From: a virus
Taxonomy: Duplodnaviria; Caudoviricetes
Virus record (IMG/VR): IMGVR_UViG_3300011440_000004
Coordinates: 1 to 56,485 of that record
Length of the DNA: 56,485 nucleotides
Strand: one strand, 5' to 3'
Position numbers and translations under genes: made by a program. This document shows positions 1 through 56,485 of the stretch, piece by piece (positions within the stretch are counted from its first letter, which is position 1; every line of letters begins with the position of its first letter). Below the pieces are notes generated by a model, which saw only the letters and a program-made list of their open reading frames with translations, made no database searches and was not told the DNA's origin.

Positions 1-26
1 GGCCCATGTCGTCGAGCACGATCACA
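1..26. repeat. Terminal direct repeat (left copy); circular contig overlap
   Basis: GGCCCATGTCGTCGAGCACGATCACA at 1-26 is identical to 56460-56485; a reading frame continues across the junction. Confidence 0.9.
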
Positions 27-61
27 AACGCGAGCATCGACGTCCAGGGGTCGGGAATGAT

Positions 62-631
62 CTACTGCCAGGTGCAAATGCCCCACACACCGCACAGAGC
101 ATCTCTCGATGATCGGACCGAGTTGGTGAGCTGGCCGAACCCGACGTCGTCGTGGACGCCGGTGCGGTGTTCGGTGCACGGCTTGTCGGCCTCGAAATAC
201 GTCCATCGGCGGGCGTTCCAACAGCCGGCCGACTCGGTGGCCATCACCCGGAACACGAACGTGGCGCGCGCTTCGATCGTGTCGTCGTCCCATCCGAACC
301 ACGCCGCGGCGATCCGGTAGGCCTCCATCGCCGGACCCATGTGGTGGCCGCGGTAGTCGAGACCGTTGACGTGGCCGACGTGGTCGAACACCGGTGGCTC
401 GGACACGGCGATCTGGACGGCGGCGCGCACCGCGGGCGTCGTGACCGTCGTCGACGCAGACAGCGCGGTCGGCATGTTCGCCACCACGAACGCCGTCGAC
501 GTCGGGGCCGGCGGCGCGGTGGCCGGGGCGCCTTGCGTGTTGACGTCGGCGCGCAGGTTGATGACGCCGAGCGCCATCAGCACGAGCACGATGATGAGCA
601 CGACGATGACGATGCGGGCGTTGCGGCTCAC
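62..631 (-). CDS. Membrane-anchored lytic transglycosylase (SLT/lysozyme-like) protein, interrupted by an in-frame TAG
   Basis: N-terminal TM (IVIVVLIIVLVLMALGVI), Pro/Thr/Ala linker, VMATESAGC (catalytic Glu-Ser) and DDVGFGQL motifs; GTG overlaps the upstream TGA; frame continues past TAG 62-64 to 56377. Confidence 0.6.
   Translation of the reverse strand: MSRNARIVIVVLIIVLVLMALGVINLRADVNTQGAPATAPPAPTSTAFVVANMPTALSASTTVTTPAVRAAVQIAVSEPPVFDHVGHVNGLDYRGHHMGPAMEAYRIAAAWFGWDDDTIEARATFVFRVMATESAGCWNARRWTYFEADKPCTEHRTGVHDDVGFGQLTNSVRSSRDALCGVWGICTWQ
440..484. repeat. 45-bp exact direct repeat, copy 1
   Basis: CGTGACCGTCGTCGACGCAGACAGCGCGGTCGGCATGTTCGCCAC is identical to 43414-43458. Confidence 0.9.
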
Positions 632-963
632 GGCGACACCGGTTCGTCTTGTTCGATGACCATGGCGCGCTCGGCGAGCCATGCGTCGGTGACTGCGTCG
701 AGGAACACGACGGCGGTGCGGGCGAGCCGGTCACGCGTCGAGAACAGCGCCTGGCGGCCGGTGCGCCGGGTGACGCGCGCCGCCAGGGCGTTCCAGAGTT
801 CGGCCTCGATGTCGAGCTCGGCGGTGGTCGGCAGCGCCGCGGGCGGACCCGCGGTGCCACCGGCGACGTGAGCGCTGAGCGGGCGACCGCACTGCTTGCA
901 CGGCGACAGCTGGAAGTCGGCGAGGACGCCGTCGTAATCGTGGTCGGTGACGTAGGTGGTCAC
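628..963 (-). CDS. Hypothetical protein with CxxC...H motif
   Basis: GTGA coupling at both ends; CKQCGRPLSAH. Confidence 0.65.
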   Translation of the reverse strand: MTTYVTDHDYDGVLADFQLSPCKQCGRPLSAHVAGGTAGPPAALPTTAELDIEAELWNALAARVTRRTGRQALFSTRDRLARTAVVFLDAVTDAWLAERAMVIEQDEPVSP

Positions 964-1241
964 GAGCCGAACATCCTGAGCACGCCTTGCGCCGCGGTCT
1001 CGAACGAGTCGCCGCGGGCGACATAGTGCATCGCCGCCCACGATCCCTCTCGGGTCTCGTCATAGTCGTCGACGCCGGATGCGCCGACCTCGTACTCGAA
1101 CGGTTGGGCGATGACCTCGTCGGTGTCGTCGTCGTACTCCGGGTCGCACGCCTCGATCGTGACGACCAGCCGGCGCGACTCTCGGTCCTCGGCGACCCAC
1201 GCCATCAGGGTGTCGACAGCGGTCGGTTCGGGGTTGGTCAT
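960..1241 (-). CDS. Hypothetical acidic protein
   Basis: AAGGAG RBS, ATGA overlap, GC3-rich codons. Confidence 0.7.
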   Translation of the reverse strand: MTNPEPTAVDTLMAWVAEDRESRRLVVTIEACDPEYDDDTDEVIAQPFEYEVGASGVDDYDETREGSWAAMHYVARGDSFETAAQGVLRMFGS

Positions 1242-1885
1242 GGTCGGGTTCTCCTTCTGTCGGGGCCGGTCAGTCGCACGACGACGGAGTCGTCGCCGGT
1301 CAGTCTCGACCACGCCCGGGGGCCGAGATGCGTGGCGAGCTCGTCGAGCGGCAGATTGGAGGTGATGACGGTCGGCAGCTCCGACAGCCAGCGCCGGTTG
1401 AGCACCGCGTACATCTGCTCGGCGGCCCACTCGGTGACGCGTTCGGTGCCGACGTCGTCGAGCACGAGCAGGTCGATCGACGACAACTCGACCGGTGACA
1501 GACCACCGTCGGGTCGCATCGACGACAGGGCCTCGACCATCGGCAGGAACATCACGGCGCGCCGGCCGTCGGTGATGAACGCCCGCGCCACCGCGAGCGC
1601 AAGGTACGTCTTGCCGGTGCCGACTGCGCCGAGCAGCGTGAGCGATCCGGTCGACCCGCCCACGACCCAATCCCTGACGGGTCGGGTGACGTCGGGGCCG
1701 TGGATGTCGCAGTGGCCGAGGTGGGCGTCGCGGAACCGGTCGGGTGCGCACGCACGCCAGCGGGTCTCGGCGACGGCGCGGGCCTGGTCGTGGCGCAGCC
1801 GGTCGGCGACGTCGAGATGGTCGATGTGGGTATCTGCCATACCGACCCACGGTACACAACCGGGGTTGACGACAGCAACGGTCAT
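1238..1885 (-). CDS. DnaC/IstB-like AAA+ helicase loader (alternative start at 1840, MADTH)
   Basis: Walker A GAVGTGKT, Walker B LLVLDDVG, TVITSNL and AWSRL motifs; directly follows the replication initiator. Confidence 0.85.
   Translation of the reverse strand: MTVAVVNPGCVPWVGMADTHIDHLDVADRLRHDQARAVAETRWRACAPDRFRDAHLGHCDIHGPDVTRPVRDWVVGGSTGSLTLLGAVGTGKTYLALAVARAFITDGRRAVMFLPMVEALSSMRPDGGLSPVELSSIDLLVLDDVGTERVTEWAAEQMYAVLNRRWLSELPTVITSNLPLDELATHLGPRAWSRLTGDDSVVVRLTGPDRRRTRP
1829..1878 (-). promoter_or_regulatory. MADT promoter/operator cassette, copy 1
   Basis: TTGCTG-tcgtc-AACCCCGGTT-gtg-TACCGT-8nt-ATGGCAGATACC. Confidence 0.75.
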
Positions 1886-2679
1886 GGCACCACGACGCCG
1901 CCGACGCCGGTGCGGTCGTCGTCCACCCGGCCGGGCGCGACGCGTGCCGGCCGGCCTCGGTCGGCGCGGCCGTCGAGGTGCGTCTCGATCTGCTGGCGGG
2001 TCAGCGTGCGCCCGGCCCGGTACATGTCGGCGAGGGTCTGTTTGACCGCGCCCGCGGTGTAGCCCGCCGCGATGAACGGTTCGACGAGCTTGGCGAGCGC
2101 CATGAACCCGATGCCGACAGGGACCTTGCCGGTCTGCTCGCGCACCCACTCCCAATAGTCGGTGGCGATGCGTCGAGCTTCATCGGCCGGCGTCGGCGCA
2201 GCCGGCGCATCTCCTTGTTGTTCTCCCACTGGAGCATCCTTAGATGCGGTCACCACGTGACCGGGGGCCTGGTCATGTCGTGACCGGGGCCCGGTCGTCA
2301 TGTGACCGGGGGCCTGGTCACCAGGTGACCGGGGTCGGCGTTCCCACACGTCGAAGTCGAACGTCACCCGCAGACGTTTCCCACCCTGCGATTGGGGCAC
2401 TTCGATGGTCTCGACGGCGACGATGCCGAGCTCGGCGAGAGCGGCGAGGGCGGTGGTGACCTTGCCGGCCGAGACGCCGGTGCGGCGTGCGATCGAGTTG
2501 CGGGTCACGTTGTCTTGGCAGTAGCCGTCGGCGTGCGATGCGAGCCAGCCGGCGATGCGCAACGCGTACGGGTCGATGGTCGTGTCCTCCCACCGCCAGT
2601 TCGGCACGACGGTGTGGCCACGTCGACCGCGGGAGATGATCCCGGACGGGCGTGGCGGGGTCGGTGAGCTAGCCTGCAC
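1882..2679 (-). CDS. Phage replication initiator (N-terminal wHTH, lambda O/DnaD-like organisation)
   Basis: GGAGG RBS before GTG; HTVVPN...TRNSIARRTGVSAGKVTTALAALAELGIV HTH; internal iterons; upstream of the DnaC-like gene. Confidence 0.75.
   Translation of the reverse strand: MQASSPTPPRPSGIISRGRRGHTVVPNWRWEDTTIDPYALRIAGWLASHADGYCQDNVTRNSIARRTGVSAGKVTTALAALAELGIVAVETIEVPQSQGGKRLRVTFDFDVWERRPRSPGDQAPGHMTTGPRSRHDQAPGHVVTASKDAPVGEQQGDAPAAPTPADEARRIATDYWEWVREQTGKVPVGIGFMALAKLVEPFIAAGYTAGAVKQTLADMYRAGRTLTRQQIETHLDGRADRGRPARVAPGRVDDDRTGVGGVVVP
2257..2334. repeat. Four iterons, probable replication origin
   Basis: GTGACCGGGG(GCCTGGTCA) at 2257, 2280, 2302 and 2325 (22-23 bp period) inside the initiator gene. 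Confidence 0.75.
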
Positions 2680-2760
2680 GTGACCTCCTGCATAGGTCGA
2701 TTGCCCTCGGTGCCGGTTCGTCGCCGGCACCGAGGGCGTTGTTCGTTCGGAGGCGGGAGA

Positions 2761-2982
2761 CTACACCTCGTCGACGGGCCGGCCGTGGAGCTGCCAGCAC
2801 GGGTGGGTCCCGCCGCCACGCAGACGTGTCGGGCTGAGCTGCACGAGACGGGTGATGACGAACTCGGCGCCGGCGCCGTCCGTCCACGTCTGCCCGGGCT
2901 CGCACCAGTCGCCCGGCGAGTGCGTGATGCACAACGCCCGGTCACGCGTCGGACGCCGGCGAGGGCGACGCCAGAACATCAC
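2761..2982 (-). CDS. Hypothetical protein
   Basis: GTGA overlap with the upstream stop; plausible codon usage. Confidence 0.55.
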   Translation of the reverse strand: MMFWRRPRRRPTRDRALCITHSPGDWCEPGQTWTDGAGAEFVITRLVQLSPTRLRGGGTHPCWQLHGRPVDEV

Positions 2983-4154
2983 GACCGCCCGTCGTCCGGT
3001 GGTGTCGTGGAATCGGCCGGATCGGGCGCCGTGGCCTCGCTGGGGGCGTCGTCGGCGGTGAGCCTGCCGATGCGCTCGTCGAGCCATTCCAGAGCGCCTG
3101 CGACCCTGTCAGTGGTCAATTCGGCCGGATGTGTCCACGCGTCGATGAACGCCCGCTTGAGACCACCACGCACCGCCTCGTCGGTGATGACCGAGAACCG
3201 TTCGGCGATCATCGCGACGGTCTCGGCGTCGACACGTTCCACACCCGAGTCGAGCCAGCCGGCGAACACCTGCGCCGGTTCGACCGACCGCCCGGAGGGG
3301 GCGACGATGTCGGCGATCAGATCGCACCGAGACTTCGACACGATCAGACGGTGTTCGAGGTCCATGTCGGCGACGACGGTGAACTCGTACTCGACGCCGG
3401 CGCGCTGCTCGGGGGCCATCCCAACCTTGGTCGGCACGCTGATCTTGCGACCGTTCTTGACCTCCTCGACGAGCACGTACTCCATCTTCGAGCGCATCGT
3501 CACGATCACGTGACACGGTGCGTGGATGATGGCGTCGAGCATGTCGCGCTGGGCCGGCGTGCCCTCTTTCCATCCGGTGAACGAGTTACCACGAGACGAG
3601 GCGTCGTCGACGATGTTGAGTGTGCCACCCTCGCCGGTCCAGAAATGCGTAAGCGAGTCGATGACGAGCACGCCGTCGGCGCCGAGCTCTCGACCGGCGG
3701 CTTGGATGAACTGGCGCAACGCCCGCGGATCGTACGGCGGCGGCCAGGGCAGGTGACCGAACTCGTACGGTGGGTCCCACCAGTTGAGCCGCTCGACCGC
3801 GACACCAGGCGTCGGCGCGTAGTAGGCGGCCGACCGGTTCTCGGTGTCGGCGAGACCGATGGCGCCGGTCGGGCCGGCGAGGATGCGCGCCCACTGCAAC
3901 GCGGTCCACGTCTTGCCTGATCCGGTCGGACCGTCGATGGCGACGCGGGCCTTGAGTTTCTCCTTGACCGCGGGGGCGAACAGCGACCGGGCGGTCGCCA
4001 TCGGCACGACCGGCGCGTCGGATGCTCCTGGAGGCGACGCGTCTTGTGCGGATCCACGTGACGCGTCGGGCTGAGCTGCGACCGACGGATCGTCGACCGG
4101 TAGCGGTGGTGCGTCGTCGGGGGTGTTCTCGACCGGGGCTCGGCGGGCGGTCAC
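2979..4154 (-). CDS. AAA-family ATPase (AAA_24/Sak4-like recombination protein); may start at 4001
   Basis: GPTGSGKT, DTENRSA, VLVIDSLTHFW, HVIVTMRSK and EYEFT motifs; adjacent to the Gam-like gene. Confidence 0.8.
   Translation of the reverse strand: MTARRAPVENTPDDAPPLPVDDPSVAAQPDASRGSAQDASPPGASDAPVVPMATARSLFAPAVKEKLKARVAIDGPTGSGKTWTALQWARILAGPTGAIGLADTENRSAAYYAPTPGVAVERLNWWDPPYEFGHLPWPPPYDPRALRQFIQAAGRELGADGVLVIDSLTHFWTGEGGTLNIVDDASSRGNSFTGWKEGTPAQRDMLDAIIHAPCHVIVTMRSKMEYVLVEEVKNGRKISVPTKVGMAPEQRAGVEYEFTVVADMDLEHRLIVSKSRCDLIADIVAPSGRSVEPAQVFAGWLDSGVERVDAETVAMIAERFSVITDEAVRGGLKRAFIDAWTHPAELTTDRVAGALEWLDERIGRLTADDAPSEATAPDPADSTTPPDDGRS
4012..4115. repeat. 24-bp-period GACGCGTC array A
   Basis: Units at 4012 GGCGCGTC, 4036 GACGCGTC, 4060 GACGCGTC, 4084 GACGGATC, 4108 GGTGCGTC. 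Confidence 0.65.
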
Positions 4155-4921
4155 AATGTCACCGCCTTGACGGGCTTGAGCGTGTTGGCGGTGATGCCAC
4201 CGGGGTCGACGGCGACGCCGGGCACGAGCTCGCCGTAGCCGAGCGTGATGACCGAGCGCGTGACGCGCTCGCCGTCGCACACACCGCACGTCTCGATCGT
4301 CTCGGACCCGTCCGACAGTTCGATGCCGGTGACCGAGCCGTCGCCGGCGCACTCCTCGCACACGGTCTCGTGGATGCGCACGAGACGACGCAGCTCAGAG
4401 ATGCGAGCCTCCTTGGTGACCTTGACGACGCCGGCGTCGGCGTACGTGACCGGTTCACCGTCGGGCACGTTGGCGGGGTCGTCGACGTCGGGCAGCAGTG
4501 TGCGTTCGGCCCACTCGATCAGAGCGGCGTCGTTCACGATGATGACCGACGGCTTGTGTTCGGTGGTCGGTGCAGCGCCGGACGGCAGGGTCAGCGTCTT
4601 GCGCTTCGGGTCACGCTCGCGGGCGGCGACGGCGTAGCGCTGCAGGTGCGCCGTGAAGAACGCGACGGTCCGCTTGGGTCCTTTGGTGGCGTCCTCTGAC
4701 CATCGGGTCAGCTGGTCGAGCCACAACAGGTACTGGTCGCGCACCGCGCCCATCTGCGTCTCGGCGGCGGCGACGTGGGCCATCGCCCACTCGGCGGCGT
4801 TGTCGTCGGTGATCGTCCACGACGGGCCACCCGATTCGAGCGGGCCGTTGGTCTCGATGAACTCGTCGACGTCAACGACGCCGTCGGTCCATGGCGGGAT
4901 AGCTGGTACGGGTTCGGGCAT
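4151..4921 (-). CDS. Mu Gam-like host-nuclease inhibitor / DNA end-binding protein with inserted zinc ribbon
   Basis: WTITDDNAAEWAM...FF...L..YA...KTLTLPSG pattern; CEECAGDG/CGVCDG; GAAAGG RBS. Confidence 0.7.
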   Translation of the reverse strand: MPEPVPAIPPWTDGVVDVDEFIETNGPLESGGPSWTITDDNAAEWAMAHVAAAETQMGAVRDQYLLWLDQLTRWSEDATKGPKRTVAFFTAHLQRYAVAARERDPKRKTLTLPSGAAPTTEHKPSVIIVNDAALIEWAERTLLPDVDDPANVPDGEPVTYADAGVVKVTKEARISELRRLVRIHETVCEECAGDGSVTGIELSDGSETIETCGVCDGERVTRSVITLGYGELVPGVAVDPGGITANTLKPVKAVTL

Positions 4922-4941
4922 GGGTCGACCTTTCGTCGGTG

Positions 4942-4988
4942 GGTATCTGCCACCACCGATCGTACCAAACCCCGGTTGCCGACAGCAA
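4942..4988 (-). promoter_or_regulatory. MADT cassette copy 2 (central box inverted, GTG instead of ATG, leadered gene downstream)
   Basis: TTGCTG-tcggc-AACCGGGGTT-tgg-TACGAT-cggtg-GTGGCAGATACC. Confidence 0.7.
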
Positions 4989-4991
4989 GGA

Positions 4992-5303
4992 TCAGGCGTG
5001 CCACGGCTCCGGTTCGACATCGCCGCGCCACTCGGCGGGCGTGTCCGAGCCGGCGCCCACCATCTCGGCGACACGATTGGCGATGACGGTCAGGCCCTGC
5101 GCCCGGTCGATCATGGCCACGAGCCGGCCCGTCGCGCCAGGTGGCCGGTCACGGTCGGCGGTCTCCGATGGCGAGACCTCGCCGTACAACGACTCGGCGG
5201 CGTGCGCCAGGGCGGCGCCGATGTGGCCGAGCAGCCGGTCGAGCTCGGTGAGACGGTCGTGCAAGGTCATCTGACGCGGGACGGCGTCGACGGATCGGTC
5301 CAT
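4992..5303 (-). CDS. Hypothetical protein
   Basis: GAGGA RBS, helical-looking ORF. Confidence 0.6.
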   Translation of the reverse strand: MDRSVDAVPRQMTLHDRLTELDRLLGHIGAALAHAAESLYGEVSPSETADRDRPPGATGRLVAMIDRAQGLTVIANRVAEMVGAGSDTPAEWRGDVEPEPWHA

Positions 5304-5444
5304 GGGTGCGGTGTCCTCTCGTGCGGGTGCGGCGATGGTATCGCGACGCCCGGACCCGGACCACGTCTGGCCTCGGGCCGGGCGTCCGCCACCGACCGGT
5401 TCGGTGCTCGCTGCGCTCGACGATAGACGTCGGGTGTGACAACA

Positions 5445-5489
5445 GCACGCCTCGGTTCCCGAACCCCTCAGGTCGAGAACCGGGCGTGC
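5445..5489 (-). terminator. Long stem-loop after the holin (probable terminator of the late operon)
   Basis: GCACGCCTCGGTTCCCGA ... TCGAGAACCGGGCGTGC imperfect inverted repeat. Confidence 0.55.
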
Positions 5490-5510
5490 CGCTCCGAGGG
5501 GGCCCGGAGG

Positions 5511-5969
5511 TTACGCCGCTGGGGGCAGCGTCGCCGACGTCGGTGCGAGCGACGCCGGCGTGATCGTCGCGGTGCGCATCCGCATCGCGACGAGACCCTT
5601 GACGAGTGCGAGACCGGCGATGGCTGCGGCGTGGACGGTCTGACGCCAGAATCCCATGTCGATGATGTCGAGCCACTCGACCGACGCCAGCGACCCGGCG
5701 ACGGCGACGACGAACGTCGACACGACGCGGTAGCCGAGGTCGGCCCACCGGTTCGTGATGAGCGGCACCCACGACGTGAGCCCGACCTTGATGACGTTCG
5801 CGGCGGCGATCACCAACGCGACGAGCAGCCCTCGATAGAACTCCTCGTCGATGATCGGCGTGGCCACGATGTAGACGGCGACGGCCTCGACGAGGGTGGT
5901 GCCGACACGTTCGACGAGGTCGACGATGAACTCTCGGGCGGTGAGCGGTGCGGTGGTCTCTGGCTCCAT
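5511..5969 (-). CDS. Holin-like multi-pass membrane protein
   Basis: About four hydrophobic segments with internal duplication (DLVERVGTT / DLGYRVVST); lies in the lysis cassette. Confidence 0.7.
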   Translation of the reverse strand: MEPETTAPLTAREFIVDLVERVGTTLVEAVAVYIVATPIIDEEFYRGLLVALVIAAANVIKVGLTSWVPLITNRWADLGYRVVSTFVVAVAGSLASVEWLDIIDMGFWRQTVHAAAIAGLALVKGLVAMRMRTATITPASLAPTSATLPPAA

Positions 5970-5981
5970 GCGGCGAGGCTA

Positions 5982-6503
5982 CTACGCCCGCCGCACCGCG
6001 GCATCCGACGCCTCGCCAGCGGCGTTGCCAGCGTCGACGGCGTCGGCCCGGTCATGCGCGGCGGCGAGGTTGGTGGCGACCGACGCGGCGGCGTCTGCGG
6101 CGTCGTCGACTTTGACGTTGACGCGGTCGAGCGAGTCGAGCAGGCGGGCGATCTGGACGCGGTCACCTTCGGCGAGCAGCCGGAACGCGGACGCCTCGGC
6201 GACGAGTGCGGCGATGGCGACACGGTTGGTCTCGGCGGCGGACGTGAGGGCGTCGACGACGTCGCGCAGCGTCGACCCGGAGTCGTTGCGGAACTGGGCG
6301 ATGATTTCGTCGAGCACCGCGAACGCGTCGGGTGTGTCGGCGAGCTCGTGGGTCAGGTCGCGCAGCACCGGGATCATCTTCTCGACGACCTCTTGGCCGT
6401 CGTGGACGAGCGTCGAGAACGGAATAACAGCCTTACGCCAGATGACACCGGCGGCCACCACCACGGCCGCGACCGTCAAGGTGATCTCTGCCCACGCATC
6501 CAT
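5982..6503 (-). CDS. Membrane-anchored helical protein (lysis cassette)
   Basis: N-terminal TM then amphipathic helices; QFRNDSGSTLRD motif; between endolysin and holin. Confidence 0.6.
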   Translation of the reverse strand: MDAWAEITLTVAAVVVAAGVIWRKAVIPFSTLVHDGQEVVEKMIPVLRDLTHELADTPDAFAVLDEIIAQFRNDSGSTLRDVVDALTSAAETNRVAIAALVAEASAFRLLAEGDRVQIARLLDSLDRVNVKVDDAADAAASVATNLAAAHDRADAVDAGNAAGEASDAAVRRA

Positions 6504-6536
6504 CGCCCCGCCTCCCCGCGTCGACCTTCGATCAGG

Positions 6537-7331
6537 TTACCGGTCCTGACGCTCCCGCCAGGCGTCCATCGCGGCGGTGGTGAGCGACGACGGTGGCTCG
6601 CCGACGATGCGGTGCCGCTCGATGAACCGCACCACCTCCAGCTCCTCGGTGAGCAGGATCGTGCCCGAGGCGGCGTCGTAGACGGGCAGCGCCTTGTCGA
6701 CGTACTCGCCGTCGAGACCTTGCAGTTCGAGACCGACCTCGCGCATCACCGTCCAGCGCGGGTCGCCTTGCGATTCGATCGAGGGGAAGTACACGAGGTT
6801 CTCGGACACGTCAACTCCTGGGATTGGGTCGGGCGGTGGCGGCAGCGGTGGCGGGAGACGATCGGCGACGCGCGTCGTGTTGTGGAACATGTCGAACGTC
6901 GTGACGAAGTGGAAGTAGTCGGCCCACGATTCTCCCATGCCGGCGCCGGCGCCGTTCTGCGTGCGCCACCATGCGCCGTGGGCGTCGGTCAGGGCCTCGG
7001 TGCGGCCGGCGCGCCAGATGCGGTCGCCGAGATAGTCGTGGATCGAGCAGACGCCGAGCTCGCGCGAGTGGTCAATGACCCACCGCGATATCTCCGGTCC
7101 GGCGCCGGCCGGGTAACGCCAGTCCCACGCCGCGCCCCACGAGTGCTCGGATTGGGTGACGCCCTGGCGGACGGTGCGGTCACCCTCGCAGCCGAGGTCC
7201 TGACCGCCGGGCCACCGGCCGACGATGTAGTCGCGCAACGCCCGCAGGTTCGGCGAGCACGCCTCGTACGGCGGCTGATCGAACGGCAGACCGGACCGGA
7301 CCCAATCAAAGAACTGCGGCTGCACCGTCAC
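6537..7331 (-). CDS. Endolysin, zinc peptidase (M15/LAS-like)
   Basis: SEHSWGAAWD and DYFHF metal-site motifs, Pro-rich linker; follows the tail genes. Confidence 0.65.
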   Translation of the reverse strand: MTVQPQFFDWVRSGLPFDQPPYEACSPNLRALRDYIVGRWPGGQDLGCEGDRTVRQGVTQSEHSWGAAWDWRYPAGAGPEISRWVIDHSRELGVCSIHDYLGDRIWRAGRTEALTDAHGAWWRTQNGAGAGMGESWADYFHFVTTFDMFHNTTRVADRLPPPLPPPPDPIPGVDVSENLVYFPSIESQGDPRWTVMREVGLELQGLDGEYVDKALPVYDAASGTILLTEELEVVRFIERHRIVGEPPSSLTTAAMDAWRERQDR

Positions 7332-7377
7332 GGCGTCGACGCTACACGCGAGACGTCACGGCGATCGCCGCACGACG

Positions 7378-9015
7378 TCAATCGAAGTAGTCGGTCCACG
7401 TGAAGATGTCGGCGGGTGTGGGTTCGCCGCGCAGCATCACGATGCCGACGATCTGCCAGCCGTTGCCCGGCAGGGCGAGCGCGTCGACAGCGGGGCGCAA
7501 CGCGATGCCGACCGCGACGAACGGCACCGTGCCGAGGTTGACGGTGACGTCGAACGTCGGGTCGGCGTCGGTGGTGCGTTCGATCGAGCGCCACTGCACC
7601 CGCGACTGGAGGCCGGCGCCGCCGAACCCGCCCTCGTTCTGGAACACCTCGACCCAGTCTTCGGTGACGTCGCCGGTGCCGGTCGAGTTGTCGTGGGCGA
7701 TGATCGACACGAACCGGGCACGGTCCGACACCGCCGTCGGCAGCTGATGCACGATGTCGGCGGGGGCGGTGACGTCGCCGGATTGGGTGTTCGCCGCGGC
7801 GTCCATCGCGGTTGTGTCGTCGACGCCGCGCCACACGGCCGCGGTGTAGATGGCGTAACGCTCCGACCCGCCGGTCGCGCTCACCCACGACGCCGGCACC
7901 GAGATGGGAGGGAGCGCCTCGCCGGCGCCGAGACGTTTGCCCCACACGGCGAGCCCGACATCGACGGCGCCGTGCTCGTTGAACACCGACCCGAGCAGCG
8001 TGAACCCCGACGGCGTCGCCGGCACGGTGGTGTCGGTGGGGCGGCCCGACAGGGCGATGATGGCGTAGTCGTCGGCGAGCGCGGTGAACGTCGAGTCGTC
8101 GACGGACAGGTTGCCCGAGACGTTGGCCTGGACGGCGAGCGGGGCGCAGACCGTTTGGACGGCGAACGGCTCGTGCGCGCGCGGCGACAACACGTTGACC
8201 GTGCCGAACGACGTGGGCCACTCGGTGTCGAGCAGCGCTCCGTCGCCGAAGACAGGGTCGTCGCTGGCCACCGCGTGATGGCGGCCGAGCAACTCCGAGA
8301 AGTAGGTGAGGCCGCCGTGCGCGGCGTCGATGGTGAGCGTGGCGAGACCGGCCGAGTCGGTGAGCGGCTTGTCGTAGTGCGCTACGAGCGACGCGATCGC
8401 AGGTAGGCCGTTGTGTCGCAGAGCCGAGAACACCGTGGTGGCGACGAGCCGCGCCCGGACGTTGAGCGAACCAAAGAACCATCGAAAGAACCGGTTGTTG
8501 GGGTTGGCCATGCCGCCACCCTCGGGCTCGTCGGTGAGGGCGCCACTGTTGATCCGGGCTTGGATGTCGACGAACAGATCGGGCCGGCCGCCACCGGTGC
8601 CTTCGGCGAGGGACAGCCGGAAGTGCGATGAGTCGTCGAACGTGCCGAGCTCGTCGCCGGGATTGAACACGCCGGGCGTGCCGAACAGCTCACCCTCGAC
8701 GTACGGGTGTTGCCCGAAGTACACCATGATCGTCATGGGCGACGCGCTGAGCGTGCCGCCGAGGTCGGCCCATCCGAGACCGAGCGCACCGGTGACGTCG
8801 GCGAGCTCGGCCTCGTACGCCCACCCATCCCAGTAGAACACGACGTCGCCCTGGCCGACCGGCGACGCCAGAGCGCGGGTGATGGCCAGGTCCCACCCGG
8901 AGCCGGCCGACCCCTCGTTCGCGATGACCGAGGCGACACCATCCCAGTTGCGGGTGTCGTAGAGCAGAACGGGCGGGTCGACGATCGGCTGCGGCGGCTG
9001 GCGACTGTTGGGCAT
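7378..9015 (-). CDS. Minor tail / receptor-binding protein
   Basis: TGATG coupling, beta-rich composition, position after the tape measure. Confidence 0.65.
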   Translation of the reverse strand: MPNSRQPPQPIVDPPVLLYDTRNWDGVASVIANEGSAGSGWDLAITRALASPVGQGDVVFYWDGWAYEAELADVTGALGLGWADLGGTLSASPMTIMVYFGQHPYVEGELFGTPGVFNPGDELGTFDDSSHFRLSLAEGTGGGRPDLFVDIQARINSGALTDEPEGGGMANPNNRFFRWFFGSLNVRARLVATTVFSALRHNGLPAIASLVAHYDKPLTDSAGLATLTIDAAHGGLTYFSELLGRHHAVASDDPVFGDGALLDTEWPTSFGTVNVLSPRAHEPFAVQTVCAPLAVQANVSGNLSVDDSTFTALADDYAIIALSGRPTDTTVPATPSGFTLLGSVFNEHGAVDVGLAVWGKRLGAGEALPPISVPASWVSATGGSERYAIYTAAVWRGVDDTTAMDAAANTQSGDVTAPADIVHQLPTAVSDRARFVSIIAHDNSTGTGDVTEDWVEVFQNEGGFGGAGLQSRVQWRSIERTTDADPTFDVTVNLGTVPFVAVGIALRPAVDALALPGNGWQIVGIVMLRGEPTPADIFTWTDYFD

Positions 9016-9539
9016 CAGGGGCGAAGAGCGATGTGCAGGCCGTGGGCGGCGCCGGTGTCGATGTTGGTGATGTTGATGTTGAGCAGGTCGTCGAGGACGC
9101 TGGAGAACGACGGCGTCAGCGTGATTACTTGCAGCTGCGTCGCGGCGCACGTGATGGTGTCGACGGTCGTGCCGTTCTCGGTGATGTTGAACACGATGGC
9201 GGCCGACGCCTGCGTCATCACGACGACGACTTCGGTGAACGTCTCGGGGCCGTCGAGCGGCCACGCGACGAACAGGCCGGTGGCGTTGACGAGCCCGGGC
9301 CAGTCCCATCGGGGCAGATCAATCCCACCGCCACCGCTCGGCGGGTTCGGGAAGTCGATCGCGGTCGGGGCGTGGATCGGGTTGTACGGCACCACCGGCA
9401 CCGACGACGGCACCGACGCACCGTTACCGGACGCCGAGACCGGCACCGACCCGGGGACGCCGCCCATGACGCCGGCCGACAGTGTGCGCAACCGTTCGGT
9501 GTCACGAGGGCGCAGCGCGGGCCGGCGACGCTCGGTCAT
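9015..9539 (-). CDS. Minor tail protein
   Basis: Position and coupling. Confidence 0.6.
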   Translation of the reverse strand: MTERRRPALRPRDTERLRTLSAGVMGGVPGSVPVSASGNGASVPSSVPVVPYNPIHAPTAIDFPNPPSGGGGIDLPRWDWPGLVNATGLFVAWPLDGPETFTEVVVVMTQASAAIVFNITENGTTVDTITCAATQLQVITLTPSFSSVLDDLLNINITNIDTGAAHGLHIALRP

Positions 9540-11161
9540 CCCGGCCGCCGATTGAAGTCGACGACGAACAGCGGGTCGCCTTCGGGGTTCTCCAACGACA
9601 ACGCGACGGCACGGTACGACGTCGGGGTGCCGGCCCGGTTCGGGACGGTGGCGAACTCGCCGACGAGCACGTCGACGAACGGGATGTCGGCGCCGAGCGG
9701 TTCGATCTGCGCGGTGGCCGATTCGTCGTTCGACCCGACCTCGTCGAGCGCAGCCTCACCTTTGCGGGCGGCCTCGTCGACCGATGATGCGTCGACCGTG
9801 AGGTAGCCCTCGTGCAACCCGTTGGCGGTGATCGACGCCGCGTCGTCGACGAGGGTGTACGAGCCGGGGTAGCGCACGAGCAGACTGTTGCGGATCGGGT
9901 GCGCGTCGACGTGATGCAGCTCGGCGATGTTGCCTGGGGTGTCGTCGTCGGGGGCGGCGAAGTAGGTGACGCCCGAGCTCGTCGTCAAGCCGCCTTTGTT
10001 CCACATGTCGAGACGGAATACGTCGCCCGCCATGCGCCAGTCGATCCACCCCTCACGCTCCAGTTGCTGCACGACCCGCAACAGGCTGTCGCCCATCGGC
10101 ACCGACAGCAGCGGGATCGTCGCCCATGCGACCGACGCGGTGTCGTTGACGTCGTCGAACCCTTCGGCGAGACCGCCGAGCACGCCACGCGTCGCGCCCT
10201 CGGCGCGCAACACACCGATGATCTGCCCGGCGGTCCATCCGGGTTCGACGGTCGGGTAGGCGAGCGTCAACCACGAGTCGTCCGACACGAGCAGCACGGT
10301 GTCGGGCAGACCACCGGCGTCCATCGTGAACATCGCGAACAGCAGACCGGCCGGGTTGGGGTTGATGCCGTCGCCGGGCAGGTTCTCGACCTTGGCGGCG
10401 AACACGTGGTCGCCTGTCGACAGTTCGACCTCGTAGCGTTGCTTGTCACGCCAGCACGCCGGGTTGGTGGTGTCGGCTTTGATCGGGGTGCCGTCGAGAT
10501 ACAGCGTGTAGAAGTTGTCGGCGGTGACCTCGATGGCGACGAGCACCGGCCCAGCCGCGTTGTAGGTGCGCCGGAAGTAGCACACGCCCTCGTCGTCGGT
10601 GCCGTCACCCCATATCCACTCAGCGGTCGGCACCGACCAGTTCGCCGGAGCCGGCACCGTGTTACCGAACGCGTCGTACGAGAACCGGTCAGGGTTGAAC
10701 GTGCCCTGCTCGCCGTGCGACGTCGCCGCGACCCATCCGTCGGCCTCGTTGGGATAGTCGTACGACGCGAAACTGAAGATGCGGTAGTCCGGCGCCGGCC
10801 GAGACGTCAGCGGTGCCGACGGGAACGTGACGGCGCGTTCCATGACGCACGCCCAGCCGCGCCCAGCCAACTGCACGAACAGGCCGACCTCTTCGTCGGG
10901 CGACACCGACATGGCGTCGCGGTCCTCGATCGTCCACGTGAAGATGGCGACGCCGTCGACTTTGACTTGGATGTGATGGCCTATCGGGAACGCGGCGAGA
11001 ATCGCGGCGACGGTCGTCGCCGGGTCGATCGACAACTGCCCCGACCCTGGCCCGTTGAACACCGCCTGACAGCGTTCGTCGAACACGCCGGCGACGTTGG
11101 CGGTGACGACCGACTCGGCCTGGTCGAGCAGGTCGAACGTGACGCGTGCGGTCCACGGCAT
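9536..11161 (-). CDS. Minor tail protein (Tal/hub-like, with lectin-like insertion)
   Basis: Second gene after the tape measure; AEWIW...YFRRT...TADN...NPAGLL carbohydrate-binding-like module. Confidence 0.7.
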   Translation of the reverse strand: MPWTARVTFDLLDQAESVVTANVAGVFDERCQAVFNGPGSGQLSIDPATTVAAILAAFPIGHHIQVKVDGVAIFTWTIEDRDAMSVSPDEEVGLFVQLAGRGWACVMERAVTFPSAPLTSRPAPDYRIFSFASYDYPNEADGWVAATSHGEQGTFNPDRFSYDAFGNTVPAPANWSVPTAEWIWGDGTDDEGVCYFRRTYNAAGPVLVAIEVTADNFYTLYLDGTPIKADTTNPACWRDKQRYEVELSTGDHVFAAKVENLPGDGINPNPAGLLFAMFTMDAGGLPDTVLLVSDDSWLTLAYPTVEPGWTAGQIIGVLRAEGATRGVLGGLAEGFDDVNDTASVAWATIPLLSVPMGDSLLRVVQQLEREGWIDWRMAGDVFRLDMWNKGGLTTSSGVTYFAAPDDDTPGNIAELHHVDAHPIRNSLLVRYPGSYTLVDDAASITANGLHEGYLTVDASSVDEAARKGEAALDEVGSNDESATAQIEPLGADIPFVDVLVGEFATVPNRAGTPTSYRAVALSLENPEGDPLFVVDFNRRPG

Positions 11162-11667
11162 CAGTCGAACCGGCCGTCGATGGTGAGCGCGAGCACGCAG
11201 ATGCAACGCGCGACCGTCGGCACACCGCCGATGACTCGGCCGCCGCGCAGGTCACCGACCCTCAGATCGCATTGGACGTCGGCGGTGCGTGGCGTGCCGC
11301 CGCCACCGGGCCGGGCGAGCGACGCCGCGACCGACACCGCGCCGGTCACGGTTGGCTCGACGAGACCGGCCCGCAACGTCTCCAAGTTGAGTTGCAGCCC
11401 GAGCATCGCGTTGGCTTGCACGGCGCCGGCCGGGTCGAAGTGGCCGATGACGAGCAGCGGGATCAACGCCGGCGACTCGTCGTACCGCTTGCGCTTGAAC
11501 CGCACACCCGGGGTCCCGGAGACGCGCCGGTTGGCGCCGCGCTGGGCGGCGTCGACCCACAGCATCGACAGGTCGGGGGTGTCCCACGCCGGCCCCGACA
11601 GCACGATCGAGTTGACGGTGAGGATGCCGGTTCGGCCGGTGGCGGTGAGCGGGGCAGGTGTCGACAT
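11161..11667 (-). CDS. Distal tail (Dit-like) protein
   Basis: Immediately after the tape measure; RGANRRVSGTPG motif. Confidence 0.6.
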   Translation of the reverse strand: MSTPAPLTATGRTGILTVNSIVLSGPAWDTPDLSMLWVDAAQRGANRRVSGTPGVRFKRKRYDESPALIPLLVIGHFDPAGAVQANAMLGLQLNLETLRAGLVEPTVTGAVSVAASLARPGGGGTPRTADVQCDLRVGDLRGGRVIGGVPTVARCICVLALTIDGRFD

Positions 11668-11676
11668 CGGGCCTCG

Positions 11677-14600
11677 TTACGAGTAGAGCAGTTCGATGGT
11701 GCGCAGTTCGTCGGAGATGGCGCGCGCGGTGCGCCGATCCGACTCGGATCGGCCGACATGGAAGACGTGCCCGCCCTGGCTTCGGCCGCGGGCGATGGCT
11801 TGCAGTCCTTCGATGACACCGTTGGGGAGCGGGACGACGCCCTCTTGGCGGCCGGCTTCGGAGATGATCGCGGGGACGCCGCCGACGGTCGGCGGGAACA
11901 GCGCACCCTTGGCGAGCTTCAGGAAGTTCCACGGGTTGTTCGGCAGGTTGATGTCGACGGGGCCGGGCAGGTCGATCTTGTTCGGCGTCGACTTGTTGAG
12001 CACGTCGACGAACCCTGACCACACGTCGGCGAACACCTGCAGCAGTGCGCCGGTGAGGTCGACGGCGAGCGCGCCGACGTTGGTGAGGCCGTCGATGAAC
12101 CCGTCGAGGATGGCTTTGCCGATGTCGAGACCCAACGTGGCGAGGTCGGCGAGCAGGCCGACGACGCGGCCGGGCAGTTTGCGGATGGCGTCGACGACGT
12201 CGTCGATGACGTCGCCGGCGATGCGCGACAGGACGCGGAACGTGTCGCCGCCGAGGCCGGCGAGCACGGCGGCGAGACCGATGAACGCGCCGGGAATCTC
12301 GGTGATGAGACGCGTGAAGGTGGCCACGATGTCGGTGATGAACTGGCCGAGCGCGCCGAGCACGAGACCGGGCAGCCCGAGGAAGAACCCGACGATGGCG
12401 TTGATGAGGTCGGGGATGATCGAGTTGCCGACGAGGGTGTTGAACAGTCCGGTGAACAGCCCGACGATGGTCTCGACGAACGTCGCGATGGCGGTGATGA
12501 CCGGCACAAGCGCCTCGGTCAAGAACGCGAGCGCCTGCGCGATGGCGAGGATGATCGGCGCCAGACCGGCGTCGACGATCAGACCGATGAGCTGCGCGAG
12601 CGGCACGAGCAGCGGGGCGATCGCGGCGAGGAGGTCGGCGAGCGCGACGGCGATCGGCAACAGGGCGTCGAGCAGGTCGGGCAGCACCGGCAGCAGCTCG
12701 TCGAGAATCTCGGCGGCGAGGTTGACGATGACGTCGACGACCGGGGCGAGCGCCTCGATGAGACGCACCACGACCGGGGCGAGTTTCGAGATGACGGCCG
12801 ACAGTTGACCGACGAGCTTGCCGGCGAGCAGCGCGATCGGGGGCACCAACTTCAGCAGCACCGGCGCGAGCTGCTTGAGCAGGTTGGCGATGACGGGCAG
12901 CACCGCGGCGAGGATGTCGCCGATCGCGGTCGCCAATGCGACGACGGCGGGGGCGAGGTCGATGAGGGCGTCGGCGAGCACGCCGGCGAGCAGCGTCGCC
13001 AGCTGCCCGACGAACGGCAAGATGTCGGCGATGGCGCCGGCGATGATCGGCAGCACCGTCGCCAGGGCGCCGCCGAGAACGCCGGCGAGGTCCGCGACGA
13101 CGGGCAGCAGCTCGGCGAACAGGTTGGCGATGATCGGCAGAATGTCGGCGAACGTGCCGGCGAGGGTCTCGGCGATGGAGCCGATGATCGGGGCGAGCTC
13201 GGTGAGCAGCCCACCGAACGTCGACACGGTGTCTGACAGGGCGCCGCCGAGCACGTCGACGATCGTCGCGATGACCGGCGCGAGGGCCTCGACGAGCCCA
13301 CCGAAGATCGTGCCGATGGTCGCGAGGGTCGGCGCGATCGCGGCGATGAGCCCGCCGATGGTCGGCCCGATCGTCGAGAACAGACCGACGACGGTCTCGA
13401 CGACGGGGCCGACAATGCCGATGAGCGACGAGATGAGCGGGGCGAGCTGCCCGAAGGCGTTGGTGACGACCGGCAGGATGTCGACGAGCGACGCCATCAG
13501 CGTCTCGCCGAGACCGGACACGAGCGGCATGATCTGCCCGAGCAGGTCGACGACGATCGGCAGGGCCTGCGCGAGTATCCCGGCGAACGCCTCGGCGACC
13601 GTGAGGATGATCGGCGCGAGCGTGGCGAAGATGTCGGTGATGGTCTGCACCCGCCCGGTCAGCAGATCACCGAGCAGCGCGGCGACGGTCGCGATGGTCG
13701 GCGCGAGTTCGGTGAACAGGTCGGCGATGATGGTCAGCCCGCCAGCGAGGAACCCGCCGAGTGCGGCACCGAGCTCGGCGAGGATCGGACCGATGGTCTC
13801 GAACACGGTGGCGATGACCGGGCCGACCTCGGCGAAGATGGTCGACAACACGCCGAGCAGCTGCCCCAGGATCGGCGCGGCGATGGCGACGACGTCGGTC
13901 AGTACGCCGGCGACGATGTCGATGATGCCGCCGATGACCGGCGCGAGCGATTCGACGAACACCCCGAACTGGAGGGCGAGGGCCTGCAGTTGTGGGGCGA
14001 CGGCGGCGATGATGCCGGCGAGCGGTGCGAGCAGGTCGGCGAACCCGCCTGCCAATGTGTCGAGCACGGGCCCGAGCGACGTCAACAGGGTCGACCCGAC
14101 GGTCGCGATGACGTCGATGACCGGGGCGATGGCGGCGACGATCGCGCCGATCGCGGTGGCGACGGGGCCGGCGAACGCGGTGATGAGCGCGCCGGCGAGC
14201 TCCAGCAGCGGCAGAGCGGCGGCGACGACGTCGACGAACACCGGTGCGAGCGCCGACACCACCGGCAGGATCGCGGAGATGGCGACGGTGACGGCGTCGA
14301 CGAGCGGGCCGACCAATGACGCGAGCGGCGCGAGCGCCGGGGCGAGGGCGTCGGCGAGACCGCCGATGGCGGGCACGATGGTGTCGTTGATCGCGGAGAC
14401 GAACTCCAACGCGATCGGCACGAGCGCCTGGCCGACGTCGGCTTTCAGGTTGGCGAACGACGCGGCGAGAATCTTGAGCTGGTTGGGCAGCGAGATGCCG
14501 GCGGTGCGGGCGAAGTCGCCCTGCGCCAGATTGGTTTGCTCCAGGATCAGCGCGTACGCGGCCTGAGCCTTCTGCGCGGCGTCGAGAGCGGCGGGCATCT

Positions 14601-15321
14601 TGCCTTCGAGGACCTCGGCGAGACCGGCGTTGGCCTGCTCCAGATCGAACGCGGCGCGGCGTGCCTGCTCGGAGTCGGGGCCGAACTCGCGAGTCGCTTT
14701 GTTGTGCGCCTGCTGCAACCGGTTGATCTTCTCGGTGGCCTTGGCCAGGTCCTCTTGGGCGACGGTCGACGTGACGAGTCCGAGCTCCAACGCCTTCGCG
14801 CGCAGGGTGGCCTCGTTGAGGTTGACACCGAACCGCTTGAGTGGTTCGGTCTCGCCGACCAGGCCCGACCGGATGGCCTCCAACGCCTCGTCGATCGACA
14901 CGTTGTTGAACGACCCGAGGTCGGCGCCGAGCTCGACGAGCGCGGTCGACATGCCGGCGGCGGCCTGCTCGCCGATGCCGACCGATCGCAGCAGGTTCCC
15001 GAGGGTGCCGGCGAAGCCGAGGGCCTGGGCTTGCGCGATGCCGAGCGACGCACCGGCGGTCTCGGCGAACTGCTTGACATGCTCGCCGGCCTGGCCGAAC
15101 ACGATGCCGACCTTTGACGACGCCTCGCCGAGGTCGGATGCTTCGGAGATGGCGCCCGAGATGAACTTGGCGACGCCCGCGGCGGCGAACGCGGTGCCGA
15201 ACGCAAACGCGGCCTTCTTGGCGAGCCCGCCCATGGCCGAGGTGACGTCACGCTCGGCGTCTTTACCGAACCCCTTGGCATCCGGGCGCAGCTCAATCTC
15301 GGCCTTGCCGACGATTGCCAT
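11677..15321 (-). CDS. Tape measure protein
   Basis: 1214 aa, Ala/Leu-rich helical repeats, ADLGSFNN...IRSGLVGETEPLKRFG; follows the chaperone pair. Confidence 0.92.
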   Translation of the reverse strand: MAIVGKAEIELRPDAKGFGKDAERDVTSAMGGLAKKAAFAFGTAFAAAGVAKFISGAISEASDLGEASSKVGIVFGQAGEHVKQFAETAGASLGIAQAQALGFAGTLGNLLRSVGIGEQAAAGMSTALVELGADLGSFNNVSIDEALEAIRSGLVGETEPLKRFGVNLNEATLRAKALELGLVTSTVAQEDLAKATEKINRLQQAHNKATREFGPDSEQARRAAFDLEQANAGLAEVLEGKMPAALDAAQKAQAAYALILEQTNLAQGDFARTAGISLPNQLKILAASFANLKADVGQALVPIALEFVSAINDTIVPAIGGLADALAPALAPLASLVGPLVDAVTVAISAILPVVSALAPVFVDVVAAALPLLELAGALITAFAGPVATAIGAIVAAIAPVIDVIATVGSTLLTSLGPVLDTLAGGFADLLAPLAGIIAAVAPQLQALALQFGVFVESLAPVIGGIIDIVAGVLTDVVAIAAPILGQLLGVLSTIFAEVGPVIATVFETIGPILAELGAALGGFLAGGLTIIADLFTELAPTIATVAALLGDLLTGRVQTITDIFATLAPIILTVAEAFAGILAQALPIVVDLLGQIMPLVSGLGETLMASLVDILPVVTNAFGQLAPLISSLIGIVGPVVETVVGLFSTIGPTIGGLIAAIAPTLATIGTIFGGLVEALAPVIATIVDVLGGALSDTVSTFGGLLTELAPIIGSIAETLAGTFADILPIIANLFAELLPVVADLAGVLGGALATVLPIIAGAIADILPFVGQLATLLAGVLADALIDLAPAVVALATAIGDILAAVLPVIANLLKQLAPVLLKLVPPIALLAGKLVGQLSAVISKLAPVVVRLIEALAPVVDVIVNLAAEILDELLPVLPDLLDALLPIAVALADLLAAIAPLLVPLAQLIGLIVDAGLAPIILAIAQALAFLTEALVPVITAIATFVETIVGLFTGLFNTLVGNSIIPDLINAIVGFFLGLPGLVLGALGQFITDIVATFTRLITEIPGAFIGLAAVLAGLGGDTFRVLSRIAGDVIDDVVDAIRKLPGRVVGLLADLATLGLDIGKAILDGFIDGLTNVGALAVDLTGALLQVFADVWSGFVDVLNKSTPNKIDLPGPVDINLPNNPWNFLKLAKGALFPPTVGGVPAIISEAGRQEGVVPLPNGVIEGLQAIARGRSQGGHVFHVGRSESDRRTARAISDELRTIELLYS

Positions 15322-15330
15322 GCGCGCAGG

Positions 15331-15663
15331 CTAATCCACGCCCGTCGGCGCGGTGCGGGGTGGTCGCACCATCGCCGGGCCGGCCGGCGCGTACCGTCGT
15401 TCCATCTCGGCGAGGTTCGCCTCGTCGTCGGGTGTCATACCCCAGTCGGCTTCGGTCAGCCAGAACGGTTGGCGGATGTGCTTGGTGATCCGGTCGACCG
15501 CACCGTCACCGTACGCGGCGCAGGCGTGCACGAGGATGAGGTCGATGGCGTCACACGCGGGCCACTCGCCGAGCGGTCGCAGACCGAGCACGAGATGGCG
15601 GCCGCGGATGAACGAGGCGTAAGCCGTAGCCCACCACCACAGGTGACCTACGGCGTGGTAGGG
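15331..15663 (-). CDS. Tail assembly chaperone, C-terminal (T) frame reached by -1 frameshift
   Basis: The -1 frame is open from CCC-TAC (15663-15658): PYHAVGHLWWW... Confidence 0.65.
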   Translation of the reverse strand, partial: PYHAVGHLWWWATAYASFIRGRHLVLGLRPLGEWPACDAIDLILVHACAAYGDGAVDRITKHIRQPFWLTEADWGMTPDDEANLAEMERRYAPAGPAMVRPPRTAPTGVD

Positions 15664-16058
15664 CGCGCCGTGTCACCGTCGCCGGTCATCGCGCCGACGA
15701 GGAACAGCACCAACGCCGAGACGTAGTCACGCCCGACCGCACGATGCGGGTCTGCGAGCATCGACGCCAGCTTGGTGCGGTCCTCCTCGACGACGGCCTT
15801 GAGCAGGAACCGGGAGATGTCGACACCACCCGAGATGGTGATGTTGCCGGCGTTGTCGACACCGACGCCGGCGATCACGACGTTGAGCTCGGACCACGGC
15901 ACGGTGTGCATGAACTTGACGGTCTCGGTCCACGTCGCCGTCTTCCAGTCGAACCCCTCGTCGGAGCCGGGTGGCTTCGACTGATACCACCCCTCGAACT
16001 CGACCTCGTGCGGGTCGACGTTGGCGGGACGGGCGACGGTGATCTTGGTCTTGGCCAT
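15648..16058 (-). CDS. Tail assembly chaperone (G)
   Basis: AGGAG RBS; ends RPTTP with CGC-CCT-ACC slippery site; upstream of the tape measure. Confidence 0.75.
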   Translation of the reverse strand: MAKTKITVARPANVDPHEVEFEGWYQSKPPGSDEGFDWKTATWTETVKFMHTVPWSELNVVIAGVGVDNAGNITISGGVDISRFLLKAVVEEDRTKLASMLADPHRAVGRDYVSALVLFLVGAMTGDGDTARPTTP

Positions 16059-16073
16059 GGTTGCGGTGTCTCC

Positions 16074-16523
16074 TCAGAGGTCTCGGAACGAGTCCGTCAG
16101 GTATCGGTTCGGCGCGGTGCCGGGGTGTCTCACCCGCAGCGTACGCCGAACCCGCCCGCCAGTGTAGAACACGAGCAGCGGAGCGCGCCGAGCCCGGATC
16201 GTGTGCGGTCTCGTACCCTCGTGATGGGGGAGCGCGACCTCGTCGTCGGAGCCGACGATCACGAGCGGACCCCTGCCGTCAGTGGCGACACGTTTGACGA
16301 TCGAGTCGCGCAGCGTGCCGGGCCGGCGGCGCATCATCCGACGCGACGCGAACGGGTCGCCCGGTTCGGGCCGGTACACACCGACACGCCGGCGCGCCCC
16401 CTGCTTGATGACCTCGCCCTTGACGACGAGCATGCGGAACACGTCGCCACCCGGTTCTCGGATGTACTTCGCGAGGGCGACCGGGTCGATGATGACGCGG
16501 GCCCCGAACTCGGCGAGCGGCAT
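16074..16523 (-). CDS. HK97 gp10-like neck/tail-completion protein
   Basis: GTLRDSI...HHEGTRPHTI...VRHPGT.PNRYL motif. Confidence 0.75.
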   Translation of the reverse strand: MPLAEFGARVIIDPVALAKYIREPGGDVFRMLVVKGEVIKQGARRRVGVYRPEPGDPFASRRMMRRRPGTLRDSIVKRVATDGRGPLVIVGSDDEVALPHHEGTRPHTIRARRAPLLVFYTGGRVRRTLRVRHPGTAPNRYLTDSFRDL

Positions 16524-16526
16524 CGG

Positions 16527-17024
16527 TCACTCCAACGACAACAGGACCCGCACGACGCCACCACCGAGCAGCCCGTCGGGGGTGACCGACTCCCACGATC
16601 CGAACGCCATGGCACCACACCCGGGCAGCGTCTCGTCCTCGTGCGCGGCGATGAGCGCCTGCCAGATCAGAACCGGGTCGGCGAGGATCGCGGCGGTGGC
16701 GGCCTCCTCGTCGGCGACGGCCGGCGGGTTGCCTTGGGCGTCGCCATCGGGCAGACAGCGCAGGATGCAGATGGACAGCTCGGCGCCGCGGGTCATGTAG
16801 GCGGGGTCGGCGTAGAGCGTCGGGACGGTCTCGACCGTGACGTTGCCGTCGAACGGGAACACCCGCTCGACCCATATCACGAGCTCGTCGCAGTCGTAGG
16901 CGGGCAGACCCGGAGACCTCAGCCGACGCTCGGGCAGAGCGACGTCGAGGTCGGCGTAGTGCGCGACGATGACGTCACGCACCACGCCGCACAGCGCGAA
17001 GAGGTAGCCGGGGTCGATGTTCAC
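16527..17024 (-). CDS. Tail terminator-like protein
   Basis: PG.PAYDCDEL...ILRC...GGG pattern; position. Confidence 0.6.
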   Translation of the reverse strand: MNIDPGYLFALCGVVRDVIVAHYADLDVALPERRLRSPGLPAYDCDELVIWVERVFPFDGNVTVETVPTLYADPAYMTRGAELSICILRCLPDGDAQGNPPAVADEEAATAAILADPVLIWQALIAAHEDETLPGCGAMAFGSWESVTPDGLLGGGVVRVLLSLE

Positions 17025-17500
17025 AAGGGCGTGGCGTCGAACCGCTCGAACAGCTCGGCGGCCCCCTTGCGGCCACCGTCTTCGCGGGCGAGCTCGGCCT
17101 CGTGCGCCACCGCGGCGCGCGCGGCGTCGTCGCCGACCCATGCGGTCAGCTGGTCGAGGGTGAACTCGGTGCCCTTGTCGAACTCGAACGCGGCGACAGC
17201 ATCGGCGCGGGCGCGACGCTCGCGGTCGGCACGCTCGTCGTCGGTCTCGGTGTCGTCGGCTGCTGCGGCCGCGAACGCCTCGCCCGGGTCGGCGTCTTCG
17301 ACGCGCATCGCCCGGATCAGCTCGACGATGCGGGCGTCGGGTGCGGTCATCACGAGCTTGCGGTCGTCGTCGGAGACGTCGGACTCGTCGAACATGGCGA
17401 CGATGTCTTCGACCTCGCGGTCGTTGGCGCCGAGCAACCGCAGCCGGTCGAGGAACCCGGTCATTGGGTTGCGGATTTCAGGGGCAGAGCGGAATCCCAT
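17021..17500 (-). CDS. Hypothetical acidic protein
   Basis: C-terminal TLDQLTAWVGDD...AE...GRKG helical module. Confidence 0.6.
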   Translation of the reverse strand: MGFRSAPEIRNPMTGFLDRLRLLGANDREVEDIVAMFDESDVSDDDRKLVMTAPDARIVELIRAMRVEDADPGEAFAAAAADDTETDDERADRERRARADAVAAFEFDKGTEFTLDQLTAWVGDDAARAAVAHEAELAREDGGRKGAAELFERFDATPL

Positions 17501-18579
17501 CAGGTCGACCTTTCAAGTTGGACGATGAACTCGCCGGCTCGCCGGGAGGCGTTGCCGTCGAGATGAGCGTAGACGAACCCCGCGGCGGCCCGCCGCAAAC
17601 CTGCCGACGGGTCATCGTCGACGTAGGCGTCGAGGTCGATGGCACGCAGGGCGTCGGCGTCGTCGACCTGCCAGCCGGGGACGTGGCTCCAGAACCGCAG
17701 ACCATGTTCGACGTGGCGCCGATACCACGGTGCGTTGAGCGCCACGACCGGCCGGTCGAGGGCGGCCATCTCGTACATCAGCGATGTGTTGTCCGCGACG
17801 AGCACCGTGGCGTCGGCGAGGATGGCGTCCGCGTCGGCGACGACGTCGACGCCAGATCGAGCCCACACCGGCCCCAGGTGGCCCAGGAGACGAGGGTGGC
17901 CGTGGCCGACAACGTTCCACCCGGCCGCACGCCACGACGAACACAGGCCCCGCAGCGCCCATTCGTAGTGGCGCAGCGCCGATCCGGCCTCGGGGCACAA
18001 CGCGTTGGGCCAGTGGAACGTGACCGCGACCGATCTGTCGCCCCCAGCTCGGGCAGACGTGTCGCCGACCGGCAGGCGACACGTGTCGCTCGTCGACGAC
18101 GGTGACGCGTCGGATGTCACCACGGTGGACGCGTCGCGCACGACGTCGCCCGACGCGTCGTGTAGGACCTGGGCGAACCGGTCGAGCTTGGGGCATCCGA
18201 CCGCGACAGCCGCCACGCCCGGCCGGGCTCGACGCCACCGGTCGGCGACGGTCTCGGACGGGCAGACGTAGCCGACGACGCGCTCGGGATGGCGGGCGCC
18301 GCCACCCGAGTAGGCCTCGTGGTCGGCGCGGTCGACGTACACCTGGCCGGCGCCGTGCTCGACGTACACGAGCCGGCGGTGGTGAACGAGGCGGGCGACG
18401 TCTTGCCATGCGGCGACGACGGTGAGCCGGTCGGCGCGGTAGCGGTCTCGGGGGATGCGTTCACCCCAGCCGACGCCGTACGCCGAATAGAACTCGCCAC
18501 GGTCGGTCTCGGCGAGCGCGGCGTGGATCGGCGCGAGGTGCGCCGCGTAGTGCGGCATCGACGAGTAGAAGTCGATCAC
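17500..18579 (-). CDS. GT-B glycosyltransferase (CDP-glycerol glycerophosphotransferase-like)
   Basis: YVEHG, VGCPKLD, HGHPR, LVADNTSLMYEMAALDRPVV motifs. Confidence 0.7.
   Translation of the reverse strand: MIDFYSSMPHYAAHLAPIHAALAETDRGEFYSAYGVGWGERIPRDRYRADRLTVVAAWQDVARLVHHRRLVYVEHGAGQVYVDRADHEAYSGGGARHPERVVGYVCPSETVADRWRRARPGVAAVAVGCPKLDRFAQVLHDASGDVVRDASTVVTSDASPSSTSDTCRLPVGDTSARAGGDRSVAVTFHWPNALCPEAGSALRHYEWALRGLCSSWRAAGWNVVGHGHPRLLGHLGPVWARSGVDVVADADAILADATVLVADNTSLMYEMAALDRPVVALNAPWYRRHVEHGLRFWSHVPGWQVDDADALRAIDLDAYVDDDPSAGLRRAAAGFVYAHLDGNASRRAGEFIVQLERST
18032..18183. repeat. 24-bp-period GACGYGTC array B
   Basis: Units at 18056 GACGTGTC, 18080 CACGTGTC, 18104/18128/18152 GACGCGTC; degenerate flanks 18032 GATCTGTC and 18176 AACCGGTC. 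Confidence 0.85.
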
Positions 18580-19760
18580 CGGACGAGTTCGGTGAGCACG
18601 GCGCGCGCGACCGGGGGGCAGACGGCGTTGCCGATCAGACGCCACCGAGCTTCCTTGTTGCCGTGCAGTGCCGCCGGTGCGGCGGCGGGGAACGCCATCA
18701 GGATGCACCCCTGCTCCTCGGTGAGCGCGATCGGCTTGTCTGAGCCGGCCTCCTCAAACGGGACCGCGCCCGCTGATTGCGACCCGTCGTGATGGACGGG
18801 CGGCGATACGCGCGGGTCGGCACACACCGTCGTCGACGGGCGCGTGAGCGCCCACGACGCGTTCTCGGATCGAGTGAGGATCGTCGGCGCCGGTTCGCTC
18901 ATGTCTCGGGTCCCCGCCCGCGGTTGGTCGTTGGCGCTGAGAGACCAGCCCCACACGTTCTTACCCATCGCCGCGGCGGTGATCGTCGGGCACGGCCGCT
19001 CGTCGGGGTCGACCAGCGGCGCACCGTTCTGATGGCGGTCGAGCATCCATCGCCCTTCGCGCACGGCGGCGTCGACAGTGGCTCGCGCGCCCGACCCGCC
19101 GTCCATGCCGTGCCCCGACCCGGTCTCGGAATGGCCACGCAACGTCAGCGCAAGGCGATCGAGGAACCCCTTGCCGAGCGCTTCGGCCATCGACACCCAC
19201 GGCAGATGACCGAGCATGTCGGCGGGTTCGACCCGGGCGCGGCCCTTGCGGAACCGTTGATGCGTCAGCGGTGGCCGCATGACCGGACGGTCATGGTGGG
19301 CGAGCATGAACACCCGCAACCGGGTCTGCGGCACACCCATCGTCTCGGCCGAGACGGCGAACACTTCGGCGTGGTAGCCGACCTCACGCAGTCGGTGGGC
19401 TATCAACTCGTAGGCACCGCGGGCCTCGGGGACCTGCTCCAACGCCACCCACCGGGGTCGGGTCGCGAGCGCCCACACCAACGGCTGCCACACCAACTGG
19501 CCGCGCGGGTCGTCGAGACCTGCGCCCTTCCCGGCGCGCGACCACGACTGGCATGGCGGCGATCCGATCAGGCCGTCGATCCCAGCCCAATCCGACGGGT
19601 CGAGCGCGAGGATGTCGGCGCACGTCGTCGACCACCCCAACGCCTCGCGTGTCTTGGCGACGGCCGGTTCGTTGTCGATGCCGTGTTCGTCGATGCCGAG
19701 TTCGGCGCAGGCGAATCCCCATCCGATCCCGGAGAACAGATCGACGGCGTGGTCGGTCAC
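18576..19760 (-). CDS. DNA (cytosine-5)-methyltransferase
   Basis: DLFSGIG, GSPPCQSWS, LEQV, PQTRLRVF and IGNAV motifs. Confidence 0.9.
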   Translation of the reverse strand: MTDHAVDLFSGIGWGFACAELGIDEHGIDNEPAVAKTREALGWSTTCADILALDPSDWAGIDGLIGSPPCQSWSRAGKGAGLDDPRGQLVWQPLVWALATRPRWVALEQVPEARGAYELIAHRLREVGYHAEVFAVSAETMGVPQTRLRVFMLAHHDRPVMRPPLTHQRFRKGRARVEPADMLGHLPWVSMAEALGKGFLDRLALTLRGHSETGSGHGMDGGSGARATVDAAVREGRWMLDRHQNGAPLVDPDERPCPTITAAAMGKNVWGWSLSANDQPRAGTRDMSEPAPTILTRSENASWALTRPSTTVCADPRVSPPVHHDGSQSAGAVPFEEAGSDKPIALTEEQGCILMAFPAAAPAALHGNKEARWRLIGNAVCPPVARAVLTELVR

Positions 19761-19903
19761 AGCGGGACCGGGCAGTGTGTGGCGCAGCGCAGACAGACGA
19801 GCCTACGCCACCGGTCCCGCTGCGCAGTCGTCCAGTCGATGAGGGCGACCGACGGCCACCAACAGGTCTGGCATCGCAGACCGGACAGCTGCAGCGGGAT
19901 CAC
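19757..19903 (-). CDS. Small Cys-rich protein
   Basis: CQTC/CLRC; GTGA coupling. Confidence 0.5.
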   Translation of the reverse strand: MIPLQLSGLRCQTCWWPSVALIDWTTAQRDRWRRLVCLRCATHCPVPL

Positions 19904-20061
19904 GGCGTCGCCTTGTCGACGAGCCGCACGATGGCGGCCGACCACCCCTCCATGTCGGGGGTCCGGGCGAGGCGCAGCAGCTTGCGGAACTGGCGCTGCG
20001 TCATCACGACGGTGAGGCCGACGCGGTGGTCGTCGGCGTCGAGAACGACCGGCGCGGCCAT
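19900..20061 (-). CDS. Small protein, possible ribbon-helix-helix DNA-binding protein (not in ORF track)
   Basis: MAAPVVLDADDHRVGLTVVMTQRQFRKLLRLARTPDMEGWSAAIVRLVDKATP; coupled at both ends. Confidence 0.55.
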   Translation of the reverse strand: MAAPVVLDADDHRVGLTVVMTQRQFRKLLRLARTPDMEGWSAAIVRLVDKATP

Positions 20062-20198
20062 CAGAGCGACAGCCGCTCGACGGGCACGTGGCGCTCACAC
20101 GAGAACCACTGCTTGGTCGGGGTGTTCGGTCCGGTCGCGGTGGTGATCCGGGTGGCCGGGTCGTCGCAGCCGGGATGGTCGCAGAGCACCGGCCGCAT
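20061..20198 (-). CDS. Small zinc-binding-like protein (not in ORF track)
   Basis: MRPVLCDHPGC...CERH; TGATG coupling. Confidence 0.5.
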   Translation of the reverse strand: MRPVLCDHPGCDDPATRITTATGPNTPTKQWFSCERHVPVERLSL

Positions 20199-20464
20199 CA
20201 CTCGGCCTCGTCGTCGTGCTCGTCGAGCAGGTTCGCGACGTTGGCTGTGACGAACGTGCCGGCGTCGTCGTGCCAGTAGAGCAGGACGTCGGTGTGGTGG
20301 CCGTCGGAGAACGTGACACGCTCCAGCAGCCGGGTCGCGCCAGTGCGGTCATGCCATGCGGCCTTGGCCTCCGGGTCGTCGATATCGAGACCGACCGACT
20401 CCAGCCAGTCGTGCAGGTCGTTTTCGGTGTGGATCGCGGTGTCAGCGAGCGTGGTATCTGCCAT
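20198..20464 (-). CDS. Hypothetical acidic protein, MADT start
   Basis: Start directly follows cassette copy 3. Confidence 0.7.
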   Translation of the reverse strand: MADTTLADTAIHTENDLHDWLESVGLDIDDPEAKAAWHDRTGATRLLERVTFSDGHHTDVLLYWHDDAGTFVTANVANLLDEHDDEAE

Positions 20465-20500
20465 GCCGACCATGGTACACAACCGGGGTTAGGTAGGCAA
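20453..20500 (-). promoter_or_regulatory. MADT cassette copy 3
   Basis: TTGCCT-acct-AACCCCGGTT-gtg-TACCAT-7nt-ATGGCAGATACC. Confidence 0.8.
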
Positions 20501-21529
20501 GGTGGCGTCGTCGAGCGCGGACCACCACACGTCGGCGAGCGCGTCCCACGTGTTGGCCTGGCCCCACTCCCACGCCCGATCTTGCAGCGCGCCGAGCTCG
20601 GCGCGGTCGGTGCCGAGACGGTCGATGGCGGCGGCGATCGGCTCGGCTCGGACGCCGGCGGTCTCGACGACACCGCCGGGCATCTGGAGCTGGCCGAGCG
20701 GGGCGGCGTCGAACAGGTCGACGGGCCACCAACCGTTCGCCGTGATGGCGGGCATGGACGCGGCGACACCGACCGACATCGCTTCTTGGACCGGCAGGCA
20801 CAGACCGCCGTAGCGGCGCGGCATCATCAGCAGGTGGGCGCCGGCGAACATGTCGAACCGGTCGTCGACGCCACCGCAGTGCACCCGCAGGTTCACGTTG
20901 CCCGGCACCGGCCCCAGGTCGAGGGTGCGTTCCTGCGTGTAGACCCGAACCGTGACATCGATCGACACACGACGCAGCGCCCGCGCGAGTGCGTTGGTGC
21001 CGTTGCGGTCATGTTGGCAGCGATGCCCGAGGGTGTGAACGACGGTGAGTTCGCCGTCGTCGGCGGGCCGGTTCATCGGCGCCATCGCTTCGACCGGGAT
21101 CGGCACGACCGGCCCGGCGGGCAGATGGTCGAGACGCCACGGTGTGGGCCACCACCACCGCGTCGGTTGCGGCCAGCGCCGGTTCATCGCGTGGCGCCAA
21201 TACTCGGGCATGCCGTGCACCACGGTGGCGACGCCGGCGTCGCGGGCCCAGTCGGCGAGACGCCAGTCGTACAGGGTTTCGGCCGAGTAGACGACGTCGA
21301 GGCCGTCGAGCCACGCCCGGGCAGCGGTCTCGTCGAGGCGGCCGGTCGTCCAGATGTCGCACCACAGCCGGGTGGCGTCGGGGTAGCGGTCGAGATGGTT
21401 CGGCACCGCGGTGTTGCGTGGCTCGTAGTCGATGACCGCGACGCGGTCCCACGGCAACGCCTGCGACGCGGCCCACGTGATGTGGCCGAGACCGCGGTCC
21501 TCGGCGCGTGCGATCAGACCGGCGCGCAT
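20489..21529 (-). CDS. Glycosyltransferase (GT4-like)
   Basis: ARAEDRGLG, VVYSAET, DRNGT, MPRRYGGLCLPVQEAMSVG motifs. Confidence 0.8.
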   Translation of the reverse strand: MRAGLIARAEDRGLGHITWAASQALPWDRVAVIDYEPRNTAVPNHLDRYPDATRLWCDIWTTGRLDETAARAWLDGLDVVYSAETLYDWRLADWARDAGVATVVHGMPEYWRHAMNRRWPQPTRWWWPTPWRLDHLPAGPVVPIPVEAMAPMNRPADDGELTVVHTLGHRCQHDRNGTNALARALRRVSIDVTVRVYTQERTLDLGPVPGNVNLRVHCGGVDDRFDMFAGAHLLMMPRRYGGLCLPVQEAMSVGVAASMPAITANGWWPVDLFDAAPLGQLQMPGGVVETAGVRAEPIAAAIDRLGTDRAELGALQDRAWEWGQANTWDALADVWWSALDDATLPT

Positions 21530-21756
21530 CAGCCGGCGACGCCTTCGCCGCACCAGTCGCCCTCTTGCATCTGCGGCCACACCTGCGTCACCCGTTCGTC
21601 GTCGACGGTGGCCACGAGCGACGGCGGGAACCGGTGACATTCGAGCACCGGTGCCTCGTCGTCGGTGCCGCGCCCGATGAACGCGGGCTCGGCGAACACG
21701 CAGTCGACGCACAACACCCGCACCGGCGGCCGGCGTGCCGGTCGGAGCTCAGCCAC
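21529..21756 (-). CDS. Small Cys-rich phage protein
   Basis: CVDC...CHRFPP...WP...DWCGE. Confidence 0.65.
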   Translation of the reverse strand: MAELRPARRPPVRVLCVDCVFAEPAFIGRGTDDEAPVLECHRFPPSLVATVDDERVTQVWPQMQEGDWCGEGVAG

Positions 21757-23479
21757 GGCGGCCCGCGAGGTGGGCGTCGAGGTGGTGGTGGCGCCAGTAG
21801 ATCAGACCGCCGGTCGATGGCCGACCGAAGATGGTGGGGATGCCGACCTCGGCGAGCTGCTCGACGACGGTGCCCATCCGCCATGAGCCGGGCATGTCGA
21901 CCATGTGGCGCATCTGGCGGCCGTGGAACTCCATGACGATCCGGTCGATCCGGTCGAGGTCGGATGGGAACGCGCCGGCGAGCAGCGGATATTCGCAGCC
22001 CTCGCAGTCGATCTTGAGCAGGGCGAGACGTCCACCGGGGCCGGCGGCGGCGTCGAGCGCCTGACGCAGCGTCACGGTCGGCACGTCGTAGCCGTCGCCC
22101 GAGTACTCGCACGACGGCCGGGTGCGGGTGCCACCTTCGTAGCCGGCGACGGCGCGTTCGACACGCAGCGTCTCACCCGCAGACCACACCGCGCAGCGAT
22201 GCACCTTGACGACGCGGCGTGCGTCGGAGTTGATCGAGATGTTGACGTCGAGGCGGTCGGCGATCGACGGTTCGGGCTCGTAGGCGTGGACGGTGTGTGC
22301 GCCGGCGGCGGCGGCCCATATAGCGAACGCTCCGATGTTGGCGCCGACGTCGATCACTGCGCCGTCGGCGACCTGGTCTCGTGTCAACCGGTACTGGTCG
22401 TCGCGCCACAACTCGTCGACGACTTCGCCGTCGGTGGTGCCGGGGCGCAGATCGAACCGGGCGGTGACCCGCGACTGGCGGTGCGTGGTGGTGGTGACGC
22501 CGGCGTGCCGCTGGTAGGTGCGCAAGGTGCGAGTCTGCCAGAGGCGTTCCATGACGTCGGCGAGACGATGCTCGTACAGGTGCCGGTCGATCACGTGGGC
22601 CTTCGCGGCGGTGCCGATGGCGCGGCCACGTTCGGGGTCGGCGAGCGCTGCCTCGATCAGGGTGTCGAGCGCGTCGAAGTCGCCGACCGGGTAGGTGTCG
22701 AGGTGGACGCCCGGCGTGTAGTGCTCGTCGAGGCCGATGACGTCGGGGTGGATCAGGTAGCCGCCACGGCCGAGGGTCTCGGGGATGCGGTCCGACCAGT
22801 AGTGGGTGGCGTCGCCGGCGAGACACGAGTCGCCGACCGCGACGGTCGCCGCGGCGTACAGATCGGTGAGGGCCTGCCCGCGCACCGGCGCCAGACGTGA
22901 CCGCGGATAGAACTCGACGAGCTCACCCCACCGGGCTCGCAGATGCTCGACGAGCTGCATGCGCAGCGGCCACTCTCGGGCGACGGTGTAGCGGTCCCAT
23001 GACCCGACGAACACGATGTGTTCGCCGTCGCGCGGGTTCGGGGTGCGGGCCGCTTCGGCGCCGGCGATCGCGGGCGGCATCCACCAGTGTTCGATGCCGA
23101 CCGACGACCACTCGGCCTGGTGGCCGCCGTCGGCGGTGCAGAGCACGTCGACGCCACGATGGAACTGCGACGTCGCGATGTCGGCCTCGCGGCGCAGGCC
23201 CCACCACCGGTCGAGGTGGTAGCCGACGACGGGCAGGTTCGCAGCCTTCGCGGCGTCGAGGGCGCGGCCGACGAGCGCACCGTTAGCCGGTCTCGACGCG
23301 GTCCACAGCACCATCGCCCACTCGGCGGGTGGCCGCGCGAGCCCGACCCAGGTGGCGCGGTCGGTCTCGTCGAGACGCACGACGGTGTGGCCGTTGACTT
23401 CGAGGGCGTCGGCGACGTGGCATTCGGTGAACCATGGGGCGTCGAAGTTCCCGACGTATGCAACTGTTAGCGGTGTCAC
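21749..23479 (-). CDS. Glycosyltransferase fused to FkbM-family methyltransferase
   Basis: N-term YHLDRWWGL...YWSDRIPETLGRGGYLIHP; C-term IDVGANIG, YEP, LKIDCEGCEY, MEFH. Confidence 0.8.
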   Translation of the reverse strand: MTPLTVAYVGNFDAPWFTECHVADALEVNGHTVVRLDETDRATWVGLARPPAEWAMVLWTASRPANGALVGRALDAAKAANLPVVGYHLDRWWGLRREADIATSQFHRGVDVLCTADGGHQAEWSSVGIEHWWMPPAIAGAEAARTPNPRDGEHIVFVGSWDRYTVAREWPLRMQLVEHLRARWGELVEFYPRSRLAPVRGQALTDLYAAATVAVGDSCLAGDATHYWSDRIPETLGRGGYLIHPDVIGLDEHYTPGVHLDTYPVGDFDALDTLIEAALADPERGRAIGTAAKAHVIDRHLYEHRLADVMERLWQTRTLRTYQRHAGVTTTTHRQSRVTARFDLRPGTTDGEVVDELWRDDQYRLTRDQVADGAVIDVGANIGAFAIWAAAAGAHTVHAYEPEPSIADRLDVNISINSDARRVVKVHRCAVWSAGETLRVERAVAGYEGGTRTRPSCEYSGDGYDVPTVTLRQALDAAAGPGGRLALLKIDCEGCEYPLLAGAFPSDLDRIDRIVMEFHGRQMRHMVDMPGSWRMGTVVEQLAEVGIPTIFGRPSTGGLIYWRHHHLDAHLAGRRG

Positions 23480-23489
23480 CGCCGAGACG

Positions 23490-23645
23490 CTACCCGTCGT
23501 CGCGCTGCAGGCGAGACGTGTCGTGTTCTGCCGGTGTGACACGACGCGTCTCGTCGACGAGGTCGTCGATGACGTCGGCGGCCTCGCGCATCGTCCACGG
23601 CCGATTGAAGTAGTTGCCGGCCTCGGCGCGCAGACGTGCCGCCAT
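23490..23645 (-). CDS. Possible short hypothetical protein
   Basis: Fills the gap; its C-terminus overlaps GACGYGTC units. Confidence 0.3.
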   Translation of the reverse strand: MAARLRAEAGNYFNRPWTMREAADVIDDLVDETRRVTPAEHDTSRLQRDDG

Positions 23646-23662
23646 CGCCCGAGCTCGGCGGG

Positions 23663-24436
23663 TCAGCTGCCAGGGAGCCACGTGTGGCGGCGTGACCGGC
23701 GCCCGGCCTGGCCGAGCGCGTACGGGTCGATCACCCGGCCGCCGCCTTGCGCTTCGGCCTTGGGCAGCGACGCCAGCCAGAGGTCTATCTCGGCGAGACC
23801 GGTCCAGCCCTCGCGGAACAGCGTCGACGAGATGACTTTCGAGACGCCCTGGCGAGAGATGGCCGTCGTGGTCGGCCCGGGCAGACGGCACGAGCCGGCG
23901 GTCGCGGGGCATGCCGCCTTGGCGAGTTCGAGACCGAGCGTCGCCGCCGATCTGACTCCGACGGTGTCGGGCACCTCACCCCACCGGTACGCCACCTCGA
24001 ACGTGTCCTCTTCGGTCGGTGGCCGCTCCATCCGCTGGCAGCACGGCCATGGGTCCTGGCCGCCGGGGTCGTCCTCGTCGGGGATGAACACGAGCCAGCG
24101 CCAGTCGTCGACGCGGTAGAAGGTGTCGGGGACGGCGACGCCGTCCATCAGGACTTCGGTCACGGTGATGACCGGGTAGCCGGTGAGGACGAACTCGGTG
24201 ACGCGTTGGCAGCCGGGCCGGCCGATCGAGCAGCCGCATTGGCCGCGTCCGGGGTTCGGCCGGTAGCGGTCGTCGACGATGCCGGACCATCGGGCGCCGG
24301 TGAGGTTGAACAGGATTTGCGACGCCGCGAGCAACGCCTCGTCGAGTTCCTCCGGGGCGATGGCTTTGACGGCGTCGTGGGCCTTGACGATCATCGGGTG
24401 GTCTCGGGTGGCCCACGGTCCGAGCAGCGACGTCAC
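23663..24436 (-). CDS. Head-to-tail adaptor (actinophage type)
   Basis: ASQILFNLTG..W.G...WPCCQ...TFEVAY.WG...CRLP...SRQGVS...TGLAEIDLW. Confidence 0.75.
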   Translation of the reverse strand: MTSLLGPWATRDHPMIVKAHDAVKAIAPEELDEALLAASQILFNLTGARWSGIVDDRYRPNPGRGQCGCSIGRPGCQRVTEFVLTGYPVITVTEVLMDGVAVPDTFYRVDDWRWLVFIPDEDDPGGQDPWPCCQRMERPPTEEDTFEVAYRWGEVPDTVGVRSAATLGLELAKAACPATAGSCRLPGPTTTAISRQGVSKVISSTLFREGWTGLAEIDLWLASLPKAEAQGGGRVIDPYALGQAGRRSRRHTWLPGS

Positions 24437-24451
24437 GGCGTCGAGGCTACC

Positions 24452-24709
24452 TCAGCCGGTGCCGACGATGCCGCCGAGCGACTGCGTCCAGAACGCGACG
24501 CAGTCGGCGACAGCACGATCGTGGCGGCCGACCGCGCCCGGTGCGCCGTTCTGCACGCCGCGCCACGCACGCCACACCTCGTTCTGGAGGGGCTTGGGCA
24601 GCTCGCGCCAGTGGCGTCGACACGCCAGGATCGAGAACGGCACAACCTGACCGCAGACCGGATGCGGGCAGGGGTGTTCGATCGGGTCGAGACCGGTGGT
24701 GTCAGTCAT
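24452..24709 (-). CDS. Small Zn-binding phage protein
   Basis: CPHPVC...ACRRHWRELP. Confidence 0.65.
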   Translation of the reverse strand: MTDTTGLDPIEHPCPHPVCGQVVPFSILACRRHWRELPKPLQNEVWRAWRGVQNGAPGAVGRHDRAVADCVAFWTQSLGGIVGTG

Positions 24710-25356
24710 TGGGGAAACTCCTTGTCGAGGATGGCCTTGGCGTCGACGAGACGCTTGAACACTTCGGCGTCGCCACCGCGGTCGGGGTGATGCAGCTTGG
24801 CGGCGTCCTTGTAGAGCGCGAGGGCGAACGACGGGTCGTCGTCGGTCTCCGATGACCAGTCGACACCGCAGTGGTCCGAGATGTAGCGGGCGGCCTGCTC
24901 GACGGTCATCGACGCCGGCCCCACCGCGATGCCGGTGCCGATGGCTTTCCACCCGGTGTACTGCTGGCCGTCGCGAGCGATGCCGTACCGCTCGATGCGG
25001 CGCAGGTTCTCCAGCCCGAGAGCGACGGCGCGGACGTTGTCTTCCCACCAGTCGAACCGGTCGCAGACGTAGCGCTGCGGGCCGTGGCGCGACTCGAACA
25101 TCACGATGACGCCGGGCGAGCGGGGTCGGACGTCGGCGCGCAGACCACCGTCGAGACGCACGCCGCGTTCGTCGACGTCGACGCAGATGACTGCCTCGTC
25201 GGGGTCGGTGGGGTTCTGCAACTTGCGGACCTCGTCGAACAGCAGCTGGCGGGTGTTCGACCACGGCGCCTTGAACGGCGACCGGTACGGCAGGTCGGTC
25301 GGTTTCTGCGGCCACCCACCCGCGGGCCATGGCGAGTACACGATCCGCCAGCTCAC
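24706..25356 (-). CDS. J-domain (DnaJ-like) protein
   Basis: C-terminal YKDAAKLHHPDRGG (HPD motif); WEDNVRAVALGLENLRRIERYG. Confidence 0.8.
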   Translation of the reverse strand: MSWRIVYSPWPAGGWPQKPTDLPYRSPFKAPWSNTRQLLFDEVRKLQNPTDPDEAVICVDVDERGVRLDGGLRADVRPRSPGVIVMFESRHGPQRYVCDRFDWWEDNVRAVALGLENLRRIERYGIARDGQQYTGWKAIGTGIAVGPASMTVEQAARYISDHCGVDWSSETDDDPSFALALYKDAAKLHHPDRGGDAEVFKRLVDAKAILDKEFPQ

Positions 25357-25541
25357 GACGACACCCCGGTGCGGTAGCGGCGCAGCTCGTCCATGGCCCA
25401 CTCGTTCGAGTCGACGTCGACGAGGGTGACGCGCTGGCGGGCCTGCGAGAACGACGTCAGCACCGTGCGTTGCGGGCCCGACATCTCGACGAGGTGGACG
25501 CGCTCGGCCTCGGTGATGACACGGTCGGTGGGCACGCTCAC
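25353..25541 (-). CDS. Hypothetical protein
   Basis: GTGA coupling at both ends. Confidence 0.5.
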   Translation of the reverse strand: MSVPTDRVITEAERVHLVEMSGPQRTVLTSFSQARQRVTLVDVDSNEWAMDELRRYRTGVSS

Positions 25542-25732
25542 GGCGTCACCGTCCAGCCGCGGCGGCCACCGGCGCCGTAGGCCTTGTGTTGGCGCTCGCT
25601 GCACCACACGCATCGGCGGGTGTTGCACAGCACGTCGTCGACGTTGTCGAGACCGGTGCTCTCCCATGCGTGCGAGCGCCGACCGGGCGGCGCGTCGGTG
25701 TCGAGACAGGTGACGGTGGTGGTATCTGCCAT
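25538..25732 (-). CDS. Small hypothetical protein, MADT start
   Basis: Follows cassette copy 4; CVWC motif. Confidence 0.65.
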   Translation of the reverse strand: MADTTTVTCLDTDAPPGRRSHAWESTGLDNVDDVLCNTRRCVWCSERQHKAYGAGGRRGWTVTP

Positions 25733-25768
25733 GCGACCAACGTACACAACCGAGGTTGGCGACAGCAA
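25721..25768 (-). promoter_or_regulatory. MADT cassette copy 4
   Basis: TTGCTG-tcgcc-AACCTCGGTT-gtg-TACGTT-6nt-ATGGCAGATACC. Confidence 0.8.
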
Positions 25769-25923
25769 GGGCGCGGGACGGCCCCGCCGCTACGACCGTC
25801 CGATTCTTGGCAGATACCGGTTGGAGGGAGCAGCGGGGCCGTCTTCGGTGTCCCCGTAGACACGACGCCGTCAGCGTTGCAGCGACGTGTTCGAGGGCGA
25901 GGGTAACACGCCTCGCAAGCGGC

Positions 25924-26568
25924 TCAGCTGGCGATCGACGTGATGAACCCGCACGCCACCGCGGGCAGGGCGTCGTCGGGAATCCACTGCGCCACACGTG
26001 TCGACGCGACCGGGAAGTCGTTGGCCGGGCCGTCACCCCAGTTGGGGTTCTCGACGAGCTGGCCCGAGATGACGGTCAGGTGCGTGCCGTTCGCCATCTC
26101 CTTGTCGCCGATGCGGATGTTCTGCGCCTGCGGGAACGCCCAATGCGCGTACGGATAGTCGGGGTCGAGCGCACCATTCTTGACGCGCTTGGCCCACGCC
26201 TCGATCGACCAAATGTTGGTCTCGTCGACCGGGCCGAGCGCCGGGTAGCCGGCGCCGATCGCGGTGCCGGCGGTGAGCACGACACCGTCGGTGAGACCGG
26301 CGGTGATGTACGGGTCGGGCACGAGGAACGTGATCGAGAAGTCGAGACGCTTGAACGTGTCAGCCGACCGGAACTGCGACTCGACCTCGCCGCACGCGTT
26401 CTTGTCTTCGATCTCGTCGCCGTCGGTGTAGACCGCGGTCGTCGCGAGGGTCGTGAACGACTTGGTGACCAGGATGTTGTTGGCGCCGACGGCGGGGGCG
26501 CCACCGGCTGCGAGCCGGCCGAACCGCAGGCGGCACGTCTGGAGCTGCGGTACACAGTTGTCAGGCAT
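25924..26568 (-). CDS. Major tail protein
   Basis: YTDGDEIEDKNACGE...IEAW...NPNWGDGP, typical of actinophage major tail proteins; GGAGG RBS. Confidence 0.8.
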   Translation of the reverse strand: MPDNCVPQLQTCRLRFGRLAAGGAPAVGANNILVTKSFTTLATTAVYTDGDEIEDKNACGEVESQFRSADTFKRLDFSITFLVPDPYITAGLTDGVVLTAGTAIGAGYPALGPVDETNIWSIEAWAKRVKNGALDPDYPYAHWAFPQAQNIRIGDKEMANGTHLTVISGQLVENPNWGDGPANDFPVASTRVAQWIPDDALPAVACGFITSIAS

Positions 26569-26645
26569 CGGTCATCCCTCCGAAGAGCTCTCAGTTGTCA
26601 CGGCGCGAACTGTACTGCACCGAACCGGCCGGTGCTCGCAACGGG

Positions 26646-26963
26646 TCATGGTGTGGCGAACACCGACGAGTTGACGGTGCGCGATATCTCGTCGGCGGCG
26701 AGCAGCCCTGCGGTGCCACGAGCCCGCGCCCACCACGTGCCGGCCTGGTCGAGCGCGGTCGGCTGCAGGTACTCCCACACTCCGACCGACGGGTTGGTGA
26801 TCGCGGCGTTGGGTGTCGACACCGCGGCCATCTCGACGCCGTCGGGTTTCTGCACCTGGAACGTCACCGCGGTCGGGTTGGTGAGCACGCCGGCGTCGTT
26901 GCGGAACGTCGCGACCCATATCACCTGGTCGCCGATGTCGAAGTCGCCGTCGCATGCGGTCAT
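26646..26963 (-). CDS. Small Ig-like structural protein
   Basis: GVLTNPTAVTFQVQKPDG...GTWWAR. Confidence 0.6.
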   Translation of the reverse strand: MTACDGDFDIGDQVIWVATFRNDAGVLTNPTAVTFQVQKPDGVEMAAVSTPNAAITNPSVGVWEYLQPTALDQAGTWWARARGTAGLLAADEISRTVNSSVFATP

Positions 26964-29503
26964 GGCGCCCTGCGTGCGGTCAGGTCGACGGTGGCGGCGC
27001 GCATGGTGGCGAGCGTAGCGCTAGCGGCGGGTCGGGTCGTGAGGTCGGCGTCGTTCGCGACGCGCGTTGACAACACGACGTCGCCGATGACGTTGGGTGC
27101 GCCACCCGTCGTCGTGAGCGTGCCGGTGCCGGTGATCGTGCCGGCGAGACGCTTGAACACGGCGCGGCCGACCACGCCGAGCGTGGCGATGGTGCCGCCG
27201 GTGCGCTTGGCGGTGGCGCGCCGCACGAGACCGGTCGGGGTGATCGACCCGGCGAGGGTCAGCATGAACGTGAGCGAGCGCACCACGACACCAGTCGGTG
27301 TCACCTGGCCGGCGAGACGCTTGAACGTCGACCGCCGCACGAGACCGGCGGCGGCGGTGCTGCCGGCGAGACGCTTGCCGGTGGCTCGCACGACGCGGCC
27401 CGTCGCGGTGATCGTGCCGCCGATCGTGAGCAGGAACACGGTGCCGAAGTCGACACCGCCTGTCGGAGTGATCGACCCGCCGACCGTCTTGAACGCGGCG
27501 CGCACCACCCGCCCGGTCGCGGTGATCGAGCCCGCGAGCCGTTTCATGGATCCGCGTGCGACGCGTCCGGTGGCGGTGATCGTGCCGGCGAACGCCTTGG
27601 CGATGGTGAGGCGTGGGTCGCCGGCGGGCACGACGGAACCGGCGAGACCCTTGGTGGTGTGGCGCACCGCCCGCCCGGCCGGCGTCGATGTCCCGGCGAG
27701 GCGTTTGGTGGTGGCCCGGCGGATCACACCGGCGGGCGTCACAGTGCCCGCCAGCGTCAGCATGCGCAGCAGAGACGCCGCCAGGGTGCCAGACGCGGTG
27801 GACGAGCCCTGGAGCGTCTTAGCCGTGCGTCTGATGGCGGCCCCGGTCGCCGTCGACGACCCGAGCAGCCGTTTCGTCGAGCTGCGCACGACACGTCTGG
27901 TCGCGGTTACCGTCCCGGCGAGGGTGCGGAACTGCGTCTTGGCCCGCGTCAGGGCCCCGGTCGGTGTCGAGGTGCCGGCGACACGCTTGCCGGTGAGGCG
28001 ACGCACCACCCCGGTCCCGGTCGACGACCCGCCCCGCGTCTTGGCCGATGCCCGCACGACGCGGCCGGTGCCGGTGACCGACCCGGTCACCGTCTTGAAG
28101 TTCTCGACGGGCCCCCCGGCGACGGCTCGTAGCCGCACGAACAGCGCCGGCCCGCACTGGTTGGTGGTGGTCGTGAACGCCAGCGCGAGCGCCACGGTGC
28201 CGGTGCCGGCGGTGACCTTGGCCTCGAACAGTTCGATGTTGCCGTCGTCGCCGGTGCCGACACCGGCCCCCGACGTCAGCCGGGTCGTGGGCCCGAACGT
28301 GATGCCTGACGCTGTGATCGCGGGCGAGGTGATCGTCAGCGACGTGTCGGTGTCGACGGCGACGGCGACCACGACGACGTCGTCGACGGCGAGCGCGGTG
28401 TTGGTGGATGCGGTGATGGAGCGGTTGGCGCCGTGGGTGGCGTCGTCGCCGGTCGAAGTGGCGATGTCCCACGTGTCGGTCGGGTCGTCGAGCTGGTAAG
28501 CGACCATGATGCCGAGACAGCCCGGGGTGGTCCCGCCGGTCTGATCGAACGTGACCGACCCCGATTCGGTCCCGGCGACGGTGTCTTTTGAGTCGCCGCG
28601 AATCTCGGTCGTGTGGTTGTCTGCCGCGGTGCCGGTGCCACCGGCGAGACCGCCGAGTGACGTCCATCCCGTCTCGTTCGACATCACGATGTCGGATTCC
28701 CAGCCGACGCGGAAGGCGAAAATCTGATCGCCCGCTGCGAGGCCAGTCGGATAGGCGATGCTGACCGTGGTGGTCCCGCCCGCCGACTTCGCCCCGACCG
28801 CGACCCGGCTGACCGGCGGCAGGACGACGGTGCCGAGTGCGGGCACCGCGACCTGTGCGCCGACGCCCTCGTTGGCGGCAACCGAGACATCGGCCGTCTC
28901 GGTGACGGTGCCCGTCGCCGACGTCGTCAGATCCTTGGTCGAGAGCGAGCCACTCGCCGAGTCGTTGTCGAACCGGACCCGGTTCGTCCATCCGCCCGTC
29001 GTCGACGTGAACCCACCGAACGGGGTCTTGGCGGCGAACATCGCGACGCCGAGGCATTCGTCGTACGGCGGCGTGAGCGTGATGGCATCGACGCCGGTGC
29101 CTGCCGAACCGTCGAACGTCAGCGTGTAGTCGACGCCAGCGGTTGCGCCGAGGCCGGTCCAGATCGGAGCGTCGACGTCGAACGTCCCCGCCTCGACCCG
29201 ACAGATGGCTCCAACGCGCTCACCGCCATCGTTCATCGTCCACGCGAACGACGGCGACGCCGATGGTGCGATGAGCGTGTAGATGCCGGCGACCGGGCTG
29301 TTGCCGATGATGATTTCCGCGACGGTCACCCACGGCGACGGCGGCGTCAGATCAGCGACTGACCCGAAGAACCCGCCGTGATTCAACACCAACGCGATGA
29401 GACCGTCGCCGGTCGCCACCGACGCCGGTGCGGTGACCGTGAACGTGGTCGAGCCACTGAACTCGGCGTCAGCTGAGGCCGACCCGAAGGTGGGGACGGC
29501 CAC
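26960..29503 (-). CDS. Large structural/fibre protein with C-terminal 18-20 aa repeats
   Basis: Two beta-rich domains then about 18 KRLAGxxTxTGxVxR repeats. Confidence 0.7.
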   Translation of the reverse strand: MAVPTFGSASADAEFSGSTTFTVTAPASVATGDGLIALVLNHGGFFGSVADLTPPSPWVTVAEIIIGNSPVAGIYTLIAPSASPSFAWTMNDGGERVGAICRVEAGTFDVDAPIWTGLGATAGVDYTLTFDGSAGTGVDAITLTPPYDECLGVAMFAAKTPFGGFTSTTGGWTNRVRFDNDSASGSLSTKDLTTSATGTVTETADVSVAANEGVGAQVAVPALGTVVLPPVSRVAVGAKSAGGTTTVSIAYPTGLAAGDQIFAFRVGWESDIVMSNETGWTSLGGLAGGTGTAADNHTTEIRGDSKDTVAGTESGSVTFDQTGGTTPGCLGIMVAYQLDDPTDTWDIATSTGDDATHGANRSITASTNTALAVDDVVVVAVAVDTDTSLTITSPAITASGITFGPTTRLTSGAGVGTGDDGNIELFEAKVTAGTGTVALALAFTTTTNQCGPALFVRLRAVAGGPVENFKTVTGSVTGTGRVVRASAKTRGGSSTGTGVVRRLTGKRVAGTSTPTGALTRAKTQFRTLAGTVTATRRVVRSSTKRLLGSSTATGAAIRRTAKTLQGSSTASGTLAASLLRMLTLAGTVTPAGVIRRATTKRLAGTSTPAGRAVRHTTKGLAGSVVPAGDPRLTIAKAFAGTITATGRVARGSMKRLAGSITATGRVVRAAFKTVGGSITPTGGVDFGTVFLLTIGGTITATGRVVRATGKRLAGSTAAAGLVRRSTFKRLAGQVTPTGVVVRSLTFMLTLAGSITPTGLVRRATAKRTGGTIATLGVVGRAVFKRLAGTITGTGTLTTTGGAPNVIGDVVLSTRVANDADLTTRPAASATLATMRAATVDLTARRAP

Positions 29504-29506
29504 GGC

Positions 29507-30802
29507 TCAGGGCTCGATCGTGACGTTGTCCCAGTGCCAGGTGTACCGACAGCCGGTCAGCGAGCCGACCTGCCGACACGCTTCGCCATCCTTGTCGGGC
29601 GTGTAGGAGTGCTGCTCCAGGATGACGCGGGCGTCGGTCGGGAAGTGGCCGGGGAACGTCTGCGAGAACGTGCCGTTGACGCCTTGGTCGATCGTGACCG
29701 TGACCGTGTCGTTGGCGTTCGCGGTGATGCAGTGCTGCCGGCGGATCGCACGCGACTCCTGGCCTTGGACGTCTCGGTCCCACTGATACCCGGAGTTCGT
29801 GAACCGGGGCCCGTTGGCGAACACGTTGAGACCCCAGTACTGGCCGTGGACCATCACACCCCATGTGGTGGCGTCGTGCTGCTTGGTCTTGTCGTCGACA
29901 CCGACGAACTCGGGGTTGACGTGGGTCAGGTCACCGTCGGCGACCTTCGCCGCGGGGACGACGACCACCTCGGTCCACTGGCGGCCACCCTGCTCGGTGA
30001 CGTTCTGATCCCAGCAGACGCGGCCGATGGTGGGGAACGTCTGGCGGGGTGACATCGACAGTGTCGAGTAGCCGTCGACGTCGCCCATCGACGTCATCAT
30101 GTGGGCGTTGCCGACGCCGCCGTCGGTGCCGCACCGGTAGAAGTGCTGCGACCGGTCGCCGTGGGCGTCGATGGTTCGGAAGGTGTCGGCGGTGCCGCAT
30201 GCGACGTCGTGGTCGGCGCGCCACGTGTTCGTGCCGACCGGGCTGGGCGGGGTGTCGGCGTCGGCGCGGTGGTGGACGTCGAGGTCCCAGCGGGCCCGCC
30301 AGTTCTCGCCGTCGGTGTAGGTCTCGACGAACGAACCACCACCGGGCACCGTCGTCGTCGTTGACGTGGTCGAGGTGGTGGTCGTCGACGTCGTGCTCGT
30401 GGTCGACGTCGTTGAGGTGGTCGAGCTCGTCGACGTGGACGTAGCGGGGACCGTCGTGGTGGTGGCCGCAGTCGTGGACGTCGACGAGCTCGTGGTGGTG
30501 GTCGACGTGGGCGGGCCGGGCAGCACGTGCAGGATGCGGCCGGCGAGCAGCGTCGACGAGATGGTGGTGCCGTTCTGGCGTGCGAGTTCGTTGCCGGTCA
30601 GGTTGTACCGGTTCGCTATCCCGATCCACGAGTCGTTCGCGACGACGCGGTAGTGGATCACGGCCGGCACCTCGTCGGCGAGCGCCGACCGGGCCGGCAC
30701 CGATCGAGACACGACCGGCGGCACGAACACGGCGGCGCCGATACCGGCACCGAACAGCAGGCCGATGGCGAGGGCCCCCTTGCGGCGGGACATCGGGGTC
30801 AT
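29507..30802 (-). CDS. Secreted/membrane LysM-domain protein with Thr/Ser-rich linker
   Basis: Hydrophobic N-terminus; YRVVANDSWIGIANRYNLTGNELARQNG...L.AGRILHV (LysM). Confidence 0.75.
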   Translation of the reverse strand: MTPMSRRKGALAIGLLFGAGIGAAVFVPPVVSRSVPARSALADEVPAVIHYRVVANDSWIGIANRYNLTGNELARQNGTTISSTLLAGRILHVLPGPPTSTTTTSSSTSTTAATTTTVPATSTSTSSTTSTTSTTSTTSTTTTSTTSTTTTVPGGGSFVETYTDGENWRARWDLDVHHRADADTPPSPVGTNTWRADHDVACGTADTFRTIDAHGDRSQHFYRCGTDGGVGNAHMMTSMGDVDGYSTLSMSPRQTFPTIGRVCWDQNVTEQGGRQWTEVVVVPAAKVADGDLTHVNPEFVGVDDKTKQHDATTWGVMVHGQYWGLNVFANGPRFTNSGYQWDRDVQGQESRAIRRQHCITANANDTVTVTIDQGVNGTFSQTFPGHFPTDARVILEQHSYTPDKDGEACRQVGSLTGCRYTWHWDNVTIEP

Positions 30803-30803
30803 G

Positions 30804-31532
30804 TCAGCCGCCGGACGGCAGGGTCAGCTCGTAGGTGGTCTGCAGCGAGTCACCGTTCGTCGAGTCGAGGTTCACCGCGGAGAACACCGACCGGTCGAGC
30901 AACACGCCCTGGCCGACGTCGACGTCGGAGAAGATGCCGTGCTCGGTGACCGCGATCGTGCCACCCGAGTCGGGGGTCAGGGTGGCGACGGTGCGATAGA
31001 TGTTCGCCGACGCACCCTCGGTCGTGGTGCCGGTCGGGCGGGTCGAGTTCGTCACGTACTGCGTCGTCAGCTCGGTGACGAGCGCGGTGTCGCCGGCGGC
31101 CTCGGCGGTGGTGCCGGTGCCGTACCCGTGATATTTCATCTCCTCCAACTCGACGATGTTCTGGAAGGCGTCGACGATGTAGCCGACTCCGACCGTGGTG
31201 ACGACTCGCAGCGAGGCGAGACCCAGCGGCACGACGGTGCCGTCGCCGCGGCGCACCGCGAGGTACAGCGCGCCGTAGAACGTCGACAGGTTGAGCTTGT
31301 CGGCGAGCTTGACGCGGCGGATGCCGCGCCACAGGTTCGGCAGGTTCCGCAGACGCCAGTCGTTCACCTCTGGCGACACCTCCGACGAGGGGAGACCGAA
31401 CCGGGAGATGACACGCCGGTCGGTGTTCGGCGGGTACTCGACGAACGGGCGGGGACCGAGGCGGTCGCCTCGGATCACGTGCAGACCGAGAGACCCGGTC
31501 GGAGCAATCACACCTTCGGTGGCTGGCGGCAT
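30804..31532 (-). CDS. Virion structural protein
   Basis: GTGTTAEAAGDTALVTE...VTEHGIF...LLDRSVFSAVNL. Confidence 0.65.
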   Translation of the reverse strand: MPPATEGVIAPTGSLGLHVIRGDRLGPRPFVEYPPNTDRRVISRFGLPSSEVSPEVNDWRLRNLPNLWRGIRRVKLADKLNLSTFYGALYLAVRRGDGTVVPLGLASLRVVTTVGVGYIVDAFQNIVELEEMKYHGYGTGTTAEAAGDTALVTELTTQYVTNSTRPTGTTTEGASANIYRTVATLTPDSGGTIAVTEHGIFSDVDVGQGVLLDRSVFSAVNLDSTNGDSLQTTYELTLPSGG

Positions 31533-31546
31533 GGTCTAAACGTACC

Positions 31547-32410
31547 TCACGATCCGGTCAGGCCGGTGGTGTCGACTTCGGCGGCGATCAGTGCGCATTC
31601 GTCCCACACCCACGTGGCGAGCTTGGCGACGTACATCGTCACCGTGTTGACGTCGTGGTCGTGCGCTTGCGCCTTGGCGAGCGCCGCCTCGAACGAGCCG
31701 GGCACGATCTGCGCTTCGCCGAGGTCGACGCGGATCGGCGACGTGCCGTACATCCACTGCGACCCGACGTCGGGTGTGATGTCGCCGGGGCCGGCGCCGT
31801 TGTAGCCGGCGTCGATCACCACGATGTTCTCGGTGGCGGTCACCCACAGTTGGCCGTCGCGTCGCATCGCCGACTCCGACATCAGCAGCGTCGCCACCGC
31901 GGGCGACACGTGGATCATGCCGCGCTGGCCGCGCATCGCTTCGGCGAGCTCGCCCTCCAACGCCGCGAGAGCGAACGCCGCGGGGACTGCCCCGGAGGTG
32001 GCGTCGACGGTGGCGTCGTTGAGCGACAGCATGCCGGTGGTCGTGCCGGGCGCACCCGTCGATAGCTGCTTGGCGAGCCAGTACGACTCGACGGCGTTGA
32101 TGGCGCGCTCGGCCCGGCCGCGCCAGTCACGCCGGTTGATGTCGAGCGCCGAGCAGCGGTCGGTCGCGAAGATCGCGAACGTGGTGCCCGACACCACATC
32201 CGGGTTCGTCGCAACCTCCATGCCGTCGGGGGTGGACCCGACGCAGTCGATGTCGACGATGCCGCCACGAGACGCACCGCACAGCTCGGGGTCGAACGTC
32301 CAGCCGTGCAGCAGCGCTTGAGGTGGCAGGTCGGCGTCGACCGCGACAGCGACGAGCGAGTAGCGGGGCGGTTGCGCGGGCGGCGCATTGATCGGAGTCG
32401 GGTCTGCCAT
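31547..32410 (-). CDS. Capsid-associated (minor capsid/decoration) protein
   Basis: Directly after the major capsid gene; GMIH...VVIDAGY...WMYGT. Confidence 0.6.
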   Translation of the reverse strand: MADPTPINAPPAQPPRYSLVAVAVDADLPPQALLHGWTFDPELCGASRGGIVDIDCVGSTPDGMEVATNPDVVSGTTFAIFATDRCSALDINRRDWRGRAERAINAVESYWLAKQLSTGAPGTTTGMLSLNDATVDATSGAVPAAFALAALEGELAEAMRGQRGMIHVSPAVATLLMSESAMRRDGQLWVTATENIVVIDAGYNGAGPGDITPDVGSQWMYGTSPIRVDLGEAQIVPGSFEAALAKAQAHDHDVNTVTMYVAKLATWVWDECALIAAEVDTTGLTGS

Positions 32411-32446
32411 GCGCTACATCATTCCACGCGGTTTGGTCGATCGGTT

Positions 32447-32506
32447 GTGGCGGCGGGCCTCGGGCGAGACACCGCAAGAGCCCCGATGCCCGGGACCCGC
32501 CGCCAC
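32447..32506 (-). terminator. 19-bp stem / 22-nt loop hairpin after the major capsid gene
   Basis: Arms 32447-32465 and 32488-32506. Confidence 0.6.
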
Positions 32507-32513
32507 GCTCAGG

Positions 32514-34280
32514 TCAGCTGCCCGTCGTCGCGATGTCGATTTCGGTGCAGCACGAGTACGTGCCGTTCGGGACGATGTCGAACGTGATCCGCAACGACTC
32601 GCGGCCGTGGTGGTGGGCGTTCTCGAACGTCTCGGCGAAGAACTCGGCGTCGTTGGTGTCGTTCAGGACCGAGTCGCGGTAGATGCCCTGGTTGAACTCG
32701 CCGCCGTCGAGGAACAGCCACTCGCCGACCGGATGCAGGTAGGTGATGGCGGTGTCGGGCCACGGGTTGAGGGTGCCGTCGATCTGCGCCGAGAACCCCT
32801 GGCCGGTCTCGCCGTCGAGGTGCCATGCCGGCGTGATGCCACGAGCAGCGAACCACCGTGCGATCGCGGCGTCGGCGAGCGCGAGGGTTTCGTCCATCGT
32901 GCCGACCGGGATGCCACGAGCGACCGACGTGCGGATGTTGTTCTGCATCCACCCCGGGGCGATGAACGCGAACCGCATGTTGGGGTCGCGGTGGCGGTAC
33001 ACGAACCCGGCGGTGGCGCGGTCGAGACCGGCGAGCACGTCGCGTTCGGTCGACAACAGCTCGCCGACCGTCACCGCCTCGGACCCGGCGGCGATCGTGG
33101 TCAGCAGCTTGTTCTCGGCGACGCGGGCCTGCTCGACGAGGAGCAGCCGCTGCCATGCCTCGGCCTGCTCCCGGAAGTAGCGCAGACCGAAGTTGCCGAA
33201 CACGAGCCGGCCGACGACGGCGTCGACAGTGGTCGTCTCCGGGGTCGGACAGGTGGCCCGCATCTTCGCCTTGACGGCGGGGTCGGGCGACGCGCCACCG
33301 GGGAGTGCGGCGAGGTCGTTGGCGTGGGTCCACACCGTGATGCCGGCGGCGGCGGCGCCGAGGATCGGAGGCGGCAACGTCGACACACCGCCGCGGGCCT
33401 CGGCACCGAACCGGGCCAGGGCGTCACGCACCGGCCGGTCGGTCGAGCCGACGACGGGCAGCGAGTAGTCGACATTGATCGGGGCGCAGATGCCACCCGC
33501 GGCGGCGAGCGCCCGGGTGTTCGTCGCCGCGGCGACCTTGCGGGTGTTCTCGGCCGAGTCGCCGGTGAGGCGACGCTCGTTCGGGAACATCGCCAACGCA
33601 CGCATCGACTGCACCGGGATCTTCGGGTTGCCGCCGATCCACTCCTGCGACGCGATGTAGGCCTCTTCCCAGGTGCGAATCGCCATCTCGGCGTCGAGTT
33701 CCTGGCCGGGCTGAGCGCCGGCGTAGGCGCCGGCGGCGACGAGCGGTGCGCGCTGCACCTGCGCCGCGGGGACGTGCGGCTGCGACGCCGGGGGCCGGCG
33801 TGCGTTGACGTTCGAGATGCGCGGCTGCGGCGTGGCTGCTGCGGCGACGGGCTCGGCGACGGGCGGGGTCTCGGCCGCGTCGTCGGCAGGCGGGGTCTCG
33901 GCCGGCGCAGCATCAGGGTCGTCGACCGGGGCGGCATCGGGGTCGTCCGGGTCCGGGTTCTCGGGGTCGGCGTTGTCGGGGTCGAGCGCGGCGATGGCCT
34001 CGGCGAGCTCGGCGCGCTGCGTCTCTCGGTTGGCGTCGTCGGCGTCGAGCGCGGCGATGCGCTCCACGAGCGCCGTCGACGCGGCAGACACCACGCCGAG
34101 CGCGGCGAGGGTCTCGTCGGTGGCGTCTGCGGCGAGCAGTTCGGCGCCGGCGGCACGCAACGCGTCGCGGCACCCTTCGACGTCGTCGCGGCTCAGGGCG
34201 GCGACGAGACCGAGCAGCTCGGTGCGCTGCTCGTCGGTGATGGCTGCGCCCAAGGCGAGCAGTTCGAGAATGCGGTCCAT
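32514..34280 (-). CDS. Major capsid protein with N-terminal scaffold-like region
   Basis: ALAAAGGICAP...RPVRDAL..F.A.RGG...LGIYRDS-type actinophage MCP motifs; AGGAG RBS. Confidence 0.85.
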   Translation of the reverse strand: MDRILELLALGAAITDEQRTELLGLVAALSRDDVEGCRDALRAAGAELLAADATDETLAALGVVSAASTALVERIAALDADDANRETQRAELAEAIAALDPDNADPENPDPDDPDAAPVDDPDAAPAETPPADDAAETPPVAEPVAAAATPQPRISNVNARRPPASQPHVPAAQVQRAPLVAAGAYAGAQPGQELDAEMAIRTWEEAYIASQEWIGGNPKIPVQSMRALAMFPNERRLTGDSAENTRKVAAATNTRALAAAGGICAPINVDYSLPVVGSTDRPVRDALARFGAEARGGVSTLPPPILGAAAAGITVWTHANDLAALPGGASPDPAVKAKMRATCPTPETTTVDAVVGRLVFGNFGLRYFREQAEAWQRLLLVEQARVAENKLLTTIAAGSEAVTVGELLSTERDVLAGLDRATAGFVYRHRDPNMRFAFIAPGWMQNNIRTSVARGIPVGTMDETLALADAAIARWFAARGITPAWHLDGETGQGFSAQIDGTLNPWPDTAITYLHPVGEWLFLDGGEFNQGIYRDSVLNDTNDAEFFAETFENAHHHGRESLRITFDIVPNGTYSCCTEIDIATTGS

Positions 34281-34412
34281 GTGGGTGTCTCCTACGTGAT
34301 GACGGATCGGGAGTGGTGGTGCGGCCTCCCGGTGGAGACGTGGACCCGACTAGGGCGGGACGCTCAAACCTTGGCCTTCGGGCGGGACGTTACAGGATCA
34401 GCGCGCGCCGTG

Positions 34413-34444
34413 CACGCGTCTCGTGTCGATCGACGTCACGTGTC
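34413..34444. repeat. Two CACGYGTC units 24 bp apart upstream of the capsid gene
   Basis: CACGCGTC 34413, CACGTGTC 34437; candidate -10 TAACGT at 34392-34387. Confidence 0.4.
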
Positions 34445-36065
34445 AGACGGCGGCCTCGGTCTCGCCGAGCATGATGCGGGCGGCGAGGTGGTCGCGTTCG
34501 GCCGGGATCAGGTGCCGGGTGCGCCGGTCGATCGCAGACACCATCGCGAGCACGCGGTCGATCCGGTCGTCGCTGCGACCGTTGCGCGCCGACAGCCGCT
34601 TGCCGGCGGCGGGCCGGTGGTCCTGGCCGCACGCCGAGCAGTGCACCATCCCGGACGCGACGAGCGCTTCGACACGCGCCGGGGCCGGGCGCACGATGCC
34701 GATGCCACGCATCGCGATGACACGGCCGTCGCGCACGGTGATGCGCGGCAACGGGTCGGCGAGTTGGATGCCACCGGCGGCGACGAGACGCTGGCGGGTG
34801 ATCGGGAACCCGGGAAGGTTGCACGATTGCAGGCCGAACATGTCGAGCTCGTAGTCGCCCCACTCGCGCCAATCCCCCGACACCCCGGACGCGCGCAGCA
34901 CGTTGACGGCGTGCGGTGTCACGTCGGCGCGCACGACACCGGAGAACCATCCGCCGTTGCGGCCGTTCGACGCACGCACCGACGCCCACCCGAGCGTGGT
35001 GTTGGCGTAGTGGTCTCGGGCCTGCTGCGCGGTGATGCCGACGAGCGGCGCATGGTCGAGGCCGTACACGAGGGTGCCGACCGGCGGCCCACCCGGCGAC
35101 GGGTTGGCGTGCAGATTGAAGTTCGCGTAGTCGGTCGGCGACGACGGCGCGGTGCGGCACTCGTTCGGGTAGCCGATGTGGCAGGCGCCCTCGGGGTAGA
35201 TGTGGCCGTACACGTGGCGCCAGCCTGCGTCGTCGCCGTCTTCGATCGTGAGCGGCACAGCGATGCCACCGGTCGACAACTGCGGCACGTTGCGCGGGTC
35301 GTCGTCGGGTGGTTCGGTCATCGTCGAGTATTCGAGCCGCGCCGGGCGCGGTGTGACGGTGATCGTCCCGGACGCCGCGACGGGTTCTGCCGATGCGTCG
35401 TCGTCAGCTGCGTCAGACGGCTCGGTGGTCGACGCGGCGGCGGGGTTGCCGAGCTCGATCCATGCGGTCTCGAACCCGGGGAACGGTTCGGCGGTCATGC
35501 CGGCGATGTCGTATGTGAGGAACCACGTCTCGGCCTCGATGCACCACCCGTCCTCGTCGACCTCGGTGCAGCGGTCCTCCCATGTGACCGCGCCCGGGTC
35601 GACGGACACACCGAACCGGCCCTGCGCCACGAGGACGTCGCGCAGTGCGCGGCCGGCGTCGGAGTCGTGGAACCATCCGGCCGAGAACGGGGTGCCGTTG
35701 ACGACGGTGTTCTCGTCGGCCCAGCCGGCGAGCACGGCGCCGATGTGCTGCCAGTCGGAGACGTTGTGGAACATCAGCGGCAGCGGGCCATCTCGGAACG
35801 TCCAGACGCACTCGGAGAAGTCGCGGCCGTCGCCGGTCGGTTCCTGCAACGCGACACCGTTCGGACCGGAGACCCAACGCTCGGCGAGTGCACCCTTTGG
35901 CGCGGTCGCGAGACGTGCGGCGGGTGGTGCCATCGCGGCCATCGTGGCGAGCTGGCCCCCGACGAAGACGAGGCCTTGCGTGTAGTCCGGGAACGTCGAC
36001 AGCACCGTGCCGGCGGCGTCGACGACTTCCCACTGGCCGGACGAGTTCTGGCGGATGGTGAACAT
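34443..36065 (-). CDS. Capsid maturation protease
   Basis: TGDGR.F...PLPLM...H..A...GVSVD...VYGH...SGDWR...NLPGFP; upstream of the MCP. Confidence 0.8.
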   Translation of the reverse strand: MFTIRQNSSGQWEVVDAAGTVLSTFPDYTQGLVFVGGQLATMAAMAPPAARLATAPKGALAERWVSGPNGVALQEPTGDGRDFSECVWTFRDGPLPLMFHNVSDWQHIGAVLAGWADENTVVNGTPFSAGWFHDSDAGRALRDVLVAQGRFGVSVDPGAVTWEDRCTEVDEDGWCIEAETWFLTYDIAGMTAEPFPGFETAWIELGNPAAASTTEPSDAADDDASAEPVAASGTITVTPRPARLEYSTMTEPPDDDPRNVPQLSTGGIAVPLTIEDGDDAGWRHVYGHIYPEGACHIGYPNECRTAPSSPTDYANFNLHANPSPGGPPVGTLVYGLDHAPLVGITAQQARDHYANTTLGWASVRASNGRNGGWFSGVVRADVTPHAVNVLRASGVSGDWREWGDYELDMFGLQSCNLPGFPITRQRLVAAGGIQLADPLPRITVRDGRVIAMRGIGIVRPAPARVEALVASGMVHCSACGQDHRPAAGKRLSARNGRSDDRIDRVLAMVSAIDRRTRHLIPAERDHLAARIMLGETEAAV

Positions 36066-36184
36066 GGCGACCGAGCGTAGTGCTATGCGCCCGGACGCGA
36101 CAGCGCCACCCGAACGGGTCCGGGTGGCGCTGTCTTCGATGCCGCAGTCGGTTGTCGTCCCTCGCGGCCTCGGGAAGTCGGGGG

Positions 36185-36886
36185 TCAGGCTACACGCCGG
36201 CGCCGGGCGATGCGCAAGATGGCGACGCCACCGAGCACGAGCGCGACGGCGATGCCGGCGTTGCGTCTGGCGTCGGAGCGGGCCCCGGTCGCGGGCAGCG
36301 TGCCCGCCACGGTGGTTTCGACGATCGCCGCTGTGGTGGTGGGCTCGTCGCAGCAGCCGACCGGTTCACACCCGCCGGTCTCATTCGTGACGCCGGTCGT
36401 ACAGATCGTGGTCGTCGGATCGGCGCCCACGGTCGTCGTGGTGGCGGCGGGCGCCGTGGTGGTGGTCGCAGGGACCGTTGTGGCCGTGGTGGTCGTGGCG
36501 GGCACCGTGGTGGTCGTGGTCTGGACCGGGCAGACCGGCGGGCGGGCGACCGTCGCCGAGTTCGACCCGGTCGCCTGATTCGACCAGGCGGCCGACACGG
36601 TCTCGGTGGCCGACGCCTGCGTGCCGGGGTAGGTGACCGTGCGGGTGAACGCCAGGTCGTCGCCCTGCGATCCGGCCGGCGCATACCCGGCCGGCGACGT
36701 GATGCGCCAGGTGAGGTCTCGATCGACGTCGGCGCGGGCGGTCCACGTGACCGACCACGTGTCGACGCGGCACTGCGTGGCGCCGGCGACGACCGGGTGA
36801 TGCGCGAGCGCCGGGGCGGCGGGGATCAGGCCGACGCCCGCCGCGATGGCGGCGCAAGCGATGACGATGCGTGTGCGGTGTCTCAT
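36185..36886 (-). CDS. Secreted LPXTG cell-wall-anchored protein
   Basis: Signal peptide (…APALA|HH), Thr-rich stalk, LPATG + hydrophobic segment + RRRR tail. Confidence 0.8.
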   Translation of the reverse strand: MRHRTRIVIACAAIAAGVGLIPAAPALAHHPVVAGATQCRVDTWSVTWTARADVDRDLTWRITSPAGYAPAGSQGDDLAFTRTVTYPGTQASATETVSAAWSNQATGSNSATVARPPVCPVQTTTTTVPATTTTATTVPATTTTAPAATTTTVGADPTTTICTTGVTNETGGCEPVGCCDEPTTTAAIVETTVAGTLPATGARSDARRNAGIAVALVLGGVAILRIARRRRVA

Positions 36887-36938
36887 TGATGGTGTCCCTT
36901 CGGGTTGTCCGACCGCGGTGGTGCGGTCGGAGACTAGA

Positions 36939-37273
36939 TCACGCGGGATTGACCGCGGAGAGCCATGCGTCGACGGTCCACGCGATGGCGAGGGTGTCGT
37001 CGGGCCCGAGCACGACGGGTTCGAGTGGCCAGTCGAACTTGGTCGGGCCGGCGTTGGCGAGCAGCACAAGACGCATCGCGGTGTAGCGGGCGGCGTCGGT
37101 GGAGTTGTGGCGGAAGTGGAACACCGGGTAGCCGTCGGAGCCTTGGCCCCAGTCGTGGGCGTGGGTCTCGACCGCGCGCTGGGGTCGCCCTGTTCGAACG
37201 TGCCGACGATGACGACCTCGGCGAACTCGCACGGCATCGTGAACGTGCGGGCCTTGGTGAGACGCTCAGCCAT
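36939..37273 (-). pseudogene. Frameshifted hypothetical gene
   Basis: GC3-biased frame switches by -1 at GACCCCAG (about 37181-37186). Confidence 0.55.
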
Positions 37274-37595
37274 CGACGTACCCGCCGTCGACGACGACAC
37301 GCATGCGCAACCATCGGCGAGAGATTGGCGCCACGCCGGCGAGCATCACGGTGAGGTCGTCCTCGATCGCACGGCACGCCGCGGCGGCGTCGCCCGACCA
37401 CTGGTCGACGGCGTCGATGGTGAGACCGGACCGGCACACGACGACGGGCTCGTAGCCCTCGCCGACGGCCAACGCTGAGCGAGTGTCGCGCACGACCTTC
37501 CACGTGTACCGGAACGTCCAGAGACGCGGCGACTGGCGCGGCATGCGCGCCGCCAGGTGAGGCGGGAGCTCGGGCGGCGGCATGTCAGCCATCAC
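37266..37595 (-). CDS. Hypothetical protein
   Basis: Coupled to its neighbours. Confidence 0.55.
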   Translation of the reverse strand: MMADMPPPELPPHLAARMPRQSPRLWTFRYTWKVVRDTRSALAVGEGYEPVVVCRSGLTIDAVDQWSGDAAAACRAIEDDLTVMLAGVAPISRRWLRMRVVVDGGYVDG

Positions 37596-37798
37596 CATGC
37601 TCCGACGAGGTCGGCGGCGGGTGAGGTCTCGCCGACGTCGACGACGCGGGCGGGCAGCGACGCGATGGCCTCGACCATGGCGCGAGCCATGCGCGTGTGG
37701 AGTTCGTCGCGCACCCGCCACCCGGCGACGAGTTCGGTGTCGAGCACGTCGACGGGCAGGGTCGAGTCGACCACGATCAGACCGCGGTGCACGGCCAT
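37592..37798 (-). CDS. Hypothetical protein
   Basis: TGATG coupling. Confidence 0.55.
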   Translation of the reverse strand: MAVHRGLIVVDSTLPVDVLDTELVAGWRVRDELHTRMARAMVEAIASLPARVVDVGETSPAADLVGAW

Positions 37799-38067
37799 CA
37801 CGCGACCGCCGCGGGCCGGTGCAGCACGAGCGGGTCGTGGATGTTGGTGCGCCACGCGGTGACGTTGACACCGCGGTACGGGTGCCACGTGACCGACCGG
37901 AACGACAGCGAGTCGTCGGCGAACCGGGCGATGGTGACGAGCGGCGTGTCGGGGCCGACCCACGACTTGGCGACCGCGACCGCGGTCAGCTCGGTGGTGC
38001 GGGTCTCTCGGGTGCGGGTGTCGTTGGGTCGGGTCGTGGTGGTGACCTCGACGGCGTAGGTGGTCAT
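37798..38067 (-). CDS. Hypothetical protein
   Basis: GGAGG RBS, ATGA coupling. Confidence 0.65.
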   Translation of the reverse strand: MTTYAVEVTTTTRPNDTRTRETRTTELTAVAVAKSWVGPDTPLVTIARFADDSLSFRSVTWHPYRGVNVTAWRTNIHDPLVLHRPAAVA

Positions 38068-38309
38068 TGCGGTGCCTCCATCAGTTCTTCGACGACGGTG
38101 GTGACGGTGACGCGGACGACACGAACCTCAACCGGGTAGCCGACCGAGATGGCGCCGGCGGCGAACCCGGCGCGGGTGCGCTCGGCCTGGTCGATGGTGG
38201 CCCACCGGTCGTACGTGCGCCACGCCCCGGTCGGGTAGTTGGGGTGGTCTCGACGAATCTGCACGTGGTAGGCGGTGGCGATGTCGACGGGTTCGTTGAC
38301 GACGATCAC
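38064..38309 (-). CDS. Hypothetical protein
   Basis: GTGA coupling. Confidence 0.6.
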   Translation of the reverse strand: MIVVNEPVDIATAYHVQIRRDHPNYPTGAWRTYDRWATIDQAERTRAGFAAGAISVGYPVEVRVVRVTVTTVVEELMEAPQ

Positions 38310-38464
38310 TTGACGACCTCGGCCTTGGCGGCGATCCATCCGGCGCGGGCGGACTCGTCGCCCCATGGGCACGACTCGCCACGCTCGAACGCGGCGTACC
38401 CGGCGAGCCATGCGGAGTTGTTGACGAGGGTCGGGGACGTCTTGCGTGTTGCGGTATCTGCCAT
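38306..38464 (-). CDS. Small MADT-start protein, Rmf/CrpP-like (not in ORF track)
   Basis: MADTATRKTSPTLVNNSAWLAGYAAFERGESCPWGDESARAGWIAAKAEVVK. Confidence 0.65.
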   Translation of the reverse strand: MADTATRKTSPTLVNNSAWLAGYAAFERGESCPWGDESARAGWIAAKAEVVK

Positions 38465-38500
38465 GGCCGAGACGATACACAACCGGGGTTAGGAACGCAA
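38453..38500 (-). promoter_or_regulatory. MADT cassette copy 5
   Basis: TTGCGT-tcct-AACCCCGGTT-gtg-TATCGT-7nt-ATGGCAGATACC. Confidence 0.8.
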
Positions 38501-38502
38501 GG

Positions 38503-38667
38503 TTATCCACCCGGTGTGGACAAGTCGCCGGCGTCGTCCGGTCTCGGCAGGGTGTCGTCTGCGGCGAGCTCGTCGAGAACCGAGTCGATCGAGACCGGCG
38601 TCACGAGGTCGCCGTCGACGATGAGGTCGTCGTACGGTCGGTCGCCGAACCGGTTGTCGTCGGTCAT
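38503..38667 (-). CDS. Small acidic protein (possible immunity partner)
   Basis: ATGA-coupled to the MuF-peptidase gene; Asp-rich. Confidence 0.5.
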   Translation of the reverse strand: MTDDNRFGDRPYDDLIVDGDLVTPVSIDSVLDELAADDTLPRPDDAGDLSTPGG

Positions 38668-40334
38668 TGCATCAGCCCCCTCGCCCGCAGCACGTTCTCC
38701 ACGGCCGGGCCGATGGTATCGGTGAACACGTCGTCGGGCCACTGGAAGTACAGATGCGTGTCGAGCATGGCGTCAAGAGACTTGGCGGCGTCGCCTCCGA
38801 GCTGGCGGGTCGCCCACTGCGAATAGGCGCGGGCCCACACCTCTCGGACGTCGGACAGGTACGCCCGATACCCGGGCTGGCCGGCGAACGACCGCAGCGT
38901 CTGCTTGAAGTGGTCGTCGTTGGCGGCTGTGAGGAACTGTTCGAACGCGGCCCGCACCTCGGGGGTCTCCTTGTGCAACGTCGCCGACACGAACCGGCCG
39001 CCAGCGGGCGTGTCTGCGTCGACGACCCAGTCCGTGCGGTGGCCGTACTCGTGGACGAACGACATGATGCCGGTGCCGTCGCCGCGGTCGTTGACACGAA
39101 TCTCGGGGTCGGGTCTCGGTGCGTTCATCGCGGCCATGCGCCGCGCCGACCAATCGGAGACCGACTCGCCCTTGAGCCGGCGAGGCTTGGAGCGCGCCGG
39201 CACCGGCGAGAAGTGACCGCCCTTGTTCTGCGCCTTGCCACCGGCGATGACCACGGTCTCGGCGAACCCGTCGTCGGCGAGACCGTGGAGCTGGTCGAGA
39301 CCAGTGATGATCGGCGCGAACACCCGCTCGGCCTTCGCGGTGGCGTAGCGCAGCGCGTTGCGCCCGGAGCGTGTCGTCAGCGGCGTCGGCTGGAACAGGT
39401 CGGCCCAATCGGCGGGTGGTGGCGGTCCCGTCGACAGACCCGCCGAGCGTGCCTGCGCCGGCGTGAGGATGATCGGCTCGAAGTCACACCGACAGTGGGC
39501 GTGGTCGCCCGGGATGTAGAACGCGAACGGCGGCCACCCGGACCCGTTCGTCAACACCGGCGAGTCGAACCGCTCGAACACCTGACCGTCGAGACGCAGG
39601 TGCGGCATGAACGGCGCCTTGCGCCGCGCCGGCCCGTACACCCACCGGTACGCCTCGGTGGTGCCGCCGTGGTCTCGGATCGCACGCGTGACATCGGGGC
39701 CCGTCGCGACGCCGCCGACGCCACGGTTGTCCGACGTGACGACGGTGTACGCGAACCCTGACGACGTGATGTCGGCGGTGCCCCCGGCGACGCCGAGCAC
39801 GTGACGCACGAACCCGGTCGGGACGAGCTCGTCTATCGAGTCGGGGTCGAGACCGACCGGGTCGAACAGCCGATCCGACGCGAGCCCGCCGATCGCAGAC
39901 CGGAACCATGCGACCGAGTCGTCGACGTGACGCAGCTGCGTCGCTTTCATGGCGTCGGGGTAGCCGGTGCGCCACTCGCCGATCAGACCACCCACGACCG
40001 ATTGGGCGTCGGCGGCGGCGTCGAGAGCCCACACCCGGTAGCGGGCGACGAGGTCGTCGAACGCGCCGTCGAGCAGCTCGGCGTCGGACAGGTCCCCCGC
40101 GGCGATCAGAGACGGTCCGAGGGTGCGGGCGGCGAACATCGGGGCGACGTTGCGCAGCGTGTCGCGGAACACGCCGGCGCGTCCCTTGAGCCGGTTGCCG
40201 GCACGTTCGAGCGCTCGGCGCATCGCGGCCTCGGCTTCGGTCTGGACACGCTCGCGCAGGATGCGGTCGATGTCGGCGAGGCGTCGCCCCGGACTGTCGG
40301 CCCTGACGGCGCCGGTCAGGCCGGGGCGGGCGAA
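38664..40334 (-). CDS. MuF-like minor head protein with C-terminal HExxH metallopeptidase; probably the -1 frameshift extension of portal
   Basis: H..LDG...PGDHAHCRC (MuF), HEYGH...EVWARAY; frame open back to the C6 run at 40335-40340. Confidence 0.7.
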   Translation of the reverse strand, partial: FARPGLTGAVRADSPGRRLADIDRILRERVQTEAEAAMRRALERAGNRLKGRAGVFRDTLRNVAPMFAARTLGPSLIAAGDLSDAELLDGAFDDLVARYRVWALDAAADAQSVVGGLIGEWRTGYPDAMKATQLRHVDDSVAWFRSAIGGLASDRLFDPVGLDPDSIDELVPTGFVRHVLGVAGGTADITSSGFAYTVVTSDNRGVGGVATGPDVTRAIRDHGGTTEAYRWVYGPARRKAPFMPHLRLDGQVFERFDSPVLTNGSGWPPFAFYIPGDHAHCRCDFEPIILTPAQARSAGLSTGPPPPADWADLFQPTPLTTRSGRNALRYATAKAERVFAPIITGLDQLHGLADDGFAETVVIAGGKAQNKGGHFSPVPARSKPRRLKGESVSDWSARRMAAMNAPRPDPEIRVNDRGDGTGIMSFVHEYGHRTDWVVDADTPAGGRFVSATLHKETPEVRAAFEQFLTAANDDHFKQTLRSFAGQPGYRAYLSDVREVWARAYSQWATRQLGGDAAKSLDAMLDTHLYFQWPDDVFTDTIGPAVENVLRARGLMQ

Positions 40335-41977
40335 GGGGGGTCGGCGCCACCCTCGGCAGCGGCGGCGAGCGCGATCGGCGGCGTCTGCTGCGTGAGCTGG
40401 AACGCCAGCGCGGCGAGGACCGAGACCGGCAGCCCGGTGGCGCGCAAGATGCGCGACACCTGCGACAACTCGTCGTCATCGGCCGGCGCGGCGTTGCCCT
40501 GGCCGGCCTGGAGGTCGGGCAGCACGAGCTTCGGGAACGCCACCTGCAGCAGTGCGCCGGTGAGTTCGGCGGTGAGGATGCCGCGGGTCATCGCGACCAA
40601 TCCCATCTGCTCCTCGAACGTCGGCGCCATCTCGTCGGGAATGCCCTTGAGCTTGCGGTAGCCGGGCAGGTTGATGGCGAAGTTGCCGAGCGCCTCGTCG
40701 GCGGCCTCCGACGGGTCGGGGTCGTCCATCAGCGCCGACGCGTCGTACCACACGAAGATGCGACGCACGAGGTCGGCGTCGTAGTTCGAGTCGCGCAGGT
40801 TGGCTCGCAGGAACCACTCCGAGAGGATGTCGCACTGCAGCAGCACGCGGGACTCGACGAAGTCGGTGAACGTGTCCTCGTTGATCTGCGCGGCGTTGGC
40901 GAACGTGGTTTGCATGTGGCCGAGCAGCACCTCGACGGGCAGGTTGATGCCGTGCGCGAGGCGGGTGACGCGGGCGGTGATCTTCTTGTCGATGTCTTCG
41001 GTGCCGCCACGACCGAAGTCGATCTTGCGTAGCACGTCGGGGTGGAGCAGCTCGGGGCGGCCTTGGATCAGCCACGGCACCACCGACAGCGGGTCGGTCG
41101 GGTCGTCGATCGGTCGGGTGAGGGCGTTGGTCATGTCGTCGACGAACGGTGTTTCCTTCTGCTCGTCGCCCGACTGCGGGGTCGGCCCGGTCGGTGTCGC
41201 CTTGCCGAACGTGAGACCGTCCGGGAGCGTGATCGCGCCGGCGTTGTGACGTGACAGCGTCTCGGCATACATCTGCCCGGTCAACGCCTGCAGCAGCCGG
41301 CACTCCGAGATGGTGCCACGCACGTTCGAGTCGGCGAGCTTCGACCATCGAGGGTGGCGCTGGTAGCAGCGGATGATCGTGTCATCTTCGGTCAGGTCGC
41401 GGCCGGCGTCGCCGGGCTCGTCGTGGATCACCCACTTCTGACCCTTGTTCTCGACCTCGTCGAGGGAGCGAATCTCCCACTGCTCGGGCACCTCCGGTTG
41501 GTCGACCTCGCCGGGTAGCGCGGCGATCTTCGCTGCGCGCTTGGCCCAGCCGACGAGGTAGCAGTCGCCGGCGAAGTCGAGGTTGACCGCCATCTCGCGT
41601 TGCAGCTCCGGTTGACCACCGAGGTCGGATCGCAGACGTGCGAGCTCGGCGACCGCCGACGCCTTGAGCGCGTCCGGGAAGTCGACCGTAGCCGGGTGCG
41701 GTTTGCCGTCGACGTCGACCGAGTCGATGGGGATGGCGTTGTGTTCGTCGTCGGCGACCGCGACGTAGAGCCGAACCTTCGACAACTGGTTGCCGACCCA
41801 TATACCGGCGAACTTGAGCTCGGGCACGGTGTCGTAGAAGTCCCAGCACTCGTGTTGCCACTCTTCGGGTTTGCGGCCGGCCTTCTTGACGCCGGCGCCC
41901 TTCGACGGCAGACGAATCGCCGAGCCGACCAGGGCTCGTGGATCGGTGGGCTTGCGTCGTTCGCGTCGGAGAGCCAT
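40316..41977 (-). CDS. Portal protein
   Basis: WQHECWDFYDTVPELKFA...HPRWSKLADS...RLAHGINLPVEVLLG; near the terminase. Confidence 0.85.
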   Translation of the reverse strand: MALRRERRKPTDPRALVGSAIRLPSKGAGVKKAGRKPEEWQHECWDFYDTVPELKFAGIWVGNQLSKVRLYVAVADDEHNAIPIDSVDVDGKPHPATVDFPDALKASAVAELARLRSDLGGQPELQREMAVNLDFAGDCYLVGWAKRAAKIAALPGEVDQPEVPEQWEIRSLDEVENKGQKWVIHDEPGDAGRDLTEDDTIIRCYQRHPRWSKLADSNVRGTISECRLLQALTGQMYAETLSRHNAGAITLPDGLTFGKATPTGPTPQSGDEQKETPFVDDMTNALTRPIDDPTDPLSVVPWLIQGRPELLHPDVLRKIDFGRGGTEDIDKKITARVTRLAHGINLPVEVLLGHMQTTFANAAQINEDTFTDFVESRVLLQCDILSEWFLRANLRDSNYDADLVRRIFVWYDASALMDDPDPSEAADEALGNFAINLPGYRKLKGIPDEMAPTFEEQMGLVAMTRGILTAELTGALLQVAFPKLVLPDLQAGQGNAAPADDDELSQVSRILRATGLPVSVLAALAFQLTQQTPPIALAAAAEGGADPPSPAPA

Positions 41978-41995
41978 CGGTGCGGAGTGTAGGCG

Positions 41996-42385
41996 TCAGC
42001 GGCGCGCCGAGAGGCCGACGAGGTTGGCGATGACGACCAACAGCGTCGACGCGGCGAGCATCGTGGACCCGAACCGCCACACGTGCGGCCACAGCCAGTA
42101 CAGCGCGGTCCATGCGGCGGTGATGTAGATACCGGCGCACCACCAACACCGGACGAGGTAGGCGAGACCGGGGGCGTCTTCGCCGTCGGCGTCGACGAGA
42201 CCATCCCACCCGGACGGCTTGGCGGCGAGGTCGTCCCAGTCCTCGACGTCGTAGTCGCCGGTGCGGATGTACGCGCGGCGGATCAGCCGCCAGCGGAACA
42301 GTTCGCCGGCGACCCTGTCGTGGGTGATGAGCTGCGCGATGCGATGGCAGGCGAACACGTGCAGCACGAACGCCGAGATGGTCAT
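41996..42385 (-). CDS. DUF1360-like membrane protein
   Basis: RIAQLITHD...LVRCWWCAGIY. Confidence 0.7.
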   Translation of the reverse strand: MTISAFVLHVFACHRIAQLITHDRVAGELFRWRLIRRAYIRTGDYDVEDWDDLAAKPSGWDGLVDADGEDAPGLAYLVRCWWCAGIYITAAWTALYWLWPHVWRFGSTMLAASTLLVVIANLVGLSARR

Positions 42386-42780
42386 GGCGCGACGCGGATG
42401 ACGAGCGCCACGTCGACGTCGGTGTCGACGAGGTCGGTGACGGCGAACGAACGGCCGACCGCTTCGACGACGAGATGCGTGGGCCACTGCTCGATGGGCC
42501 GGTTGAGGACGTCCCACACGGCGCGGATCAGGCCGTGCGGGAGACCGCCGAGTCCCCACGAGAACTCGTCGAGACGGCCGAGCACGGCGAGCCGTGCGTG
42601 GTCGAGCTCGGACAGCAGGCGACGCGACCCGGAGCCGTCTGCGGCTTGGGTGATCGTGATGGCGCCGGTGCGACACCAGTAGTCGAACTGCCGGTAGGTG
42701 ATGCCGAGATGGGGCAGGACCGAGACCGGGCGGTGGTAGACCGGGCGGTGGCGGGGTGGGTCGAGAGTGGTGGCGGACAT
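42382..42780 (-). CDS. MerR-family HTH DNA-binding protein
   Basis: GITYRQFDYWCRTG...GSGSRRL. Confidence 0.75.
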   Translation of the reverse strand: MSATTLDPPRHRPVYHRPVSVLPHLGITYRQFDYWCRTGAITITQAADGSGSRRLLSELDHARLAVLGRLDEFSWGLGGLPHGLIRAVWDVLNRPIEQWPTHLVVEAVGRSFAVTDLVDTDVDVALVIRVAP

Positions 42781-42794
42781 TGCGGTGTCTCCAA

Positions 42795-43061
42795 TCAGCT
42801 GCACGACATGCAGCGTCGTTCGGCTTTGGTGATGGTCCACACCTCGCCGTCGTCGAGGGTGACGACCCACTTGAACGGGCGGGTGGTGCGTTCGGCGGTA
42901 GCGACACCGTCGGCGGTGCGCACAAGCGCGCCGGCGTGGGTGCGAATGGTGATGGCGCCGCGGCGGCACAGCACCGACAACTCGGTGTAGCGGGTGACGG
43001 CCTCGGCGTCGGGGTGGGCGATGTCGATGTTGGCGTCGTGGAGTCCGAACGTCTGCGCCAT
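42795..43061 (-). CDS. Hypothetical protein
   Basis: TGATG coupling; ends CMSCS. Confidence 0.6.
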   Translation of the reverse strand: MAQTFGLHDANIDIAHPDAEAVTRYTELSVLCRRGAITIRTHAGALVRTADGVATAERTTRPFKWVVTLDDGEVWTITKAERRCMSCS

Positions 43062-43348
43062 CAGCCCGCTCGCATCCCGTGGCGCATCAGCCGGTCGACG
43101 GCGTACGCGGCTGCGTCTGCACGGTCGTCGTTCGGTGGCACGACGACCATGCAGACGACGGGGTTGTCGCCACACACCTCGGCGGCCTCGAACGCGATCT
43201 GGCGGCCGTCGTCGAGAGCCATGACGATCGTGCCGCTCGCACCGTCCCAGTACTGGCGGTGGCGGTCGGGGATGATGCGAGCGGCGACGATGGTGCGACC
43301 GATCAGCGACGCCAGGTCGGTCCACGTGATGTCGTTCTCGGTGGCCAT
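43061..43348 (-). CDS. Hypothetical protein
   Basis: GAGGAG RBS. Confidence 0.6.
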   Translation of the reverse strand: MATENDITWTDLASLIGRTIVAARIIPDRHRQYWDGASGTIVMALDDGRQIAFEAAEVCGDNPVVCMVVVPPNDDRADAAAYAVDRLMRHGMRAG

Positions 43349-43413
43349 CGTCGGTCTCCTCGGGGCGGTTGCGGTGCCACCCGCAACGCTACCCGACCGG
43401 GGTTGGCCGAATG

Positions 43414-43458
43414 CGTGACCGTCGTCGACGCAGACAGCGCGGTCGGCATGTTCGCCAC
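43414..43458. repeat. 45-bp exact direct repeat, copy 2
   Basis: Identical to 440-484. Confidence 0.9.
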
Positions 43459-43543
43459 GCGACACCGCCTGCAGCTTGACCTTGCCGCCACCGCCAGGCG
43501 TCAGCGTGACCTCAGCCACATAGAACTTCGCTCGTACACCCAT
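43459..43543 (-). pseudogene. 5' fragment of a small phage gene (MGVRAKFYV...), apparently disrupted at the 45-bp repeat
   Basis: GGAGG RBS; protein-like sequence ends where the repeat begins. Confidence 0.5.
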
Positions 43544-43622
43544 GTCGTCAACCTCCGTGCTCGTGTTGGATTGGCACCGGATGCGACGCGCCGATGGGCG
43601 AGGCCGACCGACGTCGACGATA

Positions 43623-45332
43623 TCATCCGGTGCGGGGTCCGAGACCGCGCATGCGTCGACCGATGTGACCTGGCTGCGGCAGCGACACCCGCGCCGTCGC
43701 CGGCGGCATCTCGACGTGGCCGGGGCCGGCGCCGAGGATGCGGGTCACGCCTTGCGACCATGCGTCGACTTGGTCGTCGGGGGTGCCGGGGTCGGGGAAC
43801 GCGGCGCACTCGTTGACGAGACCGAGCGCCCACCCGTTCGCGGCGGACAGCGGCAGGAAGATGTCGCCCGCTTCGAGATGCGGCGCCGCGGTGCGAGCCC
43901 TCGTGACCTTGTCGGTGGTGACGGTGTTGGGCACGATCCCGGAGATGCCACGCCTGAGCAGTTCCTCGACGCGGATGCGTTCGTCTCGGTTCATGCCGAG
44001 CGCGCCGGCGACGTCTTCGGATATATCGGCGCGGGCGATCCCGCGGCGCAACGCCTCCATGACCTCGGGGCCGTTGCCGGCGTTCTCGATCACGTGGCGG
44101 CGGATGTGTGGATGGCGCACCTGCATCAGCGCCACCGCGGCGCGGGTCATCGTCAAGTCCCACTGGCCGCGCAGCTGGTCGACGCACCACGCCGTCGACG
44201 CGTACCGGTGCCATGCCTGGCCGACGACGTAGTCGCCGCGGGTGTTGTCCTTCATCTTCATGTCCCACGACGTCAACGAGTCGTCTGGCGTCGCGGGCGG
44301 GATGTCACCCCACTGCCACCACGCCCGCTTGAGTTCGCCGCCTTCCTCCGGGGCGGGGTCCTGCTGCTCCATCGCCGACGCCAGATAGGACCCGAGGACG
44401 CGGGCGCGGGACTGGACGGCTTCGAGGTCGAACACCTCGGGTACGAGTGGTTCGCCGAGGGCGCGGCCGAGCAAGTCGTCGACCTGGTCGGCGAGCGCCG
44501 GCAGCCGGTACAGGGTCCACGTCTCGCCGTCGCCTGTCTCGTCGGCGGTGGTGATCCGGCCCATCAGGTCGTCGAGATGCCATCGGGCCATCAGCAGTTG
44601 GATGAACGCGTCGTCGTGGTCGAGACGCAGACGCAGCACCGACCGGTAGAAGTTCCACACCCGGTCTCGGTGCGTCTTGGAGTGGGCCTCCATCCAGTTC
44701 TTGAACGGGTCGTCGATGACGACACCACCACCCGCACCGATGAGGCCGGCGCCGGCGCCGAACCCGATGATGGACCCGCCGATGCCGGCGGCGAGGATGC
44801 CACCCCCGGCGGTGGTGACCCACCGGTCGTGACGTTTGCGGTCCGGGCGCAGACGGACCCGGAGATGTTCGGGGTTCTCGGTGAGCATGTCGCGCACGCC
44901 GTGGGCGTTCTCGGCGGCGAGCTCGTAGGCGTAGCTGCACAGGATGAATGTGGCGGCGGGGTCTCGGTCGAGCGCCCACGCGGTGCCACCCTGCGACGTG
45001 ACCCTCGACTTGCCGACACGAGAGGGGGCGAGGATGGCCTGGCGTGGTTCGAGACCGTCGGCGGCACGTCGGAACGCTGAGCCGAGGAACCGGGCGAGAC
45101 GATGCGGCCGGTAGCGGTCGTCGAGCTTGGCGAGCATCGTGGATGGGTCCTGGCGCCAGTGGGCGTTGACGGCGCCGAGGGCGTACTCGCAGACCGCACG
45201 CCTCGCCGGTGGCGACCCGGACATGTACGCGGCGAGCTTGGGTCTCGGCATGGCGAGCAGCTTGTGGCCGAGCTCGATGAGCGCGGCGAGGGGGTCTCGG
45301 GCGTGCGGGATGTCGACGACCCGAGCAGGCAT
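43623..45332 (-). CDS. Terminase large subunit
   Basis: PSRVGKS Walker A, VVIDDPFKN, RWHLDDL, SWD, IEN, FP..TPDDQVDA. Confidence 0.92.
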   Translation of the reverse strand: MPARVVDIPHARDPLAALIELGHKLLAMPRPKLAAYMSGSPPARRAVCEYALGAVNAHWRQDPSTMLAKLDDRYRPHRLARFLGSAFRRAADGLEPRQAILAPSRVGKSRVTSQGGTAWALDRDPAATFILCSYAYELAAENAHGVRDMLTENPEHLRVRLRPDRKRHDRWVTTAGGGILAAGIGGSIIGFGAGAGLIGAGGGVVIDDPFKNWMEAHSKTHRDRVWNFYRSVLRLRLDHDDAFIQLLMARWHLDDLMGRITTADETGDGETWTLYRLPALADQVDDLLGRALGEPLVPEVFDLEAVQSRARVLGSYLASAMEQQDPAPEEGGELKRAWWQWGDIPPATPDDSLTSWDMKMKDNTRGDYVVGQAWHRYASTAWCVDQLRGQWDLTMTRAAVALMQVRHPHIRRHVIENAGNGPEVMEALRRGIARADISEDVAGALGMNRDERIRVEELLRRGISGIVPNTVTTDKVTRARTAAPHLEAGDIFLPLSAANGWALGLVNECAAFPDPGTPDDQVDAWSQGVTRILGAGPGHVEMPPATARVSLPQPGHIGRRMRGLGPRTG

Positions 45333-45341
45333 CGCTCGGGC

Positions 45342-45944
45342 TCAGTCGGCGACTTCGGACAGGAACCGCTCGACGTCCGCCATGGTCTCGGTGATCGACT
45401 GCTCGGTGAGCGACGTGTCGCCGGGGTCTGGCATGCCGGTGGCGGCGCCGGCGTCGTGTTGCAGCTGGTAGCGCTCGGGGAACCGGCGGGTCAGTTTCCA
45501 GGTGATCGCGGCGGCGGATGGCACGCCGGTCTCGCGTCGCACGGTGCGTTCGATCAGGACCTCTTCGCCGTTGGTCGGGTTGTGGATGTACTTCTCGGTG
45601 ACGATTTCGCGGGCGATGCCGGCCTCCAGCCGCGACAGCGACACCAGGGCTTGCATCTCGTAGGTCGCCTCGGCCTCGTCTACTGCGTCCGAGAATGCGA
45701 GACACGCCCGCTGGTGGGCGGTGAGGCGTTCGAGGGTTCGGCCGGCGGCGAGGGCCTGTTGTGCGTGGCCGGCGACTTCGAGCCAGCCGTACAGGGTGCC
45801 TTTGGCGATGCCGGCGGATTTGGCGGCTCGTTCGACGAATGCGCCGTGGCGGATGAGTTCGACGATGCGGGCCTGCACGGTGGTGGTCTGGCCGTTGGGG
45901 AGTCGGAGCTGTGCGGCGATCTTCGAGGGACGTCCTGCGGGCAT
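45342..45944 (-). CDS. Terminase small subunit-like HTH protein
   Basis: GRPSK...AAKSAGIAKGTLYGWL...AITWKLTRRFPERY; directly upstream of TerL. Confidence 0.7.
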   Translation of the reverse strand: MPAGRPSKIAAQLRLPNGQTTTVQARIVELIRHGAFVERAAKSAGIAKGTLYGWLEVAGHAQQALAAGRTLERLTAHQRACLAFSDAVDEAEATYEMQALVSLSRLEAGIAREIVTEKYIHNPTNGEEVLIERTVRRETGVPSAAAITWKLTRRFPERYQLQHDAGAATGMPDPGDTSLTEQSITETMADVERFLSEVAD

Positions 45945-45958
45945 GGCTCCGATGATAG

Positions 45959-46759
45959 TCAGGCGTCTTGCGAGTACTCCGACGACGCGTCTTGGGGATC
46001 CCGCTGTGACGTGTCTCGGTCGACGTCGAGCGACGTGTACCGGTCCCATGCGCGGGCGACGCCACCGGAGCCGGGGAACAGGTCGTCGAGGGTGTCGCCC
46101 GGGAGGGCGCCGAGGAGGTCGAACAGCCAGTAGCAGAACTCTGCGGGTTTGGTGCCGATGACTCGGCCGGGGTCGGTCGTGCGAGGTCCTGAGCGACAGA
46201 TCAGGGCGTCGTAGCGGAACGACCCGTCTCGTGGTGATGACGTAGACGTGTCGGCGGCCGCACTGAGCGACGGCCGACCCCGGTGGTAGATGACGGGCTC
46301 CCACGTCGAGATGGGCCAGCGTGCCGTGGCGTGTGGCCGGGGGCGACGGAACCATGCGGCGACTCGGACGTCGACGCCGGCGAGAAGCGACAGCACCATC
46401 GGCAGCGCCCTGGCGCTCGTGGAGAGGGCCCAGCCGTCGGGGTATCCGGTCGTGAGCTGCTCGACGAGACGGGGGTGGTCGACTTCGCCGGCGTAGTCGG
46501 GGTGGTCTCGGTAGAGGTGGGCGTTGGTCGGGTAGGGCGGGTCGGCGTAGGCGAACGTCATCGGTTGAGCGGCGTGGGCGCGGGCGATCGCGCCTTGGCC
46601 GAATCGGTGTGAGGCTTGGCGGCAGCGCTGGCCGCAGAACCGGGCGTCTCGGCGAACCGTCGGGCCGAGCTCGCCGCGACACCAGGCGCAGCGGCGCACC
46701 CCGGTGAGCATGTCGATGACATCGGGGGCGACGTCGGTGAACGTGACCTCGTAGGTCAT
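45959..46759 (-). CDS. DNA amino-methyltransferase (DPPY type) with N-terminal Zn finger
   Basis: CAWC...FCGQRC; YADPPY; GTKP; DLFPGSG. Confidence 0.8.
   Translation of the reverse strand: MTYEVTFTDVAPDVIDMLTGVRRCAWCRGELGPTVRRDARFCGQRCRQASHRFGQGAIARAHAAQPMTFAYADPPYPTNAHLYRDHPDYAGEVDHPRLVEQLTTGYPDGWALSTSARALPMVLSLLAGVDVRVAAWFRRPRPHATARWPISTWEPVIYHRGRPSLSAAADTSTSSPRDGSFRYDALICRSGPRTTDPGRVIGTKPAEFCYWLFDLLGALPGDTLDDLFPGSGGVARAWDRYTSLDVDRDTSQRDPQDASSEYSQDA
45960..46039. repeat. 24-bp-period array C
   Basis: 45960 CAGGCGTC, 45984 GACGCGTC, 46008 GACGTGTC, 46032 GACGTGTA; a further pair at 46221/46245. Confidence 0.7.
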
Positions 46760-47085
46760 TCGATCGGCCGCCACCAGTCGGCGGGTGATCCGTCGGCGGG
46801 GGGTTCGGGCCAGTCGTCGGGTGGTTCGTTGACGCCGTACCACGCCGAGCCCGCGACGCCGTCGTGGATGTTGACCTCGACGCATCGTCGTGCCGGGAAA
46901 AGCGGGCTTGGGTACGATCGGACGGTGCCGAGCAGGTGGTGCCAGACGGGGTCGCCGGTGTAACGCAGCAGCTCCACGCGGATGCCGTCCGGCGGCAGCG
47001 TGTCGGTGTCGGGGTCGTGCGGGGCGCGGTACACCACGCGGGTCCAGTCGCCGGCGAGCGCCGCCGCGAACTTGGTGTCGTCCAT
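46756..47085 (-). CDS. Hypothetical protein
   Basis: Coupled. Confidence 0.6.
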   Translation of the reverse strand: MDDTKFAAALAGDWTRVVYRAPHDPDTDTLPPDGIRVELLRYTGDPVWHHLLGTVRSYPSPLFPARRCVEVNIHDGVAGSAWYGVNEPPDDWPEPPADGSPADWWRPIE

Positions 47086-47402
47086 CACGTGACGTCGAAC
47101 CCGCGGATGAACGGGCCTCGGGCGATGATGGTCGGTGATCGGTTCTCGCCGAGGTGGCCGGCGGCGCGCAGCTCGGTGCCGTCCAGCGACACCATCGGTG
47201 GTGAGCCGGGGCCGACACCGACGCCGGGCGGTCCCTCGAACCTGACGGCCTTGTCGCATGCGGCGCAGCGGATGCGGACCTCGATGGTGACCGAGTCGGG
47301 GGCGCCGGCGGCCATCTCGTCGGGGACGGGCTCGGTGCCGGCCGAGAACATCCGGTTGACGTCGACGCTGGCGACGAAGTCGGGGTGCGGGCAGTCAGAC
47401 AT
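47085..47402 (-). CDS. Hypothetical Zn-binding protein
   Basis: CPH...CAAC. Confidence 0.65.
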   Translation of the reverse strand: MSDCPHPDFVASVDVNRMFSAGTEPVPDEMAAGAPDSVTIEVRIRCAACDKAVRFEGPPGVGVGPGSPPMVSLDGTELRAAGHLGENRSPTIIARGPFIRGFDVT

Positions 47403-48012
47403 CGTCGGTGGGTTCGTCGCCGGCGGGTGCGACCTTGCGCATCGCCCGGAGTGCGGTGTTGAGGACGGCGAGCTGCGCCCGGTGTTCGAGCACGAGACGG
47501 TTGCCGGCCTTGCGGGTCTCGACCCACGCGTCGATCAGCGACTGGAGGCGTTCGACGGCTTGTTCGGTGGCGGCGAGGGTGATGGCGAACGGGTCGGTCT
47601 CGAACTGCTCGGCGACCTCGACAGCTGCGTCGACGACGTGGTCTCGGATGTCGTCACGCAGCCGGTCGAGGGCGAGGTTGGTGAGGCCGGCGTCGATCAC
47701 CATGTCGGGTGGCGCTATCTCGTCGATGCGGTCGGTCTGGCGCATGTCGATCACGCAGCCCTGTCCGAAGGTGTGGCCGTCGTCGGTGCGGCACGCCGGG
47801 TTGCAGAGTTCGGCGAGACGTTCGTAGGCCTCGGGGCGCAGACCGATCGGGTTGCCGTCGGTGTCGGTGTAGATGTCGTCGACAGTGGCGAGCCCGGCGG
47901 CGATCATGCGTCGGGCGATGAGACCGCGCCCGGACGTGGCCGGGTCGTAGTCGGGTTCGAGCGGTGCGCAGATGCCAGCGTCGGCGGTGATGGCGTCGTC
48001 GGGTTGGGTCAT
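47395..48012 (-). CDS. Hypothetical protein
   Basis: AGGAGG RBS. Confidence 0.65.
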   Translation of the reverse strand: MTQPDDAITADAGICAPLEPDYDPATSGRGLIARRMIAAGLATVDDIYTDTDGNPIGLRPEAYERLAELCNPACRTDDGHTFGQGCVIDMRQTDRIDEIAPPDMVIDAGLTNLALDRLRDDIRDHVVDAAVEVAEQFETDPFAITLAATEQAVERLQSLIDAWVETRKAGNRLVLEHRAQLAVLNTALRAMRKVAPAGDEPTDDV

Positions 48013-48266
48013 TGCGGTGCCTCCTGGGGTTGTGCGGTTCGGACTTTAGGTGCGAGCGGGCCGAGACCGGCGACGCAGATCGAGCAGAACACGGCGCCGC
48101 GTCCTCGATGGTGGCCGAGCGCGGCCTTGGCGGCGCAGACCGGCAGCGGGTCCTTGATCCCGCAGACCGAGCGCTTGTCGCCGGGCTGGCGCACGAGATG
48201 GGTGGGGCGTTCGTCTCGGGCCCGCACGACGCCATCGGCGTCGGGGGTGAGGTTCAGGGTCGCCAT
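48009..48266 (-). CDS. Hypothetical Zn-finger protein
   Basis: H...SVCG...CSIC. Confidence 0.55.
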   Translation of the reverse strand: MATLNLTPDADGVVRARDERPTHLVRQPGDKRSVCGIKDPLPVCAAKAALGHHRGRGAVFCSICVAGLGPLAPKVRTAQPQEAPQ

Positions 48267-48982
48267 CGCCACACCCGCTGGCGGCCACGCCAGGCGACCG
48301 GATGGCATCGGCCTCGGCCCTCGCACGTCGGGCATTCGGTGGGGCAGCGGAACCGGGTCTGGCCGTCGTGCTCGAACATCTCGGTGACGAGACCGGCGCC
48401 ACCGCAGTGCGGGCATCGCTCGGTGGTCGGCGCGGCGTTGGTGAACAGCCAGGCGAACCGGCCGCGCTCGAACACGCCGAACGGGAACTGGTCGGTGACG
48501 TCGCGTTGGTGGTAGTCGTGGCAGAGGGTGAGCCCACTCGTCGTGAGCGCCAGGTGGGCGACGGGTGGTTCGTCGTGGCCGTGGGTCATCGGCACGCAGC
48601 CGACGACGGTGACGGTGCCGACGATCCGGCCGAGCGGCAGCATGAACCCTTCGAGACGTGGTGTCGATCGGAACTCGGGCAGGCCTGGCCCGTTGAGCGC
48701 GAGACCGGTGCGGCCGAACCCTCGCACGTGGAACGGGCCGACCCGCAGCGACGACCGCGGCATCTTGCGGGTGGCGTGGATGCGCAACGGTTGACCGATC
48801 AGCGCGGGCGGGCATGGCCACGACCGGGTCTCGATCCACTTCCACGCCTCGCCGGGCACTGCGCGGCCGTAGTCGCGCTGGTCGTGGATGCCGTCCGGGA
48901 TGATGTGCGTCTCTCGGCGCGTCACGCACAGCGAGGCGTAGGGCTGGTCGAGAGACAGCGTCGGGAACCCGTCGTCGATCAT
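48254..48982 (-). CDS. ASCH-domain protein with inserted CxxCxGxG zinc finger
   Basis: LSLDQPYASL...KWIETRSW...IHA...G.IVG...RFAW...RGRQRVW. Confidence 0.75.
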   Translation of the reverse strand: MIDDGFPTLSLDQPYASLCVTRRETHIIPDGIHDQRDYGRAVPGEAWKWIETRSWPCPPALIGQPLRIHATRKMPRSSLRVGPFHVRGFGRTGLALNGPGLPEFRSTPRLEGFMLPLGRIVGTVTVVGCVPMTHGHDEPPVAHLALTTSGLTLCHDYHQRDVTDQFPFGVFERGRFAWLFTNAAPTTERCPHCGGAGLVTEMFEHDGQTRFRCPTECPTCEGRGRCHPVAWRGRQRVWRWRP

Positions 48983-49224
48983 GCCGGGACCGCCTGCGCC
49001 AGGTGGAACCGCACGAACCGGGTGATGATGGCGCGGTCGTGGTCGGCGACGCCGGCGCGCGCTGCGCCGATCAGATCGAGCGCGGCGTCGGGCAGGTCGA
49101 CGTCGGTGGCGTCGAGCCACTCGGCGAGCTCGGCCGCCCACGACGCTATGCGGTCTCGGTCTCGACGCACGGCGTAGTACTTCGCCCATGCGAGACGCCG
49201 GTTGCGTTCGAGCGCCCAATCCAT
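48979..49224 (-). CDS. Hypothetical protein
   Basis: Coupled. Confidence 0.55.
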   Translation of the reverse strand: MDWALERNRRLAWAKYYAVRRDRDRIASWAAELAEWLDATDVDLPDAALDLIGAARAGVADHDRAIITRFVRFHLAQAVPA

Positions 49225-49607
49225 CACGGTGTCGCCTCGTCGAGGTAGCGCCACTCGATCCGGGTGACCTCGGTGTCGGCGTCACATCCCTTGTGGGTGC
49301 GACAGAACATGGCGACGAACTGGCCGGGCGTCCAGTCGGGGAACCCTTCGAGGGCGACCTCGGCGTGGCCGTAGTTGGCGGCATAGCCCTCGTCGATCAG
49401 CACGCTGAGCGATTCACGGTCGACCGAGACGACCTCGACGTCGCAGATGCGCACGAGTGGTTCGCCTGGTCGGCGACCCATGACCTTGCGGCACAACGTC
49501 AGCCGGTCGCCGGGCTTGAGCATCAGCCAGCCGACACGACGCGTGACCGTCTTGGCGCGGGCGAGGACGGCGTCCTCAGTGCGCGACACCGACATCAGCC
49601 GAGGCAT
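49224..49607 (-). CDS. ASCH/PUA-like protein
   Basis: KTVTRR.GW..LKPGD...EGF...VTRIEW. Confidence 0.7.
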   Translation of the reverse strand: MPRLMSVSRTEDAVLARAKTVTRRVGWLMLKPGDRLTLCRKVMGRRPGEPLVRICDVEVVSVDRESLSVLIDEGYAANYGHAEVALEGFPDWTPGQFVAMFCRTHKGCDADTEVTRIEWRYLDEATP

Positions 49608-49759
49608 GGCGCCACACAGTTCGGGTGGCCGCAGGTCTCGCCGATGCCGGCGGCGATGCGGTCCCACGTCGATCGGATCACGCGGCGTTCGCAGTGGCAG
49701 AGCACGTCGGGGTGGAGCTTGATCCGGGTTTGCGGTCCGGTCACCGTCGCGGCTTTCAT
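49595..49759 (-). CDS. Small Cys-rich protein
   Basis: ATGA coupling. Confidence 0.45.
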   Translation of the reverse strand: MKAATVTGPQTRIKLHPDVLCHCERRVIRSTWDRIAAGIGETCGHPNCVAPCLG

Positions 49760-49995
49760 CGCCGGTCTCCCCTGAGCCGTCGTAGCTGCTCGGCGCGACG
49801 CTTGACGACGCGCTTGTCGTGGTGCGCGGTGTCGATGCGATGGGCCTCGGCGACGTCGTGCGCCCATCTCGGGGCTTGGTCGAGCCAGTAGAGACGACCC
49901 TCGCCTCGCACCTGCTCACTGTTGATCGTCCATACGGCGCCATCGCCGTCGGTGGCGTGGTCGAGGTCGTCCCACGACAGCGCGAGCGGGGTCAT
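49756..49995 (-). CDS. Hypothetical protein
   Basis: ATGA coupling. Confidence 0.55.
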   Translation of the reverse strand: MTPLALSWDDLDHATDGDGAVWTINSEQVRGEGRLYWLDQAPRWAHDVAEAHRIDTAHHDKRVVKRRAEQLRRLRGDRR

Positions 49996-50468
49996 CGCCG
50001 GCCCCGATCGGCGGCGCCGCGGGCGCGGTTGGCTTGGTGGCGGGCGCGCATCTGCATGAACGCCCGGTCGAGACGCACGGCGTGGTGGTCGCCGAGCTCG
50101 CCGCGCACGGCGTCGACGAACGCGCGTTGCCATGCGGCGCCGTGCCATGCGGCCTGGTCGTCGCATCTCGGTGCGGCGAGGTGGGCGACCTCGTGGCAGA
50201 TCACGACGGGGCCGGCGAGGGCGCCCATGGTGATCGTGTTCGTGGTGGGGTTGGCGCGCGACGCGAACGTGTGCGGGTTGCCACGGCGTCGCACGACGAG
50301 CGGTGGTGGCAGTTCGAGACGTTGCGCCACGCGGTGGGCGATGGTGCGCTGGTCGGGCACTGAGAGGCCACCTGGCACCTTGCGGTAGCGGGCCCAGCGG
50401 GTGCGTTCGCCGAACAGGGCGTCCTCGACGTCGTACGCCTCGGGCCACGGCCGGCCGGTGCGAGTCAC
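49992..50468 (-). CDS. SprT-like HExxH metalloprotease
   Basis: VICHEVAH...HGAAWQRAF. Confidence 0.7.
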   Translation of the reverse strand: MTRTGRPWPEAYDVEDALFGERTRWARYRKVPGGLSVPDQRTIAHRVAQRLELPPPLVVRRRGNPHTFASRANPTTNTITMGALAGPVVICHEVAHLAAPRCDDQAAWHGAAWQRAFVDAVRGELGDHHAVRLDRAFMQMRARHQANRARGAADRGRR

Positions 50469-50674
50469 TGCCGGTCTCCGAGCAGGACGCGCGGGCGGGT
50501 GAACCCGGCGAGCGCCGGGCCTGGGCAGGGTCCACACCGGGTGTGGCAGACGAACCCGTCCGGGTCGGTCTTGGCGTGGGCGACGGTCTCGGGGTGGTCG
50601 GCGCGCATCGTGGCCATGTCGCGCCAGGGGCACGCAGCGCACTGCGTGCGAACGACGTCGGGTTCGACGATCAC
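50465..50674 (-). CDS. Small Cys-rich protein
   Basis: CAACPWR...FVCH...C. Confidence 0.6.
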   Translation of the reverse strand: MIVEPDVVRTQCAACPWRDMATMRADHPETVAHAKTDPDGFVCHTRCGPCPGPALAGFTRPRVLLGDRQ

Positions 50675-51093
50675 AGCGGGCCTCGCAGGGTGGCGTAGTC
50701 GAGCAGCCGGTCGATGTCGAGAGGGATGCGGCGGTGATTCCAGAGACGCACCTCGTCGAGGGTGATGGACCGGATGTCGCAGCGCGACACGCCCATGCGG
50801 TCTACGACGAAGTCCTCGCCGTGGATGGCGAGCACGACGGCGAGGACCGGGATGGTGGCGCCAGCGAACGCCTTGCCGAGACCGGTGAACGCGTCGGCGA
50901 GGGTGGTGCCGACGAACGACAGGGCCTCGGCGAGCTGGTCGAAGATCGGGCCGAGCGCCTGGCCGAGCGCCTGGCCGAGCGTCACCGTGACGCCACGCAC
51001 GGCCTCGGCGAGGTCACGCCACTGCGCCGCGTACGTGGAGGGGTTCTCCCCCTGGTGGTCGGGTCCACCAGGGGGAGCGGTCTCGCTGGTCAT
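50671..51093 (-). CDS. Hypothetical protein
   Basis: ATGA coupling. Confidence 0.55.
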   Translation of the reverse strand: MTSETAPPGGPDHQGENPSTYAAQWRDLAEAVRGVTVTLGQALGQALGPIFDQLAEALSFVGTTLADAFTGLGKAFAGATIPVLAVVLAIHGEDFVVDRMGVSRCDIRSITLDEVRLWNHRRIPLDIDRLLDYATLRGPL

Positions 51094-51221
51094 TGCGGGT
51101 CGATCAGCGCTACGTCGTCGGTGATGCCATGACGGTCGCAGTAGTCGCGGGCAGCCTGGTCGGGGTCGACGTCGTCGGGCACGTCGATGTTCAGGTGGAT
51201 GAGGACCTCTCGGGTGGCCAT
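51090..51221 (-). CDS. Small hypothetical protein
   Basis: MATREVLIHLNIDVPDD...; TGATG coupling. Confidence 0.55.
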   Translation of the reverse strand: MATREVLIHLNIDVPDDVDPDQAARDYCDRHGITDDVALIDPQ

Positions 51222-51415
51222 CAGTGCCACGATCCGAACGTGACGAGCGGCATGTAGGACGTGCGGCCGTGGACCTTGCCGAACGCCACGAACTTGCCGT
51301 CGGTCATCTCGTACGCGGTGAGCGTGGAGCGCACGATGGTGCCGTGGTCGGTGACCGTGCCAGCCGCGAGGGTGCCTGGTGTCGCGTCGGTGAACTGCGT
51401 GTGGGTATCTGCCAT
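51221..51415 (-). CDS. Small hypothetical protein, MADT start
   Basis: Follows cassette copy 6. Confidence 0.65.
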   Translation of the reverse strand: MADTHTQFTDATPGTLAAGTVTDHGTIVRSTLTAYEMTDGKFVAFGKVHGRTSYMPLVTFGSWH

Positions 51416-51450
51416 ACCCGAATCGTACACAACCGGGGTTAGCTAGGCAA
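51404..51450 (-). promoter_or_regulatory. MADT cassette copy 6
   Basis: TTGCCT-agct-AACCCCGGTT-gtg-TACGAT-6nt-ATGGCAGATACC. Confidence 0.8.
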
Positions 51451-53040
51451 GGGGAAGTCGTGAGCTTTGCTCGTGCGTTCCAGCACCGGCCGGTCGCCGA
51501 ACGTCGCCTGGTAGCGGGCGCAGACCACGTCGCAGTACCCGCGGGATGCTTCGATGCCGATGCCGACGCGGGACTGCTGCGCAGCTGCGATGATCGTCGA
51601 CCCCGACCCGACGAACGGGTCGAGGATGACGTCGCCGACGTCGGTGTAGGCGCGGATGAACCACGCCGGCAGCCCGACCGGGAACGCCGCGGGGTGGCCG
51701 GTCGCGGTGTGGGTGCCGGCGAACGTCGGCAGCCGGTTGCCGGGGTAGGCGAGACCGACCGTCTTGAACTCGCCGACGTCGTTGTGCCCGGTGCCTTGAT
51801 GCGCCTCGCTCGTGCCGGCGCCGGGTACGCCATGCTTGCGGCGTCTCGGTCGGATGTCGTCGGGCAGCGCCGACGTGTGACCTTGGCGCCCCTTCCACGA
51901 CGTGTTGCCGCGACCCTTGCGTCTGGCGCGTTGGCCGTCGAACAGGTCGCCCGACTGGCCTTGCGACACGACCGCCGAGTCGGGGTCGGCCCACGACGTG
52001 TTGCCGCGGCCGGGCCCGAACGGGATGATGGCGTCGTCGGTCGGATGCCTGACGTTGTCGGGGCGCACCTTGGGGCGGCCTCGCACGAACTGGTAGACGG
52101 GCTCAAACTGATTCTTGAACCGGTGCACGACCTGCTTGGGCACGCCGGTGCGTTCCCAACAGAACTCGGTCAAGAAGTGCCAGCCCCACTCGCGGACGTG
52201 GGCGATGACGAGGTCCATGACGTACAGGTCGGTGTCGAGGTCTCGGCCGGGCGGTTTGATGTTGACGAACCACGACCCGTCGTCGGCAAGCACCGCGGCG
52301 ACGTTCGCGGCGACCGGCGCGAACCACTCGACATATTCGTCGGGCGGTATCGGCGTGAACCCTGACGTCTTGTCGTAGTCGCGTTGCTCGGCGTACGGGG
52401 GAGACGTGACGGCGATCGCCACACGACGCCCGGCGACCGCGGCCTCGACGACGGAGGGGTCTCGGCAGTCGCCGCACACGAGCCGATGCTGGCCGAGCAG
52501 CCAGACGTCGCCGACCTTGGTGCGCGGCCTGGTCGGTTTCGGTGGTGCCGGCGGATCGGGTGGTGCGGGAGCGGGGACGAGCGAGGCGAGCATGTCGTCG
52601 AGACCGGCCGACGTGTAGCCGATGCCGTCGAGACCGGGCCCGGCGCGCAAGTCGTCGAGCATGTCGGCGAGGTCGGCGACCATCCACCCGCCGCGCTCGC
52701 CGATGCGGTTGACCGCGATCAGAGCGGCGCGTGCTTCGGCGTCGTTGCGTGAACGCCAGCCGCGCACGACCGGGAGCTGCCAGACGCCGTCGACGACGGT
52801 GATGCCATCGGGCGGTCGCTCGCCGGCGGCCTCGGCGGCCTTCAGTCGGTCGAGGCGGCCATGCCCGGAGATGAGCCGGCCGGTGCGTTCGTCGAGCACG
52901 GTCGGTTCGATCACACCGAACCTGGCGAACGATGCGTCGAGGTCGTCGTCGGCGTGGGCCTTGGGGTTGCGCTTGGCCGGCAGGACGTCGCCGAGCGGGC
53001 GGTACTCGATCGTGCGCACGGTTGGGGCTCGCGGTGCCAT
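51439..53040 (-). CDS. ParB-N-terminal-domain / N4C-N6A DNA methyltransferase fusion
   Basis: NPKAH...ISGHGRL (ParB-like); LVCGD, TSPPY, HPAAFP, DPFVGSGST. Confidence 0.88.
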   Translation of the reverse strand: MAPRAPTVRTIEYRPLGDVLPAKRNPKAHADDDLDASFARFGVIEPTVLDERTGRLISGHGRLDRLKAAEAAGERPPDGITVVDGVWQLPVVRGWRSRNDAEARAALIAVNRIGERGGWMVADLADMLDDLRAGPGLDGIGYTSAGLDDMLASLVPAPAPPDPPAPPKPTRPRTKVGDVWLLGQHRLVCGDCRDPSVVEAAVAGRRVAIAVTSPPYAEQRDYDKTSGFTPIPPDEYVEWFAPVAANVAAVLADDGSWFVNIKPPGRDLDTDLYVMDLVIAHVREWGWHFLTEFCWERTGVPKQVVHRFKNQFEPVYQFVRGRPKVRPDNVRHPTDDAIIPFGPGRGNTSWADPDSAVVSQGQSGDLFDGQRARRKGRGNTSWKGRQGHTSALPDDIRPRRRKHGVPGAGTSEAHQGTGHNDVGEFKTVGLAYPGNRLPTFAGTHTATGHPAAFPVGLPAWFIRAYTDVGDVILDPFVGSGSTIIAAAQQSRVGIGIEASRGYCDVVCARYQATFGDRPVLERTSKAHDFPLPS

Positions 53041-53065
53041 GCGTGGAGACGCTAGCGACTAGCGG

Positions 53066-53473
53066 CTAGAGCAGGTGGCGTTGTGCGGTCTCCCACACAC
53101 GGACCGGACGCGAGTGGTTGAACGCGCCCGCCGAGTTGATGGTGCGGTCGGTGCGCACGATCAGACCCTGGTCGGCGGCCTCCATCAGGATCGGTCCGAG
53201 CTGGCGCGGATCGGGCGGTCTCGGGATCATCGCCCACACGTCATCCGATGTGAACTCGTCGCGCGTCGCGGCGAGCTCGGCGACAGCGCGTCGGGCGCGG
53301 GCATGCCATCCCGTCGGGCCTGGCCGGGCCGGGCCGGTGCGGTCTCCGAGCGCGGCCTTGGCGACGTCGACAGCGCAGATGGTGCAGATGCCGTACAGCG
53401 ACACCAGGCGGTCGTGGCCGTGGTCCTCGACGGCGTCGCCCGCACCAGGTGGCGACGCCTCGGCCTGGCTCAC
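53066..53473 (-). CDS. Hypothetical (winged-helix-like) phage protein
   Basis: FTSDDVW...DPRQLG...GLIVRT...HSRPVRVW. Confidence 0.6.
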   Translation of the reverse strand: MSQAEASPPGAGDAVEDHGHDRLVSLYGICTICAVDVAKAALGDRTGPARPGPTGWHARARRAVAELAATRDEFTSDDVWAMIPRPPDPRQLGPILMEAADQGLIVRTDRTINSAGAFNHSRPVRVWETAQRHLL

Positions 53474-53817
53474 GGCTCGGCGACCTCGACCATGAACACC
53501 GGCAGGTAGCCCCACGTCGAGAGCCAGACGTCGGCGCCGGCAGCGACACGTTCTCGGTCGCCGGCGTCGAGCGTCAGCGCGACGCGACACACCTTGTCGT
53601 TGCCGACCATGACGACGTGCAGCCGGGGGCAGTCTCGGTCGTCGCACAGTTCGTCGACGTTGCCGGCGTGGTGGCGAGACCGGACGTCGTTGGTGATGAG
53701 ACCCGGCGCCGGCGTGATGCCATCGTCGACCTCGCCGGGCGCGGTGAACATGACGGCGCGCGGGTCGGTGTCGGCCCAGTAGGCGAGGTCGGCGTCGGTG
53801 ATGTCACGTGGTCGCAT
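53470..53817 (-). CDS. Hypothetical protein
   Basis: AGGAG RBS. Confidence 0.6.
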   Translation of the reverse strand: MRPRDITDADLAYWADTDPRAVMFTAPGEVDDGITPAPGLITNDVRSRHHAGNVDELCDDRDCPRLHVVMVGNDKVCRVALTLDAGDRERVAAGADVWLSTWGYLPVFMVEVAEP

Positions 53818-54229
53818 CGGTGGTCTCCTGGGTGATCGGCAGGTCATACGTGCCGAGGTCGAGTGGTGGTCGCAACTGGCGCTCGACGTCGGCGACGTAC
53901 GCCTCGACCGACTGGCGGCGGTGGGCGGCGTCGTAGGCGAGGTGGCATCGTTGGCAGAACGCGGCGAGGTTGGCGTCGGAGTGGTCGACGAGGTCGTGGT
54001 CGAGATGGGCGACGGTGAGCACGACACGCGACCCGGTGACCGGATGCGGCATGGCGTTCACCGCGGTGCATCGCGACCAGTCGTGGCGGATGCGGGTCTC
54101 GTGGCCCTCGGGGCGTCCGCATCGGCCGTCGCACTCGCATCGGTTGCCGGCGCGCTCGAACCGGATGCGCGCCGAGATGGCGGGCCAGTCGGGCGGGTAG
54201 AGCGCGCGCTGCGCCGGCGTCAGCGGCAT
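53804..54229 (-). CDS. HNH endonuclease-like protein
   Basis: YPPDW..IS..IR..RAG.RCE...LTVAHLDH...NL...CQRCHL.YD. Confidence 0.8.
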   Translation of the reverse strand: MPLTPAQRALYPPDWPAISARIRFERAGNRCECDGRCGRPEGHETRIRHDWSRCTAVNAMPHPVTGSRVVLTVAHLDHDLVDHSDANLAAFCQRCHLAYDAAHRRQSVEAYVADVERQLRPPLDLGTYDLPITQETTDATT

Positions 54230-54231
54230 GG

Positions 54232-54474
54232 TCAGGCCTTGGGTGGTCGGAGGGCTTTGGCGACGGCGACGTCGGTGGTGCCGGCGGCCTCGCCGAGATG
54301 CACCCGGGTGAGACCGGCGGCGATGCCCTCGCGGTACATCTGGACGCGCGACTCGTACATGATCGACAGCGCCCGCTCGTGGGCGCGGATGTCCTCGGAC
54401 AGCTTGACGATGCGGTCGAGCAGCCGGCGCGCGTCGGCGGGCAGGTCGGCGATCGGGGTCGAGGCGACAGGCAT
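54232..54474 (-). CDS. Small HTH-like DNA-binding protein
   Basis: GLTRVHLGEAAGTTDVAVAKAL. Confidence 0.6.
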   Translation of the reverse strand: MPVASTPIADLPADARRLLDRIVKLSEDIRAHERALSIMYESRVQMYREGIAAGLTRVHLGEAAGTTDVAVAKALRPPKA

Positions 54475-54974
54475 CAGGCGTCACCAGTGGCGCCGTCGCC
54501 ACGTTCACCCGGCGTGAGCGGACGCGGCGGGGTCGGGTCCTCCCAATCGTCGTCGCCCTCGACCGGGGTGGTGCCGTCCTCGCGTGGGGTCTGCGGTACG
54601 CCGTTGGGGTGCAGCGTCGTGACGGTGGCGCCCATCTCCTCGGCGAGCCCGTCGATCTGCGACTGGCCGACGAACTCGGCGACCTTGGCGCGGTGCGCTT
54701 CGAGGATGGCGAGCACGGCGTCTCGGTCGACGAGGGTCGACTCGACCGCCTCGGTGGTGTGGACCCGCACGTAGTGGCTCGGGGCGTCTTTGGCCTGCTT
54801 GAACCCGACCTGCGCCACGGTGCCGCGGATCACCATGTAGACGTCGTCGCCGACGTGGAGTTCTTGGGGCTCCATCGCGAGGTGTTGCGACAGACCGTCG
54901 CCGGTCTTGGTGAGCTTCATCTCGGCGGCGATGACGTTGCCGCCCTCGAATCGCTTGAGGTTGCTGGTGGTCAT
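54474..54974 (-). CDS. Hypothetical protein
   Basis: GAAAGG RBS. Confidence 0.7.
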   Translation of the reverse strand: MTTSNLKRFEGGNVIAAEMKLTKTGDGLSQHLAMEPQELHVGDDVYMVIRGTVAQVGFKQAKDAPSHYVRVHTTEAVESTLVDRDAVLAILEAHRAKVAEFVGQSQIDGLAEEMGATVTTLHPNGVPQTPREDGTTPVEGDDDWEDPTPPRPLTPGERGDGATGDA

Positions 54975-54998
54975 GGTGCGGGCCTTTCGGTGGTGGTG

Positions 54999-55496
54999 TC
55001 AGGGGAGAAGGAACGATGCGAGCGGGTCGGCGTCGTCGGTGCCGGGGGTGCCGAGCTGAGTGACGATGATCTTGGCGCCGGTCCATCCGACGACTTCGAT
55101 CTTGCCGGCGAGGGTGGCGACGAACCGGGCGTCGTCGGCGATCAGACCGCCATCTTTGAGCGAGTCGCCCACGGCGCGAATGAGCTTGTCGGCGTCGGGG
55201 GCCGAGACCTTCGGGCACCACCCGGCGGCGTGGTCGGCTTTCGATCGGGAGGCGGGCATCGAGAACCGGAACAGGACACGCAGCACGAGCGGCCCGTCGA
55301 GCGGTGTGGCTGGTGCGTGGTTGCGTGCGGCCTCGGCGACAGCTGAGCGCCAGTTGCCGTGGCGTTTGCGGGCGTCGCCGGTCTTGCCCTCGACGAGACC
55401 GGCGTAGGGCTTGCCCGTCTTGTCGTGCATCAGCACCGCGGACTTGTCGCCCTGCGGTGCCGGGTTGCCGACGACGTCGAACCGCACGATGGTCAC
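54999..55496 (-). CDS. rusA: RusA-family Holliday junction resolvase
   Basis: G.PAPQG.K...WR...PDADKLIRAVGDSL...DD. Confidence 0.85.
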   Translation of the reverse strand: MTIVRFDVVGNPAPQGDKSAVLMHDKTGKPYAGLVEGKTGDARKRHGNWRSAVAEAARNHAPATPLDGPLVLRVLFRFSMPASRSKADHAAGWCPKVSAPDADKLIRAVGDSLKDGGLIADDARFVATLAGKIEVVGWTGAKIIVTQLGTPGTDDADPLASFLLP

Positions 55497-55891
55497 GACG
55501 GCGGCTCGCACAGTTCTGGACCGTCGAGGTCGGCGACCTTCATCGCGTCGGCGCCGGTGAACAACACGCAGCGATACTCGGGGCGCGGTGTCCACCCGGT
55601 CGGGAACGGCTGCCCGGAGACCTGACCGCCGGGGTTGCATCCGAGCATCCCGGCGACGATGGCGGCCTGCCCCATGTTGCCCGCGGGGACGATGCAGATG
55701 CCGAGGAACCCACCGCCGCCAGGCACCTGCTTGTCGGGCGGGTCGCTGCGGTCGGTGTCGACGAACGACAGCCACCACCATCCGTCGATGGGCTGAGCCA
55801 TGCACAGTTCGACCCGGCGGTGCCATTCGGCGTCGCCGGGCACGCATGGCCCGAGGTCGGAGAAGTCGAGATGATCGTCGGTATCTGCCAT
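55493..55891 (-). CDS. Hypothetical protein, MADT start
   Basis: WWLSF...FLGICIV...GCNPGGQV; follows cassette copy 7. Confidence 0.75.
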   Translation of the reverse strand: MADTDDHLDFSDLGPCVPGDAEWHRRVELCMAQPIDGWWWLSFVDTDRSDPPDKQVPGGGGFLGICIVPAGNMGQAAIVAGMLGCNPGGQVSGQPFPTGWTPRPEYRCVLFTGADAMKVADLDGPELCEPPS

Positions 55892-55927
55892 GCGCAGATC
55901 GTACCTAACCGGGGTTTACGACAGCAA
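55880..55927 (-). promoter_or_regulatory. MADT cassette copy 7
   Basis: TTGCTG-tcgta-AACCCCGGTT-agg-TACGAT-6nt-ATGGCAGATACC. Confidence 0.8.
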
Positions 55928-55932
55928 GCGGT

Positions 55933-56283
55933 TCAGCCGTCGATGTCGGCTCGCGCCGGTGGTTCGATCCGCGCCGGCGTGTCGGTGTCGGGCTTGGTCG
56001 AGACCGGACGCATCCGGGGCCAGTCGCCGTCGATCCATCGCAGGTACTGGTCGGGGTTGCACGCGGGGCAGGGGTACACCGTGTTCGCCAGCGCGGCGCG
56101 GCGCTGGCGGTTGTGGCGCATCAGGTCGTCGTTGAGACGTTCCTCGTCGGCGGTCAGTGGCTCGTCGATCGGTGGCGCCATCCTCGGGCACAGCTCGTCG
56201 ACGTAGGCCGCGCCGACTTGGCGGTAGCCGCCGTGGCAGTCGTCGTTGTCGTGGCAGCCGAGGTTGCGGGCACGGTCATACAT
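55933..56283 (-). CDS. Hypothetical Zn-binding protein
   Basis: AAGGAG RBS; CPAC. Confidence 0.6.
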   Translation of the reverse strand: MYDRARNLGCHDNDDCHGGYRQVGAAYVDELCPRMAPPIDEPLTADEERLNDDLMRHNRQRRAALANTVYPCPACNPDQYLRWIDGDWPRMRPVSTKPDTDTPARIEPPARADIDG

Positions 56284-56380
56284 CGTTGGGCTCCTTGCGG
56301 TCGAGCAGGTTGGCAATGATGGCAGCCACGATCGACGCGGCGGCGGCTATGCCGATCACGGCGAGCGCCTTGAGGATCAT
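56276..56380 (-). CDS. Small membrane protein (not in ORF track)
   Basis: MILKALAVIGIAAAASIVAAIIANLLDRKEPNDV; ATGA overlap. Confidence 0.55.
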   Translation of the reverse strand: MILKALAVIGIAAAASIVAAIIANLLDRKEPNDV

Positions 56381-56485
56381 CCGGGCCACGTCGCGCAGTC
56401 CCCGTTGCGCATGTGCATGTTCGGCCGGCCGTTCTCGTCTCGGTAACACCACGGCCCGCGGCCCATGTCGTCGAGCACGATCACA
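56377..56485 (-). pseudogene. C-terminal part of the SLT-like gene beyond the TAG, across the circular junction
   Basis: IIPDPWTSMLAFVIVLDDMGRGPWCY...WPG-stop; this stop overlaps the next ATG. Confidence 0.55.
56460..56485. repeat. Terminal direct repeat (right copy)
   Basis: Identical to 1-26. Confidence 0.9.

Follow-up and report, generated by a model that had tools for sequence, protein, structure and literature searches.

An eight-base palindrome stands at regular intervals inside a glycosyltransferase gene of a tailed phage, which raises the question of whether the DNA or the encoded peptide is being kept there, and of what might read it. The sequence analysed here (the window) is a complete, high-GC phage genome of 56.5 kb, and the gene concerned (17500..18579, minus strand) encodes a predicted TagF-like glycosyl/glycerophosphotransferase of 359 aa. 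This assignment draws on a match to the Pfam family Glyphos_transf (PF04464, 29.3 bits for a gathering cut-off of 22.1) and on a two-domain core with 34 invariant columns in a 27-sequence alignment. The start of the gene overlaps the stop of the upstream C5 DNA methylase gene in the sequence GTGA. The TerL of the phage reaches about 30% identity in its best match to an isolated phage; the region 17400-18800 gave no megablast match in the phage collection, and a search of viral contigs with the glycosyltransferase protein found no relative.

A phased array in the glycosyltransferase gene

The array (18056..18159) comprises five 8-bp units in an exact 24-bp phase, separated by unrelated 16-nt spacers: GACGTGTC at 18056, CACGTGTC at 18080, and GACGCGTC at 18104, 18128 and 18152. 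The period and the distinct spacers described in the original prediction are thus confirmed in the sequence. Four of its five GACGYGTC units are present as described; the one at 18080 carries one mismatch to that word and, with its flanks included, forms the 14-bp palindrome GCGACACGTGTCGC. Two degenerate flanking units had been proposed as well. The one at 18032..18039 (GATCTGTC), as read from the sequence, is a plausible decayed sixth unit because it has only two mismatches and encodes an in-register D-R-S, while the one at 18176 has three mismatches, is part of GCPKLD-RF, a motif conserved in this enzyme family, and falls outside the insert. On the coding (minus) strand the array is translated as DAS GDVVR DAS TVVTS DAS PSSTS DTC RLPVG DTS ARAGG DRS, so that the D-[AT]-[SC] motif does recur every eight residues between GCPKLD and VAVTFHW, as had been reported. 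The insert occupies an interdomain linker whose length varies from 1 to 108 residues across homologs. Among 120 homologous glycosyltransferases only the window's own has the array, the nearest homolog (52%) being without it, and the suggested comparison of unit number within this enzyme family therefore had a single array-bearing member to work with.

None of 2000 codon-order shuffles of the gene produced a chain of at least five units or at least four pairs at lag 24, in line with the expectation that the period-24 run would not recur in shuffled sequence. Exact GACRYGTC occurs 18 times in the window, and the distances of up to 120 between its copies are 24 (four times), 48 (twice), 72, 96 and a single 28; GACGCGTC ranks first among all 8-mers of the window for self-pairs at one lag. 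The palindromic word is not over-represented in the window as a whole (27 matches on both strands, versus 41.3 ± 8.7 in shuffles). TRF assigns the array a period of 24, with 2.4 copies and 76% matches. The middle codons are GCG or ACG in all five units, as the original prediction stated, and in this gene alone the codon bias exceeds the expectation from the peptide only modestly: synonymous resampling (2000 trials) gave at least four exact cores in 1.3-1.9% of trials (P 0.013-0.019), and a chain of at least five units with no more than one mismatch each in 20-26%.

Further clusters in the phage genome

The window holds six clusters in all, the glycosyltransferase array and five others, of which at least one is non-coding. 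The original prediction mentioned neither these other arrays nor the link to a methyltransferase gene family. The second array (4012..4067; GGCGCGTC, GACGCGTC and GACGCGTC at 24 bp) lies in the N-terminal tail of an AAA_24 ATPase gene (2979..4154, minus strand) and is read as DAS RGSAQ DAS PPGAS DAP. It belongs to the replication module; with respect to transcription, it precedes the gene of the replication initiator by about 1.3 kb. That initiator gene itself contains a separate iteron set (2257-2334), in which four GTGACCGGGG are spaced by 22-23 bp and have dyad partners. At 23515..23550, two cores at a distance of 28 bp make up both arms of an imperfect 14-bp inverted repeat. They fall in a putative ORF of 51 codons, which reads one as E-T-R-R and the other, in a different frame, as D-T-S. 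The cluster at 34413..34444 is a pair of cores with one mismatch each, 24 bp apart, whose spacer holds GTCGATCGAC; it begins in the stop codon of a protease-like gene (34443..36065, minus strand) and is intergenic, before the major head gene.

The last two clusters are found in a methyltransferase-like gene (45959..46759, minus strand; 266 aa). Three units at 24 bp in its C-terminal tail (45984..46039) give the peptide YTS LDVDR DTS QRDPQ DAS SEYSQ DA-stop, and this array stops about 40 bp before terS; two units on the plus strand, GACCCGTC and GACGTGTC, 24 bp apart (46221..46252), correspond to an internal low-confidence loop of the protein. The hexamer GGATCC is found in one spacer each of the arrays at 4012..4067 and 45984..46039. 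It also forms a lone composite, GGATCC-N6-GACGCGTC, at 27548..27567, an arrangement that is also found in array spacers of the window and of related elements. Over the arrays of the window, the middle codon is NCG in 12 of 13 units (background 0.343, P 2.3e-5), and 6-bp palindromes number 22 versus 9.6 expected by density, seven of the 22 being the core's own ACGCGT.

Conservation of the arrays in related elements

The same architecture is present in actinobacterial phages, prophages and conjugative-element-like loci, in which a constant core, (C)GACGCGTC(G), recurs at about 24, sometimes 30 bp, with unrelated, palindrome-rich spacers in between. A search with peptide patterns yielded 60 distinct methyltransferase-like ORFs, in which we analysed codon choice. 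The alanine of D-A-S is encoded by GCG in 65 of 72 cases (background 0.405, P 1e-18), the serine by TCG in 61 of 72 (background 0.417) and by AGC or AGT in none of the 72, and the entire tripeptide exactly as GACGCGTCG in 53 of 72. Rather than keeping the peptide with variable codons, the homologs have their codons fixed, and the DNA-level element of the original prediction holds up in this gene-anchored sample.

The DNA word is kept irrespective of reading frame or coding status. Of the 81 in-ORF cores, 63 (78%) follow the D-A-S frame and the remaining 18 use one or other of the two alternative frames; at one locus seven cores share one open frame at spacings of 22, 23, 28, 26, 24 and 24, and a viral contig carries a non-coding array of seven cores between the tape-measure gene and the next tail gene. 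Variants that are reverse complements of each other are about equally frequent (D-P-S 63 and D-G-S 41; D-V-S 46 and D-T-S 42). The core is preceded by C in 69 of 81 cases and followed by G in 68 of 81, extending it to a 10-bp palindrome, and a symmetric G/C preference is seen 12.5 bp to each side of its centre. The spacers are themselves rich in symmetry, 65% of 54 containing a perfect palindrome of at least 6 bp, versus 25% of 5280 control 16-mers. Taken together, these data support conservation of the arrays at the level of the DNA and not of the peptide.

The number of units varies from 0 to 12 among related genes, which would suit the second possibility named in the original prediction, the footprint of an element that adds 24-bp units. 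Gaps of 8 residues (135) and 10 residues (27) dominate between the units of 120 methyltransferase-like homologs, 67 of which have a pair at one of these two distances. Three copies of GACGCGTC at 24 bp were found at 69 bacterial loci, and 56 of these are ordinary tandem repeats with spacers identical at 12 or more of 16 positions; two loci are intermediate (L052 and L078, with 10.3 and 11.0), one (L030) is a shifted repeat, and 10 have unrelated spacers. In these 10 loci and the window, the likeness among spacers is at the random level (about 5-9 of 16) and the cores are exact. Spacers are nevertheless conserved among related prophages. The spacer search that had been proposed, carried out with blastn-short for five arrays against the collected loci and the rest of the window, returned core-centred or chance-level matches only, and no source for the spacers was found in these sequences. 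In a de novo count of 8-mers over the 60 ORF regions, no candidate core emerged besides GACGCGTC and its extensions (ACGCGTCG, CGCGTCGC), the other recurrent 8-mers being derived from conserved coding segments, and no clade with a different core, which would show co-variation of protein and site, was detected.

Association with a methyltransferase-like gene

The methyltransferase-like protein of the window combines a Zn ribbon with the motifs of a beta-class (DPPY ... FPGSG) DNA methyltransferase, and has no match in Pfam, PHROG or NCBIfam; its family counts roughly 7000 members. Its invariant residues are D73 P74 P75 Y76 and P229 G230 S231 G232. The top Foldseek matches of the predicted model are the N6-adenine DNA methyltransferases M.RsrI, M.BceJIV and CcrM (E about 3e-6, TM 0.43-0.48). 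Motif order and modelled fold thus fit a putative beta-class amino DNA methyltransferase, with a weak signal at the sequence level (PDB profile search, E 0.38). The array segments of the model have a pLDDT below 50.

Cores are concentrated in this gene, with a density of 1.69 per kb in the ORF versus 0.088 per kb in its flanks (19-fold), and 27 of 29 chains (from 27 loci) lie inside a match to the methyltransferase-like gene or no more than about 100 bp from it. At least two cores are present in 25 of 38 ORFs with a Zn ribbon versus 1 of 24 without (Fisher 7.8e-7). Phylogeny and G+C confound this association, since the ORFs without the ribbon are more distant relatives from loci of somewhat lower G+C. 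A methyltransferase-like homolog is encoded by each of the five viral records whose arrays have unique spacers (the window and G001-G004). The neighbours of the gene are heterogeneous: the 37 downstream ORFs scanned include five integrases, two TerL, four Rep-like proteins and one lysin, and the rest are mostly without match; the array therefore travels with the gene. In Actinoplanes and Nonomuraea elements, the array-bearing gene is flanked by SSB and primase-polymerase. Fewer than two cores occur in 13 of the 38 Zn-ribbon ORFs and no chain in 53 of 80 viral loci, so that the arrays are dispensable for the gene.

Comparison with known systems

The closest precedent is the sps palindromes of Streptomyces plasmids, 12-bp sequences present in two to three copies inside spdA genes, translated as SRDD/E motifs and bound by SpdA2 itself (PMC4170104; Thoma et al., 2014). 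Both systems consist of a short GC-rich palindrome repeated within a coding region, in or beside one gene family of actinobacterial mobile DNA, and both are kept as DNA across otherwise divergent elements. Both also give rise to a periodic peptide motif (SRDD/E-X3-8-SRDD/E for sps), and both have in some elements moved to non-coding DNA, which for sps lies upstream of the gene. They differ in the word (CGTCACGTGACG for sps, CGACGCGTCG for the arrays), in copy number (2-3 versus up to 12) and in the host protein, a small DNA-binding protein for sps versus a methyltransferase-like enzyme for the arrays. Neither a 24-bp phase nor palindrome-rich spacers are reported for sps, and the arrays also occur in unrelated genes (glycosyltransferase, ATPase). 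For sps the binder is encoded by the host gene and has been demonstrated, whereas the partner of the arrays is a candidate by co-location.

Iterons can lie within coding sequences, as exemplified by the lambda origin in the linker of the O gene and by the P4 origin and crr octamers. Like the arrays, these are phased, short, dyad-symmetric repeats in a tolerant gene linker, sometimes in more than one cluster. They are located in or beside the initiator gene in one or two clusters, whereas the arrays form six clusters with variable neighbours, which departs from the single locus in or beside the initiator gene, or the origin with one auxiliary site, that is typical of replication-origin iterons, and coexist with the separate iteron-like set in the window's initiator gene. 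Methylation switches such as the GATC clusters of oriC and of the P1 pac site, or the GANTC sites of the ccrM leader, likewise bring several copies of a short palindrome together in a small region, some of them in coding DNA, and are read by proteins according to their methylation state. In its predicted fold, the candidate partner resembles beta-class enzymes of the CcrM type; the arrays differ by their regular 24-bp spacing and palindromic spacers, and by a target that is presumptive for the candidate enzyme. In the clt loci of Streptomyces plasmids, the TraB recognition sequences are asymmetric 8-bp repeats read by an FtsK-like translocase. Here, too, an 8-bp word is repeated, partly inside a gene, in actinobacterial mobile DNA, and one related array locus has an FtsK/TraB-like gene nearby; unlike the TraB system, the window represents a tailed phage, with TerS/TerL, and its Pfam matches include no FtsK-like gene. 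Full-text literature searches with the 8-mer and the 10-mer, most subscription journals being outside their scope, returned primers and control oligos only, and within the literature covered, where the sps paper alone proved relevant, we found no earlier description of the element.

Alternative explanations

The arrays could be a repeat at the protein level: a D-[AT]-S-x5 motif of disordered linkers or tails, kept by selection on the peptide (as a site of modification or docking, for instance), to which the DNA word would be secondary. The units always fall in predicted disordered tails, loops and linkers, and the prevailing D-A-S frame, the predominance of 8- and 10-residue gaps and the chains that arise in a fifth to a quarter of synonymous resamples of the glycosyltransferase gene would all suit such a motif. 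Yet the codons are fixed far above usage, 18 cores are in other frames, some arrays are intergenic, the reverse-complementary variants V/T and P/G balance each other, and the enrichment of palindromes in the spacers would be meaningless for a peptide, so we regard this explanation as very unlikely. Still less probable in our judgement is a neutral by-product, in which a 24-bp unit was duplicated in tandem or by slippage in a tolerant region and has since decayed: the period detected by TRF, the 56 bacterial loci with ordinary tandem repeats and the variable length of the glycosyltransferase linker are what one would expect from it, but it does not account for random-like spacers between exact cores, for the same core in unrelated genes and non-coding DNA, or for its retention throughout a protein family of thousands. 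A VNTR-type coding tandem repeat was rejected as well, the units being alike in their cores only and not over their full length, and the synonymous codons being fixed, and so was a restriction-site "polylinker", the spacer palindromes having no link to any one enzyme because they are diverse. CRISPR arrays, with direct repeats of roughly 23-50 bp and spacers of roughly 26-72 bp from foreign DNA, resemble the arrays in that a constant repeat alternates with unique spacers. With repeats of 8-10 bp and 16-bp spacers, the arrays are far smaller, as the original prediction had pointed out, and they lie in frame inside genes; there is, again as predicted, no cas family among the Pfam matches of the 60 phage ORFs (57 + 3), and the spacers have no match beyond the cores in the collected loci and are shared between related prophages. 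A miniature CRISPR-like array is for us a practically negligible option.

A role as replication-origin iterons or terminase (pac) recognition sites, which we consider unlikely, would be compatible with the position of one array just upstream of terS and of another in the replication module, with the SSB and primase-polymerase genes of the Actinoplanes and Nonomuraea elements, and with the precedents of the lambda O gene and the P1 pac methylation clusters. Six dispersed clusters in one 56-kb genome argue against it, as do the classical iterons present separately in the initiator gene and the fact that elsewhere the array follows the methyltransferase-like gene regardless of its neighbours. The self-complementary cores might also act as RNA or single-stranded DNA, pairing into hairpins that alter mRNA stability, termination or the pace of translation. 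Neighbouring cores do form stems of 8-9 bp in minimum-energy folds, the intergenic seven-core array of the viral contig folds better than 200 of 200 shuffles (z -3.44), and the pair at 23515-23550 makes a 14-bp stem with one mismatch. The window array, by contrast, is not unusually stable (z -1.14, equalled by 25 of 200 shuffles), most spacer elements are perfect palindromes without a loop, as is typical of duplex recognition, and the motif and its variants are strand-symmetric; we give this possibility the same low credence as the peptide repeat.

A putative cis-acting element

We estimate at about one in two the probability that the arrays act in cis and that a dimeric DNA-binding protein recognises, and perhaps methylates, them. 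The original prediction had already proposed that a DNA-binding protein occupies phased sites cooperatively, and this is the reading that we favour, inferring it from co-location and sequence. The most likely partner, judged purely by co-location, would be the Zn-ribbon methyltransferase-like protein. Each (C)GACGCGTC(G) palindrome, phased at about 24 bp centre to centre and alternating with weaker, variable GC-rich spacer palindromes, may be where a symmetric (dimeric) protein recognises the DNA, and the array as a whole would then permit multivalent or cooperative occupancy. The spacing has a jitter of 1-2 bp and 24 bp is a non-integral number of helical turns; simple same-face cooperativity is therefore not implied. 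The candidate (45959..46759), as an N6-adenine/N4-cytosine beta-class methyltransferase-like protein, would bind the sites, probably methylate them and employ them as a clustered epigenetic or regulatory mark. Within genes, only disordered tails and linkers would tolerate such an array; there the core would mostly adopt the benign frame GAC-GCG-TCN, and the D-A-S-x5 peptide would be a by-product. In the phage, the element has also settled beyond the methyltransferase gene, for instance in the insertion-tolerant linker of the glycosyltransferase.

A more speculative idea, which we put forward tentatively and consider rather doubtful, is that the Zn-ribbon DNA methyltransferases, a large and uncharacterised family found on phages and conjugative elements of actinobacteria, write phased arrays of their own palindromic target, with other palindromes in between, into their own gene and, in the phage, into unrelated genes. 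Such an array could serve as a novel type of in-ORF epigenetic register or nucleation centre that senses methylation, controls maintenance or expression, and grows or shrinks in frame by units of about 24 bp.

Since it is the DNA that dictates the D-A-S-x5 "repeat", protein repeats and disorder in high-GC genomes should be analysed with caution. If the proposed reading is correct, a conserved cis element would be hidden in the coding sequences of thousands of genes of actinobacterial mobile DNA, in regions that annotation shows merely as "low-complexity tails". It would provide a testable handle on an unstudied methyltransferase family, its target and its role, on the way in which arrays colonise new genes such as that of the glycosyltransferase, and on how regulatory DNA is accommodated by phages and conjugative elements, whose genomes leave hardly any room between genes.

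The array in the glycosyltransferase gene

The phage record is complete, with direct terminal repeats according to the source's classification, a length of 56,485 bp and a G+C content of 69.8%; the minus strand carries nearly all genes. The main array lies in a TagF-like glycosyltransferase gene (17500..18579, minus strand) whose start shares a GTGA overlap with the end of the upstream C5 DNA methylase gene, and whose 359-aa product matches Glyphos_transf (PF04464) with 29.3 bits against a Pfam cut-off of 22.1. Its five units, given on the plus strand, are GACGTGTC at 18056, CACGTGTC at 18080 and GACGCGTC at 18104, 18128 and 18152; on the coding strand they translate as DAS GDVVR DAS TVVTS DAS PSSTS DTC RLPVG DTS ARAGG DRS. 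The exact 24-bp period of the original prediction stands, with one mismatch in the unit at 18080. Of the degenerate flanks that it added, 18032 carries two mismatches, and 18176 carries three and belongs to the conserved GCPKLD-RF motif, outside the insert. In 2000 codon-order shuffles of the gene, neither a five-unit chain nor four pairs at lag 24 ever arose.

Exact GACGCGTC, GACGTGTC or GACACGTC occupies 18 positions in the window, and the only pair distances up to 120 among them are 24 (four times), 48 (twice), 72, 96 and a single 28. When one mismatch is allowed (183 sites), lag 24 yields 10 pairs and lag 48 five, every other lag giving at most three. GACGCGTC ranks first of all window 8-mers for single-lag self-pairs despite having just nine copies, and the core word overall is not over-represented in the window (27 observed vs 41.3 +/- 8.7 in shuffles).

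Relatives of the glycosyltransferase mostly measure 313-340 aa and vary strongly in the length of the segment from GCPxLD to TVAxTFHW: delimited by landmark regular expressions, this linker has a median of 19 residues (range 1-108, n=100) and reaches 54 in the window. Because the window's protein alone among the 120 family members listed contains D-x-S pairs spaced by 8 or 10 residues, the array is here a lineage-specific insert within an insertion-tolerant linker, not a family-wide feature. The gene is part of a block between head and tail genes (17500-23542) comprising three glycosyltransferase-type genes, one of them fused to an FkbM methyltransferase domain, and the C5 DNA methylase. Virion glycosylation is known in mycobacteriophages. 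DNA methyltransferase-type genes number three in the phage (18576..19760, 45959..46759 and 51439..53040).

Further arrays in the phage genome

Chains with the same 24-bp step are found in the N-terminal tail of an AAA_24 ATPase (4012/4036/4060; DAS RGSAQ DAS PPGAS DAP), and in both the C-terminal tail (45984/46008/46032, immediately upstream of terS) and an internal loop (46221/46245) of a 266-aa Zn-ribbon, methyltransferase-like protein (45959..46759, minus strand), where the array segments (residues 165-185 and 248-266) have a pLDDT <50 in the predicted model. Another chain (34413/34437) starts within the stop codon of a protease-like gene and lies in the intergenic region ahead of the major head gene. 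Directly downstream of it, in the same interval, sit two copies of CGTCCCGCCC about 28 bp apart (about 34352-34390), a pair that may act as a signal for head-gene expression. The sixth cluster (23515/23543) is a pair of cores with a spacing of 28 bp; they make up the two arms of a 14-bp inverted repeat and are read in two frames, as E-T-R-R and D-T-S, of a putative small ORF. This ORF (51 codons, MAARLRAEAG..., 23490-23645, minus strand) lies between two larger genes, and its hairpin, with core words as arms, is imperfect.

Arrays accompany a methyltransferase-like gene family

Viral contigs and one genome per prokaryotic species were scanned for three GACGCGTC at N16. Eight viral loci matched: two ordinary tandem repeats, one non-coding inverted-repeat cluster and five (four distinct) arrays with unique spacers. 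The 69 prokaryotic loci, chiefly from Actinomycetota and Myxococcota, comprise 56 ordinary tandem repeats (spacers at least 12/16 identical), two intermediate cases, one shifted repeat and ten with unrelated spacers like the window. Five bacterial loci from unrelated high-GC genomes (L043, L050, L058, L075, L082) consist of GACGCGTC plus 4 nt as ordinary 12-bp tandem repeats, which register as period-24 pattern matches. At most of the unique-spacer loci the array is found in a homolog of the 266-aa protein, where it occupies the N-terminal tail, the C-terminal tail or an internal loop. One bacterial locus has 12 units directly upstream of such a gene, on an element whose other genes include an FtsK/TraB-like one and one for a membrane protein. 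One viral contig has seven units in the intergenic stretch that separates a tape-measure gene from the tail gene after it. In viral locus L105, three [GT]ACGTGTCGCG-type units 24 bp apart occupy the C-terminal tail of the methyltransferase-like ORF; the first falls within the conserved SGGVSRAW motif, so that the core can overlap a structured, conserved protein part.

Ascertainment by the DNA word was avoided in a gene-anchored sample of 80 viral loci gathered with peptide patterns from the 266-aa family. Chains are present in 27 of these loci, and 27 of 29 chains lie within the methyltransferase-like gene or about 100 bp of it; core density is 1.69 per kb in this ORF vs 0.088 per kb in flanks of up to 20 kb. 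Two or more cores are present in 25 of the 38 ORFs that carry the N-terminal ribbon (C-x2-C ... C-x3-C-RQ) and in 1 of the 24 that lack it (Fisher 7.8e-7), a difference confounded by G+C and by how closely the ORFs are related. The family, with at least 6886 members at E <=1e-10 among 8000 scored candidates, has no model in Pfam, PHROG or NCBIfam; a few sources label some members 'DNA methylase' or 'Zn ribbon protein'. The motifs DPPY and PGSG do not vary, and the predicted model (mean pLDDT 71.4) matches the beta-class N6-adenine DNA methyltransferases M.RsrI, M.BceJIV, CcrM and M1.HpyAVI (E about 3e-6, TM 0.43-0.48). Since the neighbours differ between elements (integrase, TerL, Rep-like proteins, lysin, SSB, primase-polymerase), the array accompanies the gene and not a module.

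A probable constraint on the DNA

Homologs do not keep the peptide with variable codons. In 60 distinct ORFs of the gene-anchored sample, D-A-S is encoded by GACGCGTCG in 53 of 72 cases, with Ala as GCG in 65/72 (background 0.405, P 1.2e-18) and Ser as TCG in 61/72 (background 0.417, P 6e-14) and never as AGY (0/72). Un-ascertained triplets of the ascertained loci give 16/16 for both Ala GCG and Ser TCG, and the window's middle codons are NCG in 12/13 (P 2.3e-5). A peptide-level function selecting the D-A-S repeat would also yield the predominance of one frame (63 of 81 in-ORF cores), and in the glycosyltransferase gene alone the exact-core excess over synonymous resamples is modest (1.3-1.9%). 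Against such a function, 11 cores read x-T-R-x and seven x-R-V, and single loops change frame between units (spacings e.g. 22, 23, 28, 26) without interrupting the ORF. Of the 120 best homologs, 67 contain one or more pairs spaced by 8 or 10 residues, and the counts of the middle residue (A 225, P 63, V 46, T 42, G 41) make reverse-complement partners nearly balanced. Because of the fixed codons, the frame switching, the balanced reverse complements and the non-coding arrays, DNA-level constraint, as the original prediction had proposed, is the only economical reading.

The core extends to CGACGCGTCG (preceding C 69/81, following G 68/81), with a weaker GCG on its 3' side. A symmetric preference for G at -9 and C at +16 (75% each) indicates a second centre of dyad symmetry 12.5 bp from that of the core. 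Perfect palindromes are enriched in 54 distinct spacers over controls (at least 6 bp, 65% vs 25%; at least 8 bp, 28% vs 7.5%; at least 10 bp, 13% vs 2%), and related prophages keep their spacers, e.g. one with GCGGCCGC and one with GGATCC. Centre-to-centre distances in the gene-anchored sample (24, 29 pairs; 48, 19; 72, 10; 54, 10; 23 and 22, seven each) resemble a ruler with steps of roughly 24 bp, occasionally 30, and slight jitter more than they do strict helical phasing. GGATCC occurs in the window at three sites (4050, 27548, 45996) vs 23.65 in shuffles, each no more than 12 nt away from a GACGCGTC core. Other 6-bp palindromes strongly avoided relative to Markov expectation are CTCGAG (0 vs 35.8), TGATCA (0 vs 16.6), ATCGAT (1 vs 10.9) and AACGTT (1 vs 8.0).

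Alternative roles and a possible mechanism

That the arrays are replication origins or pac sites is weakened by their occurrence as six clusters in the window, by the variable neighbours of the host gene and by a separate set of four exact GTGACCGGGG repeats (2257-2334; spacing 23, 22, 23 bp) inside the replication-initiator gene (1882..2730, minus strand; PHROG 'replication initiation protein', phrog_270). Each of these has an inverted partner nearby (CCCCGGTCAC..GGTGACC on the minus strand). The inside of the initiator gene is the classical location of iterons, and the set is a candidate lambda-like origin. Action through RNA structure would fit the intergenic seven-unit array of the viral contig, which folds unusually well (z -3.44), and is not supported for the window's glycosyltransferase array (z -1.14). 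Slippage cannot explain exact cores alternating with random spacers. A CRISPR reading is contradicted by every feature measured.

We class the arrays with palindromic binding-site repeats located inside ORFs and with clustered targets of methylation, from which they differ in their regular 24-bp phase, the alternation of constant and variable palindromes, the presence of up to 12 units, the methyltransferase-like host gene and the spread into unrelated genes in this phage. No description of the core word or arrangement was found in full-text literature, in which few subscription journals are covered. By analogy, sps/spdA of Streptomyces plasmids is a direct precedent (PMC4170104): sps is a 12-bp palindrome present in 2-3 copies inside spdA, where it translates as SRDD/E-X3-8-SRDD/E, or in some plasmids upstream of it; it is bound by SpdA2, and its synonymous removal lowers plasmid stability.

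We propose that the arrays act in cis as sites for a protein that recognises DNA symmetrically. The most probable candidate is the methyltransferase-like 266-aa protein, by which they may be bound and methylated, and the D-A-S-x5 peptide would be a tolerated by-product of the array DNA. Occupied arrays might serve in autoregulation, as a methylation-state switch or as a nucleation site, all of which are possible.
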